In this document: positions 1 to 64,000 of the stretch, one piece after another
Layout: each line of letters begins with the position of its first letter
Position numbering within the stretch: the first letter of the stretch is position 1
IMG/VR virus record: IMGVR_UViG_3300009164_000039
Direction: 5' to 3' (one strand)
From: a virus
DNA length: 64,000 nucleotides
The notes under the pieces: generated by a model
Database searches by the model: none
Seen by the model: the letters and a program-made list of their open reading frames with translations, nothing else
Told to the model about the DNA's origin: nothing
Position numbers and translations under genes: made by a program

Positions 1-1
1 T

Positions 2-1633
2 CTCACACAAGTTGCAGCCACTAATAATGTAACAGCCGCTCAATGGAACGGTCTCATACTGGCAACAAACAAAGCATTATATCACACAGGTGGTGCAAAC
101 GTTGCAGTGACTGGTGTGTCGGTTGGCACACCAATTGCCTATTACAGTGCTGTATCTACTGCGGTAACCACAGTGTGGAACAATGCCAACACTGGTTCGG
201 TAGGATTCACCACAGACGATGCGGCCTTGACATCAACCAACACCGTTACCTGGGCCAACAGCATTGGGTTCGTATACACTGTGGATTTTGGCAGTGCCGA
301 CGAAATGCGGTATTTTTTCAATGCTGGCGGGAAAATAAAATTCAGCCTCACTGGGCCTGCAGGCACAGGACGCAATCTAGATTGGCGAACACTTTGTACT
401 GCAATGGGTACCATAGTATTTGGATACAACACCACTACCAAATCTGGTGGGTCAGGTACTCCAGATACTCTACTAAGCACAGTAGGCAACGGTGGCTTCT
501 GGGGACCTCATACATCAGGAGTGGACCGAGAAGATTTCCAACAGACTTCCACAGGCACTGCATACACAACCAATTACATTGAAATTCTTACTAAAGTGTC
601 TGGTGTCACTGCTGGCAGCAGTGGCGGTAAAGGTACTAGATTGACTTTTACTATTAATCTGGTAGATGCTAATAGCAACATCTATCAACCTGCGGTGGCA
701 ACAGGCACAGTGGCCAGCATGGTGGTTGTTAGACCAACATCAAGTGCAGTGAGTGTGACAGGCCCCAGTGGCACTGGCGTGACCAAGACCACAGACGCCG
801 GTACTACCACAGCGTATGCGATTCCAACCGGAAGCCAAACGTTTACCACAGTCGGGGATACCACTTTTACTGTACCTGCCGATGTAACATCAGTTAGTGC
901 TTTTGTTGTTGCGCCTGGAGGATTTGCAGGTGCCACCGCAGGTGGTGGCGGTGGCGGCTCAGCTTACATAGGAACGGTCACAGTGACTCCGGGCCAAACT
1001 CTCTATGTCAGAGTAGGAGATAAAAATGCATCAGGTGCCAGCACTGCGTCGTTGTCTATAGTGTCAACTACTACACCAATTGACAGTTCACTTAATTATC
1101 TAGTTGCAACTGCTGGTGCAAGCACCGGCACCGGTAATGGTGGCTCTGGCGCAGGTGTTGGTGCGTTTGCCGCAGGTGTTGGTGCAAATGCTGGGCAAGG
1201 TGGGCAGAATCCTCTTGGTGGAGGAGGTGGCGCAGCGGGCTATGGTGGCACTGCTGGTAATGGTGGCTATCCATATGTAAGCGGAAACCAACAACTGCAA
1301 GGCGCTTATATCTATGGTGCTCAAGGTGGCGGCACCGGTGCTGGTGGTGGTGGCGGTGGTGTACTCTCTGCGTCAGCGGCTGGAGGTGGTGGTGGTGTGG
1401 GACTTAATGGAATTGGTACACCTGGTAGCAGTGGTGGCGGCACAAGTACACCGACCACTCAAACTGCTGGAACGCCCGGCGGCGGCGGATCTGGTGGTGC
1501 CAGTGGTAGTGTTAAAAATGGTGGAGACTTTGGTGGTGGTGGCGGCGGAACGGCTATCAGCGGCACACCTGGTGGCGGCGCCGTTAGAATAATCTGGGGG
1601 CCAAGCCGAAGTTACCCGAGCCAGGCAGCATAA
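2..1633 (+). CDS. Virion structural / tail-fibre-like protein with C-terminal glycine-rich domain (5'-truncated by window edge)
   Basis: Frame is open from position 2 (LTQVAATNNVTAAQWNG...) into ORF 107..1633; Thr/Ser/Gly-rich; RYFFNAGG segment and long GGGGG/GAGG tracts typical of phage virion fibre proteins. Confidence 0.7.
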   Translation, partial: LTQVAATNNVTAAQWNGLILATNKALYHTGGANVAVTGVSVGTPIAYYSAVSTAVTTVWNNANTGSVGFTTDDAALTSTNTVTWANSIGFVYTVDFGSADEMRYFFNAGGKIKFSLTGPAGTGRNLDWRTLCTAMGTIVFGYNTTTKSGGSGTPDTLLSTVGNGGFWGPHTSGVDREDFQQTSTGTAYTTNYIEILTKVSGVTAGSSGGKGTRLTFTINLVDANSNIYQPAVATGTVASMVVVRPTSSAVSVTGPSGTGVTKTTDAGTTTAYAIPTGSQTFTTVGDTTFTVPADVTSVSAFVVAPGGFAGATAGGGGGGSAYIGTVTVTPGQTLYVRVGDKNASGASTASLSIVSTTTPIDSSLNYLVATAGASTGTGNGGSGAGVGAFAAGVGANAGQGGQNPLGGGGGAAGYGGTAGNGGYPYVSGNQQLQGAYIYGAQGGGTGAGGGGGGVLSASAAGGGGGVGLNGIGTPGSSGGGTSTPTTQTAGTPGGGGSGGASGSVKNGGDFGGGGGGTAISGTPGGGAVRIIWGPSRSYPSQAA

Positions 1634-1642
1634 GGAACATGT

Positions 1643-1972
1643 ATGAAATTTGATATTACATTTATTAATCCGGTAGGTAATCCAGAAACATACGTTGCTA
1701 TTGAGGCTGAAAACGAACAAGCGGCTCGAGAAATGAAAGACAGCTTGTTGACAGCAGCCGGATCATTTTGGCCAGTTGATCAATGGACCATTGCATCAGT
1801 GGGACCCACACCAACTGAAACTCCGCCTGCTGATCCAACTCTGATGCCAATGTATTACCCAACAACTGAGCCAGTTCTAACTCTTGAGCAAATGATGGCC
1901 AAGCTGACTGCAGATTCACAAAAGGCCGCGGCAGCCCAACTTGCCGCACAACAAGCAAACCCACCAACTTGA
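1643..1972 (+). CDS. Hypothetical protein (possible fibre-associated/assembly protein)
   Basis: AAGGAA SD upstream of ATG; directly follows fibre gene; Pro/Thr-rich. Confidence 0.6.
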   Translation: MKFDITFINPVGNPETYVAIEAENEQAAREMKDSLLTAAGSFWPVDQWTIASVGPTPTETPPADPTLMPMYYPTTEPVLTLEQMMAKLTADSQKAAAAQLAAQQANPPT

Positions 1973-1978
1973 CATAGT

Positions 1979-2009
1979 TTTAAGATAGGGCACACTACTC
2001 TATCTTAAA
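1979..2009. other. 10-bp inverted repeat (TTTAAGATAG-N11-CTATCTTAAA) overlapping a TAAATA box
   Basis: Perfect inverted repeat read directly in the intergenic gap. Confidence 0.55.
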
Positions 2010-2011
2010 TA
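2006..2011 (+). promoter_or_regulatory. Putative late promoter TAAATA
   Basis: T4-late-like box 4 nt upstream of ATG 2016; TATCTTAAATAC 12-mer recurs at 25105..25116 (-). Confidence 0.6.
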
Positions 2012-2015
2012 CTGT

Positions 2016-2336
2016 ATGGATGTCAATAAACTAAAAATTCAAGCTGATCAGGCATTTGATCGAGACACTGCACGACTAGCACTAAAAGAAAAGATTGATG
2101 CACGACTGTGTGTGGCCATCAATGGCGGACTGTTTCGAGCCACGCCCGAACTCATTGCATTCCTCAGCACCTGGCCAATAGAAACTGTTTATCTCCAAGA
2201 CATACACGATCAGCCCATTGAACTAGATCGTGTGCTTGCGCTGGCCCAGCTGAGCCAAGCATATCAATATGCCATGAACTCCTGGCACGAAGAACACACT
2301 CAACAGCAAAAAATCAGGAAAGGTCGTCATGCGTGA
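2016..2336 (+). CDS. Hypothetical protein
   Basis: ORF at start of a tightly overlapping operon. Confidence 0.7.
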   Translation: MDVNKLKIQADQAFDRDTARLALKEKIDARLCVAINGGLFRATPELIAFLSTWPIETVYLQDIHDQPIELDRVLALAQLSQAYQYAMNSWHEEHTQQQKIRKGRHA

Positions 2337-3129
2337 TGGTGCTCTTGTATTTGCTCATGCCACCGCAGTAGACTATCTGCAAATGGCTCAGGTTGCGGCT
2401 CGACTAGTACGCAGGCATTTGAACATGCCTGTGTGCCTGGTAACAGATGGTGATGTTGAGTCCACAGCATTTGATCAAGTTGTGCATGTACCAAAACCCT
2501 TAGCAATGAATCAACGCAACTACTGGGTCAACGGTGTCAAAAAAACAGCACCCTGGTACAACAGTACCAGATCAATGGCGCTGGATCTGTCACCATGGGA
2601 TCGCACACTGTTGATTGATGCAGATTACTTTGTGATGTCTGACCAATTGAAACTGCTACAAAAAACAAATCTAGGTTTTGTGTGTTATACAAATGCACAT
2701 GACATTCGCGACAACAAACCAATTGATGTCAGTTGTGGCTATCGGCACATGGCCTGGGCCACAGTGTGTTGGTTTGATAGATCAGAGCATTCGCAAGGTG
2801 TGTTTGCCATGTGGAAGCACGTGGTAAAAAATTGGGCCTACTATAATCTTGCCAATGACTTTGGCAAACCGGGCTTGCGTAACGACCATGCGTTAACTAT
2901 TGCATTAGAAACAATGAGCGGACATTCTGCCACGTATCCAACCATACCAGGATCAATGGCCACAGTTGTACCCGGTACACAACTGTATGATATTAGAGCA
3001 GATGGCACAGTGTTATTCAAAACACATGATAAATTTTCATTAATCAAAAATCAAGACTTGCACATGGTAGACAAACAGATTGCATGCGACTCGCAATGGT
3101 TAGAATTGTTAGAGGCAGTTCATGCGTGA
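2329..3129 (+). CDS. Glycosyltransferase-like protein (GT-A fold)
   Basis: DRTLLIDADYFV DxD motif; DYLQMA...PVCLVTD N-terminal pattern. Confidence 0.65.
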   Translation: MRDGALVFAHATAVDYLQMAQVAARLVRRHLNMPVCLVTDGDVESTAFDQVVHVPKPLAMNQRNYWVNGVKKTAPWYNSTRSMALDLSPWDRTLLIDADYFVMSDQLKLLQKTNLGFVCYTNAHDIRDNKPIDVSCGYRHMAWATVCWFDRSEHSQGVFAMWKHVVKNWAYYNLANDFGKPGLRNDHALTIALETMSGHSATYPTIPGSMATVVPGTQLYDIRADGTVLFKTHDKFSLIKNQDLHMVDKQIACDSQWLELLEAVHA

Positions 3130-3994
3130 GTTTGCAGGAGAGCAAGGCTACTTGACATTTGCACAAAACACTGACACAGTTGACTATCTACGACTGGCAT
3201 ACGCACAAGCATTGAGTATCAAATGCACACAGAAGATCAACAGTTATGCAGTGATAGTTGATGCATACACAGCTGAACAAATACAACACTGCCATAGGAA
3301 AGTGTTTGACTACATCATAGTACTAGAGCAAGATGATGCCAAAGAACATGACTGGAAGCTGGCAAACGAATGGCAAGCATTTGATCTTACACCATTTAGA
3401 GAAACGGTCAAACTAGAATCCGACATATTGTTTACCAGGAACATTGACCATTGGTGGACAGGCATGCGATCACAAGAAGTCACATTCACTACCTGCATAC
3501 GCAACTATCGCGGCCAAGTAAGCAACAGTAGAGAATATAGAAGATTGTTTGATGAAAGCAATTTACCTGATATCTATACCGGCATGTTTTATTTTAGACA
3601 CAGTCAAACAGCACGTGATCTATTTAATGCAGCCGCCACAGTGTACCAGCAATGGCCCATGTTTAGGGACAGTGTGTTAACTAGATGCAATAGCAAACAC
3701 GCCTCAACAGACGAAGCCTTTGCAGTAGCCGCCAAATTAATCGGTGTAGAACGTGTGACTAATCCTGCACTTGATTATCCAAGTTTTGTGCATATGAAAG
3801 GTGCAGTCAATGGGTTGGGCGCAAATGACAAGTGGAATGAATTGTTGTTTCATCAATGGACAGATGAAATGGATCTAAGCATTGAGTTTCTTCGCCAACA
3901 GTATCCAGTACACTATTATCAAAAAGATTTTGTCACAGATAAAACAATAGGTGCATATGAACAAAGATTATCCAAACTTAATAACAGCGTTTGA
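3122..3994 (+). CDS. Glycosyltransferase-like protein, paralog of 2329..3129
   Basis: LTPFRETVKLESDIL aligns with LSPWDRTLLIDADY; late HMK motif. Confidence 0.6.
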   Translation: MREFAGEQGYLTFAQNTDTVDYLRLAYAQALSIKCTQKINSYAVIVDAYTAEQIQHCHRKVFDYIIVLEQDDAKEHDWKLANEWQAFDLTPFRETVKLESDILFTRNIDHWWTGMRSQEVTFTTCIRNYRGQVSNSREYRRLFDESNLPDIYTGMFYFRHSQTARDLFNAAATVYQQWPMFRDSVLTRCNSKHASTDEAFAVAAKLIGVERVTNPALDYPSFVHMKGAVNGLGANDKWNELLFHQWTDEMDLSIEFLRQQYPVHYYQKDFVTDKTIGAYEQRLSKLNNSV

Positions 3995-4304
3995 ATCCTC
4001 AACATGGCAACCACCGGTACCTGAATATCGGGTGTACTATGACAAGTCTGGAACCATAACAACCAAAACAACAGCACCATTGATAGGTGACTATATTGTG
4101 GTGTCTAGAGAAATGTATGACAGCATTGTGATGCACACACAGTGGCATGTGATAAATGGACAAGTTGAAATAAGACCGGTTGTGGAAATCCCACGTCATA
4201 TGTTACAATACACAGCTGAAGGCCCGTACCGATCACTGCCAGGAAATGCTATATTTTTGGTAGATGACGATTATGCTGGCTCCACTGATAATTGGACAAT
4301 ATGA
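3951..4304 (+). CDS. Hypothetical protein
   Basis: ORF overlapping both neighbours in operon. Confidence 0.6.
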   Translation: MHMNKDYPNLITAFESSTWQPPVPEYRVYYDKSGTITTKTTAPLIGDYIVVSREMYDSIVMHTQWHVINGQVEIRPVVEIPRHMLQYTAEGPYRSLPGNAIFLVDDDYAGSTDNWTI

Positions 4305-5191
4305 AAACTGTAGACATTGCAGACCTAGATGTAATTTTTCTAACCTACGACGAACCTCGCAGAGAAGAGTCATGGGCCAAAATCAAAAACATGGTACCTT
4401 GGGCCAAGCGTGTGGATGGCATAAAAGGCAGTGATGCCGCACACAAAGCCGCAGGTGCGGCCAGCGATACAGATCGCTTTATACTAATTGACGGCGACAA
4501 TATTCCTGACCCAGAGTTCTTTAACAAACAAATCACACTGGATCCACATCATGAAAGATGTGTGTTGCGTTGGAGAGCAAGAAACGCCATCAACGGACTC
4601 ATGTACGGCAATGGTGGACTCAGCTCGTGGACCAAAAGTTTTGTAGAAAGCATGCGCACACACGAAGCCACTGATGGTCGTAATGAAACACTGGTGGAGT
4701 TTTGCTTTGAACCTGACTACTGGGCCATGCATGACTGCTACTCAACCACGTATCCTAATGCCAGTCCATTTCAGGCCTGGCGAGCAGGCTTCCGTGAAGG
4801 TGTTAAAATGTGTCTGGATCGCGGAGCAAGACCCAACTTGGACGAGTTTGAAAAACGTGCCCACAATCGTAATCTTGATCATTTGACCATTTGGCAAAGT
4901 GTGGGTGCTGATGCAGAGAATGGCTTCTGGGCCATATACGGTGCTAGACGTGGCACACAAATGACCATGCTTACAGACTGGGATTACACCCAGGTACAAG
5001 ACTTTGATGAACTGGCAAAACTTTGGACTGTGTACCAAAATGACGGCCCTGACGAATGCACTGAAGTAGGCAACATGCTACGCAAACGCCTGGGACTTAA
5101 CATTGTGGATCTAGACCCCGAACCCAGTGCATTTTTCAAACATCACTACAAGTCAAATTTTGTCAATAGAGGAATAATGAGTCGTGAGTAA
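4292..5191 (+). CDS. Glycosyltransferase-like protein (GT-A-like)
   Basis: DVIFLTYDEP start, FILIDGDN DxD motif, AWRAGFREGVKM segment. Confidence 0.65.
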   Translation: MDNMKTVDIADLDVIFLTYDEPRREESWAKIKNMVPWAKRVDGIKGSDAAHKAAGAASDTDRFILIDGDNIPDPEFFNKQITLDPHHERCVLRWRARNAINGLMYGNGGLSSWTKSFVESMRTHEATDGRNETLVEFCFEPDYWAMHDCYSTTYPNASPFQAWRAGFREGVKMCLDRGARPNLDEFEKRAHNRNLDHLTIWQSVGADAENGFWAIYGARRGTQMTMLTDWDYTQVQDFDELAKLWTVYQNDGPDECTEVGNMLRKRLGLNIVDLDPEPSAFFKHHYKSNFVNRGIMSRE

Positions 5192-6566
5192 AAGTGATTT
5201 CATGACAGCCGCAGAACAAATGCGCCACACACTAGGCGAAGGTCTTTGCTTGGCCAAATGGAAACAGGTTAGCTTGCACTTGCCCACAGGATTGAACAAT
5301 TCATGCTATCATCCTCCACTACACAAGATTCCTGTGGAACTGCTAGCAGGCAATCCTGGCGCACTGCACAATACTCCACATAAAAAAGCTCAGCGCAAGA
5401 TCATGTTGAAACATGAACGTCCAGACGAGTGTAGTTACTGCTGGTCAGCAGAAGACAATGGACAACTCAGTGACAGGCACTACAGGTCAGGCGAGGAGTG
5501 GGCCGCAGAGGATCTTGACAAGATATTGGCCTCAACCGGAGACGAAGATGCATTACCTAGCTATGTGGAAGTTAATTTTAATCATGCTTGTAATCTTAAA
5601 TGTAGCTATTGCAGTCCGCAATTTAGTTCAAGCTGGGCCGCTGAAGTTGCACAACATGGCGGATTCCCTACGTCCAGCCCTCACAATAGTCCTGAGTATT
5701 TTACTGGTAGTCGTCGCCCTATTCCTGCCCGAGAACACAACCCCTACGTTGATACCTTCTGGGAATGGTGGCCAGAGCTGTACCCCAAGCTAAGACATTT
5801 TAGAATGACAGGTGGTGAGCCACTGATGGATCACAATACCTATCGTGTGTTTGAATACGTGCTGACCTTGCCGCATCCATTGTTGCATTTGGATGTGACC
5901 AGCAACTTCAGTGTGGAGCCTGTGTTGTTTGAAAAGTATCTTGGCTATGTCAAACAGTTATGCAACACACAGATTGAACACTTCATGCAGTATGTGAGCC
6001 TGGACACCTGGGGCAGTCAAGCAGAGTACATACGCAATGGCATGGACTTTGTGAGAGTGTGTGACTATGTGGAACGCTATTTAGAGGAAGTACCCAATCG
6101 CAACAGCCTTACGTTTATCATGACCATGAACAATCTCAGTGTCACGGGCATGCATGACATGCTGGATTGGATACTGGAACTACGTGCCAAGTACAGTAAA
6201 ACATATCAGCGTGTGTGGTTTGACACACCGTTGCTGAGACAACCACGTTGGCAAAGCCTGCAGATACTGCCGCCTGCGTATGCCAACAGAATGAAAATAA
6301 ACCTAGAGTTCATGCGAGCACACCTAATCACAGATGATAGTTTTGTGGGATTCAAAGATTATGAAATACAGCGCATGGAACGAGACATTGCCTGGATGAC
6401 TGAGCCACAAGACGCACAAGAAGTCAATCATGCACGTGCTGACTTCTATAGATTCTTCAACGAACACGACCGTAGACGCGGTACTAACTTTTTACAAACA
6501 TTTCCAGAGATGAGCCATTTCTGGTGGGAATGCAAACATCATGCCGAAACTGAACAACGAAACTGA
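5184..6566 (+). CDS. Radical SAM protein 1 (N-terminal Cys/His auxiliary domain)
   Basis: CNLKCSYC motif, TGGEPL; N-terminal CLAKW..SCYHP..CSYCW. Confidence 0.9.
   Translation: MSKSDFMTAAEQMRHTLGEGLCLAKWKQVSLHLPTGLNNSCYHPPLHKIPVELLAGNPGALHNTPHKKAQRKIMLKHERPDECSYCWSAEDNGQLSDRHYRSGEEWAAEDLDKILASTGDEDALPSYVEVNFNHACNLKCSYCSPQFSSSWAAEVAQHGGFPTSSPHNSPEYFTGSRRPIPAREHNPYVDTFWEWWPELYPKLRHFRMTGGEPLMDHNTYRVFEYVLTLPHPLLHLDVTSNFSVEPVLFEKYLGYVKQLCNTQIEHFMQYVSLDTWGSQAEYIRNGMDFVRVCDYVERYLEEVPNRNSLTFIMTMNNLSVTGMHDMLDWILELRAKYSKTYQRVWFDTPLLRQPRWQSLQILPPAYANRMKINLEFMRAHLITDDSFVGFKDYEIQRMERDIAWMTEPQDAQEVNHARADFYRFFNEHDRRRGTNFLQTFPEMSHFWWECKHHAETEQRN
5548..5793 (+). CDS. Putative overprinted 2-TM membrane protein (81 aa) in +1 frame of radical SAM 1
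   Basis: GGAG 6 nt upstream of ATG 5548; two hydrophobic helices; host frame locally shifts to T-ending codons. Confidence 0.45.
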   Translation: MHYLAMWKLILIMLVILNVAIAVRNLVQAGPLKLHNMADSLRPALTIVLSILLVVVALFLPENTTPTLIPSGNGGQSCTPS

Positions 6567-7896
6567 TATAGAATTCAAACGCAGAGTGATTGACATCAAG
6601 TCAACCAGCTTCTGCGGAGCCAAATGGTACAATGCTACCATATGGTTGGGTAGTGGACAAACAACCAGCTGCCACCACCCACCTGCACACTCAATTGACT
6701 TGCAAGAAATAAAAACCAATCCTGCCGCACTGCACAATACCACTCGTAAAAAAGCTGATCGTGAAATGATGCAAAAAGGTGAACGCCCAGCAGGCTGTGA
6801 ATACTGCTGGAAGATAGAAGACATGGGCCCTGAGTCTGTCAGTGACCGTGTGTACAAAACTGTAATACATTCCGAGGAGGACCTAAATGTTGCATTTGCC
6901 AGACCCAGCTACACAGACTTCAACCTTCGCACGTTGGAAATTGCGTTTGACAGAACTTGTCAGTTCGCTTGTTCTTATTGCAACCCTGCTTTTAGTAGCA
7001 CATGGGTTAAGGACATTGGTAATAACGGGCCATACACAGGATTGGTATCTGACGGCAGGAACCATTTTACTCACGCTCATGATAGTAGTCAACTGTATAA
7101 ATTCAATGAAGTTAATCCGTACGTGGAAGCATTCTTCCAGTGGTGGGAAACAGATCTCCACCAGACACTAACAGAGCTTCGCATCACCGGAGGCGAGCCA
7201 CTCATGTCAGGCTACACCTGGCAGCTGATTGACTGGTTCAAAGCCAATCAAGGCAAGAGCCATACCAAACTGGCCATCAACAGCAATCTTGGCATGGAGC
7301 CGGTCAAGATGCTGGATTTTATTCGGCGTGTGGAAGGTATTCCGCATCTGGAAATCTACACCAGCAACGAAGCACTGGGCGCACAAGCAGAGTATATTCG
7401 TGACGGATTGAATTACCGGCAATGGCTCAGCAACATGGAGATGTTGATCAATTCAGGCGCAGTAAATCAAATGCATGTGATGTGTACAGTCAATGCATTG
7501 TGTCTGGAAAGCCTGCCTGAATTTTTAGATGAATTGGTTGTGTTGAAGAAAAAGTACAGCAGAGACTTTCCTAACTTCACGTTGAACATCTTGCGTTTTC
7601 CTAGTTTTCAAAGTCCACTGGTATTACCATATGAGATTAGACAAAAGCATGCAGACCGCCTGGCACAGTTTTTGGTACGCCACAAAGGACAAAACTACTT
7701 GCATGAGCATGAGATAAACCACGTGGAACGTCTAGTAAAGTATTTGCTTGAAGTAGATACACCTCATGCAGAAGCATTTGAAATGCCTAAATTGTTGAAT
7801 GACTTCCGACAGTTTTATATCCAATATGATCAGCGCCGCGGAAAAAACTTTGTAAATACATTCCCGGCTCTCAAGGATTGGTATGAAACACTCTAA
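6541..7896 (+). CDS. Radical SAM protein 2, paralog of protein 1
   Basis: CQFACSYC, TGGEPL; N-terminal CGAKW..SCHHP..CEYCW. Confidence 0.9.
   Translation: MPKLNNETDIEFKRRVIDIKSTSFCGAKWYNATIWLGSGQTTSCHHPPAHSIDLQEIKTNPAALHNTTRKKADREMMQKGERPAGCEYCWKIEDMGPESVSDRVYKTVIHSEEDLNVAFARPSYTDFNLRTLEIAFDRTCQFACSYCNPAFSSTWVKDIGNNGPYTGLVSDGRNHFTHAHDSSQLYKFNEVNPYVEAFFQWWETDLHQTLTELRITGGEPLMSGYTWQLIDWFKANQGKSHTKLAINSNLGMEPVKMLDFIRRVEGIPHLEIYTSNEALGAQAEYIRDGLNYRQWLSNMEMLINSGAVNQMHVMCTVNALCLESLPEFLDELVVLKKKYSRDFPNFTLNILRFPSFQSPLVLPYEIRQKHADRLAQFLVRHKGQNYLHEHEINHVERLVKYLLEVDTPHAEAFEMPKLLNDFRQFYIQYDQRRGKNFVNTFPALKDWYETL
6887..7171 (+). CDS. Putative overprinted 2-TM membrane protein (94 aa) in +1 frame of radical SAM 2
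   Basis: GAGGAGG at 6874..6880, 6 nt before ATG; two hydrophobic segments. Confidence 0.5.
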   Translation: MLHLPDPATQTSTFARWKLRLTELVSSLVLIATLLLVAHGLRTLVITGHTQDWYLTAGTILLTLMIVVNCINSMKLIRTWKHSSSGGKQISTRH

Positions 7897-9097
7897 GACA
7901 TTTTGCATATTGCCATGGATACATCTTCATGCATTCCCTGATGGCCGTGCGTATCCTTGTTGTATGGGAGAATATCACTCACCCATTGGCGATCTTAAAA
8001 CACACACAATGGAGCAGGTGTGGAATCAAGCGCCACTAGCTACCATGCGAAAGAACATGCTACAGAATGTCAAGTCCAAAGAGTGTGTCAAATGCTATGA
8101 GCTAGAAGAAAATGGTTTTGTCGGCATGCGACAAAGCATGAACCGTGCGTTTGCACATCACATGCCATTGGCAGATCAAACACTTCCTGATGGCACACTG
8201 CCTGACTTTCGACTACGCTACTATGACATTAGATTTAGTAATCTGTGTAATTTCCGTTGCCGCAGTTGTGGCAGTGTGTTTTCCAGCAACTGGTATGATG
8301 ACGAAGTTGCCGCACATGGTCAAGTACAGCATCCCAAGATCATGTTTGCTGGCCAACACAAACAAGACATGTGGGAGCAAATGCAACCGCATATACCACA
8401 TCTAGAACAAGTGTACTTTGCAGGCGGCGAACCCTTGATCATGGAAGAACATTATCGTGTGCTAAAAGAACTAGTACAGAGAGAAATGTTTGATGTCAGA
8501 CTGGTATACAACACCAACTTTAGTGAATTAGATTTCAAAGATGAAAGTGTACTGGAGTTATGGAAACTGTTTAAGAATGTCAGCGTTGGTGCTAGTCTAG
8601 ACGCCAGCGGCACACGAGCAGAGTACATTCGCAAAGGCACAGTATGGCACAAGATTGTACACAATAGAGAACGCATGTTGTCTGTGTGCCCTCAAGTTGA
8701 CTTCTATATAAGTAGTACCGTGGGCATACTAAATGTATGGCACTTGCCAGACTTTCATCGTGAATGGGTTGACTTGGGATTGATACGCCCGCAAGATTTC
8801 AACATCAACATGTTACAATCACCTGAATGGCAACGTGCAAATCATCTGTCACCGGAGTTGAAACAACAAGTGAAAGAACGCATACACAATCACCTTGAGT
8901 GGCTTGGTCCATTGGATCACATGAATCGTGCAACCAATGGTTATCGGAGTATTATAAAGTTTATTGATCAACCTGCTGATGCAGATCAACTAAAAGAGTT
9001 TTTTAGAGAAACTGATCAATTTGATCAAATACGCAATGAGAGTTTTGATGCTACCTTTCCTGAACTGACTGGATTGAGAGACCATGCTACCAAATAA
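7883..9097 (+). CDS. Radical SAM protein 3 with N-terminal SPASM/Twitch-like domain
   Basis: CNFRCRSC, AGGEPL; CILPW..YPCC..CVKC. Confidence 0.9.
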   Translation: MKHSKTFCILPWIHLHAFPDGRAYPCCMGEYHSPIGDLKTHTMEQVWNQAPLATMRKNMLQNVKSKECVKCYELEENGFVGMRQSMNRAFAHHMPLADQTLPDGTLPDFRLRYYDIRFSNLCNFRCRSCGSVFSSNWYDDEVAAHGQVQHPKIMFAGQHKQDMWEQMQPHIPHLEQVYFAGGEPLIMEEHYRVLKELVQREMFDVRLVYNTNFSELDFKDESVLELWKLFKNVSVGASLDASGTRAEYIRKGTVWHKIVHNRERMLSVCPQVDFYISSTVGILNVWHLPDFHREWVDLGLIRPQDFNINMLQSPEWQRANHLSPELKQQVKERIHNHLEWLGPLDHMNRATNGYRSIIKFIDQPADADQLKEFFRETDQFDQIRNESFDATFPELTGLRDHATK

Positions 9098-10298
9098 CAA
9101 TATATGTGTGCTACCGTGGATGAGCATAGAAGTAACCCCAATGGGTAACAGTCGCCCGTGTTGTTTGGCCATTGATGAAATACCAGACAACACTGGTAAA
9201 TCCTACGACCTTACCGCAGTGCCTATTCGTGAAGTATATCACAGCAAATACATGCAGGATCTAAGGCAACAGTTTCGTGCAGGAGAAAAACCCAGCACAT
9301 GCACACGATGCTGGACAGAAGAATCTGCAGGACGTACCAGCAAACGTATGAACATGTTGGCCAAATTCAACAATGATATCCAATCAATTGAATGGGACAC
9401 AGACACCCCTGAACAATTATGGTTCTTGGATCTTAAACTAGGCAACATCTGTAATCTCAAATGTCGTATCTGTGGATCCTGGAGCAGTAGTAAATGGGCA
9501 CAAGAAGAACTAGACTACTACCCAACAGCCACTAGAGAAGAACGCAAAAAACATTCAGCGTATGTATGGCTACGTCAGGGTCAGTGGCCACGTGAAAGCA
9601 TTGACTTTTGGAACAACATTGATCAAGTGCTGCCTGGTGTGCGCTACTATGAATTTACCGGTGGCGAACCATTCTTGATTCAAGAACATTTTGATTTGTT
9701 ACAACGCACAGTAGATCAAGGCTATGCATATCTTGTGGATGTACACTACAACACCAATGGCACACAGTATCCAGAAGCCGCAGTGGAGATGTGGAAAAAG
9801 TTCAAGCATGTGAACATTGCATTCAGCATTGACGATCTTGGCGCACGATTTGAATATCAGCGTTATGGCGCCAACTGGGCAGAAGTGGAACAAAATCTAG
9901 ACCGTTACTTAGAGTTAAGCAAAACACACACCAACATCACGCTACAAATGTGTATAACTGCAAATATACAAAACGTATTGTACTTGCCTGAAGTCATGGA
10001 CCATGTGTGGGCAAAAGGTTTTCGTGACGTATACATCAACATGTTACATGATCCAATTCAACTCAACATCAAGCAAATGACTCCAGTGGCGATTGAACTG
10101 GTATGTAACAGACTAAATCAAGTTCCGACCAGCAACAGATTCTATCGTGATTTCCAACAGTTAATAACGGTGATACAAACAGGTACTGGTAGTGATGGTC
10201 AAGAGTTTTGCAAAACTATCAAACAAGGTGACGTGTATCGCAAACAAAATTTTGCTGACCATCACCCAGACATAGCAAAGGCCATGGGATATGAATAA
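9084..10298 (+). CDS. Radical SAM protein 4 with N-terminal SPASM/Twitch-like domain
   Basis: CNLKCRIC, TGGEPF; CVLPW..RPCC..CTRC. Confidence 0.9.
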   Translation: MLPNNNICVLPWMSIEVTPMGNSRPCCLAIDEIPDNTGKSYDLTAVPIREVYHSKYMQDLRQQFRAGEKPSTCTRCWTEESAGRTSKRMNMLAKFNNDIQSIEWDTDTPEQLWFLDLKLGNICNLKCRICGSWSSSKWAQEELDYYPTATREERKKHSAYVWLRQGQWPRESIDFWNNIDQVLPGVRYYEFTGGEPFLIQEHFDLLQRTVDQGYAYLVDVHYNTNGTQYPEAAVEMWKKFKHVNIAFSIDDLGARFEYQRYGANWAEVEQNLDRYLELSKTHTNITLQMCITANIQNVLYLPEVMDHVWAKGFRDVYINMLHDPIQLNIKQMTPVAIELVCNRLNQVPTSNRFYRDFQQLITVIQTGTGSDGQEFCKTIKQGDVYRKQNFADHHPDIAKAMGYE

Positions 10299-11448
10299 AG
10301 TTATCCCGTTGGTTAATGTTAGTGCATTGCAAGCCCTGACGCCCGCACCTCTTGGTCGCGCAGAGGTTGACTCTGACTACATGACACGGTATATACAAAC
10401 TGGAATGGATTTTAACAAGGATCTTGGACTAGCAGGCAAATATTGTTATCACCCATTTAACACAGTCACGATAGACCATCGAGGTCGTTGCTATGTATGC
10501 ACCTGTCAGGCATGGTTACCAATCAGCGTAGGTAACATTTTAGATTTTAATTCGCTGAGTGAAATTGTTCACAGCTCACGTGCTAGAGAGATACAACGAA
10601 GTATCGTAGATGGCAGTTATCGTTACTGTGACAATAAAACTTGCGGGTTATTAATCAGCGACGCAATGGAAACTAGAATTGAGCACAAACCAGACACTGT
10701 GAATTGGATCAATTTCTGTATCGATGACAGTTGCAACTTACAGTGTCCTAGCTGTCGCACAGATTTAATATTTCATAAACAAGGTCCAGAATTTGATCTA
10801 CGTATGAAAATATCACAGCATGTGAGCAAGCTGATCAGCGAACACAATCATTTTTTACGATTTACACTAAGCAACGATGGGGATCCATTTGCTAGTCATG
10901 TGTACAGAAACCTAATGACAACTATTGCGCCACAACTGGTCAATCAGCTGGAGATTGAAATAGTAACTAACGGCATATTAATGAAGTCACATTGGCACGA
11001 AATTGAAAACATATACCCTAACCTCACACTAATCAAAGTCAGTTTTGATGCTGCCACCGAACAAACATACAACAAAACACGATGCGGCGGCAGTTGGAAC
11101 AAAGTAACTGAAAGCACTAGATTTGTAGCTGATTGGCTGGCTCAACGCAAAGCACAGCATCTCAATGCATATACTAGATTGGTAGCTAATTTTGTAGTGC
11201 AACAAACAAACTATCATGAGATGATTGACTTTGTAACACTGTGCAATTCGTTGGGTGTTGATCAGATCTTGTTTCAAAAAGTAACTAACTGGAATACGTG
11301 GATTGATGCCAACGGCACAGATCAGTACAGCGCACATGCAGTATGGCAACAGTCGCATCCTGAATATCACAAGCTGAAAGAAATACTAAAAGATCCTGTG
11401 TTTCAACAGCACAATGTTAAACTAACTAACCTAGCGGATCTACTATGA
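10291..11448 (+). CDS. Radical SAM protein 5 (divergent, DGDPF instead of GGEP)
   Basis: CNLQCPSC; CYHPF..CYVCTC..YCDNKTC; NDGDPF. Confidence 0.88.
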   Translation: MNKVIPLVNVSALQALTPAPLGRAEVDSDYMTRYIQTGMDFNKDLGLAGKYCYHPFNTVTIDHRGRCYVCTCQAWLPISVGNILDFNSLSEIVHSSRAREIQRSIVDGSYRYCDNKTCGLLISDAMETRIEHKPDTVNWINFCIDDSCNLQCPSCRTDLIFHKQGPEFDLRMKISQHVSKLISEHNHFLRFTLSNDGDPFASHVYRNLMTTIAPQLVNQLEIEIVTNGILMKSHWHEIENIYPNLTLIKVSFDAATEQTYNKTRCGGSWNKVTESTRFVADWLAQRKAQHLNAYTRLVANFVVQQTNYHEMIDFVTLCNSLGVDQILFQKVTNWNTWIDANGTDQYSAHAVWQQSHPEYHKLKEILKDPVFQQHNVKLTNLADLL

Positions 11449-12734
11449 ACAAACCTGATTCGTTATGCTTGGCTCCTTGGACACACACATATCTTAGTCC
11501 GCAGACTGAGCGCCGCATGTGTTGTGCAAGTCGCGAGCCTGCACAAAACTTTCAACAGTATATTGACACCAGCGCCGGTTCTGGCAAGTATATACCTATC
11601 ACTCTGGACGAACATTGGAACGGTGACCACATGCGCTCCGTACGAAAACGCATGCTGTCCGGCGAAACATTACCCGAGTGCGAAGTATGTAATGATAAAC
11701 TGTTGAATACCTCTGTGTATAGAGATTACTTCACGCACTTGTTTGCACACAAACTTGACCAAGTACATGCCAGTACAGATGACACCGGGCACACTACAAT
11801 GCAACCGATCAGCTGGGACTATAGATTTAGTAATCTTTGTAATTTCAAATGTCGCATGTGTGGAGACATGTTGAGCAGTGCATGGGAAAGCGAGCAACGT
11901 GTACATGGCATGATAGATTGGAACAATCCAAAGAACAACTGGATGAAGCCAGTCATACGCGATGAAATACATCAGTTTCAAACCACGCAGGTTGAACATG
12001 AGTTCAGTCAGGCAGTTGAAGAACATCGTGTTGAGGAGATATATTGGGTGGGTGGCGAACCCTTGATGTACGAACAACATTGGAAGTACATGAAAAGAAT
12101 AATTGAATTAGGGGACGGACCAAATGTCTATGCAAGATATAATACAAATCTCAGCCGTGTTGATTATCGCGGTGTCAATCTTTATCGGGATATTTTATCT
12201 GGGTTACGGGATTGGCAAATCTGCGCATCGCTCGACGGAACAGGTAAAATTGGTGAGTACATTAGATCAGGTCTCGACTTCGATGCTTGGCTTGAGAACT
12301 TCGCTCAAGGAGTTGCGATTGCGACTAATCCTAGACAGATGCGAATCGACTACACCCTTACCCTGCCAGGAATGTTTGAGGTTGAACGGATTGAACGACT
12401 GTCCGCAACCTACGGAGTACAAGTTCTGGCGAAGGTAGTTTTTAGTTTCAGTCCGGACATAGTTATGTCACCTTTAGCCCTACCTCGGGACATGTTACAC
12501 TCTTGGGTAGATGAAATACTTTCTGTGGTGAAGACCGACTCGTTAAAGGATATCTTGGTTCAGCTGAAAACTAGACCTACGTTTGCGGAACAGTGGCCCG
12601 ACCAATATCAAACAGCACTGCGCCGTGGTAAAGACCGTGTGTTGAAATTAGAAAGCATACGAGACAATCCTATCACAATGGCAGAGATATTGAGTGAACG
12701 ATCGGATGTATTGCACTGGTGGAATAACATATGA
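11445..12734 (+). CDS. Radical SAM protein 6 with N-terminal SPASM/Twitch-like domain
   Basis: CNFKCRMC, VGGEPL; CLAPW..MCC..CEVC. Confidence 0.9.
   Translation: MNKPDSLCLAPWTHTYLSPQTERRMCCASREPAQNFQQYIDTSAGSGKYIPITLDEHWNGDHMRSVRKRMLSGETLPECEVCNDKLLNTSVYRDYFTHLFAHKLDQVHASTDDTGHTTMQPISWDYRFSNLCNFKCRMCGDMLSSAWESEQRVHGMIDWNNPKNNWMKPVIRDEIHQFQTTQVEHEFSQAVEEHRVEEIYWVGGEPLMYEQHWKYMKRIIELGDGPNVYARYNTNLSRVDYRGVNLYRDILSGLRDWQICASLDGTGKIGEYIRSGLDFDAWLENFAQGVAIATNPRQMRIDYTLTLPGMFEVERIERLSATYGVQVLAKVVFSFSPDIVMSPLALPRDMLHSWVDEILSVVKTDSLKDILVQLKTRPTFAEQWPDQYQTALRRGKDRVLKLESIRDNPITMAEILSERSDVLHWWNNI
12124..12438 (+). CDS. Putative overprinted single-TM protein (104 aa) in +1 frame of radical SAM 6
   Basis: AGGGG/GGA upstream; N-terminal TM (IIQISAVLIIAVSIFIGIFYLGYGIG), Leu-rich helix, Cys-rich tail. 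Confidence 0.4.
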   Translation: MSMQDIIQISAVLIIAVSIFIGIFYLGYGIGKSAHRSTEQVKLVSTLDQVSTSMLGLRTSLKELRLRLILDRCESTTPLPCQECLRLNGLNDCPQPTEYKFWRR

Positions 12735-13492
12735 TATTATTAAGTTCTGGCGATAGCTTTACATATGGCAACGAGCTCAGTGATGACAACCCTGCACGTG
12801 CTAGTAACAACACATGGTCGGCGAACCTAGCAAAACATTTTGGGTTTGAGCACCAGTGTGTGGCCAAAGGCGGCGCCGGCAACGACTATATTTCTAGATC
12901 ACTCATAACACAGGCCAATGAACTTCGTAAAAAAAGCAAACAGTTTGCAGTAGCGGTAATGTGGACCTATCCTGGACGCATTGAATTAAAAGTTCAGTCC
13001 GAGTGGCACCAACTAAACGATTATGTATTTTGGGATTCGACTGAAAAACTACAAGCACAGTGGCCCGATAAAGGTGAAAAATTTTATGCATCAATACTAG
13101 ACAGAATTCAAAAAGACCGAGAAGCAAATCGATTGGATTTGTTCAGAGACTATATGAAATTTACGGTGTTAACTGGTGACTATGCAATAGTAAAATCTTA
13201 TCAAAGTATATTTGTTACCGCACAATATCTAATGCATCATGAAATTCCTTTCTTTTTTGTAAATGCAGTTGACGAGGCAAACATCACTGGAAATTACATA
13301 CCTCAGGACAGTTTGCCTTACCTGGACAGCATTGACCAGCAAGACTGGATGCCTGTTCCTAGTTTCTATTCCTGGGCAAAAGAAAATAATTATAAATTTG
13401 GGTCAGCACACCCATTGGATCGAGCACACACAGATTACGCTAAACTGATACTAGCTACAGGATTGGTAGAAACAAAATGGCAATTAAAGTAG
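12731..13492 (+). CDS. SGNH/GDSL hydrolase-like protein
   Basis: SSGDSFTYG block I, GAGND block II, HPLDRAH C-terminal. Confidence 0.7.
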   Translation: MILLSSGDSFTYGNELSDDNPARASNNTWSANLAKHFGFEHQCVAKGGAGNDYISRSLITQANELRKKSKQFAVAVMWTYPGRIELKVQSEWHQLNDYVFWDSTEKLQAQWPDKGEKFYASILDRIQKDREANRLDLFRDYMKFTVLTGDYAIVKSYQSIFVTAQYLMHHEIPFFFVNAVDEANITGNYIPQDSLPYLDSIDQQDWMPVPSFYSWAKENNYKFGSAHPLDRAHTDYAKLILATGLVETKWQLK

Positions 13493-14571
13493 TATTACGA
13501 AACCCATTGGATCAGCAAGATCTAATAGACTATGACATTGTGCCCGATGACACATTGTTGGCACATGACTGGCAACAGGCACTAAAAGAACTGTTAGTGC
13601 AAGGTCGCATGCTGGAAAAGAACTTTTGTTTTCTCGGCTTTCCTGGCACTGCACGTACACTTGATTACATCTGCAAAGAATTAAACGAATGCGTGTACGA
13701 TGTCAATGCTATGGATTGGCAGTCAGTTGGACTTGCACCGTATATAATTGAAGAGTGGTTCACACCTGACTCAGTTAGATTTGGTTTAGAATATCCCTGT
13801 GAGCTAACCGATACCAGCCTAGGATTATCAGTCAAACACGAAGTAATGAACAAACTGCACAATCATTTTGAGAGACTTCAAGGCACTGTATGGTCACCTA
13901 GTGAGTATTATACTCAGGCCACTCCAACTGTTAAGTATGCAATTAGACAACTCAACACACTGTGCCATGAAATTGAATCTCTGGTGCTGAGCCAACGCAA
14001 GGCATATCGTTTGCCAGAATGGGTACGCCCAAGCCAAATTACTACGTTTATCAGCGCACCAAGATACGATCTTAAAGATCGGCATCGTGAAGGATTTGTT
14101 ACCAATGGATATGACAGAAAATTTGGACATGTGTACATGCACTGGGCACAAATTGGCAAAACACTGTTTGAAGTATTTCGTGATGAGCATGCACCAGAAC
14201 TAACTGATACTGTATGTGAAGCAATCACTCAATTGAAATACTATTCCGGTGAATTTGACATTGAATGGGGACGAGATGTAGTACGTACAGGCGACTTTCC
14301 GTGGCACGTGGAAGAACAGGATCGTTTTGAAAAATGGTTGATACAAAACAACATAGATCCAAAAAATCCTGCAATGAGCTCAGGATATTTGCCATTGGGA
14401 CAGGTAGAATTACAACAGAGTTTTGGCACAACCGATATTGGCACCATTTGGCAAATACTCAGCACACACCTGGATATATACAGTATCGAGGTAGACGGAG
14501 TTGTTCAAACATATGATTACTGTTGGAGCGATACTGACTACAAGCAGTCGCAGATCAGGAGACTACTATGA
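13477..14571 (+). CDS. Hypothetical protein
   Basis: 364-aa ORF overlapping neighbours; no motif recognised. Confidence 0.75.
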   Translation: MAIKVVLRNPLDQQDLIDYDIVPDDTLLAHDWQQALKELLVQGRMLEKNFCFLGFPGTARTLDYICKELNECVYDVNAMDWQSVGLAPYIIEEWFTPDSVRFGLEYPCELTDTSLGLSVKHEVMNKLHNHFERLQGTVWSPSEYYTQATPTVKYAIRQLNTLCHEIESLVLSQRKAYRLPEWVRPSQITTFISAPRYDLKDRHREGFVTNGYDRKFGHVYMHWAQIGKTLFEVFRDEHAPELTDTVCEAITQLKYYSGEFDIEWGRDVVRTGDFPWHVEEQDRFEKWLIQNNIDPKNPAMSSGYLPLGQVELQQSFGTTDIGTIWQILSTHLDIYSIEVDGVVQTYDYCWSDTDYKQSQIRRLL

Positions 14572-14666
14572 GTTGGCTTAAAAAAATATACAACAGAATT
14601 AAAATGGAAATTGCTTATCGCAAGCGATTAAAAGAGTTGCGTAAACGAGATCCATTTATCTACTGA
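14568..14666 (+). CDS. Small basic peptide (32 aa, MSWLKKIYNRIKMEIAYRKRLKELRKRDPFIY)
   Basis: Below ORF-track cutoff; ATGA overlap with upstream stop, ends 1 nt before next ATG. Confidence 0.65.
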   Translation: MSWLKKIYNRIKMEIAYRKRLKELRKRDPFIY

Positions 14667-14667
14667 C

Positions 14668-15360
14668 ATGAAAAAAATACTTGTTCTAGCCTGTAGTAGC
14701 GGATTGGGCGTCGAATGCGAAGATGTAATCAATCATTGCTGGCCCAACATACTAGGAGACCTTACTAACACCGCAGTAACCAATGCCTCTGAAGCTGGCG
14801 GTAGCAATGACATGATGTATCGCAAAGCACTGTCAATGACTGCAACTGAATCGTATGACCTGGTATTGATTGCATGGACAAACATTGATCGCATGGAAGT
14901 GTATTTTAACGAAGAGATTGTGTCTAATAGATTACCTGACGTACTAATCAGTGAAAAATTTCCTCGTGTGCAAGGACCTGGGCCAGTCAGTGTGTCTCAT
15001 CATTGGAGTGACTTGCCTTGGATTGAAAAATACTATGGCATGCACTATAATGAACGTTACTTACTAGAGCGATGGTTGCACCAAGCAATCACACTTCAAG
15101 AATATTTCAAAGCCAAAAAACAGCCATTTGCTTACATATCAAACTTTGGAAACACTCAGTATCTAAAAAATCATACAGACATTCCTATGTTAAAGATGCT
15201 GGATGTAAAATCTTGGATTGGTAACTGGCCTGGGTCAACTTTACGCGACTGGGGTGCACCAATTGGCGTACACAAATATGGTCATTTTACGTTAGACGCA
15301 CATAAATTTATTGCAGAAAAAATACATGAGCATATTAGGAATCGCGGCTGGCTTTCATGA
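14668..15360 (+). CDS. SGNH-like protein (degenerate block I)
   Basis: ASEAGGSNDMM, VLIAWTNIDR, GHFTLDAH resemble 12731..13492. Confidence 0.5.
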   Translation: MKKILVLACSSGLGVECEDVINHCWPNILGDLTNTAVTNASEAGGSNDMMYRKALSMTATESYDLVLIAWTNIDRMEVYFNEEIVSNRLPDVLISEKFPRVQGPGPVSVSHHWSDLPWIEKYYGMHYNERYLLERWLHQAITLQEYFKAKKQPFAYISNFGNTQYLKNHTDIPMLKMLDVKSWIGNWPGSTLRDWGAPIGVHKYGHFTLDAHKFIAEKIHEHIRNRGWLS

Positions 15361-16807
15361 TGCCGCACTAGCGGTAATTGACAAGCATGGGGACATTGTA
15401 TTTGCTGGACACAGTGAGCGTTACAGCAAAATCAAACACGACAAAAATTTATCGCCAGGCTTGATTGCCGAAGTATGCAAATTTGATATACATGAAATAG
15501 CATATTATGAACGTCCTTGGGCACAACAGTTGCGTAGATTGTACACCGGCGAAGGAGTAGAGTGGAACAAGCTCACAGTCCGGCAGATATTAAAAAAACA
15601 AATTAACGAGTTCAGTGCATTCTCTGGACCAGTAGTAGCATATCCGCATCATCTGAGTCATGCGGCAGCAGGATTTCAAACAAGCCCATTTACCCGTGCC
15701 ACAGTGGTTGTGATAGACGCTGTAGGTGAATGGGACACAATAACCATCTGGGGCGCAGAATACGATCGCAATGGACACGCACAGTACAAGAAGTTATGGC
15801 AACAAGGTTACCCGCATAGTATAGGATTGTTCTACAGTGCAATGACCCAGCGAGTAGGGTTGAAGCCCCTGGACGAAGAATACATTTTGATGGGCATGGC
15901 AGCGTATGGTGAGCGTGGCTTTGGTGACCTATTAAAAATGGACATGATAGAATCAGAATTTGACATTCGATTCAAACACAATCTACACACTGGTATAGAT
16001 AAAAAATATCTAGCCTACATCAGTGACTTTGATATAGCTGCCGGCGCACAAGATCTTGTGGAAACACTCATACTCAATGTTATGCTACGTGCTAAGAAGT
16101 TTGGGTGGAGTAGCAATCTGGTGTACGGTGGAGGTGTTGCGCTCAACTGTGCCGCCAATAGATTTTTAGGAGAATATTTTGATAACATTTGGATTATGCC
16201 TTGTCCTGGTGATGCTGGTTCTAGTCTGGGGGCCGCCGCTGTTAGTTTCCGTGGTTGTATTAATTGGACTGATGCTTGTCTTGGGCATGATATACCTGGC
16301 GACTATCCTGTTAATGATGCCGTGGCTGCTCTTTTGCGTGGTGATATTATTGGTGTGGCGAGCGGTCGAGCCGAGTTCGGCCCGAGAGCGTTGGGAAACA
16401 GAAGTCTCCTCGCAGACCCAAGAGGAACAGAAATCAAAGACAAAGTAAATGAAATCAAACGTAGACAAAAGTTTAGACCCTTTGCACCCGTTGTATTGGA
16501 AGAGATGGCTGATCAGTATTTTACTATGCCTCGCGGGTGGGATCGCAGTCGGTACATGCAGTCAGTCGCTGACTGTAGGCATCCTGAGTTATTTCCTGCT
16601 ATTGTTCACGCTGACGGAACTAGTCGTGTTCAGACCGTACCGAAAGATGGAAGCGGAATTAGAGAGCTCCTTGAAAAATGGTTCGTGTTAACTGATTGTC
16701 CTATGTTGCTAAACACCAGCCTAAACATACGTGGCGAACCTATGGTCAATGATCGTGCTGACGCAGACCGCTTTGAAAAGTTATATGGCATAAAGGTCTA
16801 CAGTTAA
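15326..16807 (+). CDS. Carbamoyltransferase, NodU/CmcH family
   Basis: ILGIAAGFHDAA, HHLSHAA, GGVALNC, GRAEFGPRALGNRS, RPFAP, DGTSRVQTV, LLNTSLN. Confidence 0.95.
   Translation: MSILGIAAGFHDAALAVIDKHGDIVFAGHSERYSKIKHDKNLSPGLIAEVCKFDIHEIAYYERPWAQQLRRLYTGEGVEWNKLTVRQILKKQINEFSAFSGPVVAYPHHLSHAAAGFQTSPFTRATVVVIDAVGEWDTITIWGAEYDRNGHAQYKKLWQQGYPHSIGLFYSAMTQRVGLKPLDEEYILMGMAAYGERGFGDLLKMDMIESEFDIRFKHNLHTGIDKKYLAYISDFDIAAGAQDLVETLILNVMLRAKKFGWSSNLVYGGGVALNCAANRFLGEYFDNIWIMPCPGDAGSSLGAAAVSFRGCINWTDACLGHDIPGDYPVNDAVAALLRGDIIGVASGRAEFGPRALGNRSLLADPRGTEIKDKVNEIKRRQKFRPFAPVVLEEMADQYFTMPRGWDRSRYMQSVADCRHPELFPAIVHADGTSRVQTVPKDGSGIRELLEKWFVLTDCPMLLNTSLNIRGEPMVNDRADADRFEKLYGIKVYS
16179..16448 (+). CDS. Putative overprinted multi-TM protein (89 aa) in +1 frame of carbamoyltransferase
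   Basis: AGGAG at 16168..16172, 6 nt before TTG; about 60 hydrophobic residues then a charged tail. Confidence 0.5.
   Translation: MITFGLCLVLVMLVLVWGPPLLVSVVVLIGLMLVLGMIYLATILLMMPWLLFCVVILLVWRAVEPSSARERWETEVSSQTQEEQKSKTK
16449..16691 (+). CDS. Putative overprinted 2-TM protein (80 aa), translationally coupled to 16179..16448
   Basis: TAA-ATG abutment; hydrophobic WLISILLCLAGG..ILSYFLLLFTL. Confidence 0.45.
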   Translation: MKSNVDKSLDPLHPLYWKRWLISILLCLAGGIAVGTCSQSLTVGILSYFLLLFTLTELVVFRPYRKMEAELESSLKNGSC

Positions 16808-18813
16808 TGTATGATGTATTTTATACCGGCACAGCACCTGGCGTGTTTGCACACGAACGCAGTGCCAACAACATTGAACACGCACAGCAACTGAGTCGTA
16901 CACGTTACTTCTGGTGGGTAACTGCACATTGTGACTACACCGACTTTGATTTTTACTTCACACCTGTACCTTGGCAAGGAGACTTCACGCATGTATGGCC
17001 CACACAATGGAAAGAGTTCTTTGGTGCATACCTTGTGCCCACCAACAGTAAACAACTAAACTATCACCACCACAGTGAAGTGTTACCTCCGCGGCAGCAT
17101 CCAGAGCACTATACAAAACTAATCAACTGCGAGTTTGATACTGAGTGGGTTCCGCATCCTTGGGACCCACCTTACATCTATGTGTTTGGTAACCAGTGGT
17201 ACCCAGCAGAGAAAATGCCCACTGTTGAATATCATGCGCCGGGTGCAACTGAGCGCAAGTTCATGCCGTGGCCACGTGCGCAACTGGTTCCTGACACTAC
17301 ATTATGGACAGTGCCAGAAGGCATTGATCCCGGCGACGTGGATTTTTCATGGGTGCCCGATCCGGGCTCACCTCCATATATCTATCAGTTTGCCACACAG
17401 CATCAGAAAACAGGTGGCCCACAATATCGTATGCCCGGTGCAACTGAAGTAAAGTATGTGGAACAAGTAAAGGTACGCACCAGTCGTGTGGCTACAGCCG
17501 TTTATGAAATTGATCACAGTGACGGCAACACCGGGTATGTTCCAAACATTACTCGACGTATTCGATTCTTTGACAACTACAAGGACACACTGATACGTCT
17601 GGCAACCAGTATAGGCGATGAACATGACTTTGTGTGGATATGTAGCAGTGCGTGTGACTACACAAACTTTGACTTCACATGGCACCCAGAACAATGGCAA
17701 GCTACTATGTTGCATGTGTTCCCAAGCAACGACCAAAAGTTTGGAGACACATTCTTCATGCATGTGCCCACCTTTAGAGCACGTGCTGAACAGTACGAAT
17801 TGTTAGATTGGTATGACCTAAACTTCTGCACCGACCAGTTAGTGCCACGCAGACCATTTCCATGTGTTGAATATTCTGGATCCAGTGTTGTACCAGTTAT
17901 TCGCGAGCATGAGTTTTTGGCCCCGTATACGTTATTTCAGCATACCTTGTACAGTTCAACACAAGTACATGCTAGTCCGAGCCTGTGGAGTAAAAAACAC
18001 CGTGAACTGATTACATTTAGCGCAGGAAACAGCGCCGCACTAGTGCCTAAAGATGTAAAACAACACCTTGAGACACAGGTTTATGACTACCCTTGGATCA
18101 AGAAAAGTAACGATCGCTTGCCCGAACTGCCACAAGACATTGTGTTTATCAGTTACGATGAATTGAATGCAGATCAAAACTATCACAATCTTGTGAGCCG
18201 TTTTTCAAATGCCAAACGAGTACACGGTGTTGAAGGAATGGTTGCGGCACTAGAAGCAGCCGCACGTGCTAGCACAACTGATTGGTTCTATGCAGTGTTT
18301 GCCAAGACACAGGTACATGAGTCATTTGTGTTTGACTTTGCACCAGATCGTTTCCAACAACCCAAGCATTACATATTCTATGCTATCAATGCAGTGAATG
18401 ATCTAGTGTATGGAGAAATGGGCATCATCTTATACAACCGTCAAATGGTACTGGACGGTCCTGCTGAACTGGGCATTGACTATACCATGAGCTTTCCAAA
18501 TGAAACCATACCGCAAATCAGTGCTTACGGTAACTTCAACACAGATCCATATCAGACCTGGCGTACTGCATTCCGTGAAACTGCAAAACTATGTTTGTTC
18601 CAGTATCAGACACCCAGCGTGGAAACAGAACACAGACTTGGTACATGGTTGTCACACGCACGTGGTGCGCATGCTGAGTGGGCATTGCGTGGTGCGCAGG
18701 ACGGAAAACAATTCTTTGAAGAAGTAGGTGCAGACGAAGCGCAACTAAAAGCAATGTTTAGTTGGAAATGGTTACGTGAACGCTACTGTAGTCTTTACGA
18801 AAAAACTTCTTGA
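16807..18813 (+). CDS. Multi-domain glycosyltransferase-like protein; C-terminal domain paralogous to 4292..5191
   Basis: DIVFISYDE..KRVHGVEG..TWRTAFRETAKL; internal repeats WVPxPxxPPYIY..PGATE. Confidence 0.65.
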   Translation: MYDVFYTGTAPGVFAHERSANNIEHAQQLSRTRYFWWVTAHCDYTDFDFYFTPVPWQGDFTHVWPTQWKEFFGAYLVPTNSKQLNYHHHSEVLPPRQHPEHYTKLINCEFDTEWVPHPWDPPYIYVFGNQWYPAEKMPTVEYHAPGATERKFMPWPRAQLVPDTTLWTVPEGIDPGDVDFSWVPDPGSPPYIYQFATQHQKTGGPQYRMPGATEVKYVEQVKVRTSRVATAVYEIDHSDGNTGYVPNITRRIRFFDNYKDTLIRLATSIGDEHDFVWICSSACDYTNFDFTWHPEQWQATMLHVFPSNDQKFGDTFFMHVPTFRARAEQYELLDWYDLNFCTDQLVPRRPFPCVEYSGSSVVPVIREHEFLAPYTLFQHTLYSSTQVHASPSLWSKKHRELITFSAGNSAALVPKDVKQHLETQVYDYPWIKKSNDRLPELPQDIVFISYDELNADQNYHNLVSRFSNAKRVHGVEGMVAALEAAARASTTDWFYAVFAKTQVHESFVFDFAPDRFQQPKHYIFYAINAVNDLVYGEMGIILYNRQMVLDGPAELGIDYTMSFPNETIPQISAYGNFNTDPYQTWRTAFRETAKLCLFQYQTPSVETEHRLGTWLSHARGAHAEWALRGAQDGKQFFEEVGADEAQLKAMFSWKWLRERYCSLYEKTS

Positions 18814-19873
18814 TATAGTCGCACACAGAAATCACATCACGGTGGCTCATTTGTGCATGTACAGGCAAACTCAAGCAACTGGCAGCTAGGTTTTCACTCA
18901 CTGGTAAACTGAGATTGGTTAGGTATACCGGCTGTTGATGCATGGCACGTGGAAACTGTATGCCTGTTTCTACGCCATGGTATGCCAGATACTGTTTCAA
19001 TTCATCACGTTCATTGGTAGTGATCACAAACTGATTGTACACATGACTGCTCACAGGGTTAGTTGCTGGCAAATCAATTTCTGTCACAAATGCCAGCTCT
19101 CCGCGATATACACTGGCATGCTCTTGCCTACGTAGATTCCAATCATGCAAGTACGGTATCTTGGCATGTAGCACAGCCGCTTGCAAGCCATCCAAGCGTT
19201 CATTCCAACCACGCACAAGATGCTTGTACTTTTCCAGCCTTCCGTGATCACGTAGCATCCTGACCAAGTGACACATCTCCTCACTGCCTGTTACTGCACC
19301 AGCATCGCCCATGGCACTGAGATTCTTGCCTGGATAAAAACTAAAGCAAGTGGCATACACTAGGTCACCAACAAAACGATCAATATATTGGCACCCTGCA
19401 CTTTGTGCGGCATCTTCAATGAGTGGGATATCCCCGGCGATAGTCTTGAGTGCATCAATGTCTAGTGTTTGTCCGTACAAGTCAACAAACACAATAGCCT
19501 TGGTACTGGTATTGAGTAACCCAGCCACGGCGGCTAGGTCTAGAGTGTAGTAACGTGGATCAATATCAACAAACACAGGCGTAGCACCCAATTGGCTGAC
19601 CACTTCAGCAGTGCTGATAAAACTCATTGTTGGCACAATCACTTCATCACCGGGCCCTATGCCCAAGCTATCCAATGCCAGCATCAGCGCACTGGTACCA
19701 CTGCTGACTCCAGCGCAGGCTCTGCTTTGTGTGTGCTCTGCCCAGTCCTGTTCAAATGCCAGTACCTCTGGACCATTGATGTAACTGCTGTTCTTGATGC
19801 AACGGGCCATGGCAGTGTCCACGTCCTTGCGACACTCTAGGTACTCTTTGTGTAGGTCTGCGTACTTGATCAT
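18758..19873 (-). CDS. DegT/DnrJ/EryC1/StrS PLP aminotransferase, DesV/FdtB (sugar 3-aminotransferase)-like
   Basis: SSGTSAL, GPGDEVIVP, EDAAQ, FSFYPGKNL (PLP Lys), GWNERLDGLQAA; ATGA overlap with upstream gene. Confidence 0.9.
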   Translation of the reverse strand: MIKYADLHKEYLECRKDVDTAMARCIKNSSYINGPEVLAFEQDWAEHTQSRACAGVSSGTSALMLALDSLGIGPGDEVIVPTMSFISTAEVVSQLGATPVFVDIDPRYYTLDLAAVAGLLNTSTKAIVFVDLYGQTLDIDALKTIAGDIPLIEDAAQSAGCQYIDRFVGDLVYATCFSFYPGKNLSAMGDAGAVTGSEEMCHLVRMLRDHGRLEKYKHLVRGWNERLDGLQAAVLHAKIPYLHDWNLRRQEHASVYRGELAFVTEIDLPATNPVSSHVYNQFVITTNERDELKQYLAYHGVETGIQFPRAMHQQPVYLTNLSLPVSENLAASCLSLPVHAQMSHRDVISVCDYIKKFFRKDYSSVHVTISN

Positions 19874-21243
19874 GCTCGTGACACCACTGGGCCTTGACTC
19901 CAAGGAATGCCAAAATCCAAATCGTCTCTTGCTTGATTTATCAGTATGCTAACCACATGATCAAATGCATCCAAAAAGCCCACATCCATTGGCATGGGCT
20001 TGACTGTCTTGTGTTGATCGACCCAGTGTTGCGTCACACGGGTAACACTGCTGTCTTCTACGTTGCCAATGATGTAACGGTCAGCACCTGGGCGATCCAG
20101 GAACCCTGTTTCGTGATACATGTACACATCACCTTTTACATCCACTGCCACGCTCACTTGCGGAAAGCCGTGTGGCACCAGTTCCTGCCAGTCTATCATA
20201 CGCAGTTGCCCAACATCACGACCGTAACGCAAGGGTTCTAGCGCATAGCCAAAATCAAAATGTGTGGGCCACTGGTGTTGAAACTCGCTTACTTGTGCAA
20301 ACATACCCATGAGCTTTTCACGTTCTTCTGCACCCAGCACACGTATGTTCTGACTGAAGTCTTCACGTAGTGTAACAAAGTCCACGGGCCTGTTGGCAGT
20401 GCGATTGATATGTTCTATTACCTTTAGCAGTTCTAATACGTCTTGACTGTGGCCTGGCAGGATGATGTAGTTGACGCCGACCTTGACTCCGGGTGCGGCA
20501 TTGATATATCCAATGATGTTTTTGATCACGTGATCAAAACTCTGACGATTCTTGGTAACTGCAAATGCTTTGTTTGCCGTGGTACCGTATAAACTAAAAC
20601 GCACAGCTTCTAGATCTCGCATGCCTGGGTGCTTGTGCAGATACGCATCAGTCATCATGTTGCCATTGGTATACAACTGCATCTTGAATCCACGGCCAGC
20701 ACCGTAACTGATAATCTCTCCAAGGTACGGATTGGTTAACGGCTCTAGGCCGCCGCTGATGCGAAAGCGGTCCTGCCACATGGGATCGGTTTTGGGGTCT
20801 TGGTCAATTATTTGAAAGAACAAGTCACGGCCGATTTGTGCATAGTCTGTGTCATACTTGGCCACAGGGTTACGTCCACAAAAGCCACAATAGAACATGC
20901 AACTGAGTCCTGTATAAAGACCCACACGATTAGGATATGCCCAGTGATGATTGAATGCTGCCTGTAGTGTGCCAGATGCCAGCAACGGTGCAATGGTATT
21001 GGTCCAGTACTTGGTGCCTACACCACTGTGCAGTATCTGTTGTTGTGCCCACGCACTGGCACGTATTTCTGCAATGGCTGATAGGTGACTTTGTTTGTCA
21101 ATTGCAAAACGTTCAGCAATGGATCGTTGAGTAACAAACGGATCGTTACTCATTGCATCTACAATTATTTTTGCATGATAGCTCAGTTCAGTTGGCGCAA
21201 CTAAATCTGATACTGCGCTGTGGTGTTGATAACCTAAGCGCAT
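19870..21243 (-). CDS. desII: DesII-like radical SAM dTDP-4-amino-4,6-dideoxyglucose ammonia-lyase
   Basis: VGLYTGLSCMFYCGFC, SGGLEPLTNP, DFVTLRED, DFGYAL, PQVSVAVDVKGDVYMY..GF..GADRYIIG, FLDAFDHVV match recalled Streptomyces DesII along its length. Confidence 0.85.
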   Translation of the reverse strand: MRLGYQHHSAVSDLVAPTELSYHAKIIVDAMSNDPFVTQRSIAERFAIDKQSHLSAIAEIRASAWAQQQILHSGVGTKYWTNTIAPLLASGTLQAAFNHHWAYPNRVGLYTGLSCMFYCGFCGRNPVAKYDTDYAQIGRDLFFQIIDQDPKTDPMWQDRFRISGGLEPLTNPYLGEIISYGAGRGFKMQLYTNGNMMTDAYLHKHPGMRDLEAVRFSLYGTTANKAFAVTKNRQSFDHVIKNIIGYINAAPGVKVGVNYIILPGHSQDVLELLKVIEHINRTANRPVDFVTLREDFSQNIRVLGAEEREKLMGMFAQVSEFQHQWPTHFDFGYALEPLRYGRDVGQLRMIDWQELVPHGFPQVSVAVDVKGDVYMYHETGFLDRPGADRYIIGNVEDSSVTRVTQHWVDQHKTVKPMPMDVGFLDAFDHVVSILINQARDDLDFGIPWSQGPVVSRA

Positions 21244-21246
21244 GAC

Positions 21247-22206
21247 TTATCCTTGATGGTAAGGAAAGTTTTTAAGCCAGTTGTAGTACAGTTGAAATCC
21301 TTCTTCAATGTCTACCTTGGGATCAAACCCAAAGTCTTGTCTTGCGGCATTGATGTTCAGCGCACCACGGCTAGGGAAGTCTGCATCTTTTTCACGCACT
21401 TCAATTGTGCCACGGCCAACAATCTTGCATGCCAGTTGTGCGGCCTCGTACAAGGTCTTGCTGTGGCTCTTGGTAATGTTGTAGATCCGGTTGTTGGATT
21501 CTTTGCTGACAGTGGCAGCAACAATACCGTCAGCGGCATCTCCCACATAGGTAAAATCCAGGGTTTCATTCATGCCGTTGACCTTTAGTGTACCACCGCG
21601 CATGGCAGTGAGCACAAACTTGCTGATCACACGGTCCTCCACATCCAGTTCACCGTACACAGCACTGGGTCGAATAACAGTGTATACCATGCCGGTCTTG
21701 CGAGCATAATCTTTAACCAACCATTCTCCGGCCAGCTTCATGATACCGTACTGTCCTTGTGGCTGACAGAGGTAGTCTTCTGTGACATCGTTATCAAAGT
21801 CTCCGTAGACCATGCTAGAGCTGATGTACACAAATTTGCACACTTGAAAATCTTTTGCACATTCCAACAGGTTAAGCAAACCTTCACTCATGGTTCTAGA
21901 ACCCAGTTGTGGATTGACGTTGACTACTTTCTGGCGCGGGAAACTTGCAAGATGAATCACTGTGTCTGGCCGGTAGGTTTCAAAGATCCAACGCATGCCA
22001 TCACGGTCACTGATGTCCACAGCATGTATACGAGTTGTGGCAATCTTCTTTAGTCGTTCAGGCATTAGGCTGTTGAGTTCAGCTTGTGGCACAAGTCCAT
22101 ACGTGGTACGTGTGTCTGTAATAAACACTTCGTGCCCTTGGGCTTCAAGTCGTTGCACCACATTGTGCCCAATCAATCCCAATCCGCCAGTTACTAGTAT
22201 TCTCAT
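21247..22206 (-). CDS. NAD-dependent nucleotide-sugar epimerase/dehydratase (extended SDR)
   Basis: TGGLGLIG, SSSMVYG, YGIMK catalytic motif. Confidence 0.9.
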   Translation of the reverse strand: MRILVTGGLGLIGHNVVQRLEAQGHEVFITDTRTTYGLVPQAELNSLMPERLKKIATTRIHAVDISDRDGMRWIFETYRPDTVIHLASFPRQKVVNVNPQLGSRTMSEGLLNLLECAKDFQVCKFVYISSSMVYGDFDNDVTEDYLCQPQGQYGIMKLAGEWLVKDYARKTGMVYTVIRPSAVYGELDVEDRVISKFVLTAMRGGTLKVNGMNETLDFTYVGDAADGIVAATVSKESNNRIYNITKSHSKTLYEAAQLACKIVGRGTIEVREKDADFPSRGALNINAARQDFGFDPKVDIEEGFQLYYNWLKNFPYHQG

Positions 22207-22207
22207 A

Positions 22208-22447
22208 TCACATCCATTTCAACCTATAATAGGTTGCATATTTTTCTTCACGGAACTCGCCTACAATACGCACACGATACCCATAGCTGATAGCATCGGG
22301 ATCGCAGTAGAATGTGGGTGGCTCTTTGGCATGTTCCATCACAAACTTGCCTTGCTCGGTATCCTGCCATTCGCCAAGAGGAAATGCCGCATACAAATAC
22401 GGATCCTCTACATCTCCCATGGTGAACTCATGCAAGAGCATTTTCAT
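22208..22447 (-). CDS. Hypothetical protein
   Basis: ORF in operon, ATGA overlap with thyA stop. Confidence 0.7.
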   Translation of the reverse strand: MKMLLHEFTMGDVEDPYLYAAFPLGEWQDTEQGKFVMEHAKEPPTFYCDPDAISYGYRVRIVGEFREEKYATYYRLKWM

Positions 22448-23358
22448 ACTGCCATTGGAGCTGAAATGGGCTCGTGATACGTGTAGTCACGCAGTTCAAT
22501 GTCTGCCATGGTGAACTTGGTGATGTCTTTCACAGCAGGGTTTAACCATAAGGTCGGAAGCGGGTATGGTTCGCGTTCTAGTTGTGTCTTTACCTGCTCC
22601 ACGTGATTGAGATATATGTGAGCGTCTCCGAGAACGTGAACGAACTCGCCTACTTCAAAACCGCACACTTGAGCAATCATATGTGTGAGTAGGGAATAGG
22701 ACGCTATGTTGAAAGGCACGCCTAAGAACATGTCGCAGGAACGCTGATACATTTGACAACTCAACCGACCTTTGGAATCGACGTAAAACTGTGACAAGAC
22801 GTGGCACGGTGGCAAGGCCATAGATTCTAATTCTCCAGGGTTCCAAGCAGATAATATATGTCGTCGTCCGTACGGGTCTCTATATAGACCGTCTATTAAC
22901 AGTTTCAATTGATCAGTTTCAGTTTCGTGTACACCACCGGCCACACTGAAGTAGCTGCCGTAGCTGTCTTTGAAACTGCCTGCACGTGCATGTCGTGCAG
23001 TTTTCCAGTGGCGCCATTGTACCCCATACACACGGCCTAGGTCGCCTGGAAACTGTGCTTTGGGTTTCCAGTAGTCTGCTGTGGCATTGGCAGACCAGAT
23101 GGTTGTCTTGCTAGACTCGGCGCTACCATGTAATATCTCTCGCAGCCGCTTCTCGTCCCCTGATCCTTCAATGAACCACAGCAGTTCTGAAACCACGCTT
23201 TTCCAAGCCAGCTTCTTTGTTGTCACAGCAGGAAAGCCGTGTGCTAGATTGTATCGTTGTTGCATGCCAAATAGGCCAATGGTACCTGTACCGGTGCGAT
23301 CTTGTCGCTCTTCGCCAGTGTCAAGTATCTGTTGTAGGGCGTTGTGGTAAGTCTTCAT
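22444..23358 (-). CDS. thyA: Thymidylate synthase
   Basis: DRTGTGT, ELLWF, YGVQWR, MALPPCH, YQRSCD, GVPFNIASY, GDAHIY. Confidence 0.97.
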   Translation of the reverse strand: MKTYHNALQQILDTGEERQDRTGTGTIGLFGMQQRYNLAHGFPAVTTKKLAWKSVVSELLWFIEGSGDEKRLREILHGSAESSKTTIWSANATADYWKPKAQFPGDLGRVYGVQWRHWKTARHARAGSFKDSYGSYFSVAGGVHETETDQLKLLIDGLYRDPYGRRHILSAWNPGELESMALPPCHVLSQFYVDSKGRLSCQMYQRSCDMFLGVPFNIASYSLLTHMIAQVCGFEVGEFVHVLGDAHIYLNHVEQVKTQLEREPYPLPTLWLNPAVKDITKFTMADIELRDYTYHEPISAPMAV

Positions 23359-23854
23359 ATAGTGGTAAAATGTTCCTGTATGTCATGAAATTGCAAGACC
23401 GGTCTTCACTGGGACATGCACTGGTTGCACGAAAGCCAATCAGGAAGTCTCGCATGTTTATCCTGGTGTCTGATCTGTAATTGCCTTTTATGTGTGTGAC
23501 ATATAGATTATTACATATAACGCGACAAACTTCAAGTATTTCTTTACCACCAATCACCCAAATTGTTTTACCAGAGAACTCTTTGTGTAGTGCAAGAACT
23601 TCGCTTAGTACATCGCCTGAGATTGTGCGTACACCAAGTCGACGTGGGTTGGTAGTGACAACTACATTTATTCTGTTTGGGAGTGGTCGATATTTTGCTG
23701 GCAAGCTATCCCAGGTGCGACGGCCCATTACAACAACTCCATTGCTAGTGAGTTCTTGAAAACGGGCCATGTCTTCGGATATGTTGGGCCAGGGCAAGGC
23801 TTGGTTAAAGCCTATACTGCCATTATAGTCAACAGCGAAGATAGCATTGATCAT
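23321..23854 (-). CDS. folA: Dihydrofolate reductase
   Basis: IG...LPW, VVMGRRTWDS, RPLPNRINVV, WVIGG. Confidence 0.95.
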   Translation of the reverse strand: MINAIFAVDYNGSIGFNQALPWPNISEDMARFQELTSNGVVVMGRRTWDSLPAKYRPLPNRINVVVTTNPRRLGVRTISGDVLSEVLALHKEFSGKTIWVIGGKEILEVCRVICNNLYVTHIKGNYRSDTRINMRDFLIGFRATSACPSEDRSCNFMTYRNILPLYEDLPQRPTTDT

Positions 23855-24177
23855 AAGTTTTTAAGAAAGTCGTCAGTGATTGGTTGAACTGTTTGGGCCA
23901 CACTGTCAAGGCTGATGTGAAAATCCACGTCCTTGATAATGTTGTCCAATGCTGCCAATCGAGTGTTGAGCATTTGCTCTAGTTCATTTGGGTCAACACC
24001 TTCATCCAATAACTCTCTAATGTTAACATCTACTTGGGTACCATCTACTAGATTCACTACCACGTGATCCAGCATTGTGACTGGTACTTCTTTTTTGTTA
24101 ATCCCTCGAACAATCTGTTCCCATCTTTCTCTGTCGTTTATTTTAATCCGCTTTGACTTTTTTCTTGGTGGCGGCAT
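23851..24177 (-). CDS. Hypothetical protein
   Basis: ORF in operon. Confidence 0.7.
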   Translation of the reverse strand: MPPPRKKSKRIKINDRERWEQIVRGINKKEVPVTMLDHVVVNLVDGTQVDVNIRELLDEGVDPNELEQMLNTRLAALDNIIKDVDFHISLDSVAQTVQPITDDFLKNL

Positions 24178-24799
24178 TTTTTACCTTAGGCGTTGGTACA
24201 AGTTGAGAAGCTTCAGTAACTAAACGTTCTGCTTCGGCGATTAACATGGCAGCTTCTTTTTTCATTTTATCTGCTTGTGACAAACGCTGGGCGGCAAGGT
24301 CGGCATCACTTAGTGTTTCTACCACAGTGCCAGGAATAGCCTTGTCTGCTGTTCTAGCAGTGTCGCCTAGGTCTCTACCTGGTCTGGCCTTTTGCTTGCC
24401 TGTTGCGCCTTGAGCGGCATCAAGTTCGGCAAGTCGTTTGATTGCACTTTCGCCTTGCTCCATCTCTTTAAGGATTTTGTTCAGTTCGTCAAGACGAACA
24501 TTTGATTTGCCTGTTGGTGTGACAATAACTTGATTTGTGGGCACCTTCTTGATCATGCCTTCTTTGTGCAACACTTCAAGACAGTTACGACCGTCTGCCA
24601 TGGTCACGCGGAATAGAGCATCTGAAAATTCCTTGGCCTGTTGACCTACTGGACTTTCCAAACACTTCATGATCTCGTCATGAATCAAACGGGGAAGTAC
24701 TTCACCGTATGTTACCAGGGCCATGTGATCTTCGCCTGGTACCTCTCTGAATAGAATTACGACCTTACGGTCGTTGTGTTTACCGACGTGCTTTAGCAT
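24143..24799 (-). CDS. Hypothetical protein
   Basis: AGGAG SD before MLKHVGKH; C-terminal coiled coil. Confidence 0.75.
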   Translation of the reverse strand: MLKHVGKHNDRKVVILFREVPGEDHMALVTYGEVLPRLIHDEIMKCLESPVGQQAKEFSDALFRVTMADGRNCLEVLHKEGMIKKVPTNQVIVTPTGKSNVRLDELNKILKEMEQGESAIKRLAELDAAQGATGKQKARPGRDLGDTARTADKAIPGTVVETLSDADLAAQRLSQADKMKKEAAMLIAEAERLVTEASQLVPTPKVKNAATKKKVKAD

Positions 24800-25076
24800 T
24801 TGATTTCTCCTTGGTGTTTGTGGCAACTGGTGCAGGTGCAGGCACAGGGGCCTCTTCTGCTGGTGCTGGTAGTGTTTTGCTAATTGCTCCTGTGCCTTCA
24901 AGGAATGCAATTAGGCGTGTGTATAGGGATCCAACTTGAAGCAAGTCTTCAGCGCGGAACACACCTCTGCCAGTACTCATTTGAATGATCTGTGCAACCA
25001 GCACTAGATCTTGCAAGGTAAGGCCTTGCGGTTGTGTTTGAGCCTGGGGCTCGTTTTGAACGGTTTGCTCGGGCAT
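24780..25076 (-). CDS. Hypothetical protein
   Basis: GGAG SD before MPEQ; downstream of TAAATA box. Confidence 0.7.
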   Translation of the reverse strand: MPEQTVQNEPQAQTQPQGLTLQDLVLVAQIIQMSTGRGVFRAEDLLQVGSLYTRLIAFLEGTGAISKTLPAPAEEAPVPAPAPVATNTKEKSNAKARR

Positions 25077-25104
25077 TGATATCTCCAAATATTTTGAATG
25101 CAAA

Positions 25105-25116
25105 GTATTTAAGATA
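25105..25116 (-). promoter_or_regulatory. Putative late promoter TATCTTAAATAC
   Basis: Identical 12-mer to 2001..2012 (+). Confidence 0.55.
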
Positions 25117-25140
25117 TCGATTAAGTGCTAATAAATTTTC

Positions 25141-25425
25141 TTACCAAGATGTATTTGGTTGATTTATCTGATCCAGGAACAGCCCAAAATAACTGGCTTC
25201 GCTATGCAGTTCAAAACTTACTTTGGCACTTTTATGAACATGCTGTTTGTCGTCTAGGTAATAGTGTTCGCCAAAGAAGAAACGACCATACAGATTTTCA
25301 TAGATCCAATCTGTAATGATCTTTTCTGTTGTGCGCAGGTCAAACACCACACTTTCAAAGTGAGGCGGCGCATGCTCTATGCGGCGCAGTCCAAACACGT
25401 TCAACGGGTTGACATCTTGTAGCAT
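25141..25425 (-). CDS. Hypothetical protein
   Basis: ORF in operon. Confidence 0.65.
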   Translation of the reverse strand: MLQDVNPLNVFGLRRIEHAPPHFESVVFDLRTTEKIITDWIYENLYGRFFFGEHYYLDDKQHVHKSAKVSFELHSEASYFGLFLDQINQPNTSW

Positions 25426-25682
25426 TATTTTTGCGACAAGATATCAACTACCTGGCGCTTTTCCTTTTGGTAACGTAGCCAAGCATCTCGGACACCGTCC
25501 CAGAACATCCATTTCAGCATGTAGCTAAAAATAAAAAGCAATGGCGCAACTATTAGGTAGGGCTTGTAAGGCTCAGAGGCCGAAACACCTGCTCCAAAAA
25601 TAAAGGCGCACACGATCCAGCCCTTTTGCCAGAACTCCCACTTGCGCCATTGCCACAGCAAAAAGTAAAATACTTCTTTCAT
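25425..25682 (-). CDS. Small membrane protein
   Basis: Two hydrophobic segments, Trp-rich. Confidence 0.65.
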   Translation of the reverse strand: MKEVFYFLLWQWRKWEFWQKGWIVCAFIFGAGVSASEPYKPYLIVAPLLFIFSYMLKWMFWDGVRDAWLRYQKEKRQVVDILSQK

Positions 25683-26962
25683 TAGTTCTCCACTTGTTCG
25701 TAGTGTGCCCAGATACCAAACTCAGGTTCTGCACTGGTGTTGCCTTTGATGATCCATACCGTGTCACAGTAGTTCTCAACTTCCTCGGGGCTCCACCCAA
25801 AGAAGCAGAAGTCAGTGAACATGATCAGCTTGTTGGGCTCAATTTCGTTTTCACGCAAGAACTCCCAAACACAGTGAGGATCAGTACCACCACCACCACC
25901 TGGCTCATACTCCATGATATCTGCCATGTTGTCGCTTGTGAACTCTTGCAAGTTGTACACCGCAGTGTCCCAAGTGATAACACGAATGCGATACTCGTCA
26001 TAGCTCTCCATGATACCTTTCACTTCACTCAGGAAGATCTTGATATCGTTTTCGCTAATTGAACCCGAAGTGTCAATTGCCACAACCACATCCACAGTGT
26101 TACCTGGCTTCATGCCTGGCATGATAGCATCCATGTGCCAGCTCTTGCGGTTGGGACGAGACCATGTAAAGTCGTTCTTGAATGTGCTTTCAATTTGCAT
26201 TTGTAGCAGTTCGCGCCAGTCCATCTTGGACTCAGTCAAGTCTTTGATCAGACGTTGAACACCTGCGGGCAAGTTACCTGCACCTGCTTGTTGTGCGGCA
26301 TTGAGCACAGCCTGACGGATCTCGTCTTTGATCTCTTGCTTTTCCTCTTCGGTCAGTCGTGGGCGGCCGTTACCTGGCTTGTCACCATCTCCGTCTCCGT
26401 CTCCGTCACCTTCGCCTTCACCGTTGCCGTCCAAGTGTTCGTCCAACAGCATGCCTGCCAATTGATCCAGTGTGACTTGTTTCACGTTCTTCATCAAGTC
26501 ATCATACACTTCTTCATATGCCATGCCGCGGTACTTGGGCTCATACAGCATGGGTACCACGTTGATGCGCTCGCCAACCTTTTGGTCAATCAAGTCTGCA
26601 TTAACGCAATAGTCTGCGGCAATGTTAGAGATCTTAGGATGACGATCCTGACGTCGGCCCATGTGATCGTATACAGCATGGAGCACCTCGTGTCCAAACA
26701 AGAACTCCACTTGTTTGGCAGGCAGTTTGTTGATGAACTCACTGCAATAGTAGAAGTTACGTCCGTCTGTGGCCGCAGTGCTCAACCAGTCGTCGGCATT
26801 GATCAGCTTCATACGTGTGGCAAGGTTGCCAAAGAACGGCGCCTTGAGTAACAGTGCAATACGAGCAGTGATCAGCTTCTCACGTGCAATCAGATCAATC
26901 TTGGGATCTGTTACAATCTTTGCTTTGGTTTTTTCTGTTGCTGTGGTTGTGTTATTAGACAT
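25682..26962 (-). CDS. vWA-domain / metallopeptidase-like protein (DUF2201-like), partner of MoxR-like ATPase
   Basis: TAATDG, GHEVLH (HExxH), acidic GD linker, AIDTSGS MIDAS, GGGGTD, MFTD. Confidence 0.85.
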   Translation of the reverse strand: MSNNTTTATEKTKAKIVTDPKIDLIAREKLITARIALLLKAPFFGNLATRMKLINADDWLSTAATDGRNFYYCSEFINKLPAKQVEFLFGHEVLHAVYDHMGRRQDRHPKISNIAADYCVNADLIDQKVGERINVVPMLYEPKYRGMAYEEVYDDLMKNVKQVTLDQLAGMLLDEHLDGNGEGEGDGDGDGDGDKPGNGRPRLTEEEKQEIKDEIRQAVLNAAQQAGAGNLPAGVQRLIKDLTESKMDWRELLQMQIESTFKNDFTWSRPNRKSWHMDAIMPGMKPGNTVDVVVAIDTSGSISENDIKIFLSEVKGIMESYDEYRIRVITWDTAVYNLQEFTSDNMADIMEYEPGGGGGTDPHCVWEFLRENEIEPNKLIMFTDFCFFGWSPEEVENYCDTVWIIKGNTSAEPEFGIWAHYEQVEN

Positions 26963-26987
26963 TCAGGCTCCTGTGTTGTATATAGTT

Positions 26988-27016
26988 ATTATACAATTTA
27001 CTGCAATTTACGTCAA
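26988..27016 (-). promoter_or_regulatory. Sigma70-type promoter TTGACG-N17-TATAAT
   Basis: Near-consensus boxes with 17-nt spacer upstream of vWA gene. Confidence 0.8.
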
Positions 27017-27041
27017 CACAGGGGCCTCGGCCCCTGTGTTG
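27014..27041 (-). terminator. 12-bp perfect hairpin after AAA gene (probable terminator or processing site)
   Basis: CAACACAGGGGC-CTCG-GCCCCTGTGTTG; U-tract weak; overlaps the -35 box of the next promoter. Confidence 0.6.
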
Positions 27042-27042
27042 T

Positions 27043-28167
27043 TTAACGTGTCTCTTTGGCACTTGCCGCCAAGATGTACTTGCCAAAACGCTTGTGGAAC
27101 TCGTCGAAGTTCTTGAGCTTGTTGGGAATCAATGGCAAGTTGTATGTGGTAAGTGCAACACGAGCACCCATAACAACCAGCTCAGTTGTAAAGTTATCCA
27201 TCATGAAACGGATAAAGTTATCGCACATGCCATGGAAACCATCCATCTTGGTCTTGTCATTGCCAGCGGCAGTGTAGTGATCTTTCAGCTCGTAGCACAG
27301 GCTAATTGCCAAGGAGTACTGAGCACTGACCTCTTTGGTTTGCAGTGTAGTGACTTTGCCACTGAGCACTTCTTCAGGCTTGGGCATCTGTCCTGCAATC
27401 TTGCGGTGAGCCATGAACTTGATAGCAACACCTTCACCTACAGTACCTGCAATCAAGTCTACCAACTCTGCGTCAGGAGTGCCGTCATCCAACAGCTCGC
27501 TCACAAAAGTCCAAGAGCGTGGAGTAGCAAAACTGCGACCAGAACTACGTGGCTCAAAGTCAAACAGGTCCTGCTTGGCAAAGCCCAAGTAACCAACCAC
27601 GTCCTTGTGCATCTTGTTCTTCACAGCCCAGGTCTCCCAAGACTGATAGTCCACACGCATTTCCAAGTGAACGAAACGGTTTGCCAACGGTGCTGGCATG
27701 CGGTATGTGATACCTTTGTCGCTTTCACGGTTACCAGCCGCAACAATTACCACATTGTCTGGCAAGCGATAGTTGCCAACACGGCGGTTCAAAATAAGTT
27801 GATAACCAGATGCTTGCACAGCCGGAGCCGCGGCATTCATCTCGTCCAAGAACAACACCACGATAGGATACTTTGCGGCAGTTTCTTCGCTGGGCAAGTC
27901 AATCGGAGGTGCCCAGTTCATCACGCCTTTGTCACGATCAAAGTAGGGGATGCCCTTCAGGTCAGTGGGCTCAAGCAAAGGCATGCGCAAGTCAATCATC
28001 AAACCATCCATCTCACTGGTAATGCCAGCAATCAGTTCGGACTTGCCGATCCCAGGAGGGCCCCAAAGGAACAGCGGACGCTTTTTGTCAAAGCACCGTA
28101 GAATGCTTTTACGTGCAGTGGTGCTGGTGACTGTACGATTTTCTGTAAGTTTCTCTTTTGTTGCCAT
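27043..28167 (-). CDS. MoxR-like AAA+ ATPase
   Basis: Walker A GPPGIGKS, Walker B LFLDEMN, AAGNR, PLANRF, ATPRSW. Confidence 0.92.
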   Translation of the reverse strand: MATKEKLTENRTVTSTTARKSILRCFDKKRPLFLWGPPGIGKSELIAGITSEMDGLMIDLRMPLLEPTDLKGIPYFDRDKGVMNWAPPIDLPSEETAAKYPIVVLFLDEMNAAAPAVQASGYQLILNRRVGNYRLPDNVVIVAAGNRESDKGITYRMPAPLANRFVHLEMRVDYQSWETWAVKNKMHKDVVGYLGFAKQDLFDFEPRSSGRSFATPRSWTFVSELLDDGTPDAELVDLIAGTVGEGVAIKFMAHRKIAGQMPKPEEVLSGKVTTLQTKEVSAQYSLAISLCYELKDHYTAAGNDKTKMDGFHGMCDNFIRFMMDNFTTELVVMGARVALTTYNLPLIPNKLKNFDEFHKRFGKYILAASAKETR

Positions 28168-28199
28168 TGTGAACTCCTAGTTGATGAATTTGTATACGT

Positions 28200-28228
28200 A
28201 GTATACGATTAAACTGAATTATTGTCTA
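28200..28228 (-). promoter_or_regulatory. Sigma70-type promoter TAGACA-N17-TATACT
   Basis: Boxes upstream of AAA gene SD. Confidence 0.65.
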
Positions 28229-28257
28229 TTTGTTTGTTGTTGTATTTTCACAACACA

Positions 28258-28506
28258 TCACAAATAGCCCCTGTAGCCAAAGCGATTGCTAATAGCATAC
28301 CACTGGAAGAAGATGCTTTCGTATTCTGCCCATGTGCATGAACTCCATTCTTCTTCCTGTTCAAGTTGGTAAGGTTTAAGTGTGTTACCAAGCAAGGCCA
28401 ACATGAGCTTTTTGTTGTGCTTAGTAACCTGAGCTCGTGCTGAGCCTTCCTTGGCATACATGCCAATCAACTCACCTGAACCTTTTTTGTACACTATAAA
28501 CTTCAT
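28258..28506 (-). CDS. Hypothetical protein
   Basis: MKFIVYKK start 1 nt after upstream stop. Confidence 0.6.
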   Translation of the reverse strand: MKFIVYKKGSGELIGMYAKEGSARAQVTKHNKKLMLALLGNTLKPYQLEQEEEWSSCTWAEYESIFFQWYAISNRFGYRGYL

Positions 28507-28507
28507 T

Positions 28508-28903
28508 TTACCAACTCGAATTATAAAACACTCGCCAGCCACGGGTTATTTCTGCCCGGGCCTCATTAATGAACTTCAGGTCCTCGGCCTGGTAGTGATC
28601 GTCGGCGTCATTGCCAAAGAAAAATCCAGACGTGCCGGGTAGTTCCTTATGCTTGACCACGTATTCCAATCTGTCCAGATCTTCCCAAGTGAGCTCCAGC
28701 TCATCGCCATTGAAGCTACCTGAGTGGCCTTTTTCTTCCCACAGCTTGTGCATCCAACCATGCAGGTTAGGATGCTTGCGCCAGTAGGCAATCTCACGAG
28801 GCTTGGCCACAGGACCAGAGTCCGTTTCGTAGTCATAGCTCTCGTAGTACTCTTTCATCTCATCTTTTTTCTTTGCCACGTAGGCGTACATATCTAGTCC
28901 CAT
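28508..28903 (-). CDS. Hypothetical phage protein
   Basis: MGLDMY..YWRKHPNLHGWM..SGFFFG pattern common in phage early regions. Confidence 0.75.
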   Translation of the reverse strand: MGLDMYAYVAKKKDEMKEYYESYDYETDSGPVAKPREIAYWRKHPNLHGWMHKLWEEKGHSGSFNGDELELTWEDLDRLEYVVKHKELPGTSGFFFGNDADDHYQAEDLKFINEARAEITRGWRVFYNSSW

Positions 28904-28904
28904 A

Positions 28905-29129
28905 TCAACTCCATGCTTTAACTAAACCTGCCACACAAACCAACACACCCACTGAGTTCACGATCAGTTGCGGGCGATTGGCTACCCTAATGCTCCATGC
29001 AAAAAACAGCACACCGCCTGCACAACCCATCACAATGTTCCACGGGTGCAAGTGTGGAAAGAAACTCATTATAGAGTACATGGTGATGAAACAGGCAGTA
29101 CCTGTCCATTGTAGCACATTATTAATCAT
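28905..29129 (-). CDS. Small membrane protein
   Basis: AGGAG SD; three hydrophobic segments. Confidence 0.65.
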   Translation of the reverse strand: MINNVLQWTGTACFITMYSIMSFFPHLHPWNIVMGCAGGVLFFAWSIRVANRPQLIVNSVGVLVCVAGLVKAWS

Positions 29130-29334
29130 ACGCAACTCCTGGCATCTTCTTTTTACCTTCCCAATGATCCCTTGTGACACAAAGGCCCTTGTGCTTGATG
29201 CCCAGTGGACTGTCTAGAACTGGTAATTGCACACGAACGCTTTCGCAAGCCTTTTGTGTGGGAAATTGCACAGTCTCCTTGCCAAGGAAGTCTCCGCCCG
29301 GGCTGGTCATAAAAATAATAAGAATCCAGTTCAT
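29122..29334 (-). CDS. Hypothetical protein
   Basis: ORF overlapping neighbours. Confidence 0.55.
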   Translation of the reverse strand: MNWILIIFMTSPGGDFLGKETVQFPTQKACESVRVQLPVLDSPLGIKHKGLCVTRDHWEGKKKMPGVAYD

Positions 29335-29615
29335 GCTGTCTCCCAATCTAGAGTTTTTACGCCACACTCGGCCAGTCTGTCAATGCCCTCATGCGGGCAG
29401 TAGATTTCGCTGGCAATAAAACACGCTCTGAATTCTTTGCCATTTTCTGGTTTGGTCCACCAACTCACTGTTTTACTTGACAGGCGTTGTGCAATCTTTC
29501 TGGGTGCGTCCAGTTCAAATATGCATTCAGCAGGGTGCAAGGCCAACACACCTCTCACGTGCTTCTCGTCAAAGTATGAGTGTGGATCTAGGTATATGGT
29601 TGCCATGGTGTTCAC
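29331..29615 (-). CDS. Hypothetical protein
   Basis: ORF overlapping neighbours. Confidence 0.55.
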   Translation of the reverse strand: MNTMATIYLDPHSYFDEKHVRGVLALHPAECIFELDAPRKIAQRLSSKTVSWWTKPENGKEFRACFIASEIYCPHEGIDRLAECGVKTLDWETA

Positions 29616-29860
29616 CCGTATTGTGTAAAGCCAAAGGTTTCAAGATCTTCCCAGGTCAGCTCACGGTTCAGTGCCAACACTGCATTGAACTTTTGTTCAG
29701 CTTCAGGACCTGTGTAGGAACATTCCCAGTCATCGCATCCGGATAGATGACAGCATGGATCGCCATCGTCGTAGCTGATCAAGCTGAGCTGGATGTATCG
29801 ATCGTCATTGAGAACGTGCAGGTCCTCGTAGAATCTAATGTAACAACTTTTTTCAATCAT
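29612..29860 (-). CDS. Hypothetical acidic protein
   Basis: ORF in operon. Confidence 0.55.
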   Translation of the reverse strand: MIEKSCYIRFYEDLHVLNDDRYIQLSLISYDDGDPCCHLSGCDDWECSYTGPEAEQKFNAVLALNRELTWEDLETFGFTQYG

Positions 29861-29869
29861 TTTACTGCC

Positions 29870-30007
29870 TTAAACGTGCAATGGGTTACGACGGCGCAGA
29901 TGTGCAAGTGCCAATTCCCGGCTGTCAAAGCGACCCGAGATGGGTGTCTGGTGTGCGCCACGCACAATGTACCAACCACCTAGTACTGCATTATACACTA
30001 CTTTCAT
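29870..30007 (-). CDS. Small hypothetical protein (45 aa, MKVVYNAVLGGWYIVRGAHQTPISGRF...)
   Basis: Below ORF-track cutoff; TAATG overlap with upstream stop; fills the gap. Confidence 0.6.
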   Translation of the reverse strand: MKVVYNAVLGGWYIVRGAHQTPISGRFDSRELALAHLRRRNPLHV

Positions 30008-30288
30008 TATGCGGCCTCCAACATGTTGGCTGGCACTTTCCACAGGCCTTGCTGAGTTGCCACTGTGACGTACTTGATAGCAACCTTGCTCACGGTACCC
30101 TGCATTGTGACACCACGTTTCACAGAGTGGAACTTGACCATGTCACCTTTGGTGAATTCACGGATCTTGGTTGCACGAAGCTGGGCACGAGCATAGTTCA
30201 CAGCATCGCTGATGCTGGTCAGTTGTTCGTTGGTAAAGTTGCTGAACATGATAGAAGTGTTAACTTCCTGAATGGTTGCGTATGACAT
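30007..30288 (-). CDS. Hypothetical protein
   Basis: AAGGAG SD before MSYATIQ. Confidence 0.7.
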   Translation of the reverse strand: MSYATIQEVNTSIMFSNFTNEQLTSISDAVNYARAQLRATKIREFTKGDMVKFHSVKRGVTMQGTVSKVAIKYVTVATQQGLWKVPANMLEAA

Positions 30289-30319
30289 CTCTGGCTCCTT
30301 TTTGTTTAACAATACATGT

Positions 30320-30348
30320 ATTATGCATTAAATGGGTTTTTTGGTCAA
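30320..30348 (-). promoter_or_regulatory. Sigma70-type promoter TTGACC-N17-CATAAT
   Basis: Boxes read directly in intergenic gap. Confidence 0.7.
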
Positions 30349-30367
30349 CCGTTTTTGTGTGTTGCTT

Positions 30368-30649
30368 TTACGCAACATTTTGCTCCAAAAACTTGAACAC
30401 ACGGCGTTGTATTTTTACAACAACAGAATTGCTGTTATTTTGAGCTCTAAAATACTCAATTTTTGCTTGCAGTAGCTCGTGAGTGGTATCTTGCAAAGAC
30501 AACTCTGCATAATACATGGCTTTGTTTGAAGCACAGCCCTCAAAATTGTCCGCAACAATGTGTATGGCTACGGGCGTGTTTGCGTAAGGTGTTACTTTAA
30601 CACTTACGTTTACAAAAAGGCAATTGCTTGCTTTAGTATTAAATTGCAC
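30368..30649 (-). CDS. Hypothetical protein (GTG start)
   Basis: AAGGAG SD 6 nt before GTG; downstream of a consensus promoter. Confidence 0.6.
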   Translation of the reverse strand: MQFNTKASNCLFVNVSVKVTPYANTPVAIHIVADNFEGCASNKAMYYAELSLQDTTHELLQAKIEYFRAQNNSNSVVVKIQRRVFKFLEQNVA

Positions 30650-30679
30650 GTTGAGCTCCTTTTTTGCTATTGAGCCTAA

Positions 30680-30708
30680 ATTATAGCAAAACGGGCAGAT
30701 GCTGTCAA
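30680..30708 (-). promoter_or_regulatory. Sigma70-type promoter TTGACA-N17-TATAAT
   Basis: Perfect consensus. Confidence 0.85.
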
Positions 30709-30744
30709 CCCAAAACCCTGGGCTGTGCAGGGTCTTTATGGCAG

Positions 30745-31167
30745 TTAGAAATCCAACACAATTCGGCCGTTGATGATGTTCAGAGCACACTGCAACCGGT
30801 CCCGTTTGCCCCAGTGCATGCGACCCAGTTGGTAAACTTCGGTCCTGAAGTTTTTACGTACCTTGGTCTTGTTGCTGACCACAACCACCTGTCCCCATCT
30901 GGCGTCCTGGAATGTGTAGCGACCATCAGGAGTGAGATAACTCCACTTGTTGTGCATCTCTGTGTCGCCACCCACTGGATCAAACTTGATGGTTTCTGCA
31001 AGGGTGCGGTTGCTCTTGGCTTCCTCGGTTTTCTGGGCTCGATCAATGTGGCCGCCCAGACTCACCAGGTCCCGGCCACTCAGGCCCATCATCTGGCTCC
31101 AGGCAATCAACTGTTCCAGCTGATCGTGCTTGTCTTTGTCAAATCTTTTTAGTCTAGTCAGGTCCAT
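30745..31167 (-). CDS. Hypothetical protein
   Basis: GAGG SD before MDLTRL. Confidence 0.65.
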   Translation of the reverse strand: MDLTRLKRFDKDKHDQLEQLIAWSQMMGLSGRDLVSLGGHIDRAQKTEEAKSNRTLAETIKFDPVGGDTEMHNKWSYLTPDGRYTFQDARWGQVVVVSNKTKVRKNFRTEVYQLGRMHWGKRDRLQCALNIINGRIVLDF

Positions 31168-31168
31168 A

Positions 31169-31591
31169 CTACACCTCTTGAAATAATTCCGAAAACATTT
31201 TGTTCTGGTATGTGTAGCGATTTCGATAATCGCCAAACAGTTTGGTTTTTTGTTTGTGGCACGTGGCGCATATTGCTCTTAGATTGTCTTGATCATTGTT
31301 GTCACGATCGCCATCCCAGTGATCAATTTCTAGCAAGGATCTATCAATGTCCGGTGCCGCACATGAAAATCCAAGATCCAATGCACCATCTCGATTTTCA
31401 CATCCACCGCGAAGGCACTTGAATATGAGAACTGCTTCCTTGCCCACAGTCCTGTGATGATTACAAAAAGTTTTCCAATCATACCCTGTGGTACCGTTGA
31501 GTTTTTTGTATCTGTGATGATAGCTGACCTGTTGGTTGCAGTCAGGTAACGCACACTGGGGTGCATATAGTTTATAGGCGGCTGTTTTCAT
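31169..31591 (-). CDS. HNH endonuclease
   Basis: CE....C..LEIDHWDGDRDNNDQDNLRAICATCH. Confidence 0.85.
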   Translation of the reverse strand: MKTAAYKLYAPQCALPDCNQQVSYHHRYKKLNGTTGYDWKTFCNHHRTVGKEAVLIFKCLRGGCENRDGALDLGFSCAAPDIDRSLLEIDHWDGDRDNNDQDNLRAICATCHKQKTKLFGDYRNRYTYQNKMFSELFQEV

Positions 31592-32106
31592 TGTGGTTCC
31601 CTGTATTCTTTAATCATTTTGCATAAAGTTTTGTAGTCTTTGACTTTGTAATCCCACCAGTCTGGCAGGTACGAGTCGCTTCTTCCTTTTCCAACACGCG
31701 GTGATCCGTCAGCGTTGAAGGTGAACTTGATACAATGTGCCTTTTGCGCATCAGCCAACGGAATCCAAAAATACCATTGTTTGTCAGTTATTGTTTCTGT
31801 GACTGTAACTGAAAGTGGTCCTTTAGAACTTGTTGGCGAAAGGCTAGCTCTAATGCCTGTGTGTTTAGGTTCGGGCCAGGTTTTAACATGCTTGCACTGA
31901 ACACCGTTTACAAAATCCTTACCAGGAGTGTTTCTTTTACACAAAGCAATACCTGAAGTCTTTGACTTTGCTTGTTCTGCTACCTCACCAATATGCAATA
32001 GCTTCATGTCGTCAAGCAACCGCAATAACTTGCCTACACTCATGCGCTTCTTCAGCATCTCTCGGCCAAATATCGCTATTGTGTGATCATTAATTAAAGG
32101 CTTCAT
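31588..32106 (-). CDS. Putative PD-(D/E)xK-like nuclease
   Basis: IGEVAE..GKDFVNGVQCKHV pattern resembles E..D..(Q/E)xK core; weak. Confidence 0.35.
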   Translation of the reverse strand: MKPLINDHTIAIFGREMLKKRMSVGKLLRLLDDMKLLHIGEVAEQAKSKTSGIALCKRNTPGKDFVNGVQCKHVKTWPEPKHTGIRASLSPTSSKGPLSVTVTETITDKQWYFWIPLADAQKAHCIKFTFNADGSPRVGKGRSDSYLPDWWDYKVKDYKTLCKMIKEYREPQ

Positions 32107-32107
32107 T

Positions 32108-32659
32108 TCAAACTCCAAAATGTTTGTAGTGTTTATCCAGTGTCCAACCATGCATGTTTGCAATGGTTGGACCATTGTATACGGAAAAAGTATTTCCTGT
32201 CAAGACATTATAACGATCAAAGAAATGCCAGTAGCTGGGACTTGTGCTCGCATGTCCTGCCCGGCGCAGTACGTCATCGTTTGCCTTGCTGATCAAACAA
32301 GTTGGAGCATTGAGAGCTTGATCGACTGTCAACGCACCAGCCAACATCATATCGCGAATTTTGCTCGCAGGAATGATATGTTCGAATATACAGTCACGTG
32401 AGTTTACTCCCACTTGAATGTAATGCGATCCTATGCCGCCGCCAATGGTATAACCATGGTAACGACGGATCCAATGGTCAATGCTGTCTCGCAGGAGACG
32501 CAAGTGTTGCAACCCACCACCGGCCTTGTACATTGTGACCAGGCGATCAAGCTCAGTCACTGTGAGTGCCAGCGTTTCAGCATAAGCAGATTCATTGCGA
32601 GTGACTCGCCCGTAATCAGCTTCGCTAAAATTCTCAACCAATGTTTTTAAGTGTTGCAT
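32108..32659 (-). CDS. Hypothetical protein with His-Me-finger-like FEHIIP motif
   Basis: CIFEHIIPAS..NAPTCLISKAND. Confidence 0.4.
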   Translation of the reverse strand: MQHLKTLVENFSEADYGRVTRNESAYAETLALTVTELDRLVTMYKAGGGLQHLRLLRDSIDHWIRRYHGYTIGGGIGSHYIQVGVNSRDCIFEHIIPASKIRDMMLAGALTVDQALNAPTCLISKANDDVLRRAGHASTSPSYWHFFDRYNVLTGNTFSVYNGPTIANMHGWTLDKHYKHFGV

Positions 32660-32711
32660 GACCTTAGTATAACACAAAACCTGTCAAGTGGATGTTGTGT
32701 TTACGCAACAC

Positions 32712-33107
32712 TTACTCGATTACTTGTGTGCGTCTACTGACTCTGTCGCTGTAGAGCTGGGTGCCACGTTCACGTATTAAGTCAGCCGCCGACTGTGGAT
32801 CATTGGTAAACATGTCCCACATGTCTTGCTCTGTGATGCCCGGTGTGGTCTGGATAGTGTAGACTTCGTAGTGACGTTGGCTGTTGGCACGTGCTCGCAG
32901 TAGAACATGCTGGACCATTTGATTCAGCATGCTGGCACTTTGATTGCCAGGGTCACGAGCATCTGGATCACTGAGTATTTGCCACATGCGTTTCTTTTCA
33001 CCAGCCTCAACCAGCTTTTCTAGGTTGGTGACGTCAATGCAAGATTCCAGGCCAGTCATGTCCCAGCTGAGTAAGAATGCGTTATGCTTTGATTTGCGCT
33101 TTACCAT
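32712..33107 (-). CDS. Hypothetical protein
   Basis: ORF; NAFLLSWD..GLE and RARANSQRHYEVY segments. Confidence 0.7.
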   Translation of the reverse strand: MVKRKSKHNAFLLSWDMTGLESCIDVTNLEKLVEAGEKKRMWQILSDPDARDPGNQSASMLNQMVQHVLLRARANSQRHYEVYTIQTTPGITEQDMWDMFTNDPQSAADLIRERGTQLYSDRVSRRTQVIE

Positions 33108-33258
33108 GTTGATGCCTGTATTCACGTTTGAGCCAGTACTTGTAACGATTCCAGTATTCTTGTAACGAGTACGGTAACTGTCCGTAGTCTTCGTACTCGC
33201 GGCAATTCTCTCTCCAGACGTCGTTAAGCCATTTGCGGAAAAGAGTGTGCTTTGACAT
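33082..33258 (-). CDS. Small aromatic-rich protein (58 aa, MSKHTLFRKWL...YKYWLKREYRHQH)
   Basis: Below ORF-track cutoff; AGGAG SD upstream. Confidence 0.65.
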   Translation of the reverse strand: MSKHTLFRKWLNDVWRENCREYEDYGQLPYSLQEYWNRYKYWLKREYRHQHGKAQIKA

Positions 33259-33266
33259 AGTGTCTC

Positions 33267-33758
33267 CTAGACAATAGCACGGGTCAGCATGTCAAATGCT
33301 TTTTGCTGTGCTTCAAGTTCTTCAGGCGAGAGTGGAACTGCCTTCAGTCCATGCTTGGGTGCATAGCCTTCTTCGGGCAGTTGTTCGGTCAAAGTAAGCA
33401 ACAGTCGATATTGTTCCCATGCTGCCTTGACAGCAACAGAATCAGCACCTGACGCCGCAGTTGGAAACAGGTCCATCCACAAGTAATCACGTGGAACACT
33501 CACGCCTGCACCAATGTTGTTGCTACGTGGTTCCAGGATGCGACCGGTATTGAACAATTCAAGTCCCACACGTTCACATTCGGCTTGATCCAGTCCCTGT
33601 AGGTAACCCGGACGGTGTAGGTACTCTGCAATCACTTCCTGAACATGTTCTTCTTTAGGCATGTGAGTACGTGCAATGATGACCAATACGTCATCAAGTG
33701 CAACTTCTCCACGCACAATGCTACCAAGGCAACGGCCAAAACTAAATCCGATTTTCAT
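33267..33758 (-). CDS. Hypothetical protein
   Basis: ORF directly downstream of a consensus promoter. Confidence 0.75.
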   Translation of the reverse strand: MKIGFSFGRCLGSIVRGEVALDDVLVIIARTHMPKEEHVQEVIAEYLHRPGYLQGLDQAECERVGLELFNTGRILEPRSNNIGAGVSVPRDYLWMDLFPTAASGADSVAVKAAWEQYRLLLTLTEQLPEEGYAPKHGLKAVPLSPEELEAQQKAFDMLTRAIV

Positions 33759-33784
33759 AATAGATCCTTGAGTGTAATAGTTAA

Positions 33785-33813
33785 ATTATACAGTTAATGC
33801 AATTACATGTCAA
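33785..33813 (-). promoter_or_regulatory. Sigma70-type promoter TTGACA-N17-TATAAT
   Basis: Perfect consensus; spacer resembles that at 26994..27010. Confidence 0.85.
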
Positions 33814-34195
33814 GACTATTTAGGTAAGATTCCAAATTTCCTGCATGCAGTTCCAGCATGATTGCATCCTGCTCACCAATCAACTTGATGGCATTGCGAC
33901 TGACTAAGCAATAGGGAGCAGTCATGAGATGATCCAGTTGTAACAACACCAGGTTGGTCATGCGTCGGGTGACCTTGATGTTGTAGGCAGTGAGTTTGCA
34001 GTGTTTGATTACCCAGGCATAGCCGCCATTGGTCAGTCGCAGACTGTTGGGATTTGTGATGTTGTGCCAGAGAGAATGCCGGAATGATTCTTCTGAGTGT
34101 TCAGTGCCCTTGAAGGTAACAGGAGGTGGCGCAATGCTGGTAAAACGTTTTTGCCACTCCAGTTGGAGACTAGACTTTGGGGTAGATTTGGTCAC
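33803..34195 (-). CDS. Hypothetical protein
   Basis: ORF in operon. Confidence 0.7.
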   Translation of the reverse strand: MTKSTPKSSLQLEWQKRFTSIAPPPVTFKGTEHSEESFRHSLWHNITNPNSLRLTNGGYAWVIKHCKLTAYNIKVTRRMTNLVLLQLDHLMTAPYCLVSRNAIKLIGEQDAIMLELHAGNLESYLNSLDM

Positions 34196-34463
34196 CTTGT
34201 TTAAGGATCACTACTGTGAACTTGTCTGTTTTGAACAAGGTATTGAGTTTCTTGGCAAGGTTGATTGCATGGCCGGGATTACTGAAGCTTACCTTCTTGT
34301 ACTTTGGCCCAGGATAGCTGACCAAAATATTATGTGACTTGAGATTGATAGGTTTACTGTCGTAAAACACCGCCCAGATACCTTCGCTACTTAGAACCTG
34401 ATCACTCTTGTAGTTGGATTTGTTTACATGCTCTAAGAGCACTGTTGGCTTTGGTCTTGACAT
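34170..34463 (-). CDS. Hypothetical basic protein
   Basis: MSRPKP..KYKKVSFSNPGHA; follows TATAAATA. Confidence 0.75.
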   Translation of the reverse strand: MSRPKPTVLLEHVNKSNYKSDQVLSSEGIWAVFYDSKPINLKSHNILVSYPGPKYKKVSFSNPGHAINLAKKLNTLFKTDKFTVVILKQGDQIYPKV

Positions 34464-34485
34464 ATCATTGTTTTCCTGGTATGTT

Positions 34486-34493
34486 TATTTATA
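34486..34493 (-). promoter_or_regulatory. T4-type late promoter TATAAATA
   Basis: Exact T4 late consensus in intergenic gap. Confidence 0.7.
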
Positions 34494-34510
34494 CCTCAAA
34501 TAGACGTATA

Positions 34511-34732
34511 TTACTTAAAACCTCCGCCATCCATACTTACTTGTACAGTGGCTTCGGGTTTGCTTTCAAGTGCTTGGCTGAGAATGGCCACGTGAGCTAG
34601 TAATGCATAGATATCGCTTTGTAGTGCTCTAGCACTGTCTGCAGGCAATACTAACTGTGTGGCACGTGTTTGGCTCATGGTGGCCACACGCTCATTGAAC
34701 GTGCGGATATGTAGGCCATAATTATTGTCCAT
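34511..34732 (-). CDS. Hypothetical protein
   Basis: ORF in operon. Confidence 0.65.
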   Translation of the reverse strand: MDNNYGLHIRTFNERVATMSQTRATQLVLPADSARALQSDIYALLAHVAILSQALESKPEATVQVSMDGGGFK

Positions 34733-35198
34733 TTACAATCCTCAGTTGTTCTGTCATGTGTTCTTTGGTGCAGAATGGTCCTTGGAATTCATAACGCTGT
34801 AGTGTGATTAGTTTTGGACAATAGGCCTTGGCCCAGTTGTTGGCAAATTTTACCAGGTAGTAGCCTGCACAGAAATAACTTTTGCTTTTGCTTGTTTTGG
34901 CATAGATAGGCAATCGTTTGGGCACATCATACAAAGGATTGTATGGTTGGTGACTGCATGGCCAACCATACACATCAAACTCTGCTGGCTTTTCTTTTTT
35001 GACCTTGCCTGGCTTTACAAATTCAATGTTGTAGTGATTCTTCAACATCTTGACTGTGGGAAACGTTTCACGCTTGTTGTTGTGAACATACACAAAGCCG
35101 CCTTCTTCCACTGCCAGGATAGTAGCAATTTTGCCGCCTTCATCTTCAACGATCCAGTACTTGTCCTTGACAACCGGAGTAGCACGTAGTTCAGTCAT
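34722..35198 (-). CDS. Hypothetical protein
   Basis: Start refined to MTELRATP (overlap with upstream stop). Confidence 0.7.
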   Translation of the reverse strand: MTELRATPVVKDKYWIVEDEGGKIATILAVEEGGFVYVHNNKRETFPTVKMLKNHYNIEFVKPGKVKKEKPAEFDVYGWPCSHQPYNPLYDVPKRLPIYAKTSKSKSYFCAGYYLVKFANNWAKAYCPKLITLQRYEFQGPFCTKEHMTEQLRIVNGQ

Positions 35199-35709
35199 GA
35201 CTTCCAGTATCCTCGCTGATGAATTGATAGTTGAGTTCATTTTTAGTTTCCTTTTTTGTTTCGTACTCTGCTGTTTGTCTAGCATACTCTGCCGCACGTT
35301 TGGCCTCGCATGGTTTGCATGTGGTCTTGATCCATCCACCGTGTGTTTGCTCGCCGGGATTACCGCATGTTTCGCAAGTGACAGCACTCATGCTTTCTGC
35401 CATGCTAACCATGCCGTCAATCACATCATCACCACCTGTGTAGTAGAAACGCAATGTGCCAAACTTTTCCTTAACTTGGTCCAGAGTCACTTGAGGTACT
35501 TGTTTGTACTGCTTGTAACCTTTTTCAAAGTTCTTGTTGTTCCAGTCAATATGATGCTGGATATTGCTCATGAGCAGATTCAAGATGTTGTACCAACCAT
35601 CGCCGCATTCAAAGCCCCAGCACATGCAAGTTTCCTTCATGTCTTTGTTGCGATTAACCATCATCTTAGGATACTTCTCGCACAGCTTTTGGTCTAGTTC
35701 TTGTCTCAT
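35191..35709 (-). CDS. Hypothetical protein with C-terminal CxxC..CxxC
   Basis: GFECGDGW, QVKEKFGTLRFY, CETCG..CKPC. Confidence 0.75.
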   Translation of the reverse strand: MRQELDQKLCEKYPKMMVNRNKDMKETCMCWGFECGDGWYNILNLLMSNIQHHIDWNNKNFEKGYKQYKQVPQVTLDQVKEKFGTLRFYYTGGDDVIDGMVSMAESMSAVTCETCGNPGEQTHGGWIKTTCKPCEAKRAAEYARQTAEYETKKETKNELNYQFISEDTGSHD

Positions 35710-35713
35710 ATTA

Positions 35714-35959
35714 TCACCAGTTAGAAACGTCAGTCACGTCAGTTTTAATTTCGGTGTTGTCACCACCTAGGTTGAGTGTAAAACGCAAACTCATACTTGA
35801 TCCAATGCCAGACTCATTGCTGATATGCAATTCAAAGTCATTGATATCTTGGAAGTGTTCAGCCATCTCACTCATTTGTATGATCTGCTTGCGTGTGAGA
35901 TGTATCACCGTGGGTGAGCTGTATGTGGTTTGCACAAACCCTTTGTCTTTTTTAGTCAT
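35714..35959 (-). CDS. Hypothetical protein
   Basis: GGAGG SD before MTKKDK. Confidence 0.6.
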   Translation of the reverse strand: MTKKDKGFVQTTYSSPTVIHLTRKQIIQMSEMAEHFQDINDFELHISNESGIGSSMSLRFTLNLGGDNTEIKTDVTDVSNW

Positions 35960-36191
35960 GTTCGCCTCCGTAGTATTTGATAATTTCACCCATGGCTCTG
36001 ATCAGCACAGTGTTGTTTACCACATCCTCTGGATGCAACCAAACACCGTCGGGATTGCTGTCAGTCTTGGGATTCTTTTCCCAGTTCTTTAGTTCTGTCT
36101 TTAGATATCGGCGTTGCTCTTGCAATGATGCAAGCACAATGCCATCAGCCACTTCAAATGGTATTTCAAGACCAGTTGCTTTTTTACTCAT
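35952..36191 (-). CDS. Hypothetical protein
   Basis: ORF in operon. Confidence 0.65.
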   Translation of the reverse strand: MSKKATGLEIPFEVADGIVLASLQEQRRYLKTELKNWEKNPKTDSNPDGVWLHPEDVVNNTVLIRAMGEIIKYYGGEHD

Positions 36192-36760
36192 ACAGTATCC
36201 TTACAGTCGTCGGGCCATTCACTAGGAACCCATCCTAGCACATACATATCGTTTTCAATCTCTTCCGTTACAGTACCTTCTGGCACAAAACCTTTTGCTT
36301 CAAGAGTTGCACTGCCGTCATCTGCATCGTCATCACTTAGATGATTTCCTATACCAGAGCAGTACCAGTCAATATAGTCGCCCTTGCCCTGCAGATCTGC
36401 AACGATTCCACCTGAACTGCGCCAGCTACACGACCAGTATTGATCCTTGAGGATAGGTATTACTTCGCGCTTCTGCCAACGCATGTTACACAATGCCGCA
36501 TACAAATGCTGTGCATAAACATCACTGCGACATTTTTCAATCACCCATTTGGTAGTACGCAGATCAAACTCTAGATTCTGTTGTTGCCATTCAGGATCAG
36601 CTTCAAGTTCGTTGGCACGAGTGTTCCAGTCGTCGTAGAACTTGATCATGCGTTTGACTTCTGGATCATCTAGACTCTTGCCAGCTTCAAGAGTTCGTTG
36701 GATGTAGCCTTCTTTTTGGAAGGTGCCGCGGTCTGGGCTGGATGCTAGTTCAGTGTTCAC
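36188..36760 (-). CDS. Hypothetical protein
   Basis: WSCSWRSSGGIVAD..DYIDWYCSG segment. Confidence 0.7.
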   Translation of the reverse strand: MNTELASSPDRGTFQKEGYIQRTLEAGKSLDDPEVKRMIKFYDDWNTRANELEADPEWQQQNLEFDLRTTKWVIEKCRSDVYAQHLYAALCNMRWQKREVIPILKDQYWSCSWRSSGGIVADLQGKGDYIDWYCSGIGNHLSDDDADDGSATLEAKGFVPEGTVTEEIENDMYVLGWVPSEWPDDCKDTV

Positions 36761-36980
36761 TTAGTTTATCCCACATTAGTTCATAGTCTTTTACATTGGC
36801 CGCACATCTAATGTAACCTTGCGCGATTGCCCAGTCTAGCGTTGTGGCAACATTAGACGGAGCGCCGGGCATGACCACAATCTCAGCACGAGGATACACA
36901 CATATACCATCAATGATGTTGAAGTCAGGCTCGCCTGCTTGTATAGTGCGAACAATGCTTTTATGTACGGTGTAGGTCAT
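36750..36980 (-). CDS. Hypothetical protein
   Basis: ATGA overlap. Confidence 0.55.
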   Translation of the reverse strand: MTYTVHKSIVRTIQAGEPDFNIIDGICVYPRAEIVVMPGAPSNVATTLDWAIAQGYIRCAANVKDYELMWDKLSEH

Positions 36981-37159
36981 GCGTAATCCTTTGAAAGAGC
37001 ATCCAGCACATCTTGCCGATCTTGATTGATATAGCACATGGCCACATGCAACATCTGATGAGCATGATCAATGTCGTGTGGAATAACTACCCGTCGACCT
37101 TGATACAGATCTTTGAGTGTTGTTTCAAGTTCCTGAATACGTTCATACATGATATTCAT
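36977..37159 (-). CDS. Hypothetical protein
   Basis: ATGA overlap with rnh stop. Confidence 0.55.
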   Translation of the reverse strand: MNIMYERIQELETTLKDLYQGRRVVIPHDIDHAHQMLHVAMCYINQDRQDVLDALSKDYA

Positions 37160-38157
37160 GCTACAACTGCCTCCGGATATGCGGCACTCAAAAACTCTGC
37201 ATAGTTCTGTGCTTGATCACCAATCTTGACCAACTGATGCTTGCCACAGAACTTCATAAACTTGACGCCAATTTGTGGAATGTCTTTGGGCACACTGCCG
37301 CCAGCAATGGTCTCTGCAATCTGCACTTTGACATCAACAGGCTGTGCTCGAAGGTCCACCAGCGTTACATTGCGTTCATAGTCATCCAGCACACGATGCT
37401 CATCGCCATTATGGTCCACCCAACGTTGCAACATGAGATTGTTCCAATTGAACCCTTTGGCTTTGCGATCGTCAAATGCTTCTTGCAAACCCACTTTGTT
37501 CTTGCTACCTTTGGTACGCACACCTGGATATGCAGAGAACACATTGTCAGTAGGATCGCCACGCATGCACTTCTCAAACAAGATCCATTCAGGTGCAGGA
37601 ACAACTTTGGGTTCCTTGGTCTTCTTGTCCATCACACGTTTGCCTTTGTGATCAAAGATACCTTGTAGCGTGTGCAGTTGATCTGCCACACCGTTGTACT
37701 GATTCACATTGTCGGCCAGCAACTGATAGAAGTCAGTGTCTGAACTTACTATGGTGTGGTGATCGTCAGGGTGACTTTGTATCCATCCTGCCACCAAGTC
37801 ATCTGCTTCGAGGTTGGCGTGTTGGAGAACTGTACAATTTGATTTTTCTGTAAAGAAGGATTTAAGGTCGTCGAATGCTTCCCAGAAGAGACGATCCTCT
37901 TCCAGCTCTGCGTCACTAAGTGCGGCACGTGCAACTGCCCGGTTTTTCTTGTAGGGTGCATAAAAGTCCTTTCGCCAGCTTCGACCTTCCAAACAGATTA
38001 CCACATGATTGGCACGTTGATCACGCCAGGCCTTGTGGATGCTTGCAAGTGTTACGTGAATAGCAAAGCCAACCTTTTCTTCGGGTGTGGCTGCTCGGTG
38101 TGCCGCATGACGGGCACGGAAGAATGTATTAGCGGTGTCTACGATTAGATAGTTCAT
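37156..38157 (-). CDS. rnh: T4 RNase H-like 5'-3' exonuclease (FEN/PIN-like)
   Basis: LIVDTAN, SWRK..Y..YKKNR, LEADD, SSDTD, GDPTDNV. Confidence 0.9.
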   Translation of the reverse strand: MNYLIVDTANTFFRARHAAHRAATPEEKVGFAIHVTLASIHKAWRDQRANHVVICLEGRSWRKDFYAPYKKNRAVARAALSDAELEEDRLFWEAFDDLKSFFTEKSNCTVLQHANLEADDLVAGWIQSHPDDHHTIVSSDTDFYQLLADNVNQYNGVADQLHTLQGIFDHKGKRVMDKKTKEPKVVPAPEWILFEKCMRGDPTDNVFSAYPGVRTKGSKNKVGLQEAFDDRKAKGFNWNNLMLQRWVDHNGDEHRVLDDYERNVTLVDLRAQPVDVKVQIAETIAGGSVPKDIPQIGVKFMKFCGKHQLVKIGDQAQNYAEFLSAAYPEAVVA

Positions 38158-38163
38158 GCAGTA

Positions 38164-38192
38164 ATAATAGCATATTATTTACCCCATGTCAA
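38164..38192 (-). promoter_or_regulatory. Sigma70-type promoter TTGACA-N17-TATTAT
   Basis: Boxes immediately upstream of rnh ATG. Confidence 0.7.
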
Positions 38193-38231
38193 GCGGTTTA
38201 GCAAGCTGAATTTGGAAAAGTTAGTCCAAAA

Positions 38232-38615
38232 TCAAGAGATTTCACTGCGACCATTACCTAGATCTTTTCGATTCACGCCACGTGGGTTCATGGCTTCGTA
38301 TTGTTCCCACGTTTCCAAAGCTACGTTTTTGCACACATCCTGGAACCAACGGTCGATAATCTGTTCATCATCTCGGCCAGCATAACCAGACTTGATCAGT
38401 TGCGCAATAAAGAACTCGTTCCAGTCCAGTTCAAATGCACCTTGACCAATGTTGTCTGCATCCAGTTCAATGCCCACAATGTTCACATAAGGTTTGCCTG
38501 CTTTGGTAGCTATCTCTTTTGGTGACAGTGTTTTCTTCACAGGTGCTTTTTTAGCCGCTGTTTTTTTTGCCGGAGCTGGTTCGGCTTCAACTGGTTTTGG
38601 TTTTTTAGTTGCCAT
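38232..38615 (-). CDS. Hypothetical protein
   Basis: TAATG overlap with queE; Lys/Pro-rich N-terminus; GAFELDWN. Confidence 0.7.
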   Translation of the reverse strand: MATKKPKPVEAEPAPAKKTAAKKAPVKKTLSPKEIATKAGKPYVNIVGIELDADNIGQGAFELDWNEFFIAQLIKSGYAGRDDEQIIDRWFQDVCKNVALETWEQYEAMNPRGVNRKDLGNGRSEIS

Positions 38616-39487
38616 TATTTTCCCCATCCATTGCCCCACAAGTCCACATGTAGACGAGGGCTGTAGTAGTAACCACGTTTCATTGCTTCGTCTGCCACAT
38701 GCACACGATTGGCATTGTATCCATTGGTAGTGCCGCCCACAGGCATCACATACACAGGACCCATGAATCCATTGCGTCGATATTCGTCAACTGCCTGGTC
38801 TACTTCTTCAAAGTCCACCAGCTTCTCAACCACAAACTTGAGATAGGTTACGCCGTATTCTTGATAGCCACACACAACATCAGGCTTGATGGCTTCTTCC
38901 CATGCTTCGCCACTTACACTTAGTTTGGGACTAACACTGAATTGCAGTTCACGGAACTGTCCCAGGTGATCTTCACGGAACTCACGATGCCATGCATCAA
39001 TGCCTTCTCGAAAATCATCTGCTAGATCTTGGGTGCCATTGGTTTCAAATGTCACAAAGTTAAGATCCAGCATACGCTGATCTTGCAACAGTTCTGTGTA
39101 TGCACGTTGCCACCCTAACAATGGTTCACCACCTGTGATGACCAAGTGTACGTCATTGCCATTGCCCTGCCGCCAGTTACCATTGGGACACAACTGTAAT
39201 ACTCTGTCAATAACAGCAGGTATCTCCAACATGGGGCTCAGGTCCTTGAACGCTGGATCCCAACTGGCATAGCTGTCACAACCTGTGTGTACCAGCGGCA
39301 GTTCTTCAAATGTCTTGTACTTGGTGGCATCTACCAAAGCACGTTCTGTGCTGAGTTCACCTGGCTTCATGCCAAAGCCTTCGCATTTGAAGTTGCATCC
39401 GAACGTGCGCAGGAACACACTGGGTACTCCTACATAGCGGCCTTCGCCTTGTGCTGAATAAAAAATTTCGCTAACTTTAAGTTTCAT
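38615..39487 (-). CDS. queE: 7-carboxy-7-deazaguanine synthase (radical SAM)
   Basis: SEIFYSAQGEG..G.PSVFLRTFGCNFKC..GCDS, ITGGEPL, ETNGT, SVSPKL, PRLHVDLW. Confidence 0.9.
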   Translation of the reverse strand: MKLKVSEIFYSAQGEGRYVGVPSVFLRTFGCNFKCEGFGMKPGELSTERALVDATKYKTFEELPLVHTGCDSYASWDPAFKDLSPMLEIPAVIDRVLQLCPNGNWRQGNGNDVHLVITGGEPLLGWQRAYTELLQDQRMLDLNFVTFETNGTQDLADDFREGIDAWHREFREDHLGQFRELQFSVSPKLSVSGEAWEEAIKPDVVCGYQEYGVTYLKFVVEKLVDFEEVDQAVDEYRRNGFMGPVYVMPVGGTTNGYNANRVHVADEAMKRGYYYSPRLHVDLWGNGWGK

Positions 39488-39505
39488 GTTTCACCTCTTT
39501 TGTCA

Positions 39506-40621
39506 TTATAACACTTCTGCAATAGCATTGCAAACAGTTTGCATATCATCCTTGCTCATTTCTAACCAGAACGGAATTGTTAGAGTTTGATCAGCAATGA
39601 GTTCTGCATTTACTATGCGTTCTGCGTTTGCTGACCAAAAGCCTGGATGTTTATTTACTAGCGGCTGATAAGGACGTTTAGTTTGTATTCCTTTATCTGC
39701 TAGATGTTGTTCGACTCGATTTCTAACAGTCGTAGATTCAAATCGCACCACAAACATCTGTCGGATGTAATCTCTACAGCCAGTTTGGAATCGCATTTGT
39801 TCACCAAACGGTGAATCACCAAACCGATATTCTAACAGGTCTTGATATGCATTGAGTTGCATGCGGAATTGTTGCAGTCTAGCGGGCCAACGATCCAGCA
39901 TGATATTAGCCACCGCCGCATGCAACTCACTTAGTTTTGCATTGGTTCCGTAGTCTTCTACAACCAACATACGATCTGTTGTGGACCGACCTAAGTTTTG
40001 GCCAAAGCTGGTCATTGATCGTTGCACACCTTGCAGTTCCTTGGTAGTGACAATGAATCCACCTTCGCCTGCTGGCAGTGCTTTTGTGGCATGCATACTG
40101 AACATGGCAGTACATGTCCCAACATCTGGTTGACTGCCGAACGCTTGAGCACAGTCCATCACAACAGGAATGCCTGTTTCTTTTGCAAACTCACTCCACT
40201 CATCTGCTGGCAGGGTATGTCCAAACGTGGCCACGGGAATGACCATCTTGATTTCACCAGGATACTTGTTCACAAGATCTCTGGCACGTGCGGGTGTTAG
40301 GATCCAATGATCAAGATCAATGTCACTTACTAACACACGATGTCCACAGCGTCTAACTGCGGTAGCAGTGGCAATGTATGTGAGTGCTGGTACCAGGATA
40401 TAACTGTTAACTGGGAGATAGTGGCTGGCAATGGCAACCTCAAGAGCAGTGGTTCCACTGGATGCAGTGACAATTGGCTTGTTAAAGATCTGGGTCAGTC
40501 TGCTCTCAAGGATGTTATTGATAGGACCAAAGTTGCTGTAATGCCCAGACTCATTCATCTGATTAATATAAGGGGCCAACTCATCAGCAGTTGGCAACAG
40601 TGGTTTCATCACATTCATCAA
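39506..40621 (-). CDS. DegT/DnrJ family PLP aminotransferase, DesI/VioA (sugar 4-aminotransferase)-like
   Basis: YSNFGP, SSGTTAL, DCAQAFG, FSMHATK (PLP Lys), EGG, GTNAKLSE. Confidence 0.85.
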   Translation of the reverse strand: MMNVMKPLLPTADELAPYINQMNESGHYSNFGPINNILESRLTQIFNKPIVTASSGTTALEVAIASHYLPVNSYILVPALTYIATATAVRRCGHRVLVSDIDLDHWILTPARARDLVNKYPGEIKMVIPVATFGHTLPADEWSEFAKETGIPVVMDCAQAFGSQPDVGTCTAMFSMHATKALPAGEGGFIVTTKELQGVQRSMTSFGQNLGRSTTDRMLVVEDYGTNAKLSELHAAVANIMLDRWPARLQQFRMQLNAYQDLLEYRFGDSPFGEQMRFQTGCRDYIRQMFVVRFESTTVRNRVEQHLADKGIQTKRPYQPLVNKHPGFWSANAERIVNAELIADQTLTIPFWLEMSKDDMQTVCNAIAEVL

Positions 40622-41046
40622 ATGTGATCGCCTTGAAAGTTACTTTGTTTTGGAGCCTCAGTAGGCCATTTCTTGTAGTTTCCTTTGCCTGGAATAGTGT
40701 TACGCACACCACCAACTGGATCTTCTACATCACCTGTTCTGCGAGGAATAAGATGAATGTGTGGCCAATTCACAGTCTGTCCTGCGGCACTGCCGTAGTT
40801 GAGACCAACATTGAACCCATCACATTCACCATTGTGTATCATGCGCTTGCCTTCACGCACAGCATCCTCAAAGGCCTGAGCCAGTATAGACAAACTGTTG
40901 TATTGTGGAACAAACAACTTGTGCCCTGGTGTGCAAGGATACCGATCATTGAACACCGCAACATGAAAGTCTTGTTTAACAGTATCGTCCCACGGAGCAG
41001 AACTGTCGTCAATATGTTCTGGGCCTTCGAATATTTCTTCAACCAT
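40618..41046 (-). CDS. HIT family nucleotide hydrolase
   Basis: DRYPCTPGHKLFVP, GFNVGLNYGSAAGQTV.WPHIHLIPR. Confidence 0.9.
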   Translation of the reverse strand: MVEEIFEGPEHIDDSSAPWDDTVKQDFHVAVFNDRYPCTPGHKLFVPQYNSLSILAQAFEDAVREGKRMIHNGECDGFNVGLNYGSAAGQTVNWPHIHLIPRRTGDVEDPVGGVRNTIPGKGNYKKWPTEAPKQSNFQGDHI

Positions 41047-41047
41047 A

Positions 41048-41593
41048 TTAACCTTCATAGATTGCAGAATTGCCTGCGTGTTCAAAGCATTCCACACTCA
41101 ACAATTTAACGCGAGCGTGTTCATCACCCAGCAAGTTTTTGTACTTGTTGGTAGGGTCATCATTGAGCCAATCGTTTGTCCAAGCATACACAAATTCTGC
41201 AAACTTTTCACAACCCACAGCAGGCAGTGTGATTAGATTGATAACACCTTTGTTGCCTACAGGATGTGCTTGAACTTCTTCTGGCTTGCCGTTTAGTTCA
41301 GCATCTGCACTCCAACCTGACATGGCTTGAAACTGCTCAAGCATGGGATCATCTTGTGCCACAACCATGGTGTGATCAAATGTTTTTTCCAGGAATGCTT
41401 TGAGCTCGGCCAGGCCGCCAAAGTCTTGTACCCAGTTGCGCTCGTCCAGTTCTTCTGCTTCAAACACAAACTTGAAACCCAAACTGTATCCATGTAGCAA
41501 ACTGCAATGACTGTGCGTGGCACGCCATTGTCTAAAAGTGCAACTCAGTCCACGATCGTTACCATAAGTTTTGGTACTAAAGCGTCTTGCCAT
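41048..41593 (-). CDS. queD: 6-carboxytetrahydropterin synthase / PTPS family, paralog A
   Basis: RQWRATHSHCSLLHGY, WVQDFGGL, FDHT, CEKFA. Confidence 0.85.
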   Translation of the reverse strand: MARRFSTKTYGNDRGLSCTFRQWRATHSHCSLLHGYSLGFKFVFEAEELDERNWVQDFGGLAELKAFLEKTFDHTMVVAQDDPMLEQFQAMSGWSADAELNGKPEEVQAHPVGNKGVINLITLPAVGCEKFAEFVYAWTNDWLNDDPTNKYKNLLGDEHARVKLLSVECFEHAGNSAIYEG

Positions 41594-41614
41594 TTGAATC
41601 TCCTGATTGAAAGT

Positions 41615-41785
41615 TTACCAATGATGAATTACGCCAGCCACAATAAAGCAGTTGGTCAGTACATAGCATAACACAATTACTGTACGAATGCAAGCAATTC
41701 GGTCTGCTTCAGCATCCGAATCGCCTGTTTTTTCGCCCAAACTTTTTGCCCAAAGGCGCCAAATTTTACGCAAATAGATCTTCAT
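41615..41785 (-). CDS. Small membrane protein
   Basis: WRLWAKSLGEK..DRIACIRTVIVLCYVLTNCFIVAGVIHHW. Confidence 0.6.
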   Translation of the reverse strand: MKIYLRKIWRLWAKSLGEKTGDSDAEADRIACIRTVIVLCYVLTNCFIVAGVIHHW

Positions 41786-42272
41786 TCCATTCACGATGGC
41801 CTTCACGGAACGCCATGTTTGATTGGGTTTCACGTACTTCCACACGATAGCACCACAGTCGCTTGGCTTCACCTTCACCCCACATTTCGGGAATGTACAC
41901 ACCATTCACATACTTGTACAGCATGTCGCTTAGGCCTTCGCAACCTAGTCGTGGTAACACCACAACCTTGGCCATGTTGCGCTCTTGCAACAGTTTGTAT
42001 ATTTCCATTTCTGGATCATCTTGTGCCACGATCAAGGTATGGTCAAATTGGTCTTCAAGGATCTTCTTGAGTTCTTTGAGTCCGCCGTAGTCTGCGGCCC
42101 AGTTGCGCACGTCTAGGTCATTGGTTCCAAAATAGAACTTCATTGAGAATGAGTAACCATGTATTAGATTACAATGACTATCACTCCTCCATTGACGGTA
42201 GGCGCATGGAAATGCGTCGTGATACTCTTTGGTACTTTGGTATTTGTATACCACTGGTTGTAGTGCTGACAT
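41766..42272 (-). CDS. queD: 6-carboxytetrahydropterin synthase / PTPS family, paralog B
   Basis: RQWRSDSHCNLIHGY, WAADYGGL, FDHT, GCEGL. Confidence 0.88.
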   Translation of the reverse strand: MSALQPVVYKYQSTKEYHDAFPCAYRQWRSDSHCNLIHGYSFSMKFYFGTNDLDVRNWAADYGGLKELKKILEDQFDHTLIVAQDDPEMEIYKLLQERNMAKVVVLPRLGCEGLSDMLYKYVNGVYIPEMWGEGEAKRLWCYRVEVRETQSNMAFREGHREWNEDLFA

Positions 42273-42281
42273 GCTGTTTCT

Positions 42282-42341
42282 CCTATGTTGTTTAGCATAG
42301 GCTGGCAGAGTTTGATATAGCGGGATGAAGCCAAGGCCGCT
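42282..42341 (-). ncRNA. Candidate cis-regulatory RNA (H-type pseudoknot plus SD-occluding hairpin) in queD 5' UTR
   Basis: AGCGG/CCGCU stem, 13-nt loop containing UGGC pairing with downstream GCCA, A-rich linker; CCUAUG/CAUAGG hairpin covers AGG of AGGAG. Confidence 0.55.
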
Positions 42342-42347
42342 TACAAC

Positions 42348-42353
42348 TATTTA
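42348..42353 (-). promoter_or_regulatory. Putative late promoter TAAATA
   Basis: Immediately 5' of the structured queD leader. Confidence 0.5.
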
Positions 42354-42842
42354 TTTTTGGCTAGGTCCGCCGGTGTCGTCTGATCCTGTCGGCTCATATA
42401 ATTGTATCTTCTTTTTCAAGTCTTCTGCATTGGCCACACGCTGGCGAAGTTCACTAGAACTAAAACTGTGATCACGACCGTTAAAGTATAGATCAATGTT
42501 TCGCTTGTGACAAATCTCACGACCAGTAAACTCTTTACCTTCGTACTCTACCCCCAGGATACGCATGTCAATTGGCAGGATAAGAAGCAAGTCTTCAAGA
42601 TCTTTTTCTGTGTTGTAGACCCATACTTCGTCCACGTACTTGCAACCTACCAGTTGTAGTTGACGTTCCACTACACTTTGTACCGGACGATTCTTGTTAG
42701 GGCGATCCAAGGTTGGGTCGTTTTGTAGAGCACAAATCAGGTACTCGCATTGTTCTTTTGACTCGCGAAGCATGGCAATGTGCCCTGCATGTAGCAAGTC
42801 AAATGTTGAGGCTGTGAAGCCTACTCGTTTTCCATTCATCAT
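42351..42842 (-). CDS. Cytidylyltransferase, TagD (glycerol-3-phosphate CTase)-like
   Basis: TFDLLHAGH (HxGH), VERQLQL..CKYVDEV, RDHSFSSS. Confidence 0.85.
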   Translation of the reverse strand: MMNGKRVGFTASTFDLLHAGHIAMLRESKEQCEYLICALQNDPTLDRPNKNRPVQSVVERQLQLVGCKYVDEVWVYNTEKDLEDLLLILPIDMRILGVEYEGKEFTGREICHKRNIDLYFNGRDHSFSSSELRQRVANAEDLKKKIQLYEPTGSDDTGGPSQK

Positions 42843-43174
42843 TTTAGTTCTCTCTTAAATCCCTTGAATTCTCCAGATGCAGTTGATATCAACGTGCTTT
42901 CTGAATTGAATAATTCTATGTCAATGGTCCAAACATCGTCAACAATTGACTTTACTAAACCTCTGCCCGTGATAGTAGGGGTACGATATGTCTTAACAAG
43001 ATCTATGTTTAGATTCTTTGTTAGTCCGTTGTATCCTGCCTGTCCTAATAGCATACTACCAACCATGTCTGCACACAACCAAGTGTACCATCCTGCTACA
43101 ATTCTAACCTCGGGACGTATTACAAACTTCGGGTCTACAGCAGACAGTTTCACAACAATAGATTTGTCAGGCAC
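42839..43174 (-). CDS. Hotdog-fold (PaaI thioesterase-like) protein; start uncertain (GTG)
   Basis: AGW..LCADMVG..TKNLNIDL..LISTASGEF pattern. Confidence 0.5.
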   Translation of the reverse strand: MPDKSIVVKLSAVDPKFVIRPEVRIVAGWYTWLCADMVGSMLLGQAGYNGLTKNLNIDLVKTYRTPTITGRGLVKSIVDDVWTIDIELFNSESTLISTASGEFKGFKRELK

Positions 43175-43224
43175 ATGCTCTAGTATACTGTACGACAGTA
43201 TGTTAGTGCAATAGTCAAGTGATT

Positions 43225-43800
43225 TTATTTCTCCCACCAGCACTCCCACGGAAACACCACCCACGATGGTTCCTCTAGTTTGTTAATAGTTAGTCCTACG
43301 TAATCCACGTTCTTAAATTCACTGGCCTCATTGTTTACGACAGTGGCAAAGCGAACAGTGTTGTGCCAGATATCTGCCCAGTCTGGATCATTGGGCAAGC
43401 AACCACTTGGCCAGTCTTCCTTGATCCAGTTCAGTGTGCGACCTGAATCGTTGATGTCATCCACAATCAAGATCTTCTTGCGTAGTGCAGGTTCAGTTGT
43501 TACCCGATCAGGGTCACGAGCCACAGGAAGCTCAGTGCCTTCGTAGGGAACATAACCATACGCATCTTCTGCCATCCACAAGTTACTTTCAGGGCCAGAT
43601 TCAGCGTCACGGAAACTGATGTGTAGGGTGTACATGGGCACGTCAAGATACTGACTGATCATCACAGCAGGAACCAATCCTCCACGTGTGATGCCTACCA
43701 CATAGTCAGGCCGCCAATCACCCAGCTCACGAATGATATTTCGCACATGCTTTCGTATGTGTTTGTTGTTTAATTCAATAAGTTTGTTCTTCGTAATCAT
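43225..43800 (-). CDS. Purine phosphoribosyltransferase (Gpt/Hpt-like)
   Basis: VVGITRGGLVPA, ILIVDDINDSGRT PRPP loop, VVFPWE. Confidence 0.88.
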   Translation of the reverse strand: MITKNKLIELNNKHIRKHVRNIIRELGDWRPDYVVGITRGGLVPAVMISQYLDVPMYTLHISFRDAESGPESNLWMAEDAYGYVPYEGTELPVARDPDRVTTEPALRKKILIVDDINDSGRTLNWIKEDWPSGCLPNDPDWADIWHNTVRFATVVNNEASEFKNVDYVGLTINKLEEPSWVVFPWECWWEK

Positions 43801-44131
43801 TTTTTGGTACCTTTATGTCATGGTCGATAATGTTGTCTGGCCATTTTAATATGAACAGACTGGCTTCTGGTGCAAACTCTTCTCTCATGTGTAGCATGTA
43901 TGTGCCACTACCGTCGTTGAACTTGTGGCTCCACTTGGCGCCCACACCTGGCATGCGAACACGATAGTGTTTTTCTACCTTGTGCCCACCACGCATGGTA
44001 TAGTGTGGATCTGCAATCTCCTGGGCTTCTGCGCCCATCATGACCCACCAGTCAACCATCTCTTGGGTGAGCGCATAGCAAACAACTCTAAATGGCCTTA
44101 GCGCCACCACGCCGGGTGAGATAACTTTCAT
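43775..44131 (-). CDS. Hypothetical protein
   Basis: ORF in operon. Confidence 0.6.
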   Translation of the reverse strand: MKVISPGVVALRPFRVVCYALTQEMVDWWVMMGAEAQEIADPHYTMRGGHKVEKHYRVRMPGVGAKWSHKFNDGSGTYMLHMREEFAPEASLFILKWPDNIIDHDIKVPKNDYEEQTY

Positions 44132-44561
44132 TGTGTTCCCAATCTGTTCGTGGATTCTTACCTGTCAAGAATCCCCATTCTCGTTTGTGTGGTCCGGGCA
44201 TGAACAAGGTCCAGGCAGTCACGCCAGGATCCAATTCGATGCGATGATAACTGCCAGCACTGCAAGTGCGAAAGTGTCCGGGCCCACGCCAGTAACGAAT
44301 CTCGTTGATTTTCTCGCCAATTGTATTAAAAACTGGAACCCATTCATAATAGCCACCTTTCAGTATTAGCGTTGCATACGGCCACGGATGATCATGAACA
44401 TCATCTGGATCGCCTTTCAGGAACTTGTGTAAAAACACATTGAACGGAAAACGCTCTCGTTCTTTCAAGAACAAGTAATAGCGTTCCAAGTAAGGTTCGT
44501 TGGCAATCCTGTCATAGATCACACGCTTACGACCCAACCGTTCAAGCAATTTAAGAAACAT
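44088..44561 (-). CDS. Cupin-like protein
   Basis: LHKF..DVHDHPW..LILKGGYYE..HRIEL. Confidence 0.65.
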   Translation of the reverse strand: MFLKLLERLGRKRVIYDRIANEPYLERYYLFLKERERFPFNVFLHKFLKGDPDDVHDHPWPYATLILKGGYYEWVPVFNTIGEKINEIRYWRGPGHFRTCSAGSYHRIELDPGVTAWTLFMPGPHKREWGFLTGKNPRTDWEHNESYLTRRGGAKAI

Positions 44562-44562
44562 G

Positions 44563-45111
44563 TTATTCCTTATCGTTGGCACCAACAGAGCTGCCTTTGT
44601 AGTTAGGTGATTTTAACAGATCTTGCACACGTTCTGCAACCATTGATGTTGCCGAACTTGGAGGAACTGCACCGTATCCTGGGTCTAGCCGTGTCGTGCC
44701 TGTGGATGTTTGATTTTGTGCCCAGATTGTGCCGGGTGGATAAGTAATAGGATGCGTTGGCCAACCAGTGCCTCCACCTGTTCCAGGCCACGGGGTACCT
44801 GGCACATAAGGGCCAAGCGGAACGCTTCCGCCTCCCAAACCTCCGCCTGGGTAGACTTGTTTGCGCTGTTGATCTGACTCAAGTCTTTCCAACCTCCGAA
44901 TAAGATCACGTTGATTCTCAAACATGCGGCGCATTGGACCGTCACGATGATCATGTCGGGCATGGTTACGAGCCAGTGCCGCGATCACCATTAGATGCTG
45001 TAGTGTTTTTTGCACACCAGGATCATCACTAGTAAGTGCTTCATCAAACAAGTCAATAAATGCTTCTAAATCAAAGTCTGCTGAATCTTTTTCTCTGTAT
45101 GCCCCACTCAT
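44563..45111 (-). CDS. Hypothetical protein with Pro/Gly-rich C-terminal region
   Basis: ORF in operon. Confidence 0.65.
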   Translation of the reverse strand: MSGAYREKDSADFDLEAFIDLFDEALTSDDPGVQKTLQHLMVIAALARNHARHDHRDGPMRRMFENQRDLIRRLERLESDQQRKQVYPGGGLGGGSVPLGPYVPGTPWPGTGGGTGWPTHPITYPPGTIWAQNQTSTGTTRLDPGYGAVPPSSATSMVAERVQDLLKSPNYKGSSVGANDKE

Positions 45112-45112
45112 A

Positions 45113-45349
45113 TTACCACTCCGTTGCTGAATTGTCGTCTAGATATTTGTCTACCATGGCATTTGCTTCTGCAAGATTGATAGCGTGTACAGTGACAGTC
45201 ATCACTTGATGATTCATTTTGATATCGTAAGGTTGTCTACCGTTGAATAAAAAATTCTCCGGAACACTGCGCACGATGTCAAACTTTTGTAGACTTCGTG
45301 CGCGGCTGATCAAGTTGTTGGCAAGGTCAACCGAGTTCATATTACGCAC
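45113..45349 (-). CDS. Hypothetical protein
   Basis: ORF in operon. Confidence 0.55.
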   Translation of the reverse strand: MRNMNSVDLANNLISRARSLQKFDIVRSVPENFLFNGRQPYDIKMNHQVMTVTVHAINLAEANAMVDKYLDDNSATEW

Positions 45350-46034
45350 GTTTGCAGGTGTTCACGATATTCATGAACTCGTTACGCACACTAGGATCGT
45401 TCTTGAACACGCCGCCTAGTTTACTTGTAACAGTGCTTGAGCCCACATCTTCCACACCGCGACTTTTCACACAGTAGTGTTGAGCATCAACTACCACAGC
45501 CACGTTGTCTGTTTCTAGAATAAAGCTCAAGGCATGAAACACCTGCTCGGTAAGACGTTCTTGAATCTGCGGACGTTTTGCAAAGTATTCAACGATTCTG
45601 TTGATCTTGCTTAGTCCTAGAACCTTTTGCTTGGGAATGTATGCCACAGTTGCCACACCGTCAATCACAACAAAGTGATGTTCACAGTTGCTCTGTACAT
45701 TGACGTTGCGTTCCACAACCATTTCGTCGTACTTCATCTTGTTGTCTACAGTTGTGCATTTGGGAAATGCTTCAACATCTAGGCCCCAAAAGATTTCATT
45801 TACATACATCTTGGCCACACGCTTGGGTGTGTCAATTAGACTGTCGTCTGACAAGTCCAAGCCCAAGATTTTCATGATAGCATCAAATGCTAGTTCAATC
45901 TTTTCAATTTTTTCTTTGCGATCACACAATGATTCCACAGAGCCCACACCAGGTGTTTCCACACCCTTGCTCAATAGATGTTCGTGTACTGCACGACCCA
46001 GAATTGGATCAGTTTTTGTTTTATTATAACTCAT
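45342..46034 (-). CDS. folE: GTP cyclohydrolase I
   Basis: TPKRVAK, SNCEHHF, GLSKINR, RPQIQERLT, HYCVKSRG. Confidence 0.97.
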   Translation of the reverse strand: MSYNKTKTDPILGRAVHEHLLSKGVETPGVGSVESLCDRKEKIEKIELAFDAIMKILGLDLSDDSLIDTPKRVAKMYVNEIFWGLDVEAFPKCTTVDNKMKYDEMVVERNVNVQSNCEHHFVVIDGVATVAYIPKQKVLGLSKINRIVEYFAKRPQIQERLTEQVFHALSFILETDNVAVVVDAQHYCVKSRGVEDVGSSTVTSKLGGVFKNDPSVRNEFMNIVNTCKRA

Positions 46035-46093
46035 GATAACCTTCCTTTGTGATGGTTTTGTTTTGATAGTTTGCTACCTTTGTGTAGCACAAG

Positions 46094-46099
46094 TATTTA
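46094..46099 (-). promoter_or_regulatory. Putative late promoter TAAATA before folE, followed by 6-bp hairpin 46072..46089
   Basis: Motif overlaps galE stop; TGCTAC/GTAGCA hairpin. Confidence 0.5.
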
Positions 46100-47077
46100 G
46101 TCATTATACCATGCCCACGCACTTTTTACAATGGTCTTCAAGTCCGAATGTTCAGGACTCCAACCAAGCATGGTCCTGGCTTTGACTGTGCCTGCTACCA
46201 ATCGATCTGGATCTCCAGATCTACGTGGGCCAGCAACTACTTCAACTGGTCCAACGAATTCTTGTACTGCGGTGATAATTTCTTGATTGCTGTAACCTTG
46301 ACCACTGCCAAGGTTTACTGTGTAATGAGTACCGGCATGAGCATTATCAAAACTCATGCAGTATTGAATGGCCATCATGTGTGCTCGAGCCAGGTCATCC
46401 ACATGCACATAGTCACGCACACAGGTACCGTCTGGTGTGTTGTAGTCTGTGCCGTTTAAGATAAACTTCCAGTCTTGCTGTACAGATTCCAACAGTCGTG
46501 CAATGATATGCGTGGCCTCTGCTTGTTGTCCTAGTTCGGCACCTTGTGTGTCTGCACCGCAGGCATTGAAGTAACGTAAACTAACAGCAGTTATATCATA
46601 GGCACGGCAGTAGTCTGTCAACACCTGCTCAATCATTGCTTTGCTTTGCCCATAAGGACTGATAGGTGCCACGGGTTGACTCTCATAGATAACATCTACG
46701 TTGGGTGCGCCATACACTGCGGCTGAACTAGAGAACACCACGCTGGGACGATTGGGCAAGGTCCTAAGCACATCCAAGAACATGATGGTCTTGCCCACAT
46801 TGTTGATATAGTATTCGCTGGGATCAGCGATACTGGGACCAACAAGACTGGTACCGGCACAATGCACAACAGATGCAATACCTGCATGTTCGGCCAGGAA
46901 CTGCACACACTCAATGCTCATGTAGTCTGCTTGGATAAACTGGTCCATGTGCTTGAGAGTGTGTTCTCTACGCACACGGTCCACACCTACCACTGCATAT
47001 CCTGCATGTTTAAGATACTTGCACACGTGGCTACCAATGTAGCCTGTTGCGCCAGTTACCAGTATGGCCTGTGTCAT
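46097..47077 (-). CDS. galE: UDP-glucose 4-epimerase-like SDR
   Basis: TGATGYIGSH, SSSAAVYG, YGQSK, LRYFNACG, DGTCVRDYVHV, RRSGDP. Confidence 0.9.
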   Translation of the reverse strand: MTQAILVTGATGYIGSHVCKYLKHAGYAVVGVDRVRREHTLKHMDQFIQADYMSIECVQFLAEHAGIASVVHCAGTSLVGPSIADPSEYYINNVGKTIMFLDVLRTLPNRPSVVFSSSAAVYGAPNVDVIYESQPVAPISPYGQSKAMIEQVLTDYCRAYDITAVSLRYFNACGADTQGAELGQQAEATHIIARLLESVQQDWKFILNGTDYNTPDGTCVRDYVHVDDLARAHMMAIQYCMSFDNAHAGTHYTVNLGSGQGYSNQEIITAVQEFVGPVEVVAGPRRSGDPDRLVAGTVKARTMLGWSPEHSDLKTIVKSAWAWYND

Positions 47078-48012
47078 TCTGTCTCGTCAGGGTCATGTGC
47101 AATACCCTGCCATTCTTTGATTTTAAGTTCGTCTGCTGTGTCAAAGTCTACTTCTTCGGTCCATGCACTGACCCAACGACTGCCAGTCCACTTGCCTTGA
47201 TGTTCCCAGTTTTTCTTACCAGCTGTTTTGATCATGTACACACCTTCGCGGACTGGCTTGATCTTTTTAGGAAACCATTCAGTCATGGTGTATTTGATAT
47301 CATCCATGTTGGTATACTTTTCCCATGTGTTGCTATCTTTCACTAGATAGAACCCAAAGTCTGAACTCTTGCCGTCAGTGTTGCCACCGTTGTTGTCAAT
47401 GCTTTCGCCGTCGTACTCAATGCCAGTGACCAGTTCTTCACCGTCGATTTCATCGTAGTTCAACATTACTTTGGTAATGTCAAACGGTTGCTTGAGTTCA
47501 ATCTCACCTTCAAAGAACGTGCCTTTTTCATTACTACGTCCAATGAATACCACAGTGCCTTCAGGTTTCATTCCAATCCATACTTCGTCACCTGAGCTCC
47601 ATTCTGCACTGTCGTCGCTGTAGCCATCAATGCCTTCTAGGCCTCGTTCGTACACAGTGTCACCGTTTTCGTCACTGACTTGCAGTGTGCCTGCGTTGCG
47701 ACTAGTGCCATGTGCATGTGCCATGTCATCACAGTCATACCATGATCCAGGAGTGAATGGCCACATTTCTTCTGGGATATCGTTGTCTTCTGCATAGTCA
47801 CTGTCCCACGCAAAGTCGCTTACATCTAGCCTACGACTTTTGAAATAGTCAAAGATCTTGCGATCCACAGTGCCCATGATAACTTCTCCGCCATACCCCC
47901 ACATTTGTATAGTGTAGGTACGTGGTGTAAACTTTAACAGTTCAATGAGTGCTTCGTGTTCGGGGTTAACAGGTTGTTCAACCGCCCCAAGGGATGTCTT
48001 CTTCTTTACCAT
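47074..48012 (-). CDS. Hypothetical acidic protein
   Basis: 312-aa Asp/Glu-rich ORF. Confidence 0.75.
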   Translation of the reverse strand: MVKKKTSLGAVEQPVNPEHEALIELLKFTPRTYTIQMWGYGGEVIMGTVDRKIFDYFKSRRLDVSDFAWDSDYAEDNDIPEEMWPFTPGSWYDCDDMAHAHGTSRNAGTLQVSDENGDTVYERGLEGIDGYSDDSAEWSSGDEVWIGMKPEGTVVFIGRSNEKGTFFEGEIELKQPFDITKVMLNYDEIDGEELVTGIEYDGESIDNNGGNTDGKSSDFGFYLVKDSNTWEKYTNMDDIKYTMTEWFPKKIKPVREGVYMIKTAGKKNWEHQGKWTGSRWVSAWTEEVDFDTADELKIKEWQGIAHDPDETE

Positions 48013-48235
48013 GATAGTCCTTCTTAAGTGCTGATACTAGTTTACATTGTTCGTAGAGTTTTGTCAAGTCCACAGCGCCACCAACGCCATCTTGAGCATA
48101 GTAGTTCATGCCAACTGCCCAGGAACCCACAGTGTTTTGGTAAAGGTGAATGGCATAGTCTGAACTAACTTTCTTCCACCAAAGCTCTTCGGTGAGCATG
48201 CGATGCCACAGTGCAAAATCAAAACTTTGACTCAT
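47978..48235 (-). CDS. Hypothetical protein
   Basis: ORF in operon. Confidence 0.5.
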   Translation of the reverse strand: MSQSFDFALWHRMLTEELWWKKVSSDYAIHLYQNTVGSWAVGMNYYAQDGVGGAVDLTKLYEQCKLVSALKKDYHGKEEDIPWGG

Positions 48236-49409
48236 GTGTGTGCTTACGATAGTCGGTGCTCATACGCAACCACTGCTCGCCTTTGCCTTCAAGAATGTCC
48301 ACCACACGATCAACTGTGCCATTGGTCCAGTCACTGATCTTGCCCATGTTGTTATGTGGCTTGCGAATCAACTTTTCCAACTTGGTAATAGCATCCTCTA
48401 GGCTCCAAGGAATGTAGAGCCTGGTGTGGTCATTACTAAAACTTTCAGGAAAACTACGGTAAGCAGGATAGAGAACATTACAGCCCAAAGTATCTGCTTC
48501 ACTGACAGTGTTAGACACCCAGTCTTGTAACGCACAATTAAAAAGCACACGAGTATCATTAACGAGAGCATAGTAATCGTTCTTTTCTAGATCTTCATAG
48601 ATTGTGAGCAAGCCACGTGCTTCAAGATCTCTTGTACGAGCCATGTAGCTGTCGTTGTTGCTCTTTAGCTTGGCACCACTGAACAGTGCAAACTCCAGAC
48701 GTTCACCTGGATGACGCTCTGCCCACAGTTCAATCAAGTCCATGTAGAAGTCTGGTTGTTTCTCTTGATCCCAACGTGCGGCAAAACCCACACGAAATGC
48801 TCGCTGATCAAATGGCTTTAGGTCACCGGGCACACGCTCACGCACTTCATCTTTGCCAAATGCCAAGCCACTGATGTTATAGATAGGAGCAGTCCAACCA
48901 GCTACCTTCATGTGCATGACCATCTCTTCATTGGTGGCAAGAACAGCACCACCAGAGATTGTGACAATGTCATTGACCATGCGCTCATAGTCCATCATCC
49001 ACTTGCCCATGCCCCACACATGCACAAAGTCATCTGGATCAATTGCCTGTGCCAAACAACGTACATAGATTCGAGGACGCAGTTCAGCAGGAACTTGATT
49101 GATGATATAGCCAAGACTTTCAAAGCCTGGTTGGAACATGTCTTCAAAGTAGATAACATCATCTGCGGTTACTTCACCTTGTTGCATCATACGAACCAAG
49201 TTCATCATCTGACTCATACCAAAGTAACTGCGACCGTGTGCATCCAGCACCTGACCCACAACAATCTGCTGACTGTTGTCTAGGGTCAAACCCGGCACAT
49301 AGCTAACTTCTACGCCACGTTTCTCAAACACACGCTTGTTCCACTCTGTCAGTTGCAGAGTATAACGAGCCTTGTAAGACTCCAAGCCCATGTAGTAGAG
49401 TTTACGCAT
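48219..49409 (-). CDS. GT-B fold glycosyltransferase (GT4-like)
   Basis: GFAARWDQEKQP, FNCALQDWVSNTVSEA..GC..LYP donor-binding pattern. Confidence 0.75.
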   Translation of the reverse strand: MRKLYYMGLESYKARYTLQLTEWNKRVFEKRGVEVSYVPGLTLDNSQQIVVGQVLDAHGRSYFGMSQMMNLVRMMQQGEVTADDVIYFEDMFQPGFESLGYIINQVPAELRPRIYVRCLAQAIDPDDFVHVWGMGKWMMDYERMVNDIVTISGGAVLATNEEMVMHMKVAGWTAPIYNISGLAFGKDEVRERVPGDLKPFDQRAFRVGFAARWDQEKQPDFYMDLIELWAERHPGERLEFALFSGAKLKSNNDSYMARTRDLEARGLLTIYEDLEKNDYYALVNDTRVLFNCALQDWVSNTVSEADTLGCNVLYPAYRSFPESFSNDHTRLYIPWSLEDAITKLEKLIRKPHNNMGKISDWTNGTVDRVVDILEGKGEQWLRMSTDYRKHTHESKF

Positions 49410-49683
49410 TGCGGCCACCAGCATAACGTGGGTTACGTGGTTTCCACTCCTTGCGTTCAAACTTGGGCTTGGTACCGTCACGCCATTGATCACGTGCCCA
49501 CTTGCCGCGCTCTAATCTCAAGAACTCGCCGTATGCCACAGCTCGCTCGTTGTAGAGATCCTTCTCATCGTAGACATATCCGTAGTCTACACAAAATGTA
49601 CGAAAACGCTCTAGGTCTTCGTAGATTTTATTAACCTCTGGCTTCATGGTGAGGTATTTAATAAGCCATTTAGGCTGGGCCAT
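49402..49683 (-). CDS. Hypothetical protein
   Basis: AGGAG SD; ORF in operon. Confidence 0.7.
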   Translation of the reverse strand: MAQPKWLIKYLTMKPEVNKIYEDLERFRTFCVDYGYVYDEKDLYNERAVAYGEFLRLERGKWARDQWRDGTKPKFERKEWKPRNPRYAGGRNA

Positions 49684-49695
49684 CTTGATGTCTCC

Positions 49696-50136
49696 TTAGA
49701 CAGGGTGATAAAAGGTTGATTCGGGGGTGCGGGGATCGCGATAAGTGATAGCACAGCCATTCTCGCCGTCTTCGCTTACTTCGATAATAACATGTCTACC
49801 TGGGTAGCGCAAGTTAATTTGAATATACAAGTCATCTGCAATCATCTCGCATGACTTGTAGTCTAGTGCAAGAGTACCTTTGGCATAAAGGCTTTCGCAC
49901 CAGCGTTTGAAAAGAATAAATTCAATATCGCGATCATTGTGGAACACAGATATTGCTACTCTAAAATGGAAAATGTGTCTATGTGGATGACCAAGGAATG
50001 CAACGTCTGCTAGCAATGGGTCAGTAAGTGCCGCAGGATACTTGTGGATACCTTCTTTTTGCCAAGTGACCCAAACCAGTCGTTCAGCTACTTCTCGGTT
50101 GATATCTGTTTGTGTTCTGTCAATTTGAGTTGTCAT
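49696..50136 (-). CDS. dpdL: QueD-like T-fold protein, probable DpdL (predicted CDG decarboxylase)
   Basis: LGHPHRHIF fits the LxxxHRHxF signature recalled for DpdL; KEGIH, DRDIEFI, SCEMIA, VSEDGENG; lacks the QueD Cys. Confidence 0.65.
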   Translation of the reverse strand: MTTQIDRTQTDINREVAERLVWVTWQKEGIHKYPAALTDPLLADVAFLGHPHRHIFHFRVAISVFHNDRDIEFILFKRWCESLYAKGTLALDYKSCEMIADDLYIQINLRYPGRHVIIEVSEDGENGCAITYRDPRTPESTFYHPV

Positions 50137-50648
50137 GTAATAATCTCGTCTTGTGTGTATTTAGACCAGTCAGTGAACACGCTACGATTTTGTAGATCAT
50201 GTAAGCTGTGACACCATACACCTGGGTTAGTTGCTTCAAAGTCTTTGTCGTCAATCTTGATAGTGGTGTTGTAGTTGTATAGTTTAGCGTAAGGTAATTT
50301 TACACTAATCATTGGAATAAAGCGATCGTGATCCACAAGAGATCCTTCCAAAAGGCCTTCTGCTGAACAAACGTCCACGTCCAGAGTACACCATGCACCG
50401 TGCATCAAGCACACGCCAATCATTGTTTCCCACTCGGTCCATACTCCGCTATCGTTGATGCCCGGATTAGGAAAACTTTGATTGGCACCAAAGTAGATAT
50501 GATCACAGTTGTTCTTTTGCGCCAGGCCCACAACCCGTGTGGGATCTTGTACACCAACTACAAACAGTGTGCGCTTGCCAAATGCAGGTGAGTGTTCCAC
50601 TTCTGTGCCAATAAAGAAGTTTGCATCTTCGTGCCCAGGTCTAATCAT
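50133..50648 (-). CDS. Hypothetical protein between dpdA and dpdL
   Basis: EVEHSPAFG..LFVVG..HIYFGANQSF; overlaps both neighbours. Confidence 0.75.
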   Translation of the reverse strand: MIRPGHEDANFFIGTEVEHSPAFGKRTLFVVGVQDPTRVVGLAQKNNCDHIYFGANQSFPNPGINDSGVWTEWETMIGVCLMHGAWCTLDVDVCSAEGLLEGSLVDHDRFIPMISVKLPYAKLYNYNTTIKIDDKDFEATNPGVWCHSLHDLQNRSVFTDWSKYTQDEIIT

Positions 50649-50829
50649 TTGTTTCTTTCTCTGACTGTTCGCGGAGTTCGCGTAGTTGGTCTTTCAATTG
50701 TAACTTCTGTTTCTTGATTTCCGCAACCTTGATTTCGTCCACATGAGGATGTTTTTGCATCTTACCCAGTTGTTTTTCCAAAAGATGGTGAGAATGCTCT
50801 AAAAATGCAATACGTTCTGCATGAGTCAT
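50641..50829 (-). CDS. DUF465/YdcH-like coiled-coil protein
   Basis: LEHSHHLLEKQL..IKKQKLQLKDQL. Confidence 0.6.
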   Translation of the reverse strand: MTHAERIAFLEHSHHLLEKQLGKMQKHPHVDEIKVAEIKKQKLQLKDQLRELREQSEKETND

Positions 50830-50840
50830 AGTTGGATCCT

Positions 50841-52430
50841 TTATTCAAATAAGTTGGTGTCTAGTACTACTACCGGTTTTTCTTTTTTCTCTTTGGGAGC
50901 ATCAGGAGTTGCAACAATTTCAAGATGCTTGTTTGCCTGGCTGTGTGCGTTCATGGTCTTCTCGCCTTTGAATCCACGTGTGCCAACAATTTGATTCCAG
51001 TAGCCAGTTTTACCTGCGTACTTGGGATCTTCAATTATGGCCATTGCACTAGCACGATCTGGCGCGGCAAAGATACGTTCCACAATGTCTTCAAAAAACT
51101 CATAGTCACCACCATCATGTCGCATCATGGCAGGATGTGCGCCAGAGTCAAACTCACGATTGGCACGTTGTACTGCTTCGATGTGCATCCAAACATTATG
51201 ACCCATGAGCAGTGCATATGAGAAACTATCCCACGATGTCTTGCCTTCTTTGCCAATCTTGTTTAGGTCACCAGGCTTGTACACACAGATGTCTTTGATC
51301 TGTAGATGCTTGCTTACAGGACTTTCATCAAAGTGGTCCCAGTAGCCGTCCTGCATGGTAACATCTCTGTAGCTTCGCGTGTCCAGGGAATACTTCTTGT
51401 CGTCTGCACTGGGACTCATACGATAGCACCACTTGTCATCATGTGGCAAGTCAATGTGATGATACACTTGTCCGTTTGCTGTGGCCAAGAAAGGACTTGC
51501 ACAGTCAAAGCTGATGGTAAAGTTGGGATTCACGTGCTTGCGAACAGCACGTTGAATAACAGTCAGCAACACTGCCCACTCTAGTTTGCTTGTGCCCAAG
51601 AAGTGCATCCAGTCGTGAATGCCTGGTTGCAACAAGTTATCGTAACGCAACGCCACCAATCTAGTCAGCACCAGTTGCACGTCACACATGTTTTGTCCAC
51701 CCATCGACCACCCATCAAAGTGTGTGTCTGGATACTTCACAGGATCACAATAATCTTTCATGATCTGATACCAAGCTTCTGCACTCTCATGATTGTCACC
51801 TTGCAACACGTTCAAGATCTTGGTGCCACCATTCTTAACACCCTTGCGGTGTTTCATGAAGTATTCGTTGTTGTACTTGGTAGCCGCAACTGCTTCAGGT
51901 AGTGTGGTAATTTGACAGGCACGGCTGGCTTTTTTGTCATGGATAACCCAGGTTGGGATATCTAGTGTCATAGAGTAGTCTGCAATACCGTCCAACCATT
52001 TGAGAATAGATTCACGCTTCTTCTGTGCTTTAGGGCATCCTGAATTGGCTTTCCAGTCGCCTTCCCACAAGCCCTTGGCAATCTGGAATCCACCAGAGTC
52101 ACCCAGCATGAACGTACCCGGCTCACGGTTACGAACCATGTCTTCCGACCAGTCTTGTTTGGTCAAGTCCAAGTTGGCATGCCCACCTGAATACAAACTC
52201 CACTTGTACGGAAACATACTTTGGGCACTGTTGAGCCAATTCATCTGCTCCATGTCTGGTATGCCTGCGGGCATACGTGCAGGTTCCACATACGGACCTT
52301 TTACTGGATCACGTTGTTTGCCTATGTAAGTGGCATAGAACCCTGAGATGGCTGGCAAAAACACAGCATAGTCTTTTTGCTTGGCTGTGAGATTGTCTTG
52401 CTCAAGGTCCACTTTGGACTCCTGTGTCAT
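50841..52430 (-). CDS. dpdA: TGT-family transglycosylase, probable DpdA (inserts 7-deazaguanine base into DNA)
   Basis: MLGDSGGFQ, MTLDIP, LNVLQG, GWSMGG, MHFLG, ISFDCASP; no evident Zn-binding tetrad; context with folE/queD/queE. Confidence 0.75.
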   Translation of the reverse strand: MTQESKVDLEQDNLTAKQKDYAVFLPAISGFYATYIGKQRDPVKGPYVEPARMPAGIPDMEQMNWLNSAQSMFPYKWSLYSGGHANLDLTKQDWSEDMVRNREPGTFMLGDSGGFQIAKGLWEGDWKANSGCPKAQKKRESILKWLDGIADYSMTLDIPTWVIHDKKASRACQITTLPEAVAATKYNNEYFMKHRKGVKNGGTKILNVLQGDNHESAEAWYQIMKDYCDPVKYPDTHFDGWSMGGQNMCDVQLVLTRLVALRYDNLLQPGIHDWMHFLGTSKLEWAVLLTVIQRAVRKHVNPNFTISFDCASPFLATANGQVYHHIDLPHDDKWCYRMSPSADDKKYSLDTRSYRDVTMQDGYWDHFDESPVSKHLQIKDICVYKPGDLNKIGKEGKTSWDSFSYALLMGHNVWMHIEAVQRANREFDSGAHPAMMRHDGGDYEFFEDIVERIFAAPDRASAMAIIEDPKYAGKTGYWNQIVGTRGFKGEKTMNAHSQANKHLEIVATPDAPKEKKEKPVVVLDTNLFE

Positions 52431-52767
52431 GTTTTTCTTCTTCCATTGTTAGTGCGTCCATGATCTGAAACTGCTCCCAGGCTTGTTTAAGCCCAGGATG
52501 TTTCTTCATACGTTTGTGTAGATCTTGTTCTTCCGCCATCTTGTGCCTGACCCATTTGATAGCTTCCTCGGCAGTGGGTTCTAATCCAACAGTGGCATAA
52601 CTAGTGTTCATACCAATCCACGAGCTGCCGTCAAATACTTGCATGTCTGTTCCATTAACACGAATCATACCTTGCATGGGATTGTTTATGTTTTGGGTAA
52701 CATACGGAACACTGGTATTGCCACCGTTGACTATCACATGGGCAGAGCCTTGAAGACCTTTGATCAT
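52402..52767 (-). CDS. Hypothetical protein
   Basis: ORF in operon. Confidence 0.7.
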   Translation of the reverse strand: MIKGLQGSAHVIVNGGNTSVPYVTQNINNPMQGMIRVNGTDMQVFDGSSWIGMNTSYATVGLEPTAEEAIKWVRHKMAEEQDLHKRMKKHPGLKQAWEQFQIMDALTMEEEKHDTGVQSGP

Positions 52768-52970
52768 TTTATTTTCTTGAGATACTCACGGCCAACAAGG
52801 CCTTTTTCAACTTCCATTTGCGCTGTAGCGGTAGGACCGCCTGCGTCTGTTACTTTGGCTCTATGCCCAGCTTTGAGTTCTCGAACACGCTTTGACATGA
52901 TTAAAACCAAATCAAAGCGGTTGCCAACTTGTGCGACTGCGTCTTCTGATGTGTTGCGGCTGTTGGACAT
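52764..52970 (-). CDS. rpoZ: RNA polymerase omega subunit homolog
   Basis: [26 protein letters not shown] closely matches RpoZ [26 protein letters not shown]. Confidence 0.85.
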   Translation of the reverse strand: [68 protein letters not shown]

Positions 52971-52973
52971 TGA

Positions 52974-53705
52974 TTACTTGCTCTGTGCGGGCAAAATGTA
53001 ATCATATGTAGCAATGCCGGAATCAACTTTGATCATTGCGGCACCTTCGTCGCTAAACTTCAGTTCCTTGTCGCCGGGCAGGCTCAGGATAGCAATCACT
53101 GCACCCACTGGCCAGTTCCATGCTTTGTTCAATGTACCTGTAACACCGTCTTGGAACACAAAGTTACCTGCGTGGCTGCTGTGATCACCAAAGAAGAACT
53201 TTAGCTTGTCGCCTTCTACTTTGGCAATAAATGTAGTTTCTTCTGAGTTGGCGCTGGCTTGAAACTTCATCTTTAGAATGCTGGGTACCATTGGCACAAC
53301 TTCCACATTCCACTTGACGCCTTTGAACTTCACGCTCTTGAGCTTGTCGTTGATCACTTCGCTGGTCATAAAGCGATAGTCGTTCTTGAAGTCTCCGCCT
53401 TTGTTTTCAAAGTGAATGCCAACAGGAACAGTAACACCATTCTTGTCTTGTGTGGTAATGCTTAGTTTAGCATCTTCCTTGTATTCCGGAATGTTCAGAA
53501 TAGTGTTTAGCTTGCCCAAGTTGGGCATACCAAACGTACCAACAAACTCCGGAACTGGATTCTTGAGTTTGGCTTTTACAATCACACTGCGGTCTTCTGC
53601 AATGGCATCAATTTCTGTGCCGTTTGCATCGCCTGTGATTTTAACCAGATCAATGATGCCTAGTCCATGTGTGTGTTGCACGATATCTAGTAAGTAGTCT
53701 TTCAT
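52974..53705 (-). CDS. DNA polymerase sliding clamp (gp45-like)
   Basis: 243 aa next to polB; FGMPNLGKL, NDYRFM, YDYILPA; AGGAG SD. Confidence 0.7.
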   Translation of the reverse strand: MKDYLLDIVQHTHGLGIIDLVKITGDANGTEIDAIAEDRSVIVKAKLKNPVPEFVGTFGMPNLGKLNTILNIPEYKEDAKLSITTQDKNGVTVPVGIHFENKGGDFKNDYRFMTSEVINDKLKSVKFKGVKWNVEVVPMVPSILKMKFQASANSEETTFIAKVEGDKLKFFFGDHSSHAGNFVFQDGVTGTLNKAWNWPVGAVIAILSLPGDKELKFSDEGAAMIKVDSGIATYDYILPAQSK

Positions 53706-53727
53706 AGTTTCTCCTGTAATGATTAGT

Positions 53728-53756
53728 AGTATAGATGATTTATTTAGACCTGTCAA
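53728..53756 (-). promoter_or_regulatory. Sigma70-type promoter TTGACA-N17-TATACT with TAAATA inside the spacer
   Basis: Boxes read directly; possible dual early/late promoter. Confidence 0.75.
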
Positions 53757-54708
53757 CAGGTTTCTTGTCTTTTATTAGCCCACGTTCATGAGATTCCACC
53801 CGACAGTCAATGCCACCGGCCTTCTTTAGGATAGCCCAATGATAATGTTGATCCGATCCAAACTCATGAACTTGCAAAGCATTTTTACTAGCAATGTCTC
53901 GTATGATCTTTGGTGTCATATAGGTAGTCTTACCACGGTCAAGCCATTCGGCATTGACTGGATCGTGTGCATTGTTGTACGAGAACATGAACTTTCCACC
54001 TTGTCGTAACAGTAGCGATGCTTGATTGATCCATTCATGCGCAACTGCCTTTGACAGATAGTTAAACAAGTTCCATGAAAATATAAATCCAAATTTATCA
54101 GACGGTAGTATAGAATGCAGTCCTATTTCGTTGTCTTCGCTGCCAACACAGTACATACGCAGTTTGTGCTGGTAGGGTTCCGGAAACATAGCACGAGTTT
54201 CATCCAGCGCCTGTTGATAAAAATGCACACCATAAAATATATTGCCAGTGGTGGCAACTGTGTGTACAAACTGAAAGTGATCTGGGCTTGGCCCCAGGCA
54301 TAGCATGGGAACAAAAGGTGGGGTGTTGTTGATTATACTGCGTTTGACCAAAAACAGTTCGCTAAGATCAACAGGCACTACTCTGCTTTCTTTGTAAAAA
54401 GCATAGTTACATCTCATGCGATCTTCCCAGTAGCGTCGACTGATTAGATTTTCTGCACTGGCAGTGGCATCCATTTGATCTTCGATTTTGCTGAGTGCGG
54501 CTTCAAGCAACTTGTAACTTTTAATCACAGTGTTATTAACACTTTGATAGTCGTCAAGTAAAGTTTCTTTAAGGCCGTCAAGCTCTACAGGACGCTTGGA
54601 AAAATCCAATTCAGTTAGTCGGTCTAGATACTGAGCAGGAAGATGACCTGGGTGATCTTCTAATGCTCGTATTAGCCCAAGACGCATTTGTGCTAGACTC
54701 TGAAACAC
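53740..54708 (-). CDS. Class I SAM-dependent methyltransferase-like protein
   Basis: FGFIFSWNLFNYL..LLRQGGKFMFSY; motif I degenerate (LGPSPD). Confidence 0.5.
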   Translation of the reverse strand: MFQSLAQMRLGLIRALEDHPGHLPAQYLDRLTELDFSKRPVELDGLKETLLDDYQSVNNTVIKSYKLLEAALSKIEDQMDATASAENLISRRYWEDRMRCNYAFYKESRVVPVDLSELFLVKRSIINNTPPFVPMLCLGPSPDHFQFVHTVATTGNIFYGVHFYQQALDETRAMFPEPYQHKLRMYCVGSEDNEIGLHSILPSDKFGFIFSWNLFNYLSKAVAHEWINQASLLLRQGGKFMFSYNNAHDPVNAEWLDRGKTTYMTPKIIRDIASKNALQVHEFGSDQHYHWAILKKAGGIDCRVESHERGLIKDKKPVDRSK

Positions 54709-54710
54709 AG

Positions 54711-57371
54711 TTACTCCCAGCTGAACAAGCTATCAAATGTGGTTGCGATATCTGTGTTTTCTGGAATCTTCCAGTCCAGCACACCCAGCAAGTTTTCTAC
54801 CTTTTGATCCACAATGGTTGTTTCCATCAGCGCATCATCAAACGGCAGTTCTTTGAACCAAGCAGGAATGTGTGACTCATCTGTTGGATACCCTACAGAA
54901 GTATAACCCAGTGCATTGTCTTTGAGCTTGCACACAATGGTTTTCATTCCGTCAACAATGCTTTGGCTGTAGTTGTCTCCGTGCATGCGTTTGAGATTGT
55001 TCCAGTTCATGGCCGCACGTACATGCCCTGGCATGTTGGCACGACCTAGTCTTGCTTCCTCTGCCGAATACTTGGTCAAGTTGTTCACACGTTTGGGTGT
55101 GCCTTTTTCCCAAGCCGGCCGACTTTGGAATGCAATCTTAAAATCACGTACCTTGTCGTAGATACCTTCTTTGGTACCATTTGTTAGTACATCAAGTAAC
55201 AGCTCACTTAGGAAGTCTTGCACCACCCTAGGAGTATCACTGCGCTTCAAGTCAAGGCCCATGGCCTTGACCTTGCCTGGCTTGCCGTGTGTGTCTAGCC
55301 TGTTGCCTTCGAGATCATAGATCAACAGTGCATAACGCTTCTTCTTGATAAACAGACTCTTCTCAGCCACCAGTTCTCTGCCGCCTTTGATCAGTTCGCC
55401 CATGCTACGTGGACAGTGGCATGCCCGTTCCATAAACCCCGGAAAGCTGGCATTCACTTGATCTGCAATGCTGTCGTACAGTTGCACACAGATTTCTTTG
55501 TTCCATTCCATGCGACCTGCTTCAACATCTTCCTTGATCGCAGGCCACGCAGAAAAGTAAGCAGAGTCAGTATCACCATAGATGATTGCCCGGCCCACGT
55601 GATCATATTCGCCAAACACACATTCGTTGATGTATGCGTCCATGTGTCGTGCAATGATGCGTCCGGTTAGTGTAGTTGACTGACCAATACGCTTGTCAAA
55701 AAACCTACAACCTGGATTAAGAATAGCACCGTACAAGCTGTTAAGGTTAATCTTCTTGACCAATTGACGCTTGTCCCAAAACGCCTTGTCTTCAGGAGTT
55801 TCAGCATCTTTCTTTTTGGCCTGTAGTTCTTTACGTTCTGCATACCAACGTTCCAACAAGCCAGGTATGATACCTTTCTTGTCATACGTGAAGATAGTGC
55901 CATTGGCACTGAGGATCCAGGGTTGTCTGCTATCAAACACCAGCTTCCAAACGTCAGCCGCTGAATGCACAGTGGCATCTCCTGACTCCCAGTCAATGGT
56001 GATTTCAGTACCTGGCTCGCAGTTCATCACTGCGGTGTATTCCAAACTACCAAACATGTTTTCCCACGCATCAGCAAAACTTGACCCTGCAGCCATTTTT
56101 TCCTTGATGTAGTGGTCTGTCATTGTTTGTCGCAGTTGTCCAACAATGGTCTCTGGGCCCATGTTGAGGGCCCTAATAGCACTGGGATAGAGCGAGTTGA
56201 TGTCAATAGCACCAACCCAGTCGTGCATTCCTTTTTTGGGGAAAGCAACATAGGCACCTGCCGCTTGTGTATCACCGTGTTCATCTTTACCCTTTCGGTT
56301 AGGTACAATCATACCCAATTGATGGGCCTCGTTAATGATAGCTTGCTCGGTAACTGCCACAGCACCCATAGTGGTTTGCAGTAGCACAGTGTTGTCATGT
56401 GCCAGTTCATTGGCTAGATCCAAGAACCGTAGTTTCTTATCCAGCCGACTCAACAGCATGGTATCTTGGCGGTTGTATTCAACAAAGGTTTCAAAGTCTT
56501 TGTTGTACAGTTGATCCAGTGTGCCTTCGTATTGTGTTTTGCGTTCGCCTAGTTCATGTTCCGAAATAGCATCAAGCGAATAGCTGTGACGTTCTTCGTA
56601 TGTGTACTTGCGATACAGTTGCATGTAGTCAAGATGCACACGACCAATCAAGTCAAAGGTCAAGTTCTCTGCACCAAAACGTTCAAAGGTACGTTGCTTG
56701 GGCAGTTGATTCCACAAACAAAAACGTCGGGTGTCGTCCTTGCTGAGCACACGATTGATACGCATGACGGTGTAGGGAATGTCAAAGCCTTCCGAGTTCC
56801 AGCCGCTTAGGATGTCGGCATCGTCTATTAGATTCAAGAATGTATCTAGCAGGTCGCCTTCACGATCAAACAAGAAACAGTTGTCAAACTTGGCGGCAAT
56901 TTCTTGTGCAGTTTCCCAACTCATGCTTTTGGGCGGCAGCACCAAGGTGACCAGTTTGTCTAACCAGTCCAGGTACACAGAGATTGCAGTGATAGCATTG
57001 AATGGATCCTCTGGCTTGCTGAATCCTCTGAGTGGATCAAAGTCCACCTCAATGTCAAAGAATGCTGTTTGCAGTTTGGGTGATGTTGCACCTAGATAGT
57101 TTTCTGCTAGACAACGAAACACAGGATTGATATCTGATTCCCAGATACGCTTGCCTGAGTTCACACGCAGTTCCTTGTGGTACTCTTTTGAATTGCGGGT
57201 GTTGAAACGGCTTACTGGTGTGCCGTATATGGTGCGGAATTTACCGCGGGGATCATCGTAGTAAAAAATGTAATTAGCAGGAAACTCTTTGTATTCTCTC
57301 TTGCCATCCACACGTTCCACGATGTGGATACGATCTTTATCTCGCTCGAATAGAGCGTCTACATAACTCAT
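54711..57371 (-). CDS. Family B DNA polymerase (T4 gp43-like) with 3'-5' exonuclease
   Basis: FFDIEV, GWNSEGFDIPY, YNRQD, DINSLYPS, KINLNSLYG, YGDTDS, KKRYA. Confidence 0.97.
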   Translation of the reverse strand: MSYVDALFERDKDRIHIVERVDGKREYKEFPANYIFYYDDPRGKFRTIYGTPVSRFNTRNSKEYHKELRVNSGKRIWESDINPVFRCLAENYLGATSPKLQTAFFDIEVDFDPLRGFSKPEDPFNAITAISVYLDWLDKLVTLVLPPKSMSWETAQEIAAKFDNCFLFDREGDLLDTFLNLIDDADILSGWNSEGFDIPYTVMRINRVLSKDDTRRFCLWNQLPKQRTFERFGAENLTFDLIGRVHLDYMQLYRKYTYEERHSYSLDAISEHELGERKTQYEGTLDQLYNKDFETFVEYNRQDTMLLSRLDKKLRFLDLANELAHDNTVLLQTTMGAVAVTEQAIINEAHQLGMIVPNRKGKDEHGDTQAAGAYVAFPKKGMHDWVGAIDINSLYPSAIRALNMGPETIVGQLRQTMTDHYIKEKMAAGSSFADAWENMFGSLEYTAVMNCEPGTEITIDWESGDATVHSAADVWKLVFDSRQPWILSANGTIFTYDKKGIIPGLLERWYAERKELQAKKKDAETPEDKAFWDKRQLVKKINLNSLYGAILNPGCRFFDKRIGQSTTLTGRIIARHMDAYINECVFGEYDHVGRAIIYGDTDSAYFSAWPAIKEDVEAGRMEWNKEICVQLYDSIADQVNASFPGFMERACHCPRSMGELIKGGRELVAEKSLFIKKKRYALLIYDLEGNRLDTHGKPGKVKAMGLDLKRSDTPRVVQDFLSELLLDVLTNGTKEGIYDKVRDFKIAFQSRPAWEKGTPKRVNNLTKYSAEEARLGRANMPGHVRAAMNWNNLKRMHGDNYSQSIVDGMKTIVCKLKDNALGYTSVGYPTDESHIPAWFKELPFDDALMETTIVDQKVENLLGVLDWKIPENTDIATTFDSLFSWE

Positions 57372-57376
57372 AATTT

Positions 57377-57432
57377 CTCCTTTTGTGCGACTTTGAGCTC
57401 ACACACACTCTACATGCTCGTAACGTGAGCGA
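57377..57432 (-). promoter_or_regulatory. Structured polB 5' leader (candidate autogenous translational operator)
   Basis: UGUGUGA/UCGCACA hairpin 2 nt before the AGGAG SD; upstream GCUC/GAGC hairpin; alternative GCUCAC/GUGAGC pairing. Confidence 0.45.
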
Positions 57433-57444
57433 TCCGTAAAATAC

Positions 57445-58047
57445 TTATTCCAGTTCGTCAAGCCATTTTGTAATGACATTATGAAGTTTTTTGTTACCTG
57501 TTTCGTCCAAGTGACAAGTGTTGCCATAATGTTTTTTCAATAAATCGTTAATGTTAAATGAGTCGGGCAACATATCGTACTTGTGCTTGGTAGCATAGTT
57601 CTCAATGTGAAACTGATTCAAGTGAGGATAGTTACTTAGTATACTTAAAATTTCCCAGCAACACAAGTTTGCCATATCCTTTTGATAATCAAAGTCAAAG
57701 TAACGTTCGTAAAATTTGGCCGCAACATCTGCATCTGCATTGTTTGCCGCATGATCTTTGATATCTGCATAAATCAAATCTGCGTTGTGATGTAGTGGAT
57801 CCTTGTGATGTACAGGATGAACTGTACAGTACAAACGATTTGGACTGGCATGTGATACAATCACAGCATCAAATTGATTGAAGTCTGTTGACTGCACTTG
57901 TTTGAGTATCTTGTACTCGCCAGCACCAGCTTGCGCAATGTTAGTTACCAAGTGATTAGCAGCCAACCAATTGCACCAGCCACTGCGTTCTGGATACTTG
58001 ATGCTCCAGTCGGCTGCAAAGCTGTCTCCGCAGATTAAAATTTTCAT
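57445..58047 (-). CDS. SGNH/GDSL-like protein
   Basis: ICGDSFAA, AQAGAG, CHLDETGN. Confidence 0.65.
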   Translation of the reverse strand: MKILICGDSFAADWSIKYPERSGWCNWLAANHLVTNIAQAGAGEYKILKQVQSTDFNQFDAVIVSHASPNRLYCTVHPVHHKDPLHHNADLIYADIKDHAANNADADVAAKFYERYFDFDYQKDMANLCCWEILSILSNYPHLNQFHIENYATKHKYDMLPDSFNINDLLKKHYGNTCHLDETGNKKLHNVITKWLDELE

Positions 58048-58340
58048 TGCATTATTAATCGAATCAACGCAACACTATCAATGCTTACTAGCAATATGTA
58101 ATTGCCAATCATGCCAAAACTCTTTCTGGTCCAAGCGGCCCAGCAAAAGATCACGCATTGTGCAATGAACAAAGGGTACAGTATCAAGAAAGGTGGAGTG
58201 GGTACAGTGAGCATCATGGTAAAACTACAACCAATGCTCATAGCCCAGGCAGCGACTTCAAGAGCAAAGCGAAATGGCCATTCTCGGAAGTCTGCCTGGA
58301 TCCACGCCCAGATGTCTTTTACAACATTGAACACTGTCAT
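58044..58340 (-). CDS. Small membrane protein
   Basis: Three hydrophobic segments. Confidence 0.7.
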   Translation of the reverse strand: MTVFNVVKDIWAWIQADFREWPFRFALEVAAWAMSIGCSFTMMLTVPTPPFLILYPLFIAQCVIFCWAAWTRKSFGMIGNYILLVSIDSVALIRLIMQ

Positions 58341-58603
58341 TAAAGAGTTTTACCTACTGTTTCAAGAATCGTGTTAAGCTCGTCGTGGTCTGCATTGGCC
58401 TTGCCTAGTTCAGCTTTGTGTGCAATACGCACAGCCTTCTTAAGTATAGCAGGTTTGATTTCTAGTTCTTCAGCAATGGCCTTGATAGTGTCGTTAAGAC
58501 CTTCATTGAGTGTTTCAACTTCTTGCATGACCTGCATGCCTTCGTTGATCAGTTGTGTTAGTTTCAGCTTTTGGTCGCCGCTGAACATACGTGGTGATGA
58601 CAT
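58340..58603 (-). CDS. T4 DsbA / GapR-like DNA-binding protein
   Basis: Helical EVETLNEGLNDTIKAIAEELEIKPAILKKAVRIAHK. Confidence 0.6.
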   Translation of the reverse strand: MSSPRMFSGDQKLKLTQLINEGMQVMQEVETLNEGLNDTIKAIAEELEIKPAILKKAVRIAHKAELGKANADHDELNTILETVGKTL

Positions 58604-58624
58604 ATAAATTCCTCCAGTTGATTG

Positions 58625-58653
58625 ATTATACAGTTTGTTTTAGGAATTAGCAA
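58625..58653 (-). promoter_or_regulatory. Sigma70-type promoter TTGCTA-N17-TATAAT
   Basis: Upstream of GGAGG SD of 58603. Confidence 0.65.
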
Positions 58654-59353
58654 CACGTAACTTTGCTAATCTTACCATTTCAAATAATTTGATATACATC
58701 CAGCCTATGTCAAATTCAAACCAGCGCCTGCTTAGCCTTGCATTAGCAGGGTCCAGATGATGATTATTGTGAAGCTCTTCACCGCCAATGACAATGCCAA
58801 TAGGAACCAAATTTCTACTTCTATCTCTAGTTTCTCCATTTCGATACCCCCACCAGTGTGCAACTCCGTTGATGACTCCCGCGGCCCAGAACGGAATCCA
58901 TATCATTTGAATGCCCCAGATCAATGGTCCCCACCAGCCAAATATCAAGGTGTTGAGCACAAGGAGAATGCCAATGCCAAGTCTGGAGTGAGCACTGTAT
59001 ACGTTGTGCTCCATCCAATCAGCAGGAGTACCACGACCGTATGAATCAACCATTGCTTTATCTTTTGATGCTTCATGATATAATACCGCTCCCCTTGTGA
59101 ATACTTTCCCAATACCAAACACATGCGGTGAGTGTGGATCACCGTCTTTGTCTGAGTACTGATGGTGCTTGCGATGTATGGCCACCCATTGCTTGGTGAC
59201 CATGCCTGTAGTGAGCCACAGCCAAAAGCGCATGAAGTGCGCTAGCACAGGATGGAATGTCACTCCACGGTGCGCTTGGCTACGATGTAAGTATAGTGTG
59301 ACACACACAATGGTAATGTGCGTGGTCACGAGTGTGTAGATAATTTCGTTCAT
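58640..59353 (-). CDS. Membrane fatty-acid (acyl-CoA delta-9-like) desaturase
   Basis: His boxes HRSQAH, HRKHH, HNNHH; DPHSP; FDIGW. Confidence 0.92.
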   Translation of the reverse strand: MNEIIYTLVTTHITIVCVTLYLHRSQAHRGVTFHPVLAHFMRFWLWLTTGMVTKQWVAIHRKHHQYSDKDGDPHSPHVFGIGKVFTRGAVLYHEASKDKAMVDSYGRGTPADWMEHNVYSAHSRLGIGILLVLNTLIFGWWGPLIWGIQMIWIPFWAAGVINGVAHWWGYRNGETRDRSRNLVPIGIVIGGEELHNNHHLDPANARLSRRWFEFDIGWMYIKLFEMVRLAKLRVANS

Positions 59354-60012
59354 TTTGTATTTTGATATTCCTCATGGTATTGTCTCCAAACATCAGAGTA
59401 TTCGCAGTTTTTGTATTCTTCAAACCAAGGTCCGCCGTCGGTGTAATGTATGGCTTTGGGAGAACCTCCAGTGTAATAACCAGCCAACCAATTGTACTCT
59501 CGTGACAGTCCGGCTATTTCGCCATCGACCAACCACTGGAACTGATGCAGATAACTTGGGCTGGCTGTGTTCACAGCATGCGGTGTGATGGATCGATGAC
59601 TTGGGTGAGCACAGTTCCACCACACAAGACTACTCCAGTTCTTTCTTGAATAAGCCACCTGCAATTTGCCGTCCATCTTGATTGGCGCATGTGGTTGATA
59701 TTCTGGATGCTTGACCACGGCCACAGCATTCAGTCGTGAGTCAAACTCTTTTAACATTTCCGCTGGGTCAGATAGCCATAAAAAATCACAGTCGCAAAAC
59801 AGTGCATGACCTTTGTAGTTGTTTAGATACGGAACAAGGAATCGTGTGTAGGTAAATTCTGTACTACCAGAGTCACTGCGATTGTAAATGCCATTCAGTG
59901 CTCGGCGGTTAATGGGCACAATTTCGTGTGTGGAATTATGCTTGAGTATGCTGTAACGACATACTTCATATGCAATTGACTCACTGCTGTCGTACCCAAT
60001 ATAAATTTTCAT
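59350..60012 (-). CDS. Glycosyltransferase (GT8-like)
   Basis: IYIGYD, STEFTYTRFLVP, FCDCDF DxD, RKNWSS, IHYTDGGPW. Confidence 0.8.
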   Translation of the reverse strand: MKIYIGYDSSESIAYEVCRYSILKHNSTHEIVPINRRALNGIYNRSDSGSTEFTYTRFLVPYLNNYKGHALFCDCDFLWLSDPAEMLKEFDSRLNAVAVVKHPEYQPHAPIKMDGKLQVAYSRKNWSSLVWWNCAHPSHRSITPHAVNTASPSYLHQFQWLVDGEIAGLSREYNWLAGYYTGGSPKAIHYTDGGPWFEEYKNCEYSDVWRQYHEEYQNTK

Positions 60013-60028
60013 TTGTTTTCCTGTTTAG

Positions 60029-60055
60029 TATTTACCGTGGCAATACTGGTAAATA
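60029..60055. promoter_or_regulatory. Back-to-back TAAATA boxes forming an inverted repeat (TATTTACC-N11-GGTAAATA)
   Basis: Sits between divergent genes 59350..60012 (-) and 60061..60699 (+). Confidence 0.65.
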
Positions 60056-60060
60056 TTTTT

Positions 60061-60699
60061 GTGAAAGACCTAACCATTACACCAAATCAATTTGATACGT
60101 CAGGGCACTGGCACCGTGCTATTCTTAATCCTGCCATACCCTCTGCAGATGCTGTGGATCTATTTGATCAAAACGGTTACGATCTAACTGTGTTGGAACG
60201 CTTGTATGCCAATGCCAACATGACACCCACTGCCAGCCATCGTAGTCATCGCACTGCAATCAAACAGGCCTGGTTTGTGCAACAGCCCAAACTTGAAGGA
60301 GCGGTACTCAATCACAGTTTGTTGTTTGAACGCAAAGGTTATACCGGAGCCGCGCTGGTTCAGCTACAGAACTGGGCAGACAAGATACCACGGTTCAATC
60401 AATTGATTGCACTGAGACCCAAATGGGGACTAGACTTCTCTATGGACTATGTGGACCGTGCAGGCAATGTGTTTGAAGTCCTGCATTGGGAATATGACGG
60501 ATTTGATTTAGCAGAGATACAGAGCGTCAAGCAACAGGTGGAACCGGTACTATTGGCAATTGACTGGGATAAGGCAGCTCAACAAATCCTATCACGTAAA
60601 TCAGCCTGGCACCATCTGGACTTCTTTGCTCAAAGCGCATGGAAGTGCGAATACTTTGGCATTGTCAAAGAACGTTTCAAAATGGTAGCATGGGAATAG
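60061..60699 (+). CDS. Hypothetical protein (probable GTG start)
   Basis: Lone + strand gene in the - block; GTG 5 nt after TAAATA. Confidence 0.7.
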   Translation: MKDLTITPNQFDTSGHWHRAILNPAIPSADAVDLFDQNGYDLTVLERLYANANMTPTASHRSHRTAIKQAWFVQQPKLEGAVLNHSLLFERKGYTGAALVQLQNWADKIPRFNQLIALRPKWGLDFSMDYVDRAGNVFEVLHWEYDGFDLAEIQSVKQQVEPVLLAIDWDKAAQQILSRKSAWHHLDFFAQSAWKCEYFGIVKERFKMVAWE

Positions 60700-60780
60700 T
60701 GCTCACTTCAAGCATCACGGTAGCGAATCGTTTTGCCTGCCCAGCAGCCGGGCCACACGGTCCTAAGGTAGGTGTGTTCT
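60700..60780. ncRNA. Candidate structured RNA between convergent genes
   Basis: GC-rich gap with several hairpins (GCCCGG/CUGGGC; CACAC..GUGUG; AGGCA/UGCUU on - strand) and no U-tract terminator form. Confidence 0.3.
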
Positions 60781-61212
60781 TTACGCCAATGTCGATCGAA
60801 GTTGCCATGAATGCTTGCGGTGTGCATCCATGCGTTCAGCCAAGAAGTTAGCCAGTCCATCTTCGCCTGCGGCAGTAGCCATATCAAAGCACAGCTTCAA
60901 TATTTTAACCATCTTGTCGCTGTCTTGCAACAGTTCAGCAACCATGCCGCGATCATCAGGAATACTTGTTTCGTCTTCAATTTGGGTGAGCATGCTATAA
61001 CGACTGTAGGCTGGCACAAAAGCACCTAGCTTACGAATGTTTTCTGCAAATGGATCAATTGAATTATATACTTCGTCGTATATGGTTTGAAATAGGGCAT
61101 GCAGTTGTGGAAACATGGGTCCGGTGACATTCCAGTGAAAACTATGTGATTTCATATAAAAACTGAATTCACTGGCAAATGCTATTTTGAGTGCTTTTTG
61201 TAACTTGTCCAT
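60781..61212 (-). CDS. dps: Dps / ferritin-like DNA-binding protein
   Basis: HSFHWNVTGPMFPQLHALF, DPFAENIR, HRKHSWQL. Confidence 0.92.
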   Translation of the reverse strand: MDKLQKALKIAFASEFSFYMKSHSFHWNVTGPMFPQLHALFQTIYDEVYNSIDPFAENIRKLGAFVPAYSRYSMLTQIEDETSIPDDRGMVAELLQDSDKMVKILKLCFDMATAAGEDGLANFLAERMDAHRKHSWQLRSTLA

Positions 61213-61216
61213 AGCG

Positions 61217-61222
61217 TATTTA
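61217..61222 (-). promoter_or_regulatory. Putative late promoter TAAATA, 4 nt before dps ATG
   Basis: Same spacing as at 2006..2011. Confidence 0.55.
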
Positions 61223-62341
61223 TGTCTTTATAATCGAATCCAACTCAGACCAAAGTTCTCTAAATTTGCCAGTTGAGTATTTTGTTTCGTATTCTGCTGT
61301 CCATGCACGGAACTCTGAGTCACGTTCGCGTTCTGGAGCAATGGCCAGTTGTTTTTCTAGATGCTTCAAGAACTCATCACCGTGTATATAGCCCACCATT
61401 ACAGGATTGTCTAGTACTTGTTGTATTTTTTCACGTGCCAGTTCACGTACTGGTTCACTGAAGTTGCTGACATTGAGTTGTGCAGGAAATTGTAGTTTTT
61501 GCCAGTGTATGTTTACTCTTGCGGCTCGTGCAAAGTTATAGTAGTCCACTAGGTTGGTCACAGTGTAGATGTTGAACACAGGAAATATTGTTACCAAGTG
61601 TCCCGGAATACGGCGCAAAGTAACTATGTTGGCTTTGATTTGCTCCCAGTTGGCACCATTGCGTACATATTCAAATTGCGGGCCTACATTGTCCATGCTC
61701 ACATGCCAGCGCACATTGGTTCGTTGTTTTAGTACATCAAACACAGGAGACTGAGCCAGTGGCACACTGAGGTTGGTGATAAGATCAACAGTGACCGACT
61801 GATCCAGTTCTTCTAGCAGTCGTATGTTTTGTTTGTGCAACAGCGGTTCTCCCCCAGCTAGCATGGCACTTTTCATTGTGGCGGTGTTTTGTTGTATGTA
61901 ATTCAACACCGTGGTGTAGTAGTCAAAGTACATGGGCTTGATAGGAATGTTCTTGGCCTGCTGCCAGGTTGTGCTCCAGCGTTCGTCACAGTACACGCAT
62001 TTGAGATTGCACAAGGTATTCCAACGTATGTCCACTGTTTGTAATTCAAACGTGGTAGGATCTGACAGCTGGTCTTGTTCTAAGGTGAATTGATCGTAGT
62101 ACTGACGTTGACTTGATCCTGAGGTGTTTTCTGCGTCTCGGCAGTAGGTGCAGTATGCAGGTATTTGGCCTGCCAGCATCTCTTGCCGGATTTCAATCAC
62201 TCGAGGATCTCGGAGTATTTGGTCCAGTGGAGTTGTGTTTAGGTCGCCCCATTCCCATGTGCCTGCACAGCAACTTTTGACTTTGCCGTCAGTGTGAATG
62301 AATAATCCGGTCCAGGGGCTGGTACAGTATACGCTAGGCAT
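61220..62341 (-). CDS. Radical SAM protein with N-terminal SPASM/Twitch-like domain
   Basis: CNLKCVYC, AGGEPL; CTSPW..KSCC..CTYC. Confidence 0.9.
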   Translation of the reverse strand: MPSVYCTSPWTGLFIHTDGKVKSCCAGTWEWGDLNTTPLDQILRDPRVIEIRQEMLAGQIPAYCTYCRDAENTSGSSQRQYYDQFTLEQDQLSDPTTFELQTVDIRWNTLCNLKCVYCDERWSTTWQQAKNIPIKPMYFDYYTTVLNYIQQNTATMKSAMLAGGEPLLHKQNIRLLEELDQSVTVDLITNLSVPLAQSPVFDVLKQRTNVRWHVSMDNVGPQFEYVRNGANWEQIKANIVTLRRIPGHLVTIFPVFNIYTVTNLVDYYNFARAARVNIHWQKLQFPAQLNVSNFSEPVRELAREKIQQVLDNPVMVGYIHGDEFLKHLEKQLAIAPERERDSEFRAWTAEYETKYSTGKFRELWSELDSIIKT

Positions 62342-62666
62342 CGCTTGGTTGTGGCACTACTTGATTTTTTATTTCTCGAAGGTCTTGCCGCGCATGTTTC
62401 AGCTCGTTTACTATTTCTTCTGTGTGTTGATGTAGCAACCAGTTGCTTTGTGCCAGTGAACCAATGCTACGCACGGCCCAGAACCACCATACTGTCATGG
62501 TAATGGCAACAGCAGTGATTGCAGTGTACAAGATGCTTTGATAAAAACTACCATTTATTAGATATAAAATTAGTATCAGAATGATAGACGCAGTGGGCAT
62601 GATACGTCCGTACATGTCCCACCATGTGCATTGTGTTTCTATCTGTTTGTATAGTTTAGAGCTCAT
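62334..62666 (-). CDS. Small 2-TM membrane protein
   Basis: Two hydrophobic helices then coiled coil. Confidence 0.65.
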   Translation of the reverse strand: MSSKLYKQIETQCTWWDMYGRIMPTASIILILILYLINGSFYQSILYTAITAVAITMTVWWFWAVRSIGSLAQSNWLLHQHTEEIVNELKHARQDLREIKNQVVPQPSDA

Positions 62667-63999
62667 ATCCGTTCATGCGTAATTCAATTAATCTAATTTC
62701 AATTTCTTCATTGAGATCTCGTTCTTTTTTGCGACGAGCAAAGTAATCATTCTGTGGATTCTTTGGCGGCGGTTTAACAGGCTTGCCTGCATCCACATCA
62801 CGTTCACGTTGACGGCGCTTTTGATAATCAGTCTCGCCTTCCGCCATGCCTTGCTCTTTACCTAGGTCTTTCTGACGCAGACTTTTCTTCATAGTATCAA
62901 TCTTTTTACCTGCACCCACTTGGTCCAAGTTGGCATCTTTAGCGGCCTGGTTGTACTTGCGTTTGGCTTGCTTTAGTTCCGAGCCTTCCGCCACACCTTC
63001 ATCCACCAGCGTGGGTCCGGCTGGTCCTCGGTAAGGAGTGATACTGATAATATTTAGATCATACTCATTGGCTGTTTCCCAGGCAGTTTCAGCGTTGGGT
63101 GCTTCGATAATGTCTTTGCCACCTTCGCCATGCGAGCCATCATGGACCACAAGCCACTTACGCATGCTTAATGGTTTTGCTTTAGCGACAATAGGACGAC
63201 CTTGACGATCCAGTGGCACACCACCTGGACCTTTGACCATACGACCTTCGTCCGTCTCTGACTTGTCCAAACGAGAACCAGTGTATCCCATTTTACGCAC
63301 CCGGTCAAGCACATGTTTGGCATCAGTGTCTTTTAATCCATGTGCCTTTAACACAGCACTGACATGATGCTTTTCTGCACCCGGTGGAATGGAATTGTGA
63401 AATAGGTTACCAAATATTTCTTTGGCTGCGGTATCATGTGCTTCATTAATGCCGTCTTTCATGGCATGAAGATATTTCAACACACTGCCCCATGCAGGAT
63501 CAGTAGCGCCTGCAGCCATGAACCGGGCATGTTTGTATGCAGCGTCCCAGCCTTTTTCAGCCACAAGTTTTTCACAGTAGCGTGAAAGCTCATCGGCTTT
63601 CATGCCTTCTGCCACGCCTTGTTGCATATCACGCTTGACTGCACGAGCAACATCCTGTGCCAGGGCACTTGGGTTACTGTCTCCACCGTAGTTCAATACA
63701 TCAATGATAGCGGCGTGAACTGTGCGTTCGTCTGCCCGGCGTGCCAGATTGGGATATATTCTTTCAAACTCTGCATATACTTCATCAGCAAGTTCTTCGC
63801 TATCAGCACCTTCCGCCACACCTCGACCTCGACGCTTTAGATGCTTTACATAATTATGACCTCGGCCATCCAATTTAATGATTTCTTGAATGTATTCCGC
63901 CGCATGTGTAATAAAGTCACTAGTATTGTATACATTATCCATACCAGTTTTGATATAGATTGTGTCCTTGAGATGCCATTCTGCCGAGGTAACTTCTCC
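62656..63999 (-). CDS. Modular hypothetical protein with G(V/M)AEG-delimited segments (5'-truncated by window edge)
   Basis: Frame open from 63999 through ORF 62656..63942; four G(V/M)AEG motifs. Confidence 0.75.
   Translation of the reverse strand, partial: GEVTSAEWHLKDTIYIKTGMDNVYNTSDFITHAAEYIQEIIKLDGRGHNYVKHLKRRGRGVAEGADSEELADEVYAEFERIYPNLARRADERTVHAAIIDVLNYGGDSNPSALAQDVARAVKRDMQQGVAEGMKADELSRYCEKLVAEKGWDAAYKHARFMAAGATDPAWGSVLKYLHAMKDGINEAHDTAAKEIFGNLFHNSIPPGAEKHHVSAVLKAHGLKDTDAKHVLDRVRKMGYTGSRLDKSETDEGRMVKGPGGVPLDRQGRPIVAKAKPLSMRKWLVVHDGSHGEGGKDIIEAPNAETAWETANEYDLNIISITPYRGPAGPTLVDEGVAEGSELKQAKRKYNQAAKDANLDQVGAGKKIDTMKKSLRQKDLGKEQGMAEGETDYQKRRQRERDVDAGKPVKPPPKNPQNDYFARRKKERDLNEEIEIRLIELRMNGYEL
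62837..63822 (-). repeat. Four dispersed copies of 14-nt GGYRTGGCRGAAGG
   Basis: Copies at 62837..62850, 62984..62997, 63605..63618, 63809..63822. Confidence 0.8.
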
Positions 64000-64000
64000 A

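Follow-up and report, generated by a model that had tools for sequence, protein, structure and literature searches.

Two paralogous radical SAM genes of this phage apparently each carry a second, real protein-coding gene, overprinted in the +1 frame of the host gene (ORF1 in gene 1 and ORF2 in gene 2), with a probability of about 0.77. Strong backing for both ORFs comes mainly from their orthologs, comparison of which shows selection that, as read from aligned sequences, acts against stops in the +1 frame, preserves the hydrophobicity of two blocks of helix length and maintains, at the 5' end, an SD with its ATG.

The window (the whole stretch of 64,000 nucleotides that was analysed, from IMG/VR virus record IMGVR_UViG_3300009164_000039) derives from a freshwater phage with a genome of roughly 350 kb. 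Host gene 1 (5184..6566, plus strand, 460 aa) and host gene 2 (6541..7896, plus strand, 451 aa) encode radical SAM proteins with an N-terminal twitch domain, matching NF033640 (N_Twi_rSAM) at 320 bits and 301 bits, respectively, against a curated cutoff of 170; gene 1 also matches Pfam Radical_SAM. The CxxxCxxC motif begins at codon 135 of gene 1 (counted from 0) and at codon 139 of gene 2. The closest paralog of gene 1 is gene 2 (33% identity), and the genes adjoining both hosts encode enzymes.

ORF1 (5548..5793, plus strand, 81 aa) begins with an ATG at 5548, 6 nt after an SD-like GGAG (5538..5541, plus strand), and ORF2 (6887..7171, plus strand, 94 aa) begins with an ATG at 6887, 6 nt after an SD-like GAGGAGG (6874..6880, plus strand). 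These coordinates, the +1 frame relative to the host and the SD motifs were read from the sequence and agree with the original prediction, as do the two hydrophobic stretches in each translation: putative helix 1 (approximately residues 4-23; 5557..5616, plus strand) and helix 2 (approximately residues 43-61; 5674..5730, plus strand) of ORF1, and helix 1 (approximately residues 24-41; 6956..7009, plus strand) and helix 2 (approximately residues 53-71; 7043..7099, plus strand) of ORF2. Helix 1 of ORF1 overlies a strand and the CxxxCxxC loop of the host protein. The ORF1 frame is already open from an earlier ATG at 5413 (126 aa); most orthologous versions have 67-68 aa or 81-93 aa, the common 67-aa form terminating directly behind helix 2. 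ORF2 lengths are mostly 93-99 aa. The ORF2 product is basic both at its N-terminus and in its tail, and its AlphaFold2 model places helices at residues 7-44 and 51-85 with moderate confidence only (mean pLDDT 65).

Alternative-frame ORFs of 80-95 aa are common in the window, where 60 ORFs of at least 60 aa were listed in 16 kb and about 17 of these are real genes; thus, the case for ORF1 and ORF2 rests on their relatives. Each open +1 stretch is nevertheless longer than those obtained by shuffling synonymous codons within its host gene (P = 0.007 for gene 1 and 0.003 for gene 2), a single-sequence length excess that gives moderate support before multiple testing. The orthologs compared, from related jumbo-phage contigs, comprise 122 distinct sequences of gene 1 and 109 of gene 2, forming 87 and 74 independent clusters (lineages), respectively. 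Median amino-acid identity within these sets is 66-68%, and identity at four-fold degenerate sites is 0.36, i.e. saturated.

Stop codons in the +1 frame are avoided across the homologs, as expected of a coding frame in the original prediction: the ratio of observed to expected stops is 0.18-0.29 over the ORF region and 0.7-1.2 elsewhere, so that the 4-5 fold shortfall relative to synonymous codon shuffling is found in the ORF region only. By gene, +1 stops fall to 0.23-0.58 of expectation at host codons 120-179 of gene 1 (123 sequences) and to 0.19-0.29 at host codons 120-199 of gene 2 (110 sequences); under synonymous shuffling, ratios of 0.23 and 0.48 were obtained over codons 120-179 of gene 1, and of 0.18, 0.24 and 0.57-0.58 over codons 120-209 of gene 2. 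The ORF2 frame is fully open in 57% of 74 independent lineages versus 1.5% expected, and the ORF1 frame in 29-60% of independent lineages, depending on the region bounds (1.5-3.5% expected for the two genes). A stop-specific test was made in all lineages at the context NTx|G, where A at the third position of the host codon creates a +1 TAG and G creates a +1 Trp codon. The A:G counts were 20:66 inside the ORF region and 629:472 outside it in gene 1 (P = 9e-10), and 26:113 inside and 612:415 outside in gene 2 (P = 3e-20), a drop from about 1.4:1 to 1:3-4 at stop-making sites within the ORF regions. The same test was not significant in paralogs 3 and 4.

Synonymous sites point the same way. A run of T-ending codons in gene 1 (GTT AAT TTT AAT CAT GCT TGT AAT CTT, host codons 129-137) had been attributed to selection for a hydrophobic +1 frame, and the orthologs bear this out: T at third codon positions (T3) is doubled in two blocks of about 20 codons that match the helices and lie about 18 codons apart, with A and G depleted. 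In ORF1, the T3 excess is +0.12 to +0.25 over helix 1 (host codons 120-143), where T reaches 0.62 at four-fold sites compared with 0.30 in the remainder of gene 1, and +0.14 to +0.19 over helix 2 (host codons 162-179), the inter-helix loop having no excess. In ORF2, the excess lies over helix 1 (host codons 126-155) and over helix 2 (host codons 174-191, +0.14 to +0.19). Four-fold sites in the blocks have T at 0.58-0.62, C unchanged at 0.19-0.21, A at 0.11-0.14 and G at 0.07-0.08, a pattern that fits selection for membrane helices and not selection for a U-rich RNA. Synonymous variation is depressed as anticipated, with a pairwise four-fold identity of 0.5-0.7 in the helix blocks against a background of about 0.32; it reaches 0.64-0.70 at host codons 138-149 in helix 1 of ORF2, and up to 0.50, with a T3 deficit, in the SD region of ORF1 (host codons 114-119). 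At least two membrane-helix-like +1 windows are found in 64% of lineages for both genes versus 7-9% by shuffling, and in only 5% and 2% for paralogs 3 and 4, respectively. The conserved residues of both peptides are mostly dictated by host codons. The predicted initiation signals are likewise enriched over synonymous shuffles in lineages with an open frame: SD plus ATG occurs at the ORF start at a frequency of 0.85 (0.42 expected) for ORF1 and 0.60 (0.13 expected) for ORF2, compared with 0.34 and 0.26 in interrupted lineages. The association of the open frame with T3 excess among the orthologs of both ORFs is partly circular, because T-ending codons are unable to make +1 stops.

Neither stop depletion nor a T3 signal was detected in the orthologs of paralogs 3 and 4, nor any signal in a downstream control gene (13477-14571). 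The single homolog in Ralstonia phage RsoM2USA lacks the ORF and shows no bias despite sharing the motif. The original concern that T-rich codons also occur at the motif in paralogs 3 and 6 does not carry over to their relatives, as orthologs of paralogs 3, 4 and 6 have no T3 excess at CxxxCxxC. Interruption of the +1 frame by stops in close homologs had been regarded as evidence against the ORFs; such interruption does occur, in about 40% of lineages (at least one core +1 stop in 35 of 87 independent lineages for gene 1 and 31 of 74 for gene 2), but the absence of a gene is not the favoured explanation. Lineages with an interrupted frame have lost the T excess and the SD as well, and the joint disappearance of all three features fits a dispensable gene that was lost, not a gene that was never there. 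Parsimony on the trees gives 21 changes between open and interrupted states for gene 1 and 19 for gene 2, and both ORFs are missing in 20 of 99 loci (loci not de-replicated). On this distribution the peptides are dispensable, one or both having been lost in many lineages.

The alternative with the best claim to attention, although improbable, is that local codon choice in the host gene incidentally leaves the +1 frame open and hydrophobic, with no +1 product, whether T-ending codons serve translation speed or Fe-S insertion near CxxxCxxC or the region forms a U-rich RNA element. Because a T-ending codon cannot give rise to a +1 stop, T3 excess would automatically coincide with an open frame; the host residues C, N, F, Y, H and S already tilt the +1 frame towards hydrophobicity, and one helix-like window is present by default in 60% of paralog-3 orthologs. 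What a by-product does not account for is the same motif without bias in paralogs 3 and 4 and in the RsoM2USA homolog, the depletion of A3 and G3 but not C3, the shunning of A3 relative to G3 exactly where A gives a stop, the enrichment of a purine-rich SD plus ATG directly upstream, and the division of the excess into two blocks with a neutral gap. Chance open frames, free of selection, are hardly tenable: alternative-frame ORFs of at least 60 aa are plentiful in the window, and conservation is lacking for a comparably long one at 13991, but all of the comparative statistics contradict this explanation, for example the 57% open lineages of gene 2, and shared ancestry cannot explain the open frames because the orthologs are saturated at synonymous sites.

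Two further alternatives accept a selected frame but place it differently. Programmed +1 ribosomal frameshifting, which would fuse the twitch domain to a membrane hairpin and yield no separate peptide, could explain two database proteins (P0020 and P0026) that are chimeras of host-frame and +1-frame sequence, for which assembly indels are equally possible; it is very unlikely, as 58 of 110 gene-2 sequences have a +1 stop directly ahead of the ATG, at host codon 114, upstream stops at codons 94, 113 or 114 are common in gene 1, and SD plus ATG is enriched. On casual inspection, no conserved slippery site stood out. Still more implausible is selection on the antisense ORF on the minus strand (6883-7161, 92 aa) that overlaps ORF2, instead of on the +1 ORF. 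Codon-aligned antisense stops are mildly depleted (0.53-0.58 of expectation), but far less so than +1 stops, and the scarcity of A-ending host codons accounts for this depletion; moreover, the corresponding region of gene 1 has no antisense ORF of at least 60 aa, and SD plus ATG is a plus-strand signal.

Searches of PHROGs, Pfam and the ESM Atlas with both peptides returned nothing above noise, the best holin match being phrog_1299 at a non-significant E = 0.52. A profile of the ORF2 peptides matched 33 of 1.8 billion representative proteins; the 11 matches inspected included no free-standing homolog, each being a gene-1 peptide, a host/+1 chimera or another embedded ORF from this phage family. 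One profile match lies on a 1.8-kb contig on which only the +1 ORF was called, and is uninformative. No match to isolated phages was obtained by megablast, and the only protein match in an isolated phage was to Ralstonia phage RsoM2USA (36% identical). The N-terminal Cys expected of the lipobox that marks an o-spanin is absent from both peptides, neither having a Cys in that region. Prediction of a complex of the ORF1 and ORF2 peptides scored 0.00, which is no evidence either way. Three further embedded +1 ORFs in the same operon pass the stop-depletion test, one of which has no T3 excess, yet contains 8 stops versus 156 expected.

If ORF1 and ORF2 are genes, ribosomes would start at the internal SD-ATG of each on the operon mRNA, and the products would be helical-hairpin peptides of 67-99 aa inserted into the inner membrane of the host bacterium, a membrane role suggested by their hydrophobicity. 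The leading guess at their function, at somewhat less than even odds, is that they are small membrane adaptors or tethers for the operon enzymes, as peptides and enzymes would be expressed together and the operon has another three conserved embedded ORFs. A holin-like or other membrane-permeabilising late function is a more doubtful guess, and some other effect on the host membrane makes up the remainder.

Genes 1 and 2 are mutual closest paralogs and share the same ORF layout relative to CxxxCxxC, and the overprint is therefore probably older than their duplication. A more ambitious and, taken jointly, rather unlikely proposal is that the overprint was born in an ancestral radical SAM gene, was duplicated with its host, and was kept in both copies past synonymous saturation, forming with the three other operon ORFs a hidden membrane module of a widespread family of freshwater jumbo phages; such a module might serve the operon pathway as its membrane scaffold, or might be the holin/spanin-type lysis set of the phage.

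Embedded genes, which gene callers do not allow, are regarded as a device of very small viral genomes. The phage family considered here has genomes of about 350 kb, yet a single operon appears to hold several such genes, two of which occupy matching positions in paralogous enzymes. If so, the proteomes of jumbo phages are systematically under-annotated, and ORF1 and ORF2 represent both a clean natural case of de novo membrane-protein birth, in which T at position 3 of the host codon gives a hydrophobic +1 residue, and an overprinted gene inherited via gene duplication. Their peptides are candidates for membrane functions still to be located in these uncultured phages.

Among known systems, gene E of phiX174 (inside gene D) and gene L of MS2 encode hydrophobic membrane peptides overprinted in the +1 frame of an unrelated gene that act in single-gene lysis; these peptides, whose part in lysis is known, span the membrane with a single segment and belong to tiny genomes under strong size pressure. 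ORF1 and ORF2 resemble them in that a T in the third position of a host codon is the second base of a +1 codon, but encode two predicted helices and reside in a phage of about 350 kb with no obvious need for economy. Class II holins and pinholins (such as S21 68) have two membrane helices, a charged tail and a length of 65-95 aa; the peptides of ORF1 and ORF2 are similar in size and in their two predicted helices, a likeness that is a lead only, but have no sequence match to holins, and their genes are not free-standing and are not known to have an endolysin gene beside them. Some gene-1 ortholog peptides start with Met-Lys-Met, like the dual start of holins, but this is forced by Asp-Glu-Asp in the host protein.

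Phage lambda Rz1, a small envelope-protein gene that lies wholly within Rz in the +1 frame, is routinely missed by gene callers (PMC6139136). ORF1 and ORF2 likewise lie wholly inside another gene, in the +1 frame, in a tailed dsDNA phage. Rz1, however, is a lipobox-bearing lipoprotein whose functional partner in the lysis cassette is encoded by its own host gene, whereas the ORF1 and ORF2 products are predicted two-helix hairpins without a lipobox and their hosts encode cytoplasmic radical SAM enzymes; unlike Rz1, the pair is duplicated in two paralogs. Overprinted viral accessory genes in general (PMC8227390) are, like ORF1 and ORF2, lineage-restricted new ORFs within an older gene, with no homologs elsewhere. 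Their products are usually disordered and belong to small RNA or ssDNA viruses, whereas those of ORF1 and ORF2 are predicted to be ordered hydrophobic helices of a jumbo phage, in which several embedded ORFs occur in one operon, one of them apparently duplicated along with its host.

The window is phage DNA that encodes a family-B DNA polymerase (phrog_262), an HNH endonuclease and a Nol-like carbamoyltransferase; contigs nearly identical to it occur in freshwater metagenomes, and its IMG/VR relatives include contigs reaching about 350 kb. Six radical SAM genes lie in tandem (5184-12734), five of which match NCBIfam NF033640 (twitch-domain radical SAM proteins). The mutually closest paralogs among them, gene 1 (5184-6566) and gene 2 (6541-7896, 33% identity), each contain an ORF in the +1 frame: ORF1 in gene 1 (ATG at 5548, end at 5793, 81 aa; Shine-Dalgarno (SD) sequence GGAG at 5538-5541, 6-nt spacing) and ORF2 in gene 2 (ATG at 6887, end at 7171, 94 aa; SD sequence GAGGAGG at 6874-6880, 6-nt spacing). 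Both overlap the CxxxCxxC motif of the host, and both products have two hydrophobic stretches, so that the coordinates, frames, SDs and paired hydrophobic stretches of the original prediction all match the sequence. The frame of ORF1 is already open from an upstream ATG at 5413. Because there are 60 ORFs of at least 60 aa in 16 kb of the window, the size of ORF1 and ORF2 is not by itself remarkable for an alternative-frame ORF here. When the codons of each host are shuffled synonymously as a reference, the open +1 stretches prove unusually long (P = 0.007 for ORF1, P = 0.003 for ORF2).

Distinct IMG/VR orthologs of gene 1 (122) and gene 2 (109), each assigned to whichever of the six paralogs it matched best (minimum identity 55%), have a median pairwise amino-acid identity of 66-68% and group into 87 and 74 clusters, respectively, that are effectively independent of one another. 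Their identity at four-fold sites (0.36) is near the composition floor, and thus conservation of third positions reflects selection rather than inheritance. Relative to expectations from permuting each sequence's own codons among positions of the same amino acid, stops in the +1 frame are reduced to 0.23 (codons 120-149) and 0.48 (codons 150-179) in gene 1, and to 0.18, 0.24 and 0.58 across codons 120-209 of gene 2, versus 0.7-1.2 in the rest of the two genes; the stop avoidance across homologs that the original prediction called for is therefore present. With one sequence taken per cluster, the ORF2 region is fully open in 57% (1.5% expected) and the ORF1 region (codons 121-201) in 29% (3.5% expected), while the inner core of the latter (codons 126-185) is open in 60%.

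An excess of T at the third position of host codons is restricted, in each gene, to a pair of blocks about 20 codons long (codons 120-143 and 162-179 of gene 1; codons 126-155 and 174-191 of gene 2), with about 18 codons between them that show no excess. Within the blocks, pairwise identity at four-fold sites rises to 0.5-0.7 against a background of about 0.32, which bears out the expected depression of synonymous variation. Four-fold sites there are enriched in T (0.58-0.62, background 0.30), unchanged in C (0.19-0.21), and depleted in A (0.11-0.14, background 0.34) and G (0.07-0.08, background 0.15). The third position of the host codon is the second position of the +1 codon, where T specifies F, L, I, M or V, and C specifies S, P, T or A, whereas A or G yields polar or charged residues or stops; the base composition of the blocks is thus what a membrane helix should produce, and differs from the outcome of selecting for U-rich RNA. 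In both genes, 64% of lineages have at least two helix-like Kyte-Doolittle windows in the +1 frame, compared with 7-9% expected.

Openness and T excess are in part automatically linked. A T-independent comparison, made with every lineage and no pre-selection, used Val and Leu codons (NTx) before a codon starting with G, in which a third-position A creates a +1 TAG and G a +1 TGG (Trp). The A:G counts are 20:66 inside the ORF region and 629:472 outside it for gene 1 (odds ratio 0.23, P = 9e-10), and 26:113 and 612:415 for gene 2 (odds ratio 0.16, P = 3e-20), an asymmetry that is avoidance of stops specifically; in the matching region of paralogs 3 and 4 the shift is not significant. Orthologs of these two radical SAM genes (n = 88 and n = 53, respectively) have neither stop depletion nor T excess at CxxxCxxC, and the caveat that T-rich codons accompany this motif without a convincing ORF fails across relatives. 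In genes 1 and 2, stops are enriched in the +2 frame and two antisense frames, and mildly depleted (0.53-0.58) in the codon-aligned antisense frame owing to the loss of A-ending host codons; an antisense ORF of 92 aa exactly beneath ORF2 (6883-7161, minus strand) can be attributed to that loss.

Initiation signals, scored as a +1 ATG at the 5' end with an SD-like tetramer 4-16 nt upstream, are present, among lineages with an open frame, in 0.85 for gene 1 (shuffles predict 0.42) and 0.60 for gene 2 (shuffles predict 0.13), versus 0.34 and 0.26 of interrupted lineages. In most open gene-2 sequences, Met at codon 115 or 116 comes immediately after a +1 stop at host codon 114, an arrangement that favors separate initiation over frameshifting.

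Stops in homologs, which the original prediction had counted against the ORFs, do occur, with at least one in the core of 35 of 87 gene-1 and 31 of 74 gene-2 lineages, but where a lineage has at least two stops, its blocks match the remaining gene in composition and the SD is mostly absent. Parsimony on protein trees gives 21 state changes for gene 1 and 19 for gene 2. Both genes are present at 99 loci (not de-replicated), of which 47 have both ORFs, 10 only ORF1, 22 only ORF2 and 20 neither, a co-retention with an odds ratio of 4.3 (P = 0.002, uncorrected for phylogeny). The core stops and the loss counts over loci mean that the peptides are dispensable and often lost.

Predicted ORF1 products start near host codon 121, often with M-K-M because the host residues Asp-Glu-Asp force this motif, and are mostly either 81-93 aa long or, when a stop at codon 188 of the host ends them, 67-68 aa; those of ORF2 mostly measure 93-99 aa and are basic at the N-terminus and in the tail. 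AlphaFold2, given an alignment of ORF2 peptides (A1), places helices at residues 7-44 and 51-85 (mean pLDDT 65). No family match was found for either peptide in PHROGs, Pfam or the ESM Atlas. Searching 1.8 billion representative proteins with a profile of the ORF2 peptides gave 33 matches; the 11 inspected were embedded ORFs from this phage family, peptides of gene 1 (E about 1e-4) or, in two cases, host/+1 chimeras, with no free-standing homolog among them, a result that a de novo origin by overprinting would fit. The sister relationship of the two paralogs and the shared layout of their ORFs relative to the motif suggest that the overprint probably predates the duplication. Public metagenome proteins P0020 and P0026 are chimeras that pass from the gene-2 host frame into the +1 peptide frame (P0026 switches back); these are probably assembly indels, or may be real frameshift variants.

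Three further ORFs of the operon were put through the same synonymous-shuffle test. A 104-aa +1 ORF (12124-12438, plus strand) inside paralog 6 (11445-12734) is very strongly conserved: 77 sequences have 8 +1 stops versus 156 expected in host codons 240-279 (2 versus 89 in codons 260-279), and the ratio is 0.33-0.43 on to codon 319, with no third-position T excess from codon 260 through 299. Its best PHROG matches are weak (phrog_3671, E = 0.0095; Rz-like spanin, E = 0.46). Two consecutive +1 ORFs (16179-16448 and 16449-16691, plus strand) inside the carbamoyltransferase gene (15311-16807) have +1 stops at 0.13-0.20 and 0.19-0.25 of expectation, respectively, in 68 sequences, with a stop excess at the boundaries of the ORFs (1.46 and 1.40). 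Overprinting is thus recurrent in this operon of the phage family, and the prior for ORF1 and ORF2 rises accordingly.

The gene at 13477-14571 has an open +1 stretch of 70 codons (13991-14200, plus strand) that is unusual in the single sequence (P = 0.013), but 49 sequences show no +1 stop depletion; it was rejected as a chance ORF and used as a negative control. In another control, the only homolog from Ralstonia phage RsoM2USA (36% identity), the +1 frame is closed and not hydrophobic. The gene at 58640-59353 (minus strand), with an open +1 stretch of 98 codons (P = 0.007) and +1 stops at 0.29-0.51 (codons 80-139) and 0.35 (codons 180-199) in 66 sequences, on small expected counts, could contain an additional embedded ORF beyond the operon, ambiguously so. 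Upstream of paralog 1, the gene at 4292-5191 (plus strand) has +1 stops at 0.39-0.61 (codons 20-99) and 0.44 (codons 160-179) in 68 sequences; its longest +1 open stretch in the window itself lies elsewhere (79 codons from 4647, P = 0.057). A 57-codon open stretch in the +2 frame of 57445-58047 (minus strand) was matched in length by 0 of 300 synonymous shuffles. Gene-1 matches of 1750-1860 nt, rather than about 1380, in relatives L025, L031, L035, L054 and L061-L064, and a paralog-3 protein alignment of 1083 columns for a 404-aa reference, indicate insertions of several hundred bases in some orthologs, possibly inteins, introns or extra domains.

ORF1 and ORF2 are a real feature, and the best reading is that they are overprinted genes, conserved yet dispensable, for predicted small membrane hairpin peptides. 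A holin-like role is possible from their size and topology; searches of PHROGs and Pfam placed the peptides in no holin sequence family. Among the nearest parallels is lambda Rz1, which is likewise embedded in the +1 frame, in that case of Rz (PMC6139136). Small phages offer others. The lysis proteins of phiX174 and MS2 are single-gene systems. ORF1 and ORF2 differ from all of these in residing in a very large genome, in having enzyme genes as hosts, in their predicted two-helix products, in their probable duplication along with the host gene, and in the presence of several embedded ORFs per operon.

Follow-up and report, generated by a model that had tools for sequence, protein, structure and literature searches.

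Two probable overprinted membrane-protein genes in the +1 frame of a carbamoyltransferase gene from large freshwater phages

The carbamoyltransferase locus and its nested reading frames

The material analysed here consists of metagenomic contigs from uncultured freshwater phages with large dsDNA genomes (related contigs reach up to 374 kb), and we use "the window" for the whole 64,000-nucleotide stretch examined from IMG/VR record IMGVR_UViG_3300009164_000039. The gene of interest encodes a NodU/CmcH-type carbamoyltransferase (Table 1), in which the Pfam domains Carbam_trans_N (E 2e-37, 130 bits, residues 100-309) and Carbam_trans_C (E 4e-47, 160 bits, residues 340-487) are both found above cutoff and in collinear order, together with a partial NCBIfam NodU match. 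We recovered 80 homologous viral loci, and the enzyme frame is open and conserved in all homologs. The sequencing runs in which the locus was detected are DNA metagenomes from freshwater, with no RNA run among them, and contigs from four runs yielded short fragments of diverged relatives, of no use for a test at the population level. Its ORF neighbours in the window, as assigned with Pfam, include a DUF6071 protein and a DegT aminotransferase, as well as a 668-aa protein for which no sequence match was obtained in Pfam, PHROG, NCBIfam or PDB.

Table 1 Coordinates of the carbamoyltransferase gene, its nested features and other relevant genes of the window
Feature	Position	Strand	Basis or remark
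Nested +1 ORF, 81 aa, two hydrophobic segments	5548..5793	+	Inside radical SAM gene 5184-6566
Nested +1 ORF, 94 aa	6887..7171	+	Inside gene 6541-7896
Nested +1 ORF, 104 aa, N-terminal TM	12124..12438	+	Inside radical SAM gene 11445-12734
Host gene, NodU/CmcH-type carbamoyltransferase, 498 aa	15311..16807	+	Pfam, NCBIfam, homologs
TAG stop, +1 frame, closing the frame just 5' of ORF-A	16167..16169	+	Host L285 xTA + G286
Shine-Dalgarno (SD) AGGAG for ORF-A, 6 nt 5' of TTG	16168..16172	+	Sequence
ORF-A, nested +1 candidate gene, TTG start, 89 aa, stop TAA 16446-16448	16179..16448	+	Stop depletion, hydropathy
TAAATG junction, ORF-A stop abutting ORF-B start	16446..16451	+	Sequence
ORF-B, nested +1 candidate gene, ATG start, 80 aa	16449..16691	+	Stop depletion, HMM match
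668-aa gene	16807..18813	+	Homologs directly downstream of free-standing ORF-B in carbamoyltransferase-free phages

Two further ORFs, ORF-A and ORF-B, lie in the +1 frame of this gene, the overlap with ORF-B being covered by the enzyme's C-terminal domain. All elements of the original prediction (an AGGAG-N6-TTG start, two +1 ORFs of 89 and 80 aa, and a TAA-ATG contact between them) are present as described, and the TAG that closes the frame upstream of ORF-A recurs in 65/81 homologs, the third base of host L285 being A in 80%. The ORF-A product comprises approximately 60 uncharged residues, forming 2-3 TM segments, followed by a charged tail; its AF2 model, a single long helix with a pTM of 0.36, is uninformative on topology. 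The ORF-B product begins with a hydrophilic stretch, followed by a TM hairpin of two helices (approximately residues 19-37 and 41-61) and a charged C-tail, and its AF2 model contains helices at residues 12-36 and 39-76. The SD motif belonging to ORF-B itself is weak in this window (AAAGAC).

The +1 frame is as close to uninterrupted as had been claimed, with one stop in 16170-16688 versus 26 stops in the ~725 nt upstream. The local shift of the host frame towards T-ending codons was also confirmed: these make up 0.50-0.70 of codons in 16121-16390, whereas 34 further window genes give 0.20-0.38, and the observed T3 of 0.57 lies above both the expectation of 0.34 +/- 0.047 and the maximum of 0.51 in 5000 simulations based on the amino acid sequence and window codon usage. 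Taken as a single genome, the ORF lengths are mildly unusual (P = 0.06 for a longest open stretch of at least 92 codons), 2 stops are present versus 7.2 expected (P = 0.006), and a scan of 52 window genes for long alternative-frame ORFs, which has low power in a single genome, flagged neither the carbamoyltransferase gene nor the gene starting at 11445 at p <= 0.03. It is the comparison among homologs that is decisive in placing the ORF pair beyond chance.

Selection on the +1 frame and its translation signals

Among 68 distinct carbamoyltransferase homologs with 62-72% amino acid identity, stops in the +1 frame are depleted approximately 6-fold exactly over both ORFs, with 47 observed versus 320 expected for ORF-A (host codons 286-359) and 35 versus 176 for ORF-B. 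In bins of 15 codons the ratio of observed to expected stops is 0.14-0.17 over ORF-A and 0.18-0.22 over ORF-B, versus ~1.0 across the remaining 285 codons upstream, between the ORFs (codons 360-389) and downstream. Two control genes from this operon also give ~1.0, and none of their bins falls below 0.5 except at a true 50-nt overlap of adjacent genes. ORF-A is free of stops in 50/68 homologs. Phylogenetic inertia cannot explain this retention, because synonymous sites elsewhere in the gene have almost reached saturation (pairwise 4-fold-site identity of 0.36, versus 0.41 in ORF-A and 0.47 in ORF-B). Synonymous codon choice is also under greater constraint in ORF-B (KL 0.44, p = 4e-5) and in ORF-A (KL 0.31, p = 0.03) than upstream (KL 0.24). 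The check originally proposed, an alignment of homologs for retention of the +1 ORFs and for synonymous constraint, thus has a clearly positive outcome. Outgroup carbamoyltransferases (37-47% identity) lack both ORFs and their starts, and contain several +1 stops.

A potential alternative explanation is that the +1 frame is non-coding, its open and hydrophobic character being a by-product of a host preference for T-ending codons in a conserved enzyme core (for translational accuracy or speed), or reflecting an RNA or DNA element. Thymine at host position 3 does remove +1 stops and yield hydrophobic xTx codons in the +1 frame, the amino acid sequence alone gives long +1 open stretches (mean 65 codons), and T3 is somewhat raised in this region in outgroups also. 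However, the bias is specific to sites and not to residues: P424 and P428 are encoded by CCT in 91-95% of homologs, whereas P357, P369 and P389, which are just as invariant, show no bias. Moreover, in precisely those parts of ORF-B that are hydrophilic, the preference turns to A-ending codons, and R384, R388 and R450 are AGA in ~90% of homologs versus 15% in the whole window. Synonymous choice lifts +1 hydropathy in the TM segments (by +1 to +2 KD units in ORF-A) and depresses it in the N- and C-tails of ORF-B. The bias also ends at the ORF boundaries and fades where the nested ORF is broken, T3 excess falling from +0.21 in homologs with an intact ORF-A to +0.15 with 1-2 stops and +0.05 with three or more, and from +0.17 to +0.13 and +0.07 in the equivalent classes for ORF-B (intact versus broken, Mann-Whitney, p = 2e-4 and 1.5e-3, respectively). 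Given in addition the conservation of starts, SD motifs and bounding stops, and the homology of ORF-B to free-standing genes (see below), we regard a non-coding origin of these patterns as extremely unlikely. At the level of sequence comparison, the homologs instead demonstrate selection on the +1 ORFs, on their starts and on their hydropathy pattern, and they support the nested pair as the cause of the shift of the host frame to T-ending codons.

The starts, the SD motifs and the stop preceding the ORF-B ATG are retained through synonymous codon choice. A start with an SD is present for ORF-A in 45/68 homologs (13.9 +/- 3.2 expected), and host G286, at the SD site, is GGA in 75% of homologs versus 26% family-wide. 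For ORF-B, the ATG is found in 64/68 homologs (39.0 expected), the ATG together with an SD in 51/68 (10.2 expected), and a stop immediately before it in 66/68 (38.9 expected), while the host codons at the junction of the two ORFs are GTA for V378 in 84% of homologs and AAT for N379 in 96%. ORF-A is ~18 codons shorter (71 aa) in most homologs, where ORF-B possesses its own AAGGA-type SD, and the TAA-ATG abutment occurs in this window and in a minority of homologs. Since ORF-B lacks a good SD here and its ATG abuts the TAA of ORF-A, it would probably be translated by termination-reinitiation in this window, and from its own SD in most relatives. Each ORF is disrupted in approximately one quarter of homologs, with at least 8 independent lineage losses each, and is therefore dispensable or conditionally useful; the two are also lost independently of each other. 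Thus, of the coupled two-gene operon that had been envisaged, an SD-led pair of membrane ORFs that abut in this window stands, whereas obligatory coupling does not, given that abutment is confined to a minority and losses are independent.

Entry into the +1 frame could in principle also occur by a programmed frameshift at ~16175-16181, fusing the N-domain of the enzyme to a membrane anchor, and an SD-like AGGAG does lie just 5' of a T-rich TAT TTT G, in a loosely prfB-like arrangement. We find this scarcely credible, however, as the A site holds no slow or stop codon, tRNA-Phe would re-pair poorly on TTG, and an SD 6 nt from the TTG fits initiation, versus the 3-nt spacing of prfB. Frameshifting would moreover leave unexplained the conserved ATG, own SD and preceding stop of ORF-B, as well as the free-standing ORF-B genes that carry SD motifs of their own.

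We consider it very likely that ORF-A and ORF-B are overprinted membrane-protein genes laid over an older gene, and we judge it probable that the carbamoyltransferase gene codes in two frames over its 3' third, with independent initiation in the +1 frame. Under this dual-coding model, the enzyme would be read in frame 0, while separate +1 starts at the SD-TTG at 16179 and the ATG at 16449 would give rise to two small inner-membrane proteins, the ORF-A product with its uncharged stretch and charged tail, and ORF-B as a predicted N-in/C-in two-helix hairpin with a basic-then-acidic tail; translation, topology and coupling are inferred here. Both genes would have arisen by overprinting inside one clade of phage carbamoyltransferases, pushing the host frame to T-ending codons where hydrophobic residues are needed and to A-ending codons where charged residues are needed.

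Further nested ORFs and free-standing relatives of ORF-B

The suggestion that nested membrane ORFs form a systematic layer, of which the pair is a part, is borne out by three others, each of which shows localized stop depletion among 71-76 homologs. Over host codons 225-269, the ORF at 12124-12438 has 3 +1 stops versus ~199 expected, with flanks at ~1.0 (76 homologs); observed/expected ratios are 0.08-0.11 for the ORF at 5548-5793 over host codons 120-149 and 165-179 (74 homologs), and 0.00-0.30 for the ORF at 6887-7171 over host codons 120-194 (71 homologs). With ORF-A and ORF-B, this would bring the nested +1 genes for membrane proteins to at least five within one late operon for glycan or sugar tailoring.

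No known protein family in Pfam, PHROG or NCBIfam matches ORF-A or ORF-B, and we found no description of these nested genes in the literature. For ORF-A, no relatives were detected outside the nested position, a profile search yielding 4 nested-type matches only, and for ORF-B a search of the ESM Atlas gave only low-score, unnamed clusters. ORF-B does, however, have relatives that are free-standing (P0014, P0016, P0018, P0019 and P0021-P0023), and an HMM built from these 7 proteins only matches ORF-B of the window with 52 bits (E 1.9e-14), the match including an FW...G-x3-Y motif common to the family. The same HMM recovered 64 nested ORF-Bs among 4852 ORFs (E 9e-22 to 1e-3) with zero off-target matches, and pairwise comparisons of ORF-B agree (BLASTP against P0014, 7e-14; hhalign against P0018, probability 97.6%). 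These profile and pairwise matches establish the homology of ORF-B to free-standing genes. The alignment of the free-standing members contains no stretch conserved enough for a degenerate pattern.

The free-standing ORF-B genes carry their own SD, and three of the contigs concerned (L327, L329 and L330) are without a carbamoyltransferase. In L327 and L329 the gene lies between a radical SAM gene and a homolog of the 668-aa gene of the window, and in L330 directly upstream of such a homolog (tblastn of these neighbours against the window, E 1e-59, 4e-15 and 6e-94 for L327, L329 and L330, respectively), a gene order that suggests a tie between ORF-B and the 668-aa protein. The idea that the carbamoyltransferase is invariably followed at once by the 668-aa gene was rejected: the latter is downstream in 33/80 loci, usually 1-3 kb off, and in the other loci was not found within the fetched flank. 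Distant relatives of ORF-B lie between methyltransferases on a T4-like contig, or beside a peroxiredoxin-like gene.

A direction from nested to free-standing is favoured, because the C-domain of the enzyme is ancient and aligns collinearly with outgroups devoid of the ORF, and because a gene that already existed could not have entered a conserved domain's alternative frame by insertion. When five free-standing ORF-B genes were examined for remnants of the enzyme frame, no significant signal emerged (p 0.10-0.69, by local alignment and by HMM score versus synonymous shuffles), and one tblastn match on L327, in the right frame and position, has an E of 0.02 in a 13-kb database. As a rather speculative scenario, ORF-B may have been born de novo in the carbamoyltransferase gene and have outlived the enzyme in lineages where the latter was deleted, persisting in free-standing form immediately 5' of the 668-aa gene with its place in the operon unchanged, and may then have diversified; with the four other nested +1 genes, it might constitute a hidden membrane layer that anchors or organizes the soluble glycan-tailoring pathway in large freshwater phages.

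Possible roles, known systems and significance

The most likely role of ORF-A and ORF-B, which we put forward with reserve, is that they could serve as accessory membrane components of the glycan-tailoring pathway, for example by tethering or organizing soluble enzymes at the inner membrane, with ORF-B linked to the 668-aa protein. An unlikely alternative is that the ORFs are real but act on the host membrane apart from the chemistry of the operon (in superinfection exclusion, of which the small 2-TM protein T4 Imm is an example, host takeover or anti-defence), riding on abundant late mRNA. Small hairpin membrane proteins with charged cytoplasmic tails would suit such functions, their dispensability and frequent loss resemble those of accessory fitness genes, and the distant relatives of ORF-B occur in other genomic contexts. 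Against this, every one of the five nested ORFs so far identified belongs to a single tailoring operon, the closest free-standing homologs of ORF-B keep their operon position beside the 668-aa homolog, and no exclusion-protein family is matched.

Class II holins (such as S21 of phage 21) and T4 Imm are small inner-membrane phage proteins with two TM segments. ORF-B resembles them in size, in its two-TM hairpin and in its charged cytoplasmic ends, a likeness of topology only, and the pair was originally labelled holin/antiholin-like, which would make it a lysis-timing pair that triggers or delays lysis from the inner membrane. The class-II-holin-like layout of ORF-B (two TMs, likely N-in/C-in, and a charged C-tail) and the adjacency and coupling of the two genes in this window are consistent with that label, although at least two TM segments with a charged hydrophilic C-tail are common to many small membrane proteins that are not holins. 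Two relatives also gave Pfam holin-family matches (E 0.006 and 0.04), yet these are well below cutoff, the scores among relatives being 17 bits versus a cutoff of 28.4 for Phage_holin_3_3 and 14 bits versus 25.4 for Phage_holin_3_7, and no holin profile in Pfam, PHROGs or NCBIfam reached threshold. The flanking genes encode sugar-tailoring enzymes, and a scan of 37 window ORFs, a set that includes some of the small ones, turned up no endolysin, spanin or other lysis gene. Furthermore, mutually independent losses on the scale observed are a poor fit for an essential lysis timer and its partner, and the free-standing homologs of ORF-B reside in tailoring operons and not in lysis cassettes. A lysis function is consequently very unlikely, ORF-A and ORF-B are probably not lysis proteins, and the holin/antiholin label is not supported.

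Other nested genes provide closer parallels in architecture. In phiX174, a 5.4-kb ssDNA phage under strong genome compression, the lysis gene E is nested in the +1 frame of gene D, and its product is a single-TM inhibitor of MraY that is essential for lysis. As in E/D (reviewed in PMC8227390), the arrangement described here combines same-strand +1 overprinting, a T-rich host wobble position that yields a hydrophobic membrane protein, and an internal RBS. Unlike in phiX174, it is found in large dsDNA phages, where a single gene contains two such ORFs and the operon as a whole five, and these ORFs are often lost and have no link to lysis. Summer et al. reportedly described, in 2007, how lambda Rz1 (the o-spanin) lies within Rz in the +1 frame, the arrangement being embedded, overlapped or separated depending on the phage; here too, a wholly +1-embedded gene occurs in a dsDNA phage, and its family is both nested and free-standing. 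Rz1 is a lipoprotein and binds the protein encoded by Rz. In contrast, ORF-A and ORF-B are without a plausible lipobox, the host gene encodes a cytoplasmic enzyme, and free-standing ORF-B occurs where the enzyme gene is absent. The idea of a lipobox or o-spanin in ORF-A was rejected, as the invariant G5 and C7 in its GLC (residues 5-7) are dictated by the invariant host W293-I-M-P. In Escherichia coli, the enzyme gene gnd harbours the small membrane protein GndA in a different frame (PMC11230408). GndA is similarly a small TM protein encoded on the same strand within the CDS of a metabolic enzyme and overlooked by annotation. It is, however, bacterial, heat-shock induced, narrowly conserved and under 50 aa in length, whereas the nested ORFs described here are of 70-89 aa and are conserved in a diverse phage clade, with clear marks of purifying selection.

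Overlap of viral genes is usually ascribed to pressure on very small genomes. The presence of at least five nested +1 genes in one operon, among contigs of up to 374 kb, supports overprinting as a source of new genes without a shortage of space. Standard gene callers miss nested genes, and the small membrane proteins of phages may therefore be systematically under-counted, while the nested genes would be lost without notice if such enzymes were subjected to codon optimization or synonymous recoding. A family that is both nested and free-standing provides a rare natural experiment on the constraint that an overprinted gene places on its host gene, and on the lifting of that constraint.

Setting of the nested reading frames

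The window is phage DNA, encoding a family-B DNA polymerase, thymidylate synthase, an exonuclease and QueE, and freshwater metagenomes contain sequence near-identical to it. The carbamoyltransferase gene belongs to a long same-strand operon with radical SAM/SPASM enzymes, a DUF6071 protein and unknown proteins, while a DegT aminotransferase gene lies beyond the operon on the opposite strand. Six radical SAM genes stand in tandem at 5184-12734, and in several of these the SPASM-type auxiliary cluster domain is N-terminal, not C-terminal (Pfam placement: SPASM, residues 8-114; Radical_SAM, residues 117-330). For the 460-aa radical SAM gene at 5184-6566, tblastn matches to homologs in L188, L194, L198, L217 and L224-L227 (viral loci) span 1750-1860 nt instead of ~1380 nt, which suggests an insertion of ~370-480 nt (intein, intron or extra domain).

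The original prediction placed a Shine-Dalgarno (SD)-led pair of nested ORFs (ORF-A and ORF-B) within the carbamoyltransferase gene, with a local shift to T-ending host codons, and both features are confirmed in the sequence. A single +1-frame stop occurs in the ~520 nt covering the nested ORFs, compared with 26 in the preceding 725 nt, and the fraction of T-ending host-frame codons locally reaches 0.5-0.7, compared with 0.20-0.38 in 34 other genes and an expectation of 0.34 +/- 0.05 from the amino-acid sequence. Judged from this single genome, finding both ORFs by chance would be no more than moderately unlikely (P about 0.006-0.06). Further unusually long alternative-frame open stretches lie in minus-strand genes (58948-59241, 53188-53406, 57698-57868, 41296-41544, 55670-56023 and 22658-22879); none is markedly hydrophobic, and their P values of 0.003-0.023 against synonymous shuffles come from this genome alone, a weak test.

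Coordinates of the carbamoyltransferase gene, nested ORFs and radical SAM genes outside the tandem array
Feature	Position	Strand	Remarks
NodU/CmcH-type carbamoyltransferase	15311-16807	+	both Pfam domains
SD motif AGGAG of ORF-A	16168-16172	+	6 nt before TTG 16179
ORF-A	16179-16448	+	+1 frame, TTG start, 89 codons, TAA 16446-16448
ORF-B	16449-16691	+	+1 frame, ATG 16449 directly after ORF-A TAA, 80 codons
Nested +1 ORF	12124-12438	+	3 observed vs about 199 expected stops over 45 codons
Nested +1 ORF	5548-5793	+	observed/expected stops 0.08-0.11
Nested +1 ORF	6887-7171	+	observed/expected stops 0.00-0.30
Additional radical SAM gene	61220-62341
QueE-like radical SAM gene	38615-39487

Stop depletion, initiation signals and codon choice

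An IMG/VR scan yielded 80 loci (carbamoyltransferase protein identity 62-72%, contigs up to 374 kb) with 68 distinct sequences, which were codon-aligned; expected +1 stops were derived from random synonymous codons under each locus's own codon usage. Retention of the +1 frame among phage homologs, proposed originally as a test, proved positive, with 47 stops observed vs 320 expected at host codons 286-359, and 35 vs 176 at codons 379-448. In 15-codon bins, the observed/expected ratio is about 1.0 (0.6-1.2) over the first 285 codons, 0.14-0.17 at codons 300-359, 1.1-1.25 at 360-389, 0.18-0.22 at 390-434, and at least 1 beyond, while stops are enriched over the same regions in the +2 frame and one antisense frame. 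Under the same analysis, two control genes (the neighbouring 364-aa gene and DUF6071) have no bin below 0.5 except the last DUF6071 bin, a real overlap with the carbamoyltransferase gene that acts as a built-in positive control (1 observed vs 12.8 expected). Because the scan picks up this overlap, of 50 nt (15311-15360) between gene 14668-15360 and the carbamoyltransferase gene start, the TTG annotated at 15311 may be the genuine start and not an ATG further into the gene. Upstream of the nested ORFs, pairwise identity at 4-fold sites is 0.36; synonymous sites are thus near saturation, and ORF retention cannot be explained by shared ancestry. The "systematic layer" of nested ORFs originally envisaged is likewise supported, since three other nested +1 ORFs, tested on 71-76 distinct homologs each, show the same localized depletion (see table), with stop ratios near 1.0 in their flanks.

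ORF-A has an aligned TTG in 66 of 68 homologs; 65/81 carry a +1-frame stop three codons before it, and 45/68 an SD motif between -16 and -5. Synonymous shuffling predicts the combination of start and SD in only 13.9 +/- 3.2 of 68. These signals stem from unusual host codon choices, G286 being GGA in 75% (vs 26% family-wide) and L285 xTA in 80%. ORF-B begins with ATG in 64 of 68 (host N379 is AAT in 96%), with a stop immediately 5' in 66 (38.9 expected), and ATG plus SD occur in 51 (10.2 +/- 2.9 expected). Its SD is mostly AAGGA, formed by K375 AAG and D376, and is degraded in the window (AAAGAC). Most homologs end ORF-A by stops at codons 360, 366 and 374, and the two ORFs are lost independently, so the coupling originally predicted is only partly borne out; in the window, ORF-A is without these stops and so extends to the TAA abutting the ORF-B ATG, and there the pairing would permit termination-reinitiation of ORF-B.

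Codon bias is site-specific, not residue-specific: CCT encodes P424 in 95% and P428 in 91%, yet P357, P369 and P389, which are just as invariant, show no codon preference; at R384, R388 and R450 the codon is AGA in about 90%, although AGA makes up 15% of window Arg codons. A uniform T3 preference could produce an open frame, yet relative to synonymous shuffles the actual codons raise +1 hydropathy by 1-2 Kyte-Doolittle units at codons 294-306, 318-352, 399-412 and 420-437 and lower it by 0.6-1.3 units in the ORF-B N-terminus and C-tail, and such a preference cannot account for both. Host-level explanations are removed by the dependence of T3 excess on ORF integrity (for ORF-A, +0.21 when intact, +0.15 with 1-2 stops, +0.05 with at least 3, and about 0 in L071, L072 and L079; ORF-B behaves likewise). 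Codon-choice divergence (KL) is 0.44 in region B, 0.31 in region A and 0.24 upstream. Codon choice thus shows selection on the nested protein itself, and not just on keeping the frame open.

Ancestry and free-standing relatives of ORF-B

In the outgroup carbamoyltransferases, those of Ralstonia phage RsoM2USA (45% identity), marine virus AG-345-D19 (47%) and phage C48C1 (37%), the ORF starts are missing and both regions are interrupted by several +1 stops. On the outgroup-rooted tree, intact ORFs occur across the whole ingroup, basal branches included, with at least 8 scattered disruptions of each ORF; L032, L072 and L079 retain ORF-B alone, and L027 and L078 ORF-A alone. Intact basal members and scattered, independent losses indicate that both ORFs are ancestral to the ingroup clade, usually kept, dispensable and no obligate pair.

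Searching 1.84 billion proteins with a profile made from 47 nested ORF-Bs gave 23 matches, some being nested ORFs called by gene callers and others free-standing genes of 61-79 aa sharing an FW...G-x3-Y pattern. In L327, a 67-aa gene is placed between a radical SAM gene (4-nt overlap) and a 517-aa gene (8-nt overlap), and L329 shows the same gene order; in L330 (a 186-kb viral contig) a 67-aa gene with its own GAGG SD follows a divergent intergenic region and extends into the start of a 583-aa gene. Each large gene on the downstream side is homologous to the 668-aa gene (16807-18813) that follows the carbamoyltransferase gene in the window (E 1e-59, 4e-15 and 6e-94 for L327, L329 and L330), and the adjacent radical SAM genes match the window's radical SAM paralogs. 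No carbamoyltransferase is present at these three loci, nor on the whole L330 contig (estimated 49% complete). An HMM built from seven free-standing proteins only, run on 4852 stop-to-stop ORFs from the window and 80 loci, matched 64 ORFs, all 64 nested ORF-B (E 9e-22 to 1e-3; window ORF-B, 1.9e-14), and none in alternative frames of the outgroup carbamoyltransferases. The HMM result thus supports, independently of the stop and codon analyses, a protein product of ORF-B, and links its family to operons of this type.

Because the carbamoyltransferase C-domain is of ancient origin and stays collinear throughout the ORF-B overlap, the only simple history would be birth of ORF-B inside the enzyme gene, followed by its outliving deletion of that gene. 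Vestiges of the enzyme frame sought in free-standing ORF-B genes were not significant, and the nested-to-free direction is thus one that we infer.

The 668-aa protein belongs to no known family and contains an internal repeat (motif W-x-P-x-P...PYIY-x-FG-x-QW-like), a 103-aa L329 fragment matching its gene four times (16873-17067, 17119-17361, 17275-17496 and 17635-17760); its homologs are conserved neighbours of free-standing ORF-B genes. P0020, a bacterial-looking 203-aa protein on a 2563-nt ENA/NCBI contig, combines a response-regulator receiver domain with a C-terminal two-TM segment matching the ORF-B profile (E 5e-6) and is flanked by a second receiver-domain gene and an HD-domain gene; the match could reflect real distant kinship or similar composition.

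Topology, precedent and possible roles

Membrane-protein genes nested in the +1 frame are already known, among them phiX174 E within D and lambda Rz1 within Rz. The topic has been reviewed (PMC8227390), and E. coli GndA within gnd is a further example (PMC11230408). In our literature search, neither carbamoyltransferase nor radical SAM genes were described as hosts of such genes, nor did a multi-gene layer of them in large phages come up.

ORF-B is predicted to form a helical hairpin (AF2 helices 12-36 and 39-76, pLDDT 68), probably N-in/C-in given the basic residues beside both membrane ends. In the window, ORF-A contains some 60 uncharged residues, and its homologs show a first TM, a variable, often charged linker and a longer hydrophobic stretch. 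Pfam, PHROG and NCBIfam hold no fitting family for either, holins included. The holin/antiholin pair originally proposed is therefore not supported: in addition to the lack of a holin-family match, it is argued against by the frequent independent loss of both ORFs, the lack of lysis neighbours among the window ORFs scanned, the clustering of five nested ORFs within a single tailoring operon, and the adjacency of free-standing ORF-B to homologs of the 668-aa gene. A serious rival is a membrane effector that acts independently of the pathway, for instance an exclusion protein. Taken together, the losses, the neighbourhood without lysis genes, the five-ORF operon and the 668-aa adjacency weakly suggest that ORF-A and ORF-B may instead have an accessory membrane role in the tailoring pathway.

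Follow-up and report, generated by a model that had tools for sequence, protein, structure and literature searches.

Can an uncultured phage make an amino sugar of the desosamine type with genes of its own? The question arises from three adjacent genes in the 64,000-nucleotide viral sequence analysed here (hereafter the window), which a first-pass annotation read as an NDP-sugar SDR, the radical SAM deaminase DesII and a DesV-like 3-aminotransferase (AT1), and joined to a DesI-like gene at 39.5 kb (AT2) in a pathway to a 3-amino-3,4,6-trideoxyhexose. The family-B DNA polymerase of the window is 51% identical to that of Sinorhizobium phage Phosso and 46% to that of Atu_ph07, two jumbo phages, and thereby points to a jumbo phage origin. 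The ORFs of the three genes and of AT2 are present as annotated, all on the minus strand (Table 1). The ATGA coupling that had been noticed is there as well, the ATG of AT1 (19873-19871) overlapping the TGA of the DesII-type gene (19872-19870); position 19873 is therefore the most likely start of AT1, rather than the TTG at 19903 that the ORF lister used and up to which the frame is open. Only 3 nt separate the SDR stop from the DesII-type start. Immediately upstream come thyA and folA, also on the minus strand and spaced or overlapping by 1-4 nt; the first-pass annotation had assigned them to the same operon. What stands of the desosamine-like route is a DesII-family enzyme coupled to a DesV-type aminotransferase; the assignment to canonical DesII is not supported, and the link to AT2 and the 6-deoxy and dTDP details are weakened. 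We regard it as fairly probable that a lineage of uncultured jumbo phages has a nucleotide-sugar tailoring cassette, with the SDR, the DesII-like enzyme and the coupled AT1 as its conserved core.

Table 1. Features of the cassette and of linked loci in the window
Feature	Coordinates	Strand	Basis or remark
AT1, DegT-family aminotransferase, DesV/QdtB/WbpE-like, 371 aa	18758..19873	-	Pfam DegT 320 bits
DesII-family radical SAM enzyme, 457 aa, predicted radical deaminase/3-dehydrogenase of an NDP-sugar	19870..21243	-	TIGR04426
Extended SDR, 319 aa, predicted epimerase/reductase type	21247..22206	-	Pfam Epimerase 154 bits
Small conserved ORF, 79 aa, between thyA and SDR	22208..22447	-	G001 counterpart
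thyA	22444-23358	-	NF002497 353 bits
folA	23321-23854	-	Upstream of cassette, same strand
668-aa multidomain protein, candidate glycosyltransferase, converging on AT1	16807..18813	+	C-terminal GT-A fold (modelled)
NodU/CmcH-type O-carbamoyltransferase	15311..16807	+	phrog_1601, 302 bits
Six tandem radical SAM ORFs, same super-cluster	5184..12734	+	PHROG and Pfam radical SAM matches
AT2, second DegT aminotransferase, 371 aa, HATK motif, putative 4-aminotransferase	39506..40621	-	Pfam DegT 189 bits
HIT gene, coupled to AT2	40618-41097		

The radical SAM protein was matched by the model TIGR04426 (rSAM_desII) with 343.5 bits (E 1.8e-102) over profile positions 37-459 of 468, and its sole PDB homologue was the TDP-4-amino-4,6-dideoxy-D-glucose deaminase DesII of S. 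venezuelae (8HZV/8HZY; E 4e-69), residues 12-445 aligning to 36-476 of 8hzv in a full-length, three-domain homology. Its identity to the products of Streptomyces desII genes is about 37-38%, and it shares with DesII a single CX3CX2C cluster, the GGE (here GGLE), ribose (R/S/Y) and beta-6 (Asp) SAM motifs and the equivalents of E408 and D456. Of the residues to which the structural study of DesII assigns a function, which include the active-site E408 and D456, the sole change is Y324 to Phe (PMC11434129). E378 and D425 were invariant across 12 diverse homologues. The earlier claim of a DesII match across the whole length, catalytic residues included, is thus borne out, but not the assignment to canonical DesII. 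TIGR04426 is an equivalog model for dTDP-4-amino-4,6-dideoxy-D-glucose ammonia-lyase with a curated cut-off of 450 bits, which the protein does not reach; phage and environmental relatives scored 317-431 bits, against 855.6 bits for a Streptomyces control. In a quick LG+G4 tree with two actinomycete rows it fell into a phage-only clade (SH-aLRT 100) and did not group with actinomycete DesII, the Streptomyces desII products being separated by long branches of 0.74 + 0.74. The comparison by HMM and phylogeny, which the first-pass annotation had set beforehand as decisive for its reading, therefore places the protein outside canonical DesII, from which it also differs in having neither an adjacent DesI gene nor a macrolide context. 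Given this score and this position in the tree, the enzyme may act on a different substrate. As judged from its sequence, it is a DesII-family enzyme with intact catalytic residues, coupled to a DesV-type aminotransferase, and not a canonical DesII.

The partner of this enzyme is better defined. AT1 has a DegT fold, and the PLP-lysine motif FSFYPGKNL reported for it was found in the ORF 18758-19903. A PDB search returned 7b0d (273 bits), DesV (2oga, 263), QdtB (232) and WbpE (229), against 95 bits for DesI; the closest structural relatives are all C-3 aminotransferases and the nearest characterised enzymes 3-aminotransferases. In all relatives, orthologues 57-63% identical to AT1 are located downstream of the DesII-type gene. 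These data support the prediction of a DesV-type (C-3) aminotransferase, encoded directly after the enzyme that would make a 3-keto sugar, although, at variance with the DesV class, no DesVI-type N,N-dimethyltransferase follows.

The supply of the sugar is less clear. The SDR, as had been pointed out, lacks the RmlB TDEVYG motif and reads YISSSMVYGDF at that place; SSSMVYG and YGIMK are kept in every phage SDR orthologue, with no Asp-Glu pair. Its best PDB matches are 4-epimerases. A role as an RmlB-type 4,6-dehydratase was rejected on the absence of the catalytic Asp-Glu pair and a score of 118 bits against the RmlB model TIGR01181 (cut-off 365), and the protein is predicted to be of the epimerase/reductase type. 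A scan of about 60 of the window ORFs yielded no Pfam NTP_transferase or methyltransferase match, in agreement with the reported lack of RmlA and DesVI, and neither a 4,6-dehydratase nor an in-cluster 4-aminotransferase; NTP_transferase was also absent from two relatives 95-99% complete. One relative encodes a GDP-mannose 4,6-dehydratase, showing that 4-keto-6-deoxy sugars can be phage-made. Since the window holds no source of such sugars, the '6-deoxy' and 'dTDP' details previously given for the product are assumptions.

At least 29 IMG/VR contigs encode the DesII-type protein, which is absent from the records of cultured phages and from the PHROG families. No described virus with such an enzyme was found, and the first-pass annotation had likewise named no described phage with the proposed route. 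The commonest layout in relatives comprises four genes, SDR, second aminotransferase, DesII and aminotransferase. The second aminotransferase is missing in the window and in one relative, and the three-gene layout of the window recurs in a relative of 76% identity and within a second clade of phages. Where present, the extra gene is directly upstream of DesII, which is the order of DesI-DesII in Streptomyces; its product is closer to DesV than to DesI, and hence a C-4-then-C-3 order is not established. Because this gene is dispensable in several lineages, the DesII/AT1 pair may act on another substrate. The DesII-AT1 order itself persists in almost every phage locus of the two clades despite shuffled surrounding gene order. 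Cellular DesII-like domains adjoin NAD-dependent oxidoreductases or form fusions with them, often next to DegT genes, an arrangement that fits keto-sugar chemistry.

A destination for the sugar is suggested by the genes that accompany the cassette. Residues 430-668 of the protein converging on AT1 were modelled (pLDDT 88.6, pTM 0.82), and the VIA matches of the model were BcsA (Z 9.2 over 221 aa), PcManGT (8.8) and hyaluronan synthase (8.7), with Z 8-9 over 200-223 residues for GT2 enzymes. Foldseek returned WrtF and PcManGT (prob 1.0), and the fold matches include PBCV-1 A64R and Mimivirus R699/R655; matches to nucleotidyltransferases, which have this superfold too, extend over about the first 130 residues. 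The C-terminal domain as modelled has a GT-A (nucleotide-diphospho-sugar transferase) fold. A DxD is absent after beta-4, where a conserved FAKT/FGKT/FPK with an invariant Lys is found; metal-independent GT-A enzymes exist. Homologues of the GT-A protein are linked to the DesII-type gene in every arrangement, in one locus (L040) between the upstream aminotransferase and the DesII-type gene. The O-carbamoyltransferase accompanies the cassette in each of the two phage clades, it and the GT-A protein being tightly linked to it next to fibre-like genes, and arrays homologous to the six radical SAM ORFs adjoin the cassette in relatives. Owing to this constant linkage, the whole looks like one glycan-building module.

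What the sequences and the model show is the family membership, the intact catalytic residues, the coupling of the genes, their recurrent co-occurrence and the GT-A fold; from these elements we infer a substrate, regiochemistry, nucleotide carrier, product and acceptor as follows. The radical SAM enzyme would take the C-3 hydrogen from an NDP-hexose and give a 3-keto sugar, either through loss of a vicinal 4-amino group, the reaction of DesII, or through net dehydrogenation of a 3,4-diol, known as the second activity of DesII. The coupled AT1 would convert the ketone into a 3-amino sugar, with the SDR serving as epimerase or ketoreductase, so that the product of the cassette is probably a 3-amino deoxy sugar. 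The GT-A-fold protein would use this NDP-sugar to build a modified glycan jointly with the O-carbamoyltransferase and the enzymes of the radical SAM array; the virion fibres are the most plausible site of this glycan. It is tempting to go further and speculate that freshwater jumbo phages build a glycan of their own, with an O-carbamoylated amino-deoxy core and up to six radical SAM tailoring enzymes, in which the DesII-type protein acts as a 3-dehydrogenase wherever the upstream aminotransferase is missing; this extended proposal is tentative and somewhat doubtful. If true, one enzyme family would lead to 3-amino or to 3-amino-4-deoxy sugars depending on the gene set, and the DesII family, hitherto known only from macrolide sugar pathways, would be used in phage glycan building.

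The complete desosamine-like route would require AT2 or a host enzyme to provide NDP-4-amino-4,6-dideoxyhexose, which the DesII-like enzyme would deaminate and AT1 convert into NDP-3-amino-3,4,6-trideoxyhexose, that is, un-methylated desosamine. The conserved deamination residues, the DesV-like AT1 and the GDP-mannose 4,6-dehydratase of a relative speak for it, as do several features of AT2. Both motifs described for AT2, FSMHATK and GTNAKLSE, were found in 39506-40621, the former being of the DesI-type FSxHATK form, and HATK is common to AT2 and a Streptomyces DesI-type enzyme, to which AT2 is slightly closer (27% identity, 102 bits) than to AT1 (76 bits). Homologues of AT2 in cellular genomes belong to surface-glycan loci and carry the annotation of 4-aminotransferases acting on 6-deoxy sugars. 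The distribution is also complementary, the window having AT2 but no in-cluster aminotransferase and two near-complete relatives (G001, G002) the reverse. However, AT2 is only 25% identical to the in-cluster aminotransferase of relatives and its gene occupies a variable position within the queuosine-precursor (Que) cluster, in translational coupling with a HIT gene, a coupling seen in a relative too. Orthology with the aminotransferase upstream of the DesII-type gene was rejected on these grounds; a link between AT2 and DesII is possible on the basis of the HATK motif, the 27% identity and the absence from G001 and G002. Further, the top PDB match of AT2 (3ju7, 110 bits; DesI 73, DesV 63) is of unknown function, the window lacks a 4,6-dehydratase and DesVI, several phage loci have one aminotransferase only, and the SDR would be left without a role. 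We thus consider the full route unlikely.

Less likely still is a 4-deoxygenation of the chalcose type, a pathway of DesI/DesII homologues plus a ketoreductase. Here the single aminotransferase would act first and the radical SAM enzyme second; the SDR would then reduce the deoxy-keto sugar, giving a deoxy rather than an amino sugar, and in relatives the extra aminotransferase would supply an optional amination. Three-part combinations of an aminotransferase, a DesII-like enzyme and an NAD-dependent oxidoreductase are found repeatedly in cellular genomes and in the Streptomyces plasmid loci used as controls; Gfo/Idh/MocA-DesII fusions exist, one with a DegT gene overlapping the fusion start; the Streptomyces desI-desII control locus also has a Gfo/Idh/MocA gene; and the phage core has just a single gene each for an SDR, a DesII-like enzyme and an aminotransferase. 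Nevertheless, AT1 is much nearer to C-3 than to C-4 aminotransferases, its gene is downstream of and coupled to the DesII-type gene, and the phage oxidoreductase is an extended SDR resembling 4-epimerases, not a Gfo/Idh/MocA protein, and unrelated to the SDR of the control locus.

Pairs of radical SAM and PLP enzymes act in known thymidine hypermodification, and the sugar or such a pair could serve DNA hypermodification (thymidine or 7-deazaguanine derivatives) instead of a glycan. ThyA or ThyX is always encoded directly upstream of the cassette, and FolE, QueD and QueE are encoded by the genome. However, ThyA scores above the thymidylate synthase equivalog cut-off (NF002497, 327 bits) and ThyX takes its slot in other relatives, so that no hydroxymethylase is indicated. 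The strong and specific similarities are to NDP-sugar enzymes, and the linkage to the GT-A-fold protein and the carbamoyltransferase near fibre-like genes also stands against this alternative, which we hold to be very improbable. That the cassette is a decaying, non-functional remnant after loss of the upstream aminotransferase, as the three genes of the window against four in most relatives might suggest, is scarcely credible, the three ORFs being intact with conserved catalytic residues and the three-gene layout recurring in the 76%-identical relative and the second clade.

Nucleotide-sugar pathways encoded by viruses together with their own glycosyltransferases have reportedly been reviewed for the fibril glycans of giant viruses and the capsid glycans of chloroviruses. 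The preferred reading, a nucleotide-sugar tailoring cassette, shares with these systems a large virus whose genome combines genes for sugar aminotransferases, SDRs and GT-A enzymes, and differs from them in the bacterial host and in the presence of a radical SAM sugar enzyme and a further radical SAM array. The 79-aa ORF between thyA and the SDR gave no match in a family search, and a 46% identical counterpart occupies the equal position in G001.

The first-pass annotation had described an NDP-sugar SDR, a DesII-like radical SAM gene and a 3-aminotransferase-type gene (AT1), and it read them, together with a distant 4-aminotransferase-type gene (AT2), as a desosamine-like route to 3-amino-3,4,6-trideoxyhexose. 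All three ORFs are present as described, on the minus strand, with SDR end and DesII-like start separated by 3 nt, the ATG of AT1 at 19873 overlapping the DesII-like TGA (ATGA), and thyA and folA directly upstream on the same strand; every motif quoted was likewise found in the window ORFs. The gene identities proved right (a near full-length match to the DesII model, a DegT aminotransferase and an SDR other than RmlB). Of the route, the DesII-type/DesV-type pair stood, while the trideoxyhexose product and the role of AT2 were not established. The best-supported reading, which we consider reasonably probable, has this pair produce a 3-amino sugar that goes into a glycan module encoded by the phage. 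A promoter and terminator scan of 18-25.5 kb returned counts close to the shuffled expectation. Directly 5' of the cassette, some relatives have ThyA and DHFR and others ThyX, so that non-orthologous genes replace each other while the position stays the same.

Locations of the features discussed, in the window unless a relative's locus (L) or genome (G) is named
Feature	Location	Strand	Remark
668-aa protein	16807-18813		convergent with AT1; C-terminal GT-A fold
AT1, DegT/DnrJ/EryC1 aminotransferase	18758-19873	minus	320 bits; ORF 18758-19903
DesII-like radical SAM enzyme	19870-21243	minus	457 aa; NCBIfam DesII model
Extended SDR	21247-22206	minus	directly upstream of DesII-like gene
ThyA + DHFR	22444-23854		
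Corresponding slot in relatives	L001:6809-7474; L005:6996-7667		
DUF2201 metallopeptidase/VWA-like protein + AAA ATPase	25682-28167		
7-deazaguanine precursor region	38232-47077		
AT2, second DegT aminotransferase	39506-40621		
GalE (second SDR)	46097-47077		
Fatty-acid-desaturase-like gene	58640-59353		
Ferritin-like gene	60781-61212		
Radical SAM/SPASM gene	61220-62341		
Gfo/Idh/MocA-DesII fusions	P0121, P0124, P0130, P0141, P0149 (proteins); L006:759-3482; L009:6789-9392		
Paired DesII-like paralogues	L044:1326-2819 and 4549-5787		
GDP-mannose 4,6-dehydratase	L067:3250-4227 (G001:C1 about 142.2-143.2 kb)		

Judged from sequence, the source of the window is a jumbo phage. Its family-B DNA polymerase shares 51% identity with that of the Sinorhizobium jumbo phage Phosso and 46% with that of Agrobacterium phage Atu_ph07, many ORFs are family-less, FolE, QueD and QueE genes are present, and no cellular housekeeping genes were found in the window. 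Synteny is shared with contigs of 100-345 kb from metagenomes or IMG/VR, of which two have completeness ratings of 95-99%, and record names suggest a lake origin for some of the samples. An exact-word search of IMG/VR with the window gave no match. The cassette gave no match by blastn or tblastn against 50,697 phage records, neither the DesII-like protein nor the 668-aa protein nor any putative glycosyltransferase ORF has a PHROG family, and our literature search found no paper on a DesII-type enzyme in a virus or on jumbo phage radical SAM glycosyltransferases. By cultured phage records, PHROG families and the papers found, the phage context of a DesII-type enzyme is new. Window ORFs 2329-5191 and 12731-14571 had no match in Pfam.

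The alignment of the DesII-like protein to the NCBIfam DesII model spans 37-459 of the 468 profile positions (343.5 bits, E = 1.8e-102), and its sole match among 177,635 distinct PDB sequences is S. venezuelae DesII (8hzv/8hzy; E = 4e-69). The residues named for DesII are C141/C145/C148, G187-E190, R238/S240/Y242, D323/Y324, E408 and D456, the D456A mutant being inactive (PMC11434129). A HMMER alignment with DesII, in which chain and native numbering coincide, showed all of them kept in the phage protein except Y324, replaced by F, and an alignment of 12 diverse homologues has no variation at the positions that correspond to E408 and D456. Because of this conservation the active-site chemistry of DesII is very probably retained. 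The proposed grouping with canonical DesII did not hold: the phage protein scores 343 bits against a curated cut-off of 450 and 856 for a Streptomyces plasmid desII control, and phage, archaeal, SAR11 and fused bacterial homologues all fall at 317-431 bits. In a 55-row tree it lies inside a phage-only clade (support 100) whose sister is a second viral clade, and long branches part both from Streptomyces desII; the tree was built quickly and included just two rows from actinomycetes. By score and placement, the phage radical SAM protein is not a canonical DesII. The family is very small, with 48 representatives at E <= 1e-30 among 1.84 billion. To our knowledge, work on the chemistry of DesII, by which a sugar nucleotide undergoes radical deamination or dehydrogenation, is confined to macrolide sugar pathways of actinomycetes; the non-actinomycete members include the phage-specific clade, SAR11, Thaumarchaeota and Gfo/Idh/MocA fusions.

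AT1 scores 229-273 bits to structures of the DesV/QdtB/WbpE kind versus 95 to DesI, and by sequence clearly belongs to the former. The majority of relatives carry four genes, namely SDR, an aminotransferase 'a', DesII and an aminotransferase 'b', AT1 being the orthologue of 'b' (57-63% identity). Neither the window, nor its 76%-identical relative L064, nor several loci of the sister viral clade contain 'a'; therefore, the conserved core is SDR, DesII and 'b'. Although 'a' occupies the position that DesI has in Streptomyces, it is nearer DesV by sequence (176 bits versus 99 to DesI). These three- and four-gene variants provide a natural experiment on what decides between deamination and dehydrogenation in the DesII family. 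In one IMG/VR contig (L044), two divergent DesII-like paralogues flank a single DegT gene.

An unlikely rival reading is a chalcose-type 4-deoxygenation, based on the pairing of cellular DesII-like genes with oxidoreductases. Such genes were found in SAR11, Marine Group I Thaumarchaeota, Acidobacteria, Elusimicrobia, Omnitrophota and cyanobacteria, those of Pelagibacteraceae (L011-L025, L029) and of a Marine Group I thaumarchaeote (L026) being 33-44% identical to the phage protein. In many, a Gfo/Idh/MocA oxidoreductase domain is fused to the N-terminus, giving proteins of about 850 aa (about 750-905 aa); SAR11 copies adjoin small NAD-binding ORFs and mostly lack a DegT gene within 8 kb. The pattern suggests that the radical enzyme is generally paired with an oxidoreductase acting on keto sugars, as in chalcose-type 4-deoxygenation. 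In an Omnitrophota locus (L009) the start of the fusion is overlapped by a DegT gene, and the arrangement looks like a compact deoxygenation unit of aminotransferase, radical deaminase and ketoreductase, of which we know of no prior description. When cellular DesII-adjacent aminotransferases were compared by bit score with DesI and with those of the phages, the two roles could not be told apart. BlsE was dropped as a DesII-like diol dehydratase analogue, since the BlsE paper calls it NirJ-like (35% identity).

Within the preferred 3-amino-sugar reading, the exact desosamine-like route is quite unlikely. All phage orthologues of the cassette SDR carry Y(I/V)SSSMVYGD(F/W) and YGxxK, keeping the Ser/Tyr/Lys triad and lacking the Asp-Glu pair that 4,6-dehydratases have; with the RmlB model the score is 118, the cut-off being 365, and among solved structures the closest are 4-epimerases that act on UDP-Glc, UDP-GlcA and UDP-GlcNAc. 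As the second SDR is GalE, the window encodes no enzyme that would make a 4-keto-6-deoxy sugar. The phage SDR showed no similarity to the one in the Streptomyces desI-desII locus, which was rejected as a model for it. No RmlA-type nucleotidyltransferase was found in the near-complete relatives, one of which has, elsewhere in its genome, a GDP-mannose 4,6-dehydratase (408 bits versus a cut-off of 415) with methyltransferase-like genes of the FkbM family and of class I on its flanks; a 4-keto-6-deoxy sugar could thereby be made by the phage itself.

That AT2 supplies the DesII-like enzyme appears doubtful. Counted for the link are the FSxHATK lysine motif and full-length 27% identity shared with a Streptomyces DesI-type enzyme, Betaproteobacteria homologues (35-41% identical) in surface-glycan loci, with a 4-aminotransferase label from one source, and the absence of AT2 from two near-complete relatives that have 'a'. 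Counted against it are a 4-nt overlap with a HIT-domain gene, the position between QueD and QueE, where relative G001 has other genes, the HIT-AT2-QueE order repeated in an 85%-identical relative, and a best solved homologue that is an uncharacterised protein. AT2 and 'a' are not orthologues (25% identity). The surrounding 7-deazaguanine precursor region comprises FolE, two PTPS/QueD paralogues and QueE. Among these lie AT2 and genes for the HIT protein, a cytidylyltransferase-like protein, a PRTase and GalE; QueC had no match among the window ORFs scanned. In G001 the QueD-QueE slot holds a radical SAM gene and a methyltransferase.

In phages, the DesII-like gene forms the constant centre of a large module that is otherwise shuffled and that also includes a GT-A protein, a carbamoyltransferase and numerous radical SAM enzymes. 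No arrangement of the cassette was seen without a homologue of the 668-aa protein, which at one locus lies between 'a' and DesII, and a NodU-type carbamoyltransferase and radical SAM gene arrays co-travel with the cassette in relatives' loci. The full-length model of the 668-aa protein was poor (pLDDT 65), and its Foldseek matches, tandem GT-A proteins at TM about 0.16, were taken as a lead only. Refolded alone, the conserved C-terminal 239 residues gave a GT-A fold (pLDDT 88.6, pTM 0.82), which matched the GT domain of cellulose synthase at Z 9.2 (221 residues), PcManGT at 8.8 and hyaluronan synthase at 8.7, with Foldseek matches to WrtF and PcManGT at probability 1.0. Given that the Z values are modest, that nucleotidyltransferases of the same superfold match the first half of the domain and that a conserved Lys replaces the DxD motif, the protein is put forward as a candidate glycosyltransferase. 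Should virions be decorated, or the host surface remodelled, by the product, this would represent a new kind of phage glycan chemistry and a natural enzyme source for rare deoxyamino sugars. A DUF2201 metallopeptidase/VWA-like protein and AAA ATPase pair upstream of the nucleotide/sugar block is kept in all relatives. The window contains at least nine radical SAM genes, given which the ferritin-like gene, whose neighbour is a radical SAM/SPASM gene, with a fatty-acid-desaturase-like gene not far away, may be tied to iron supply.
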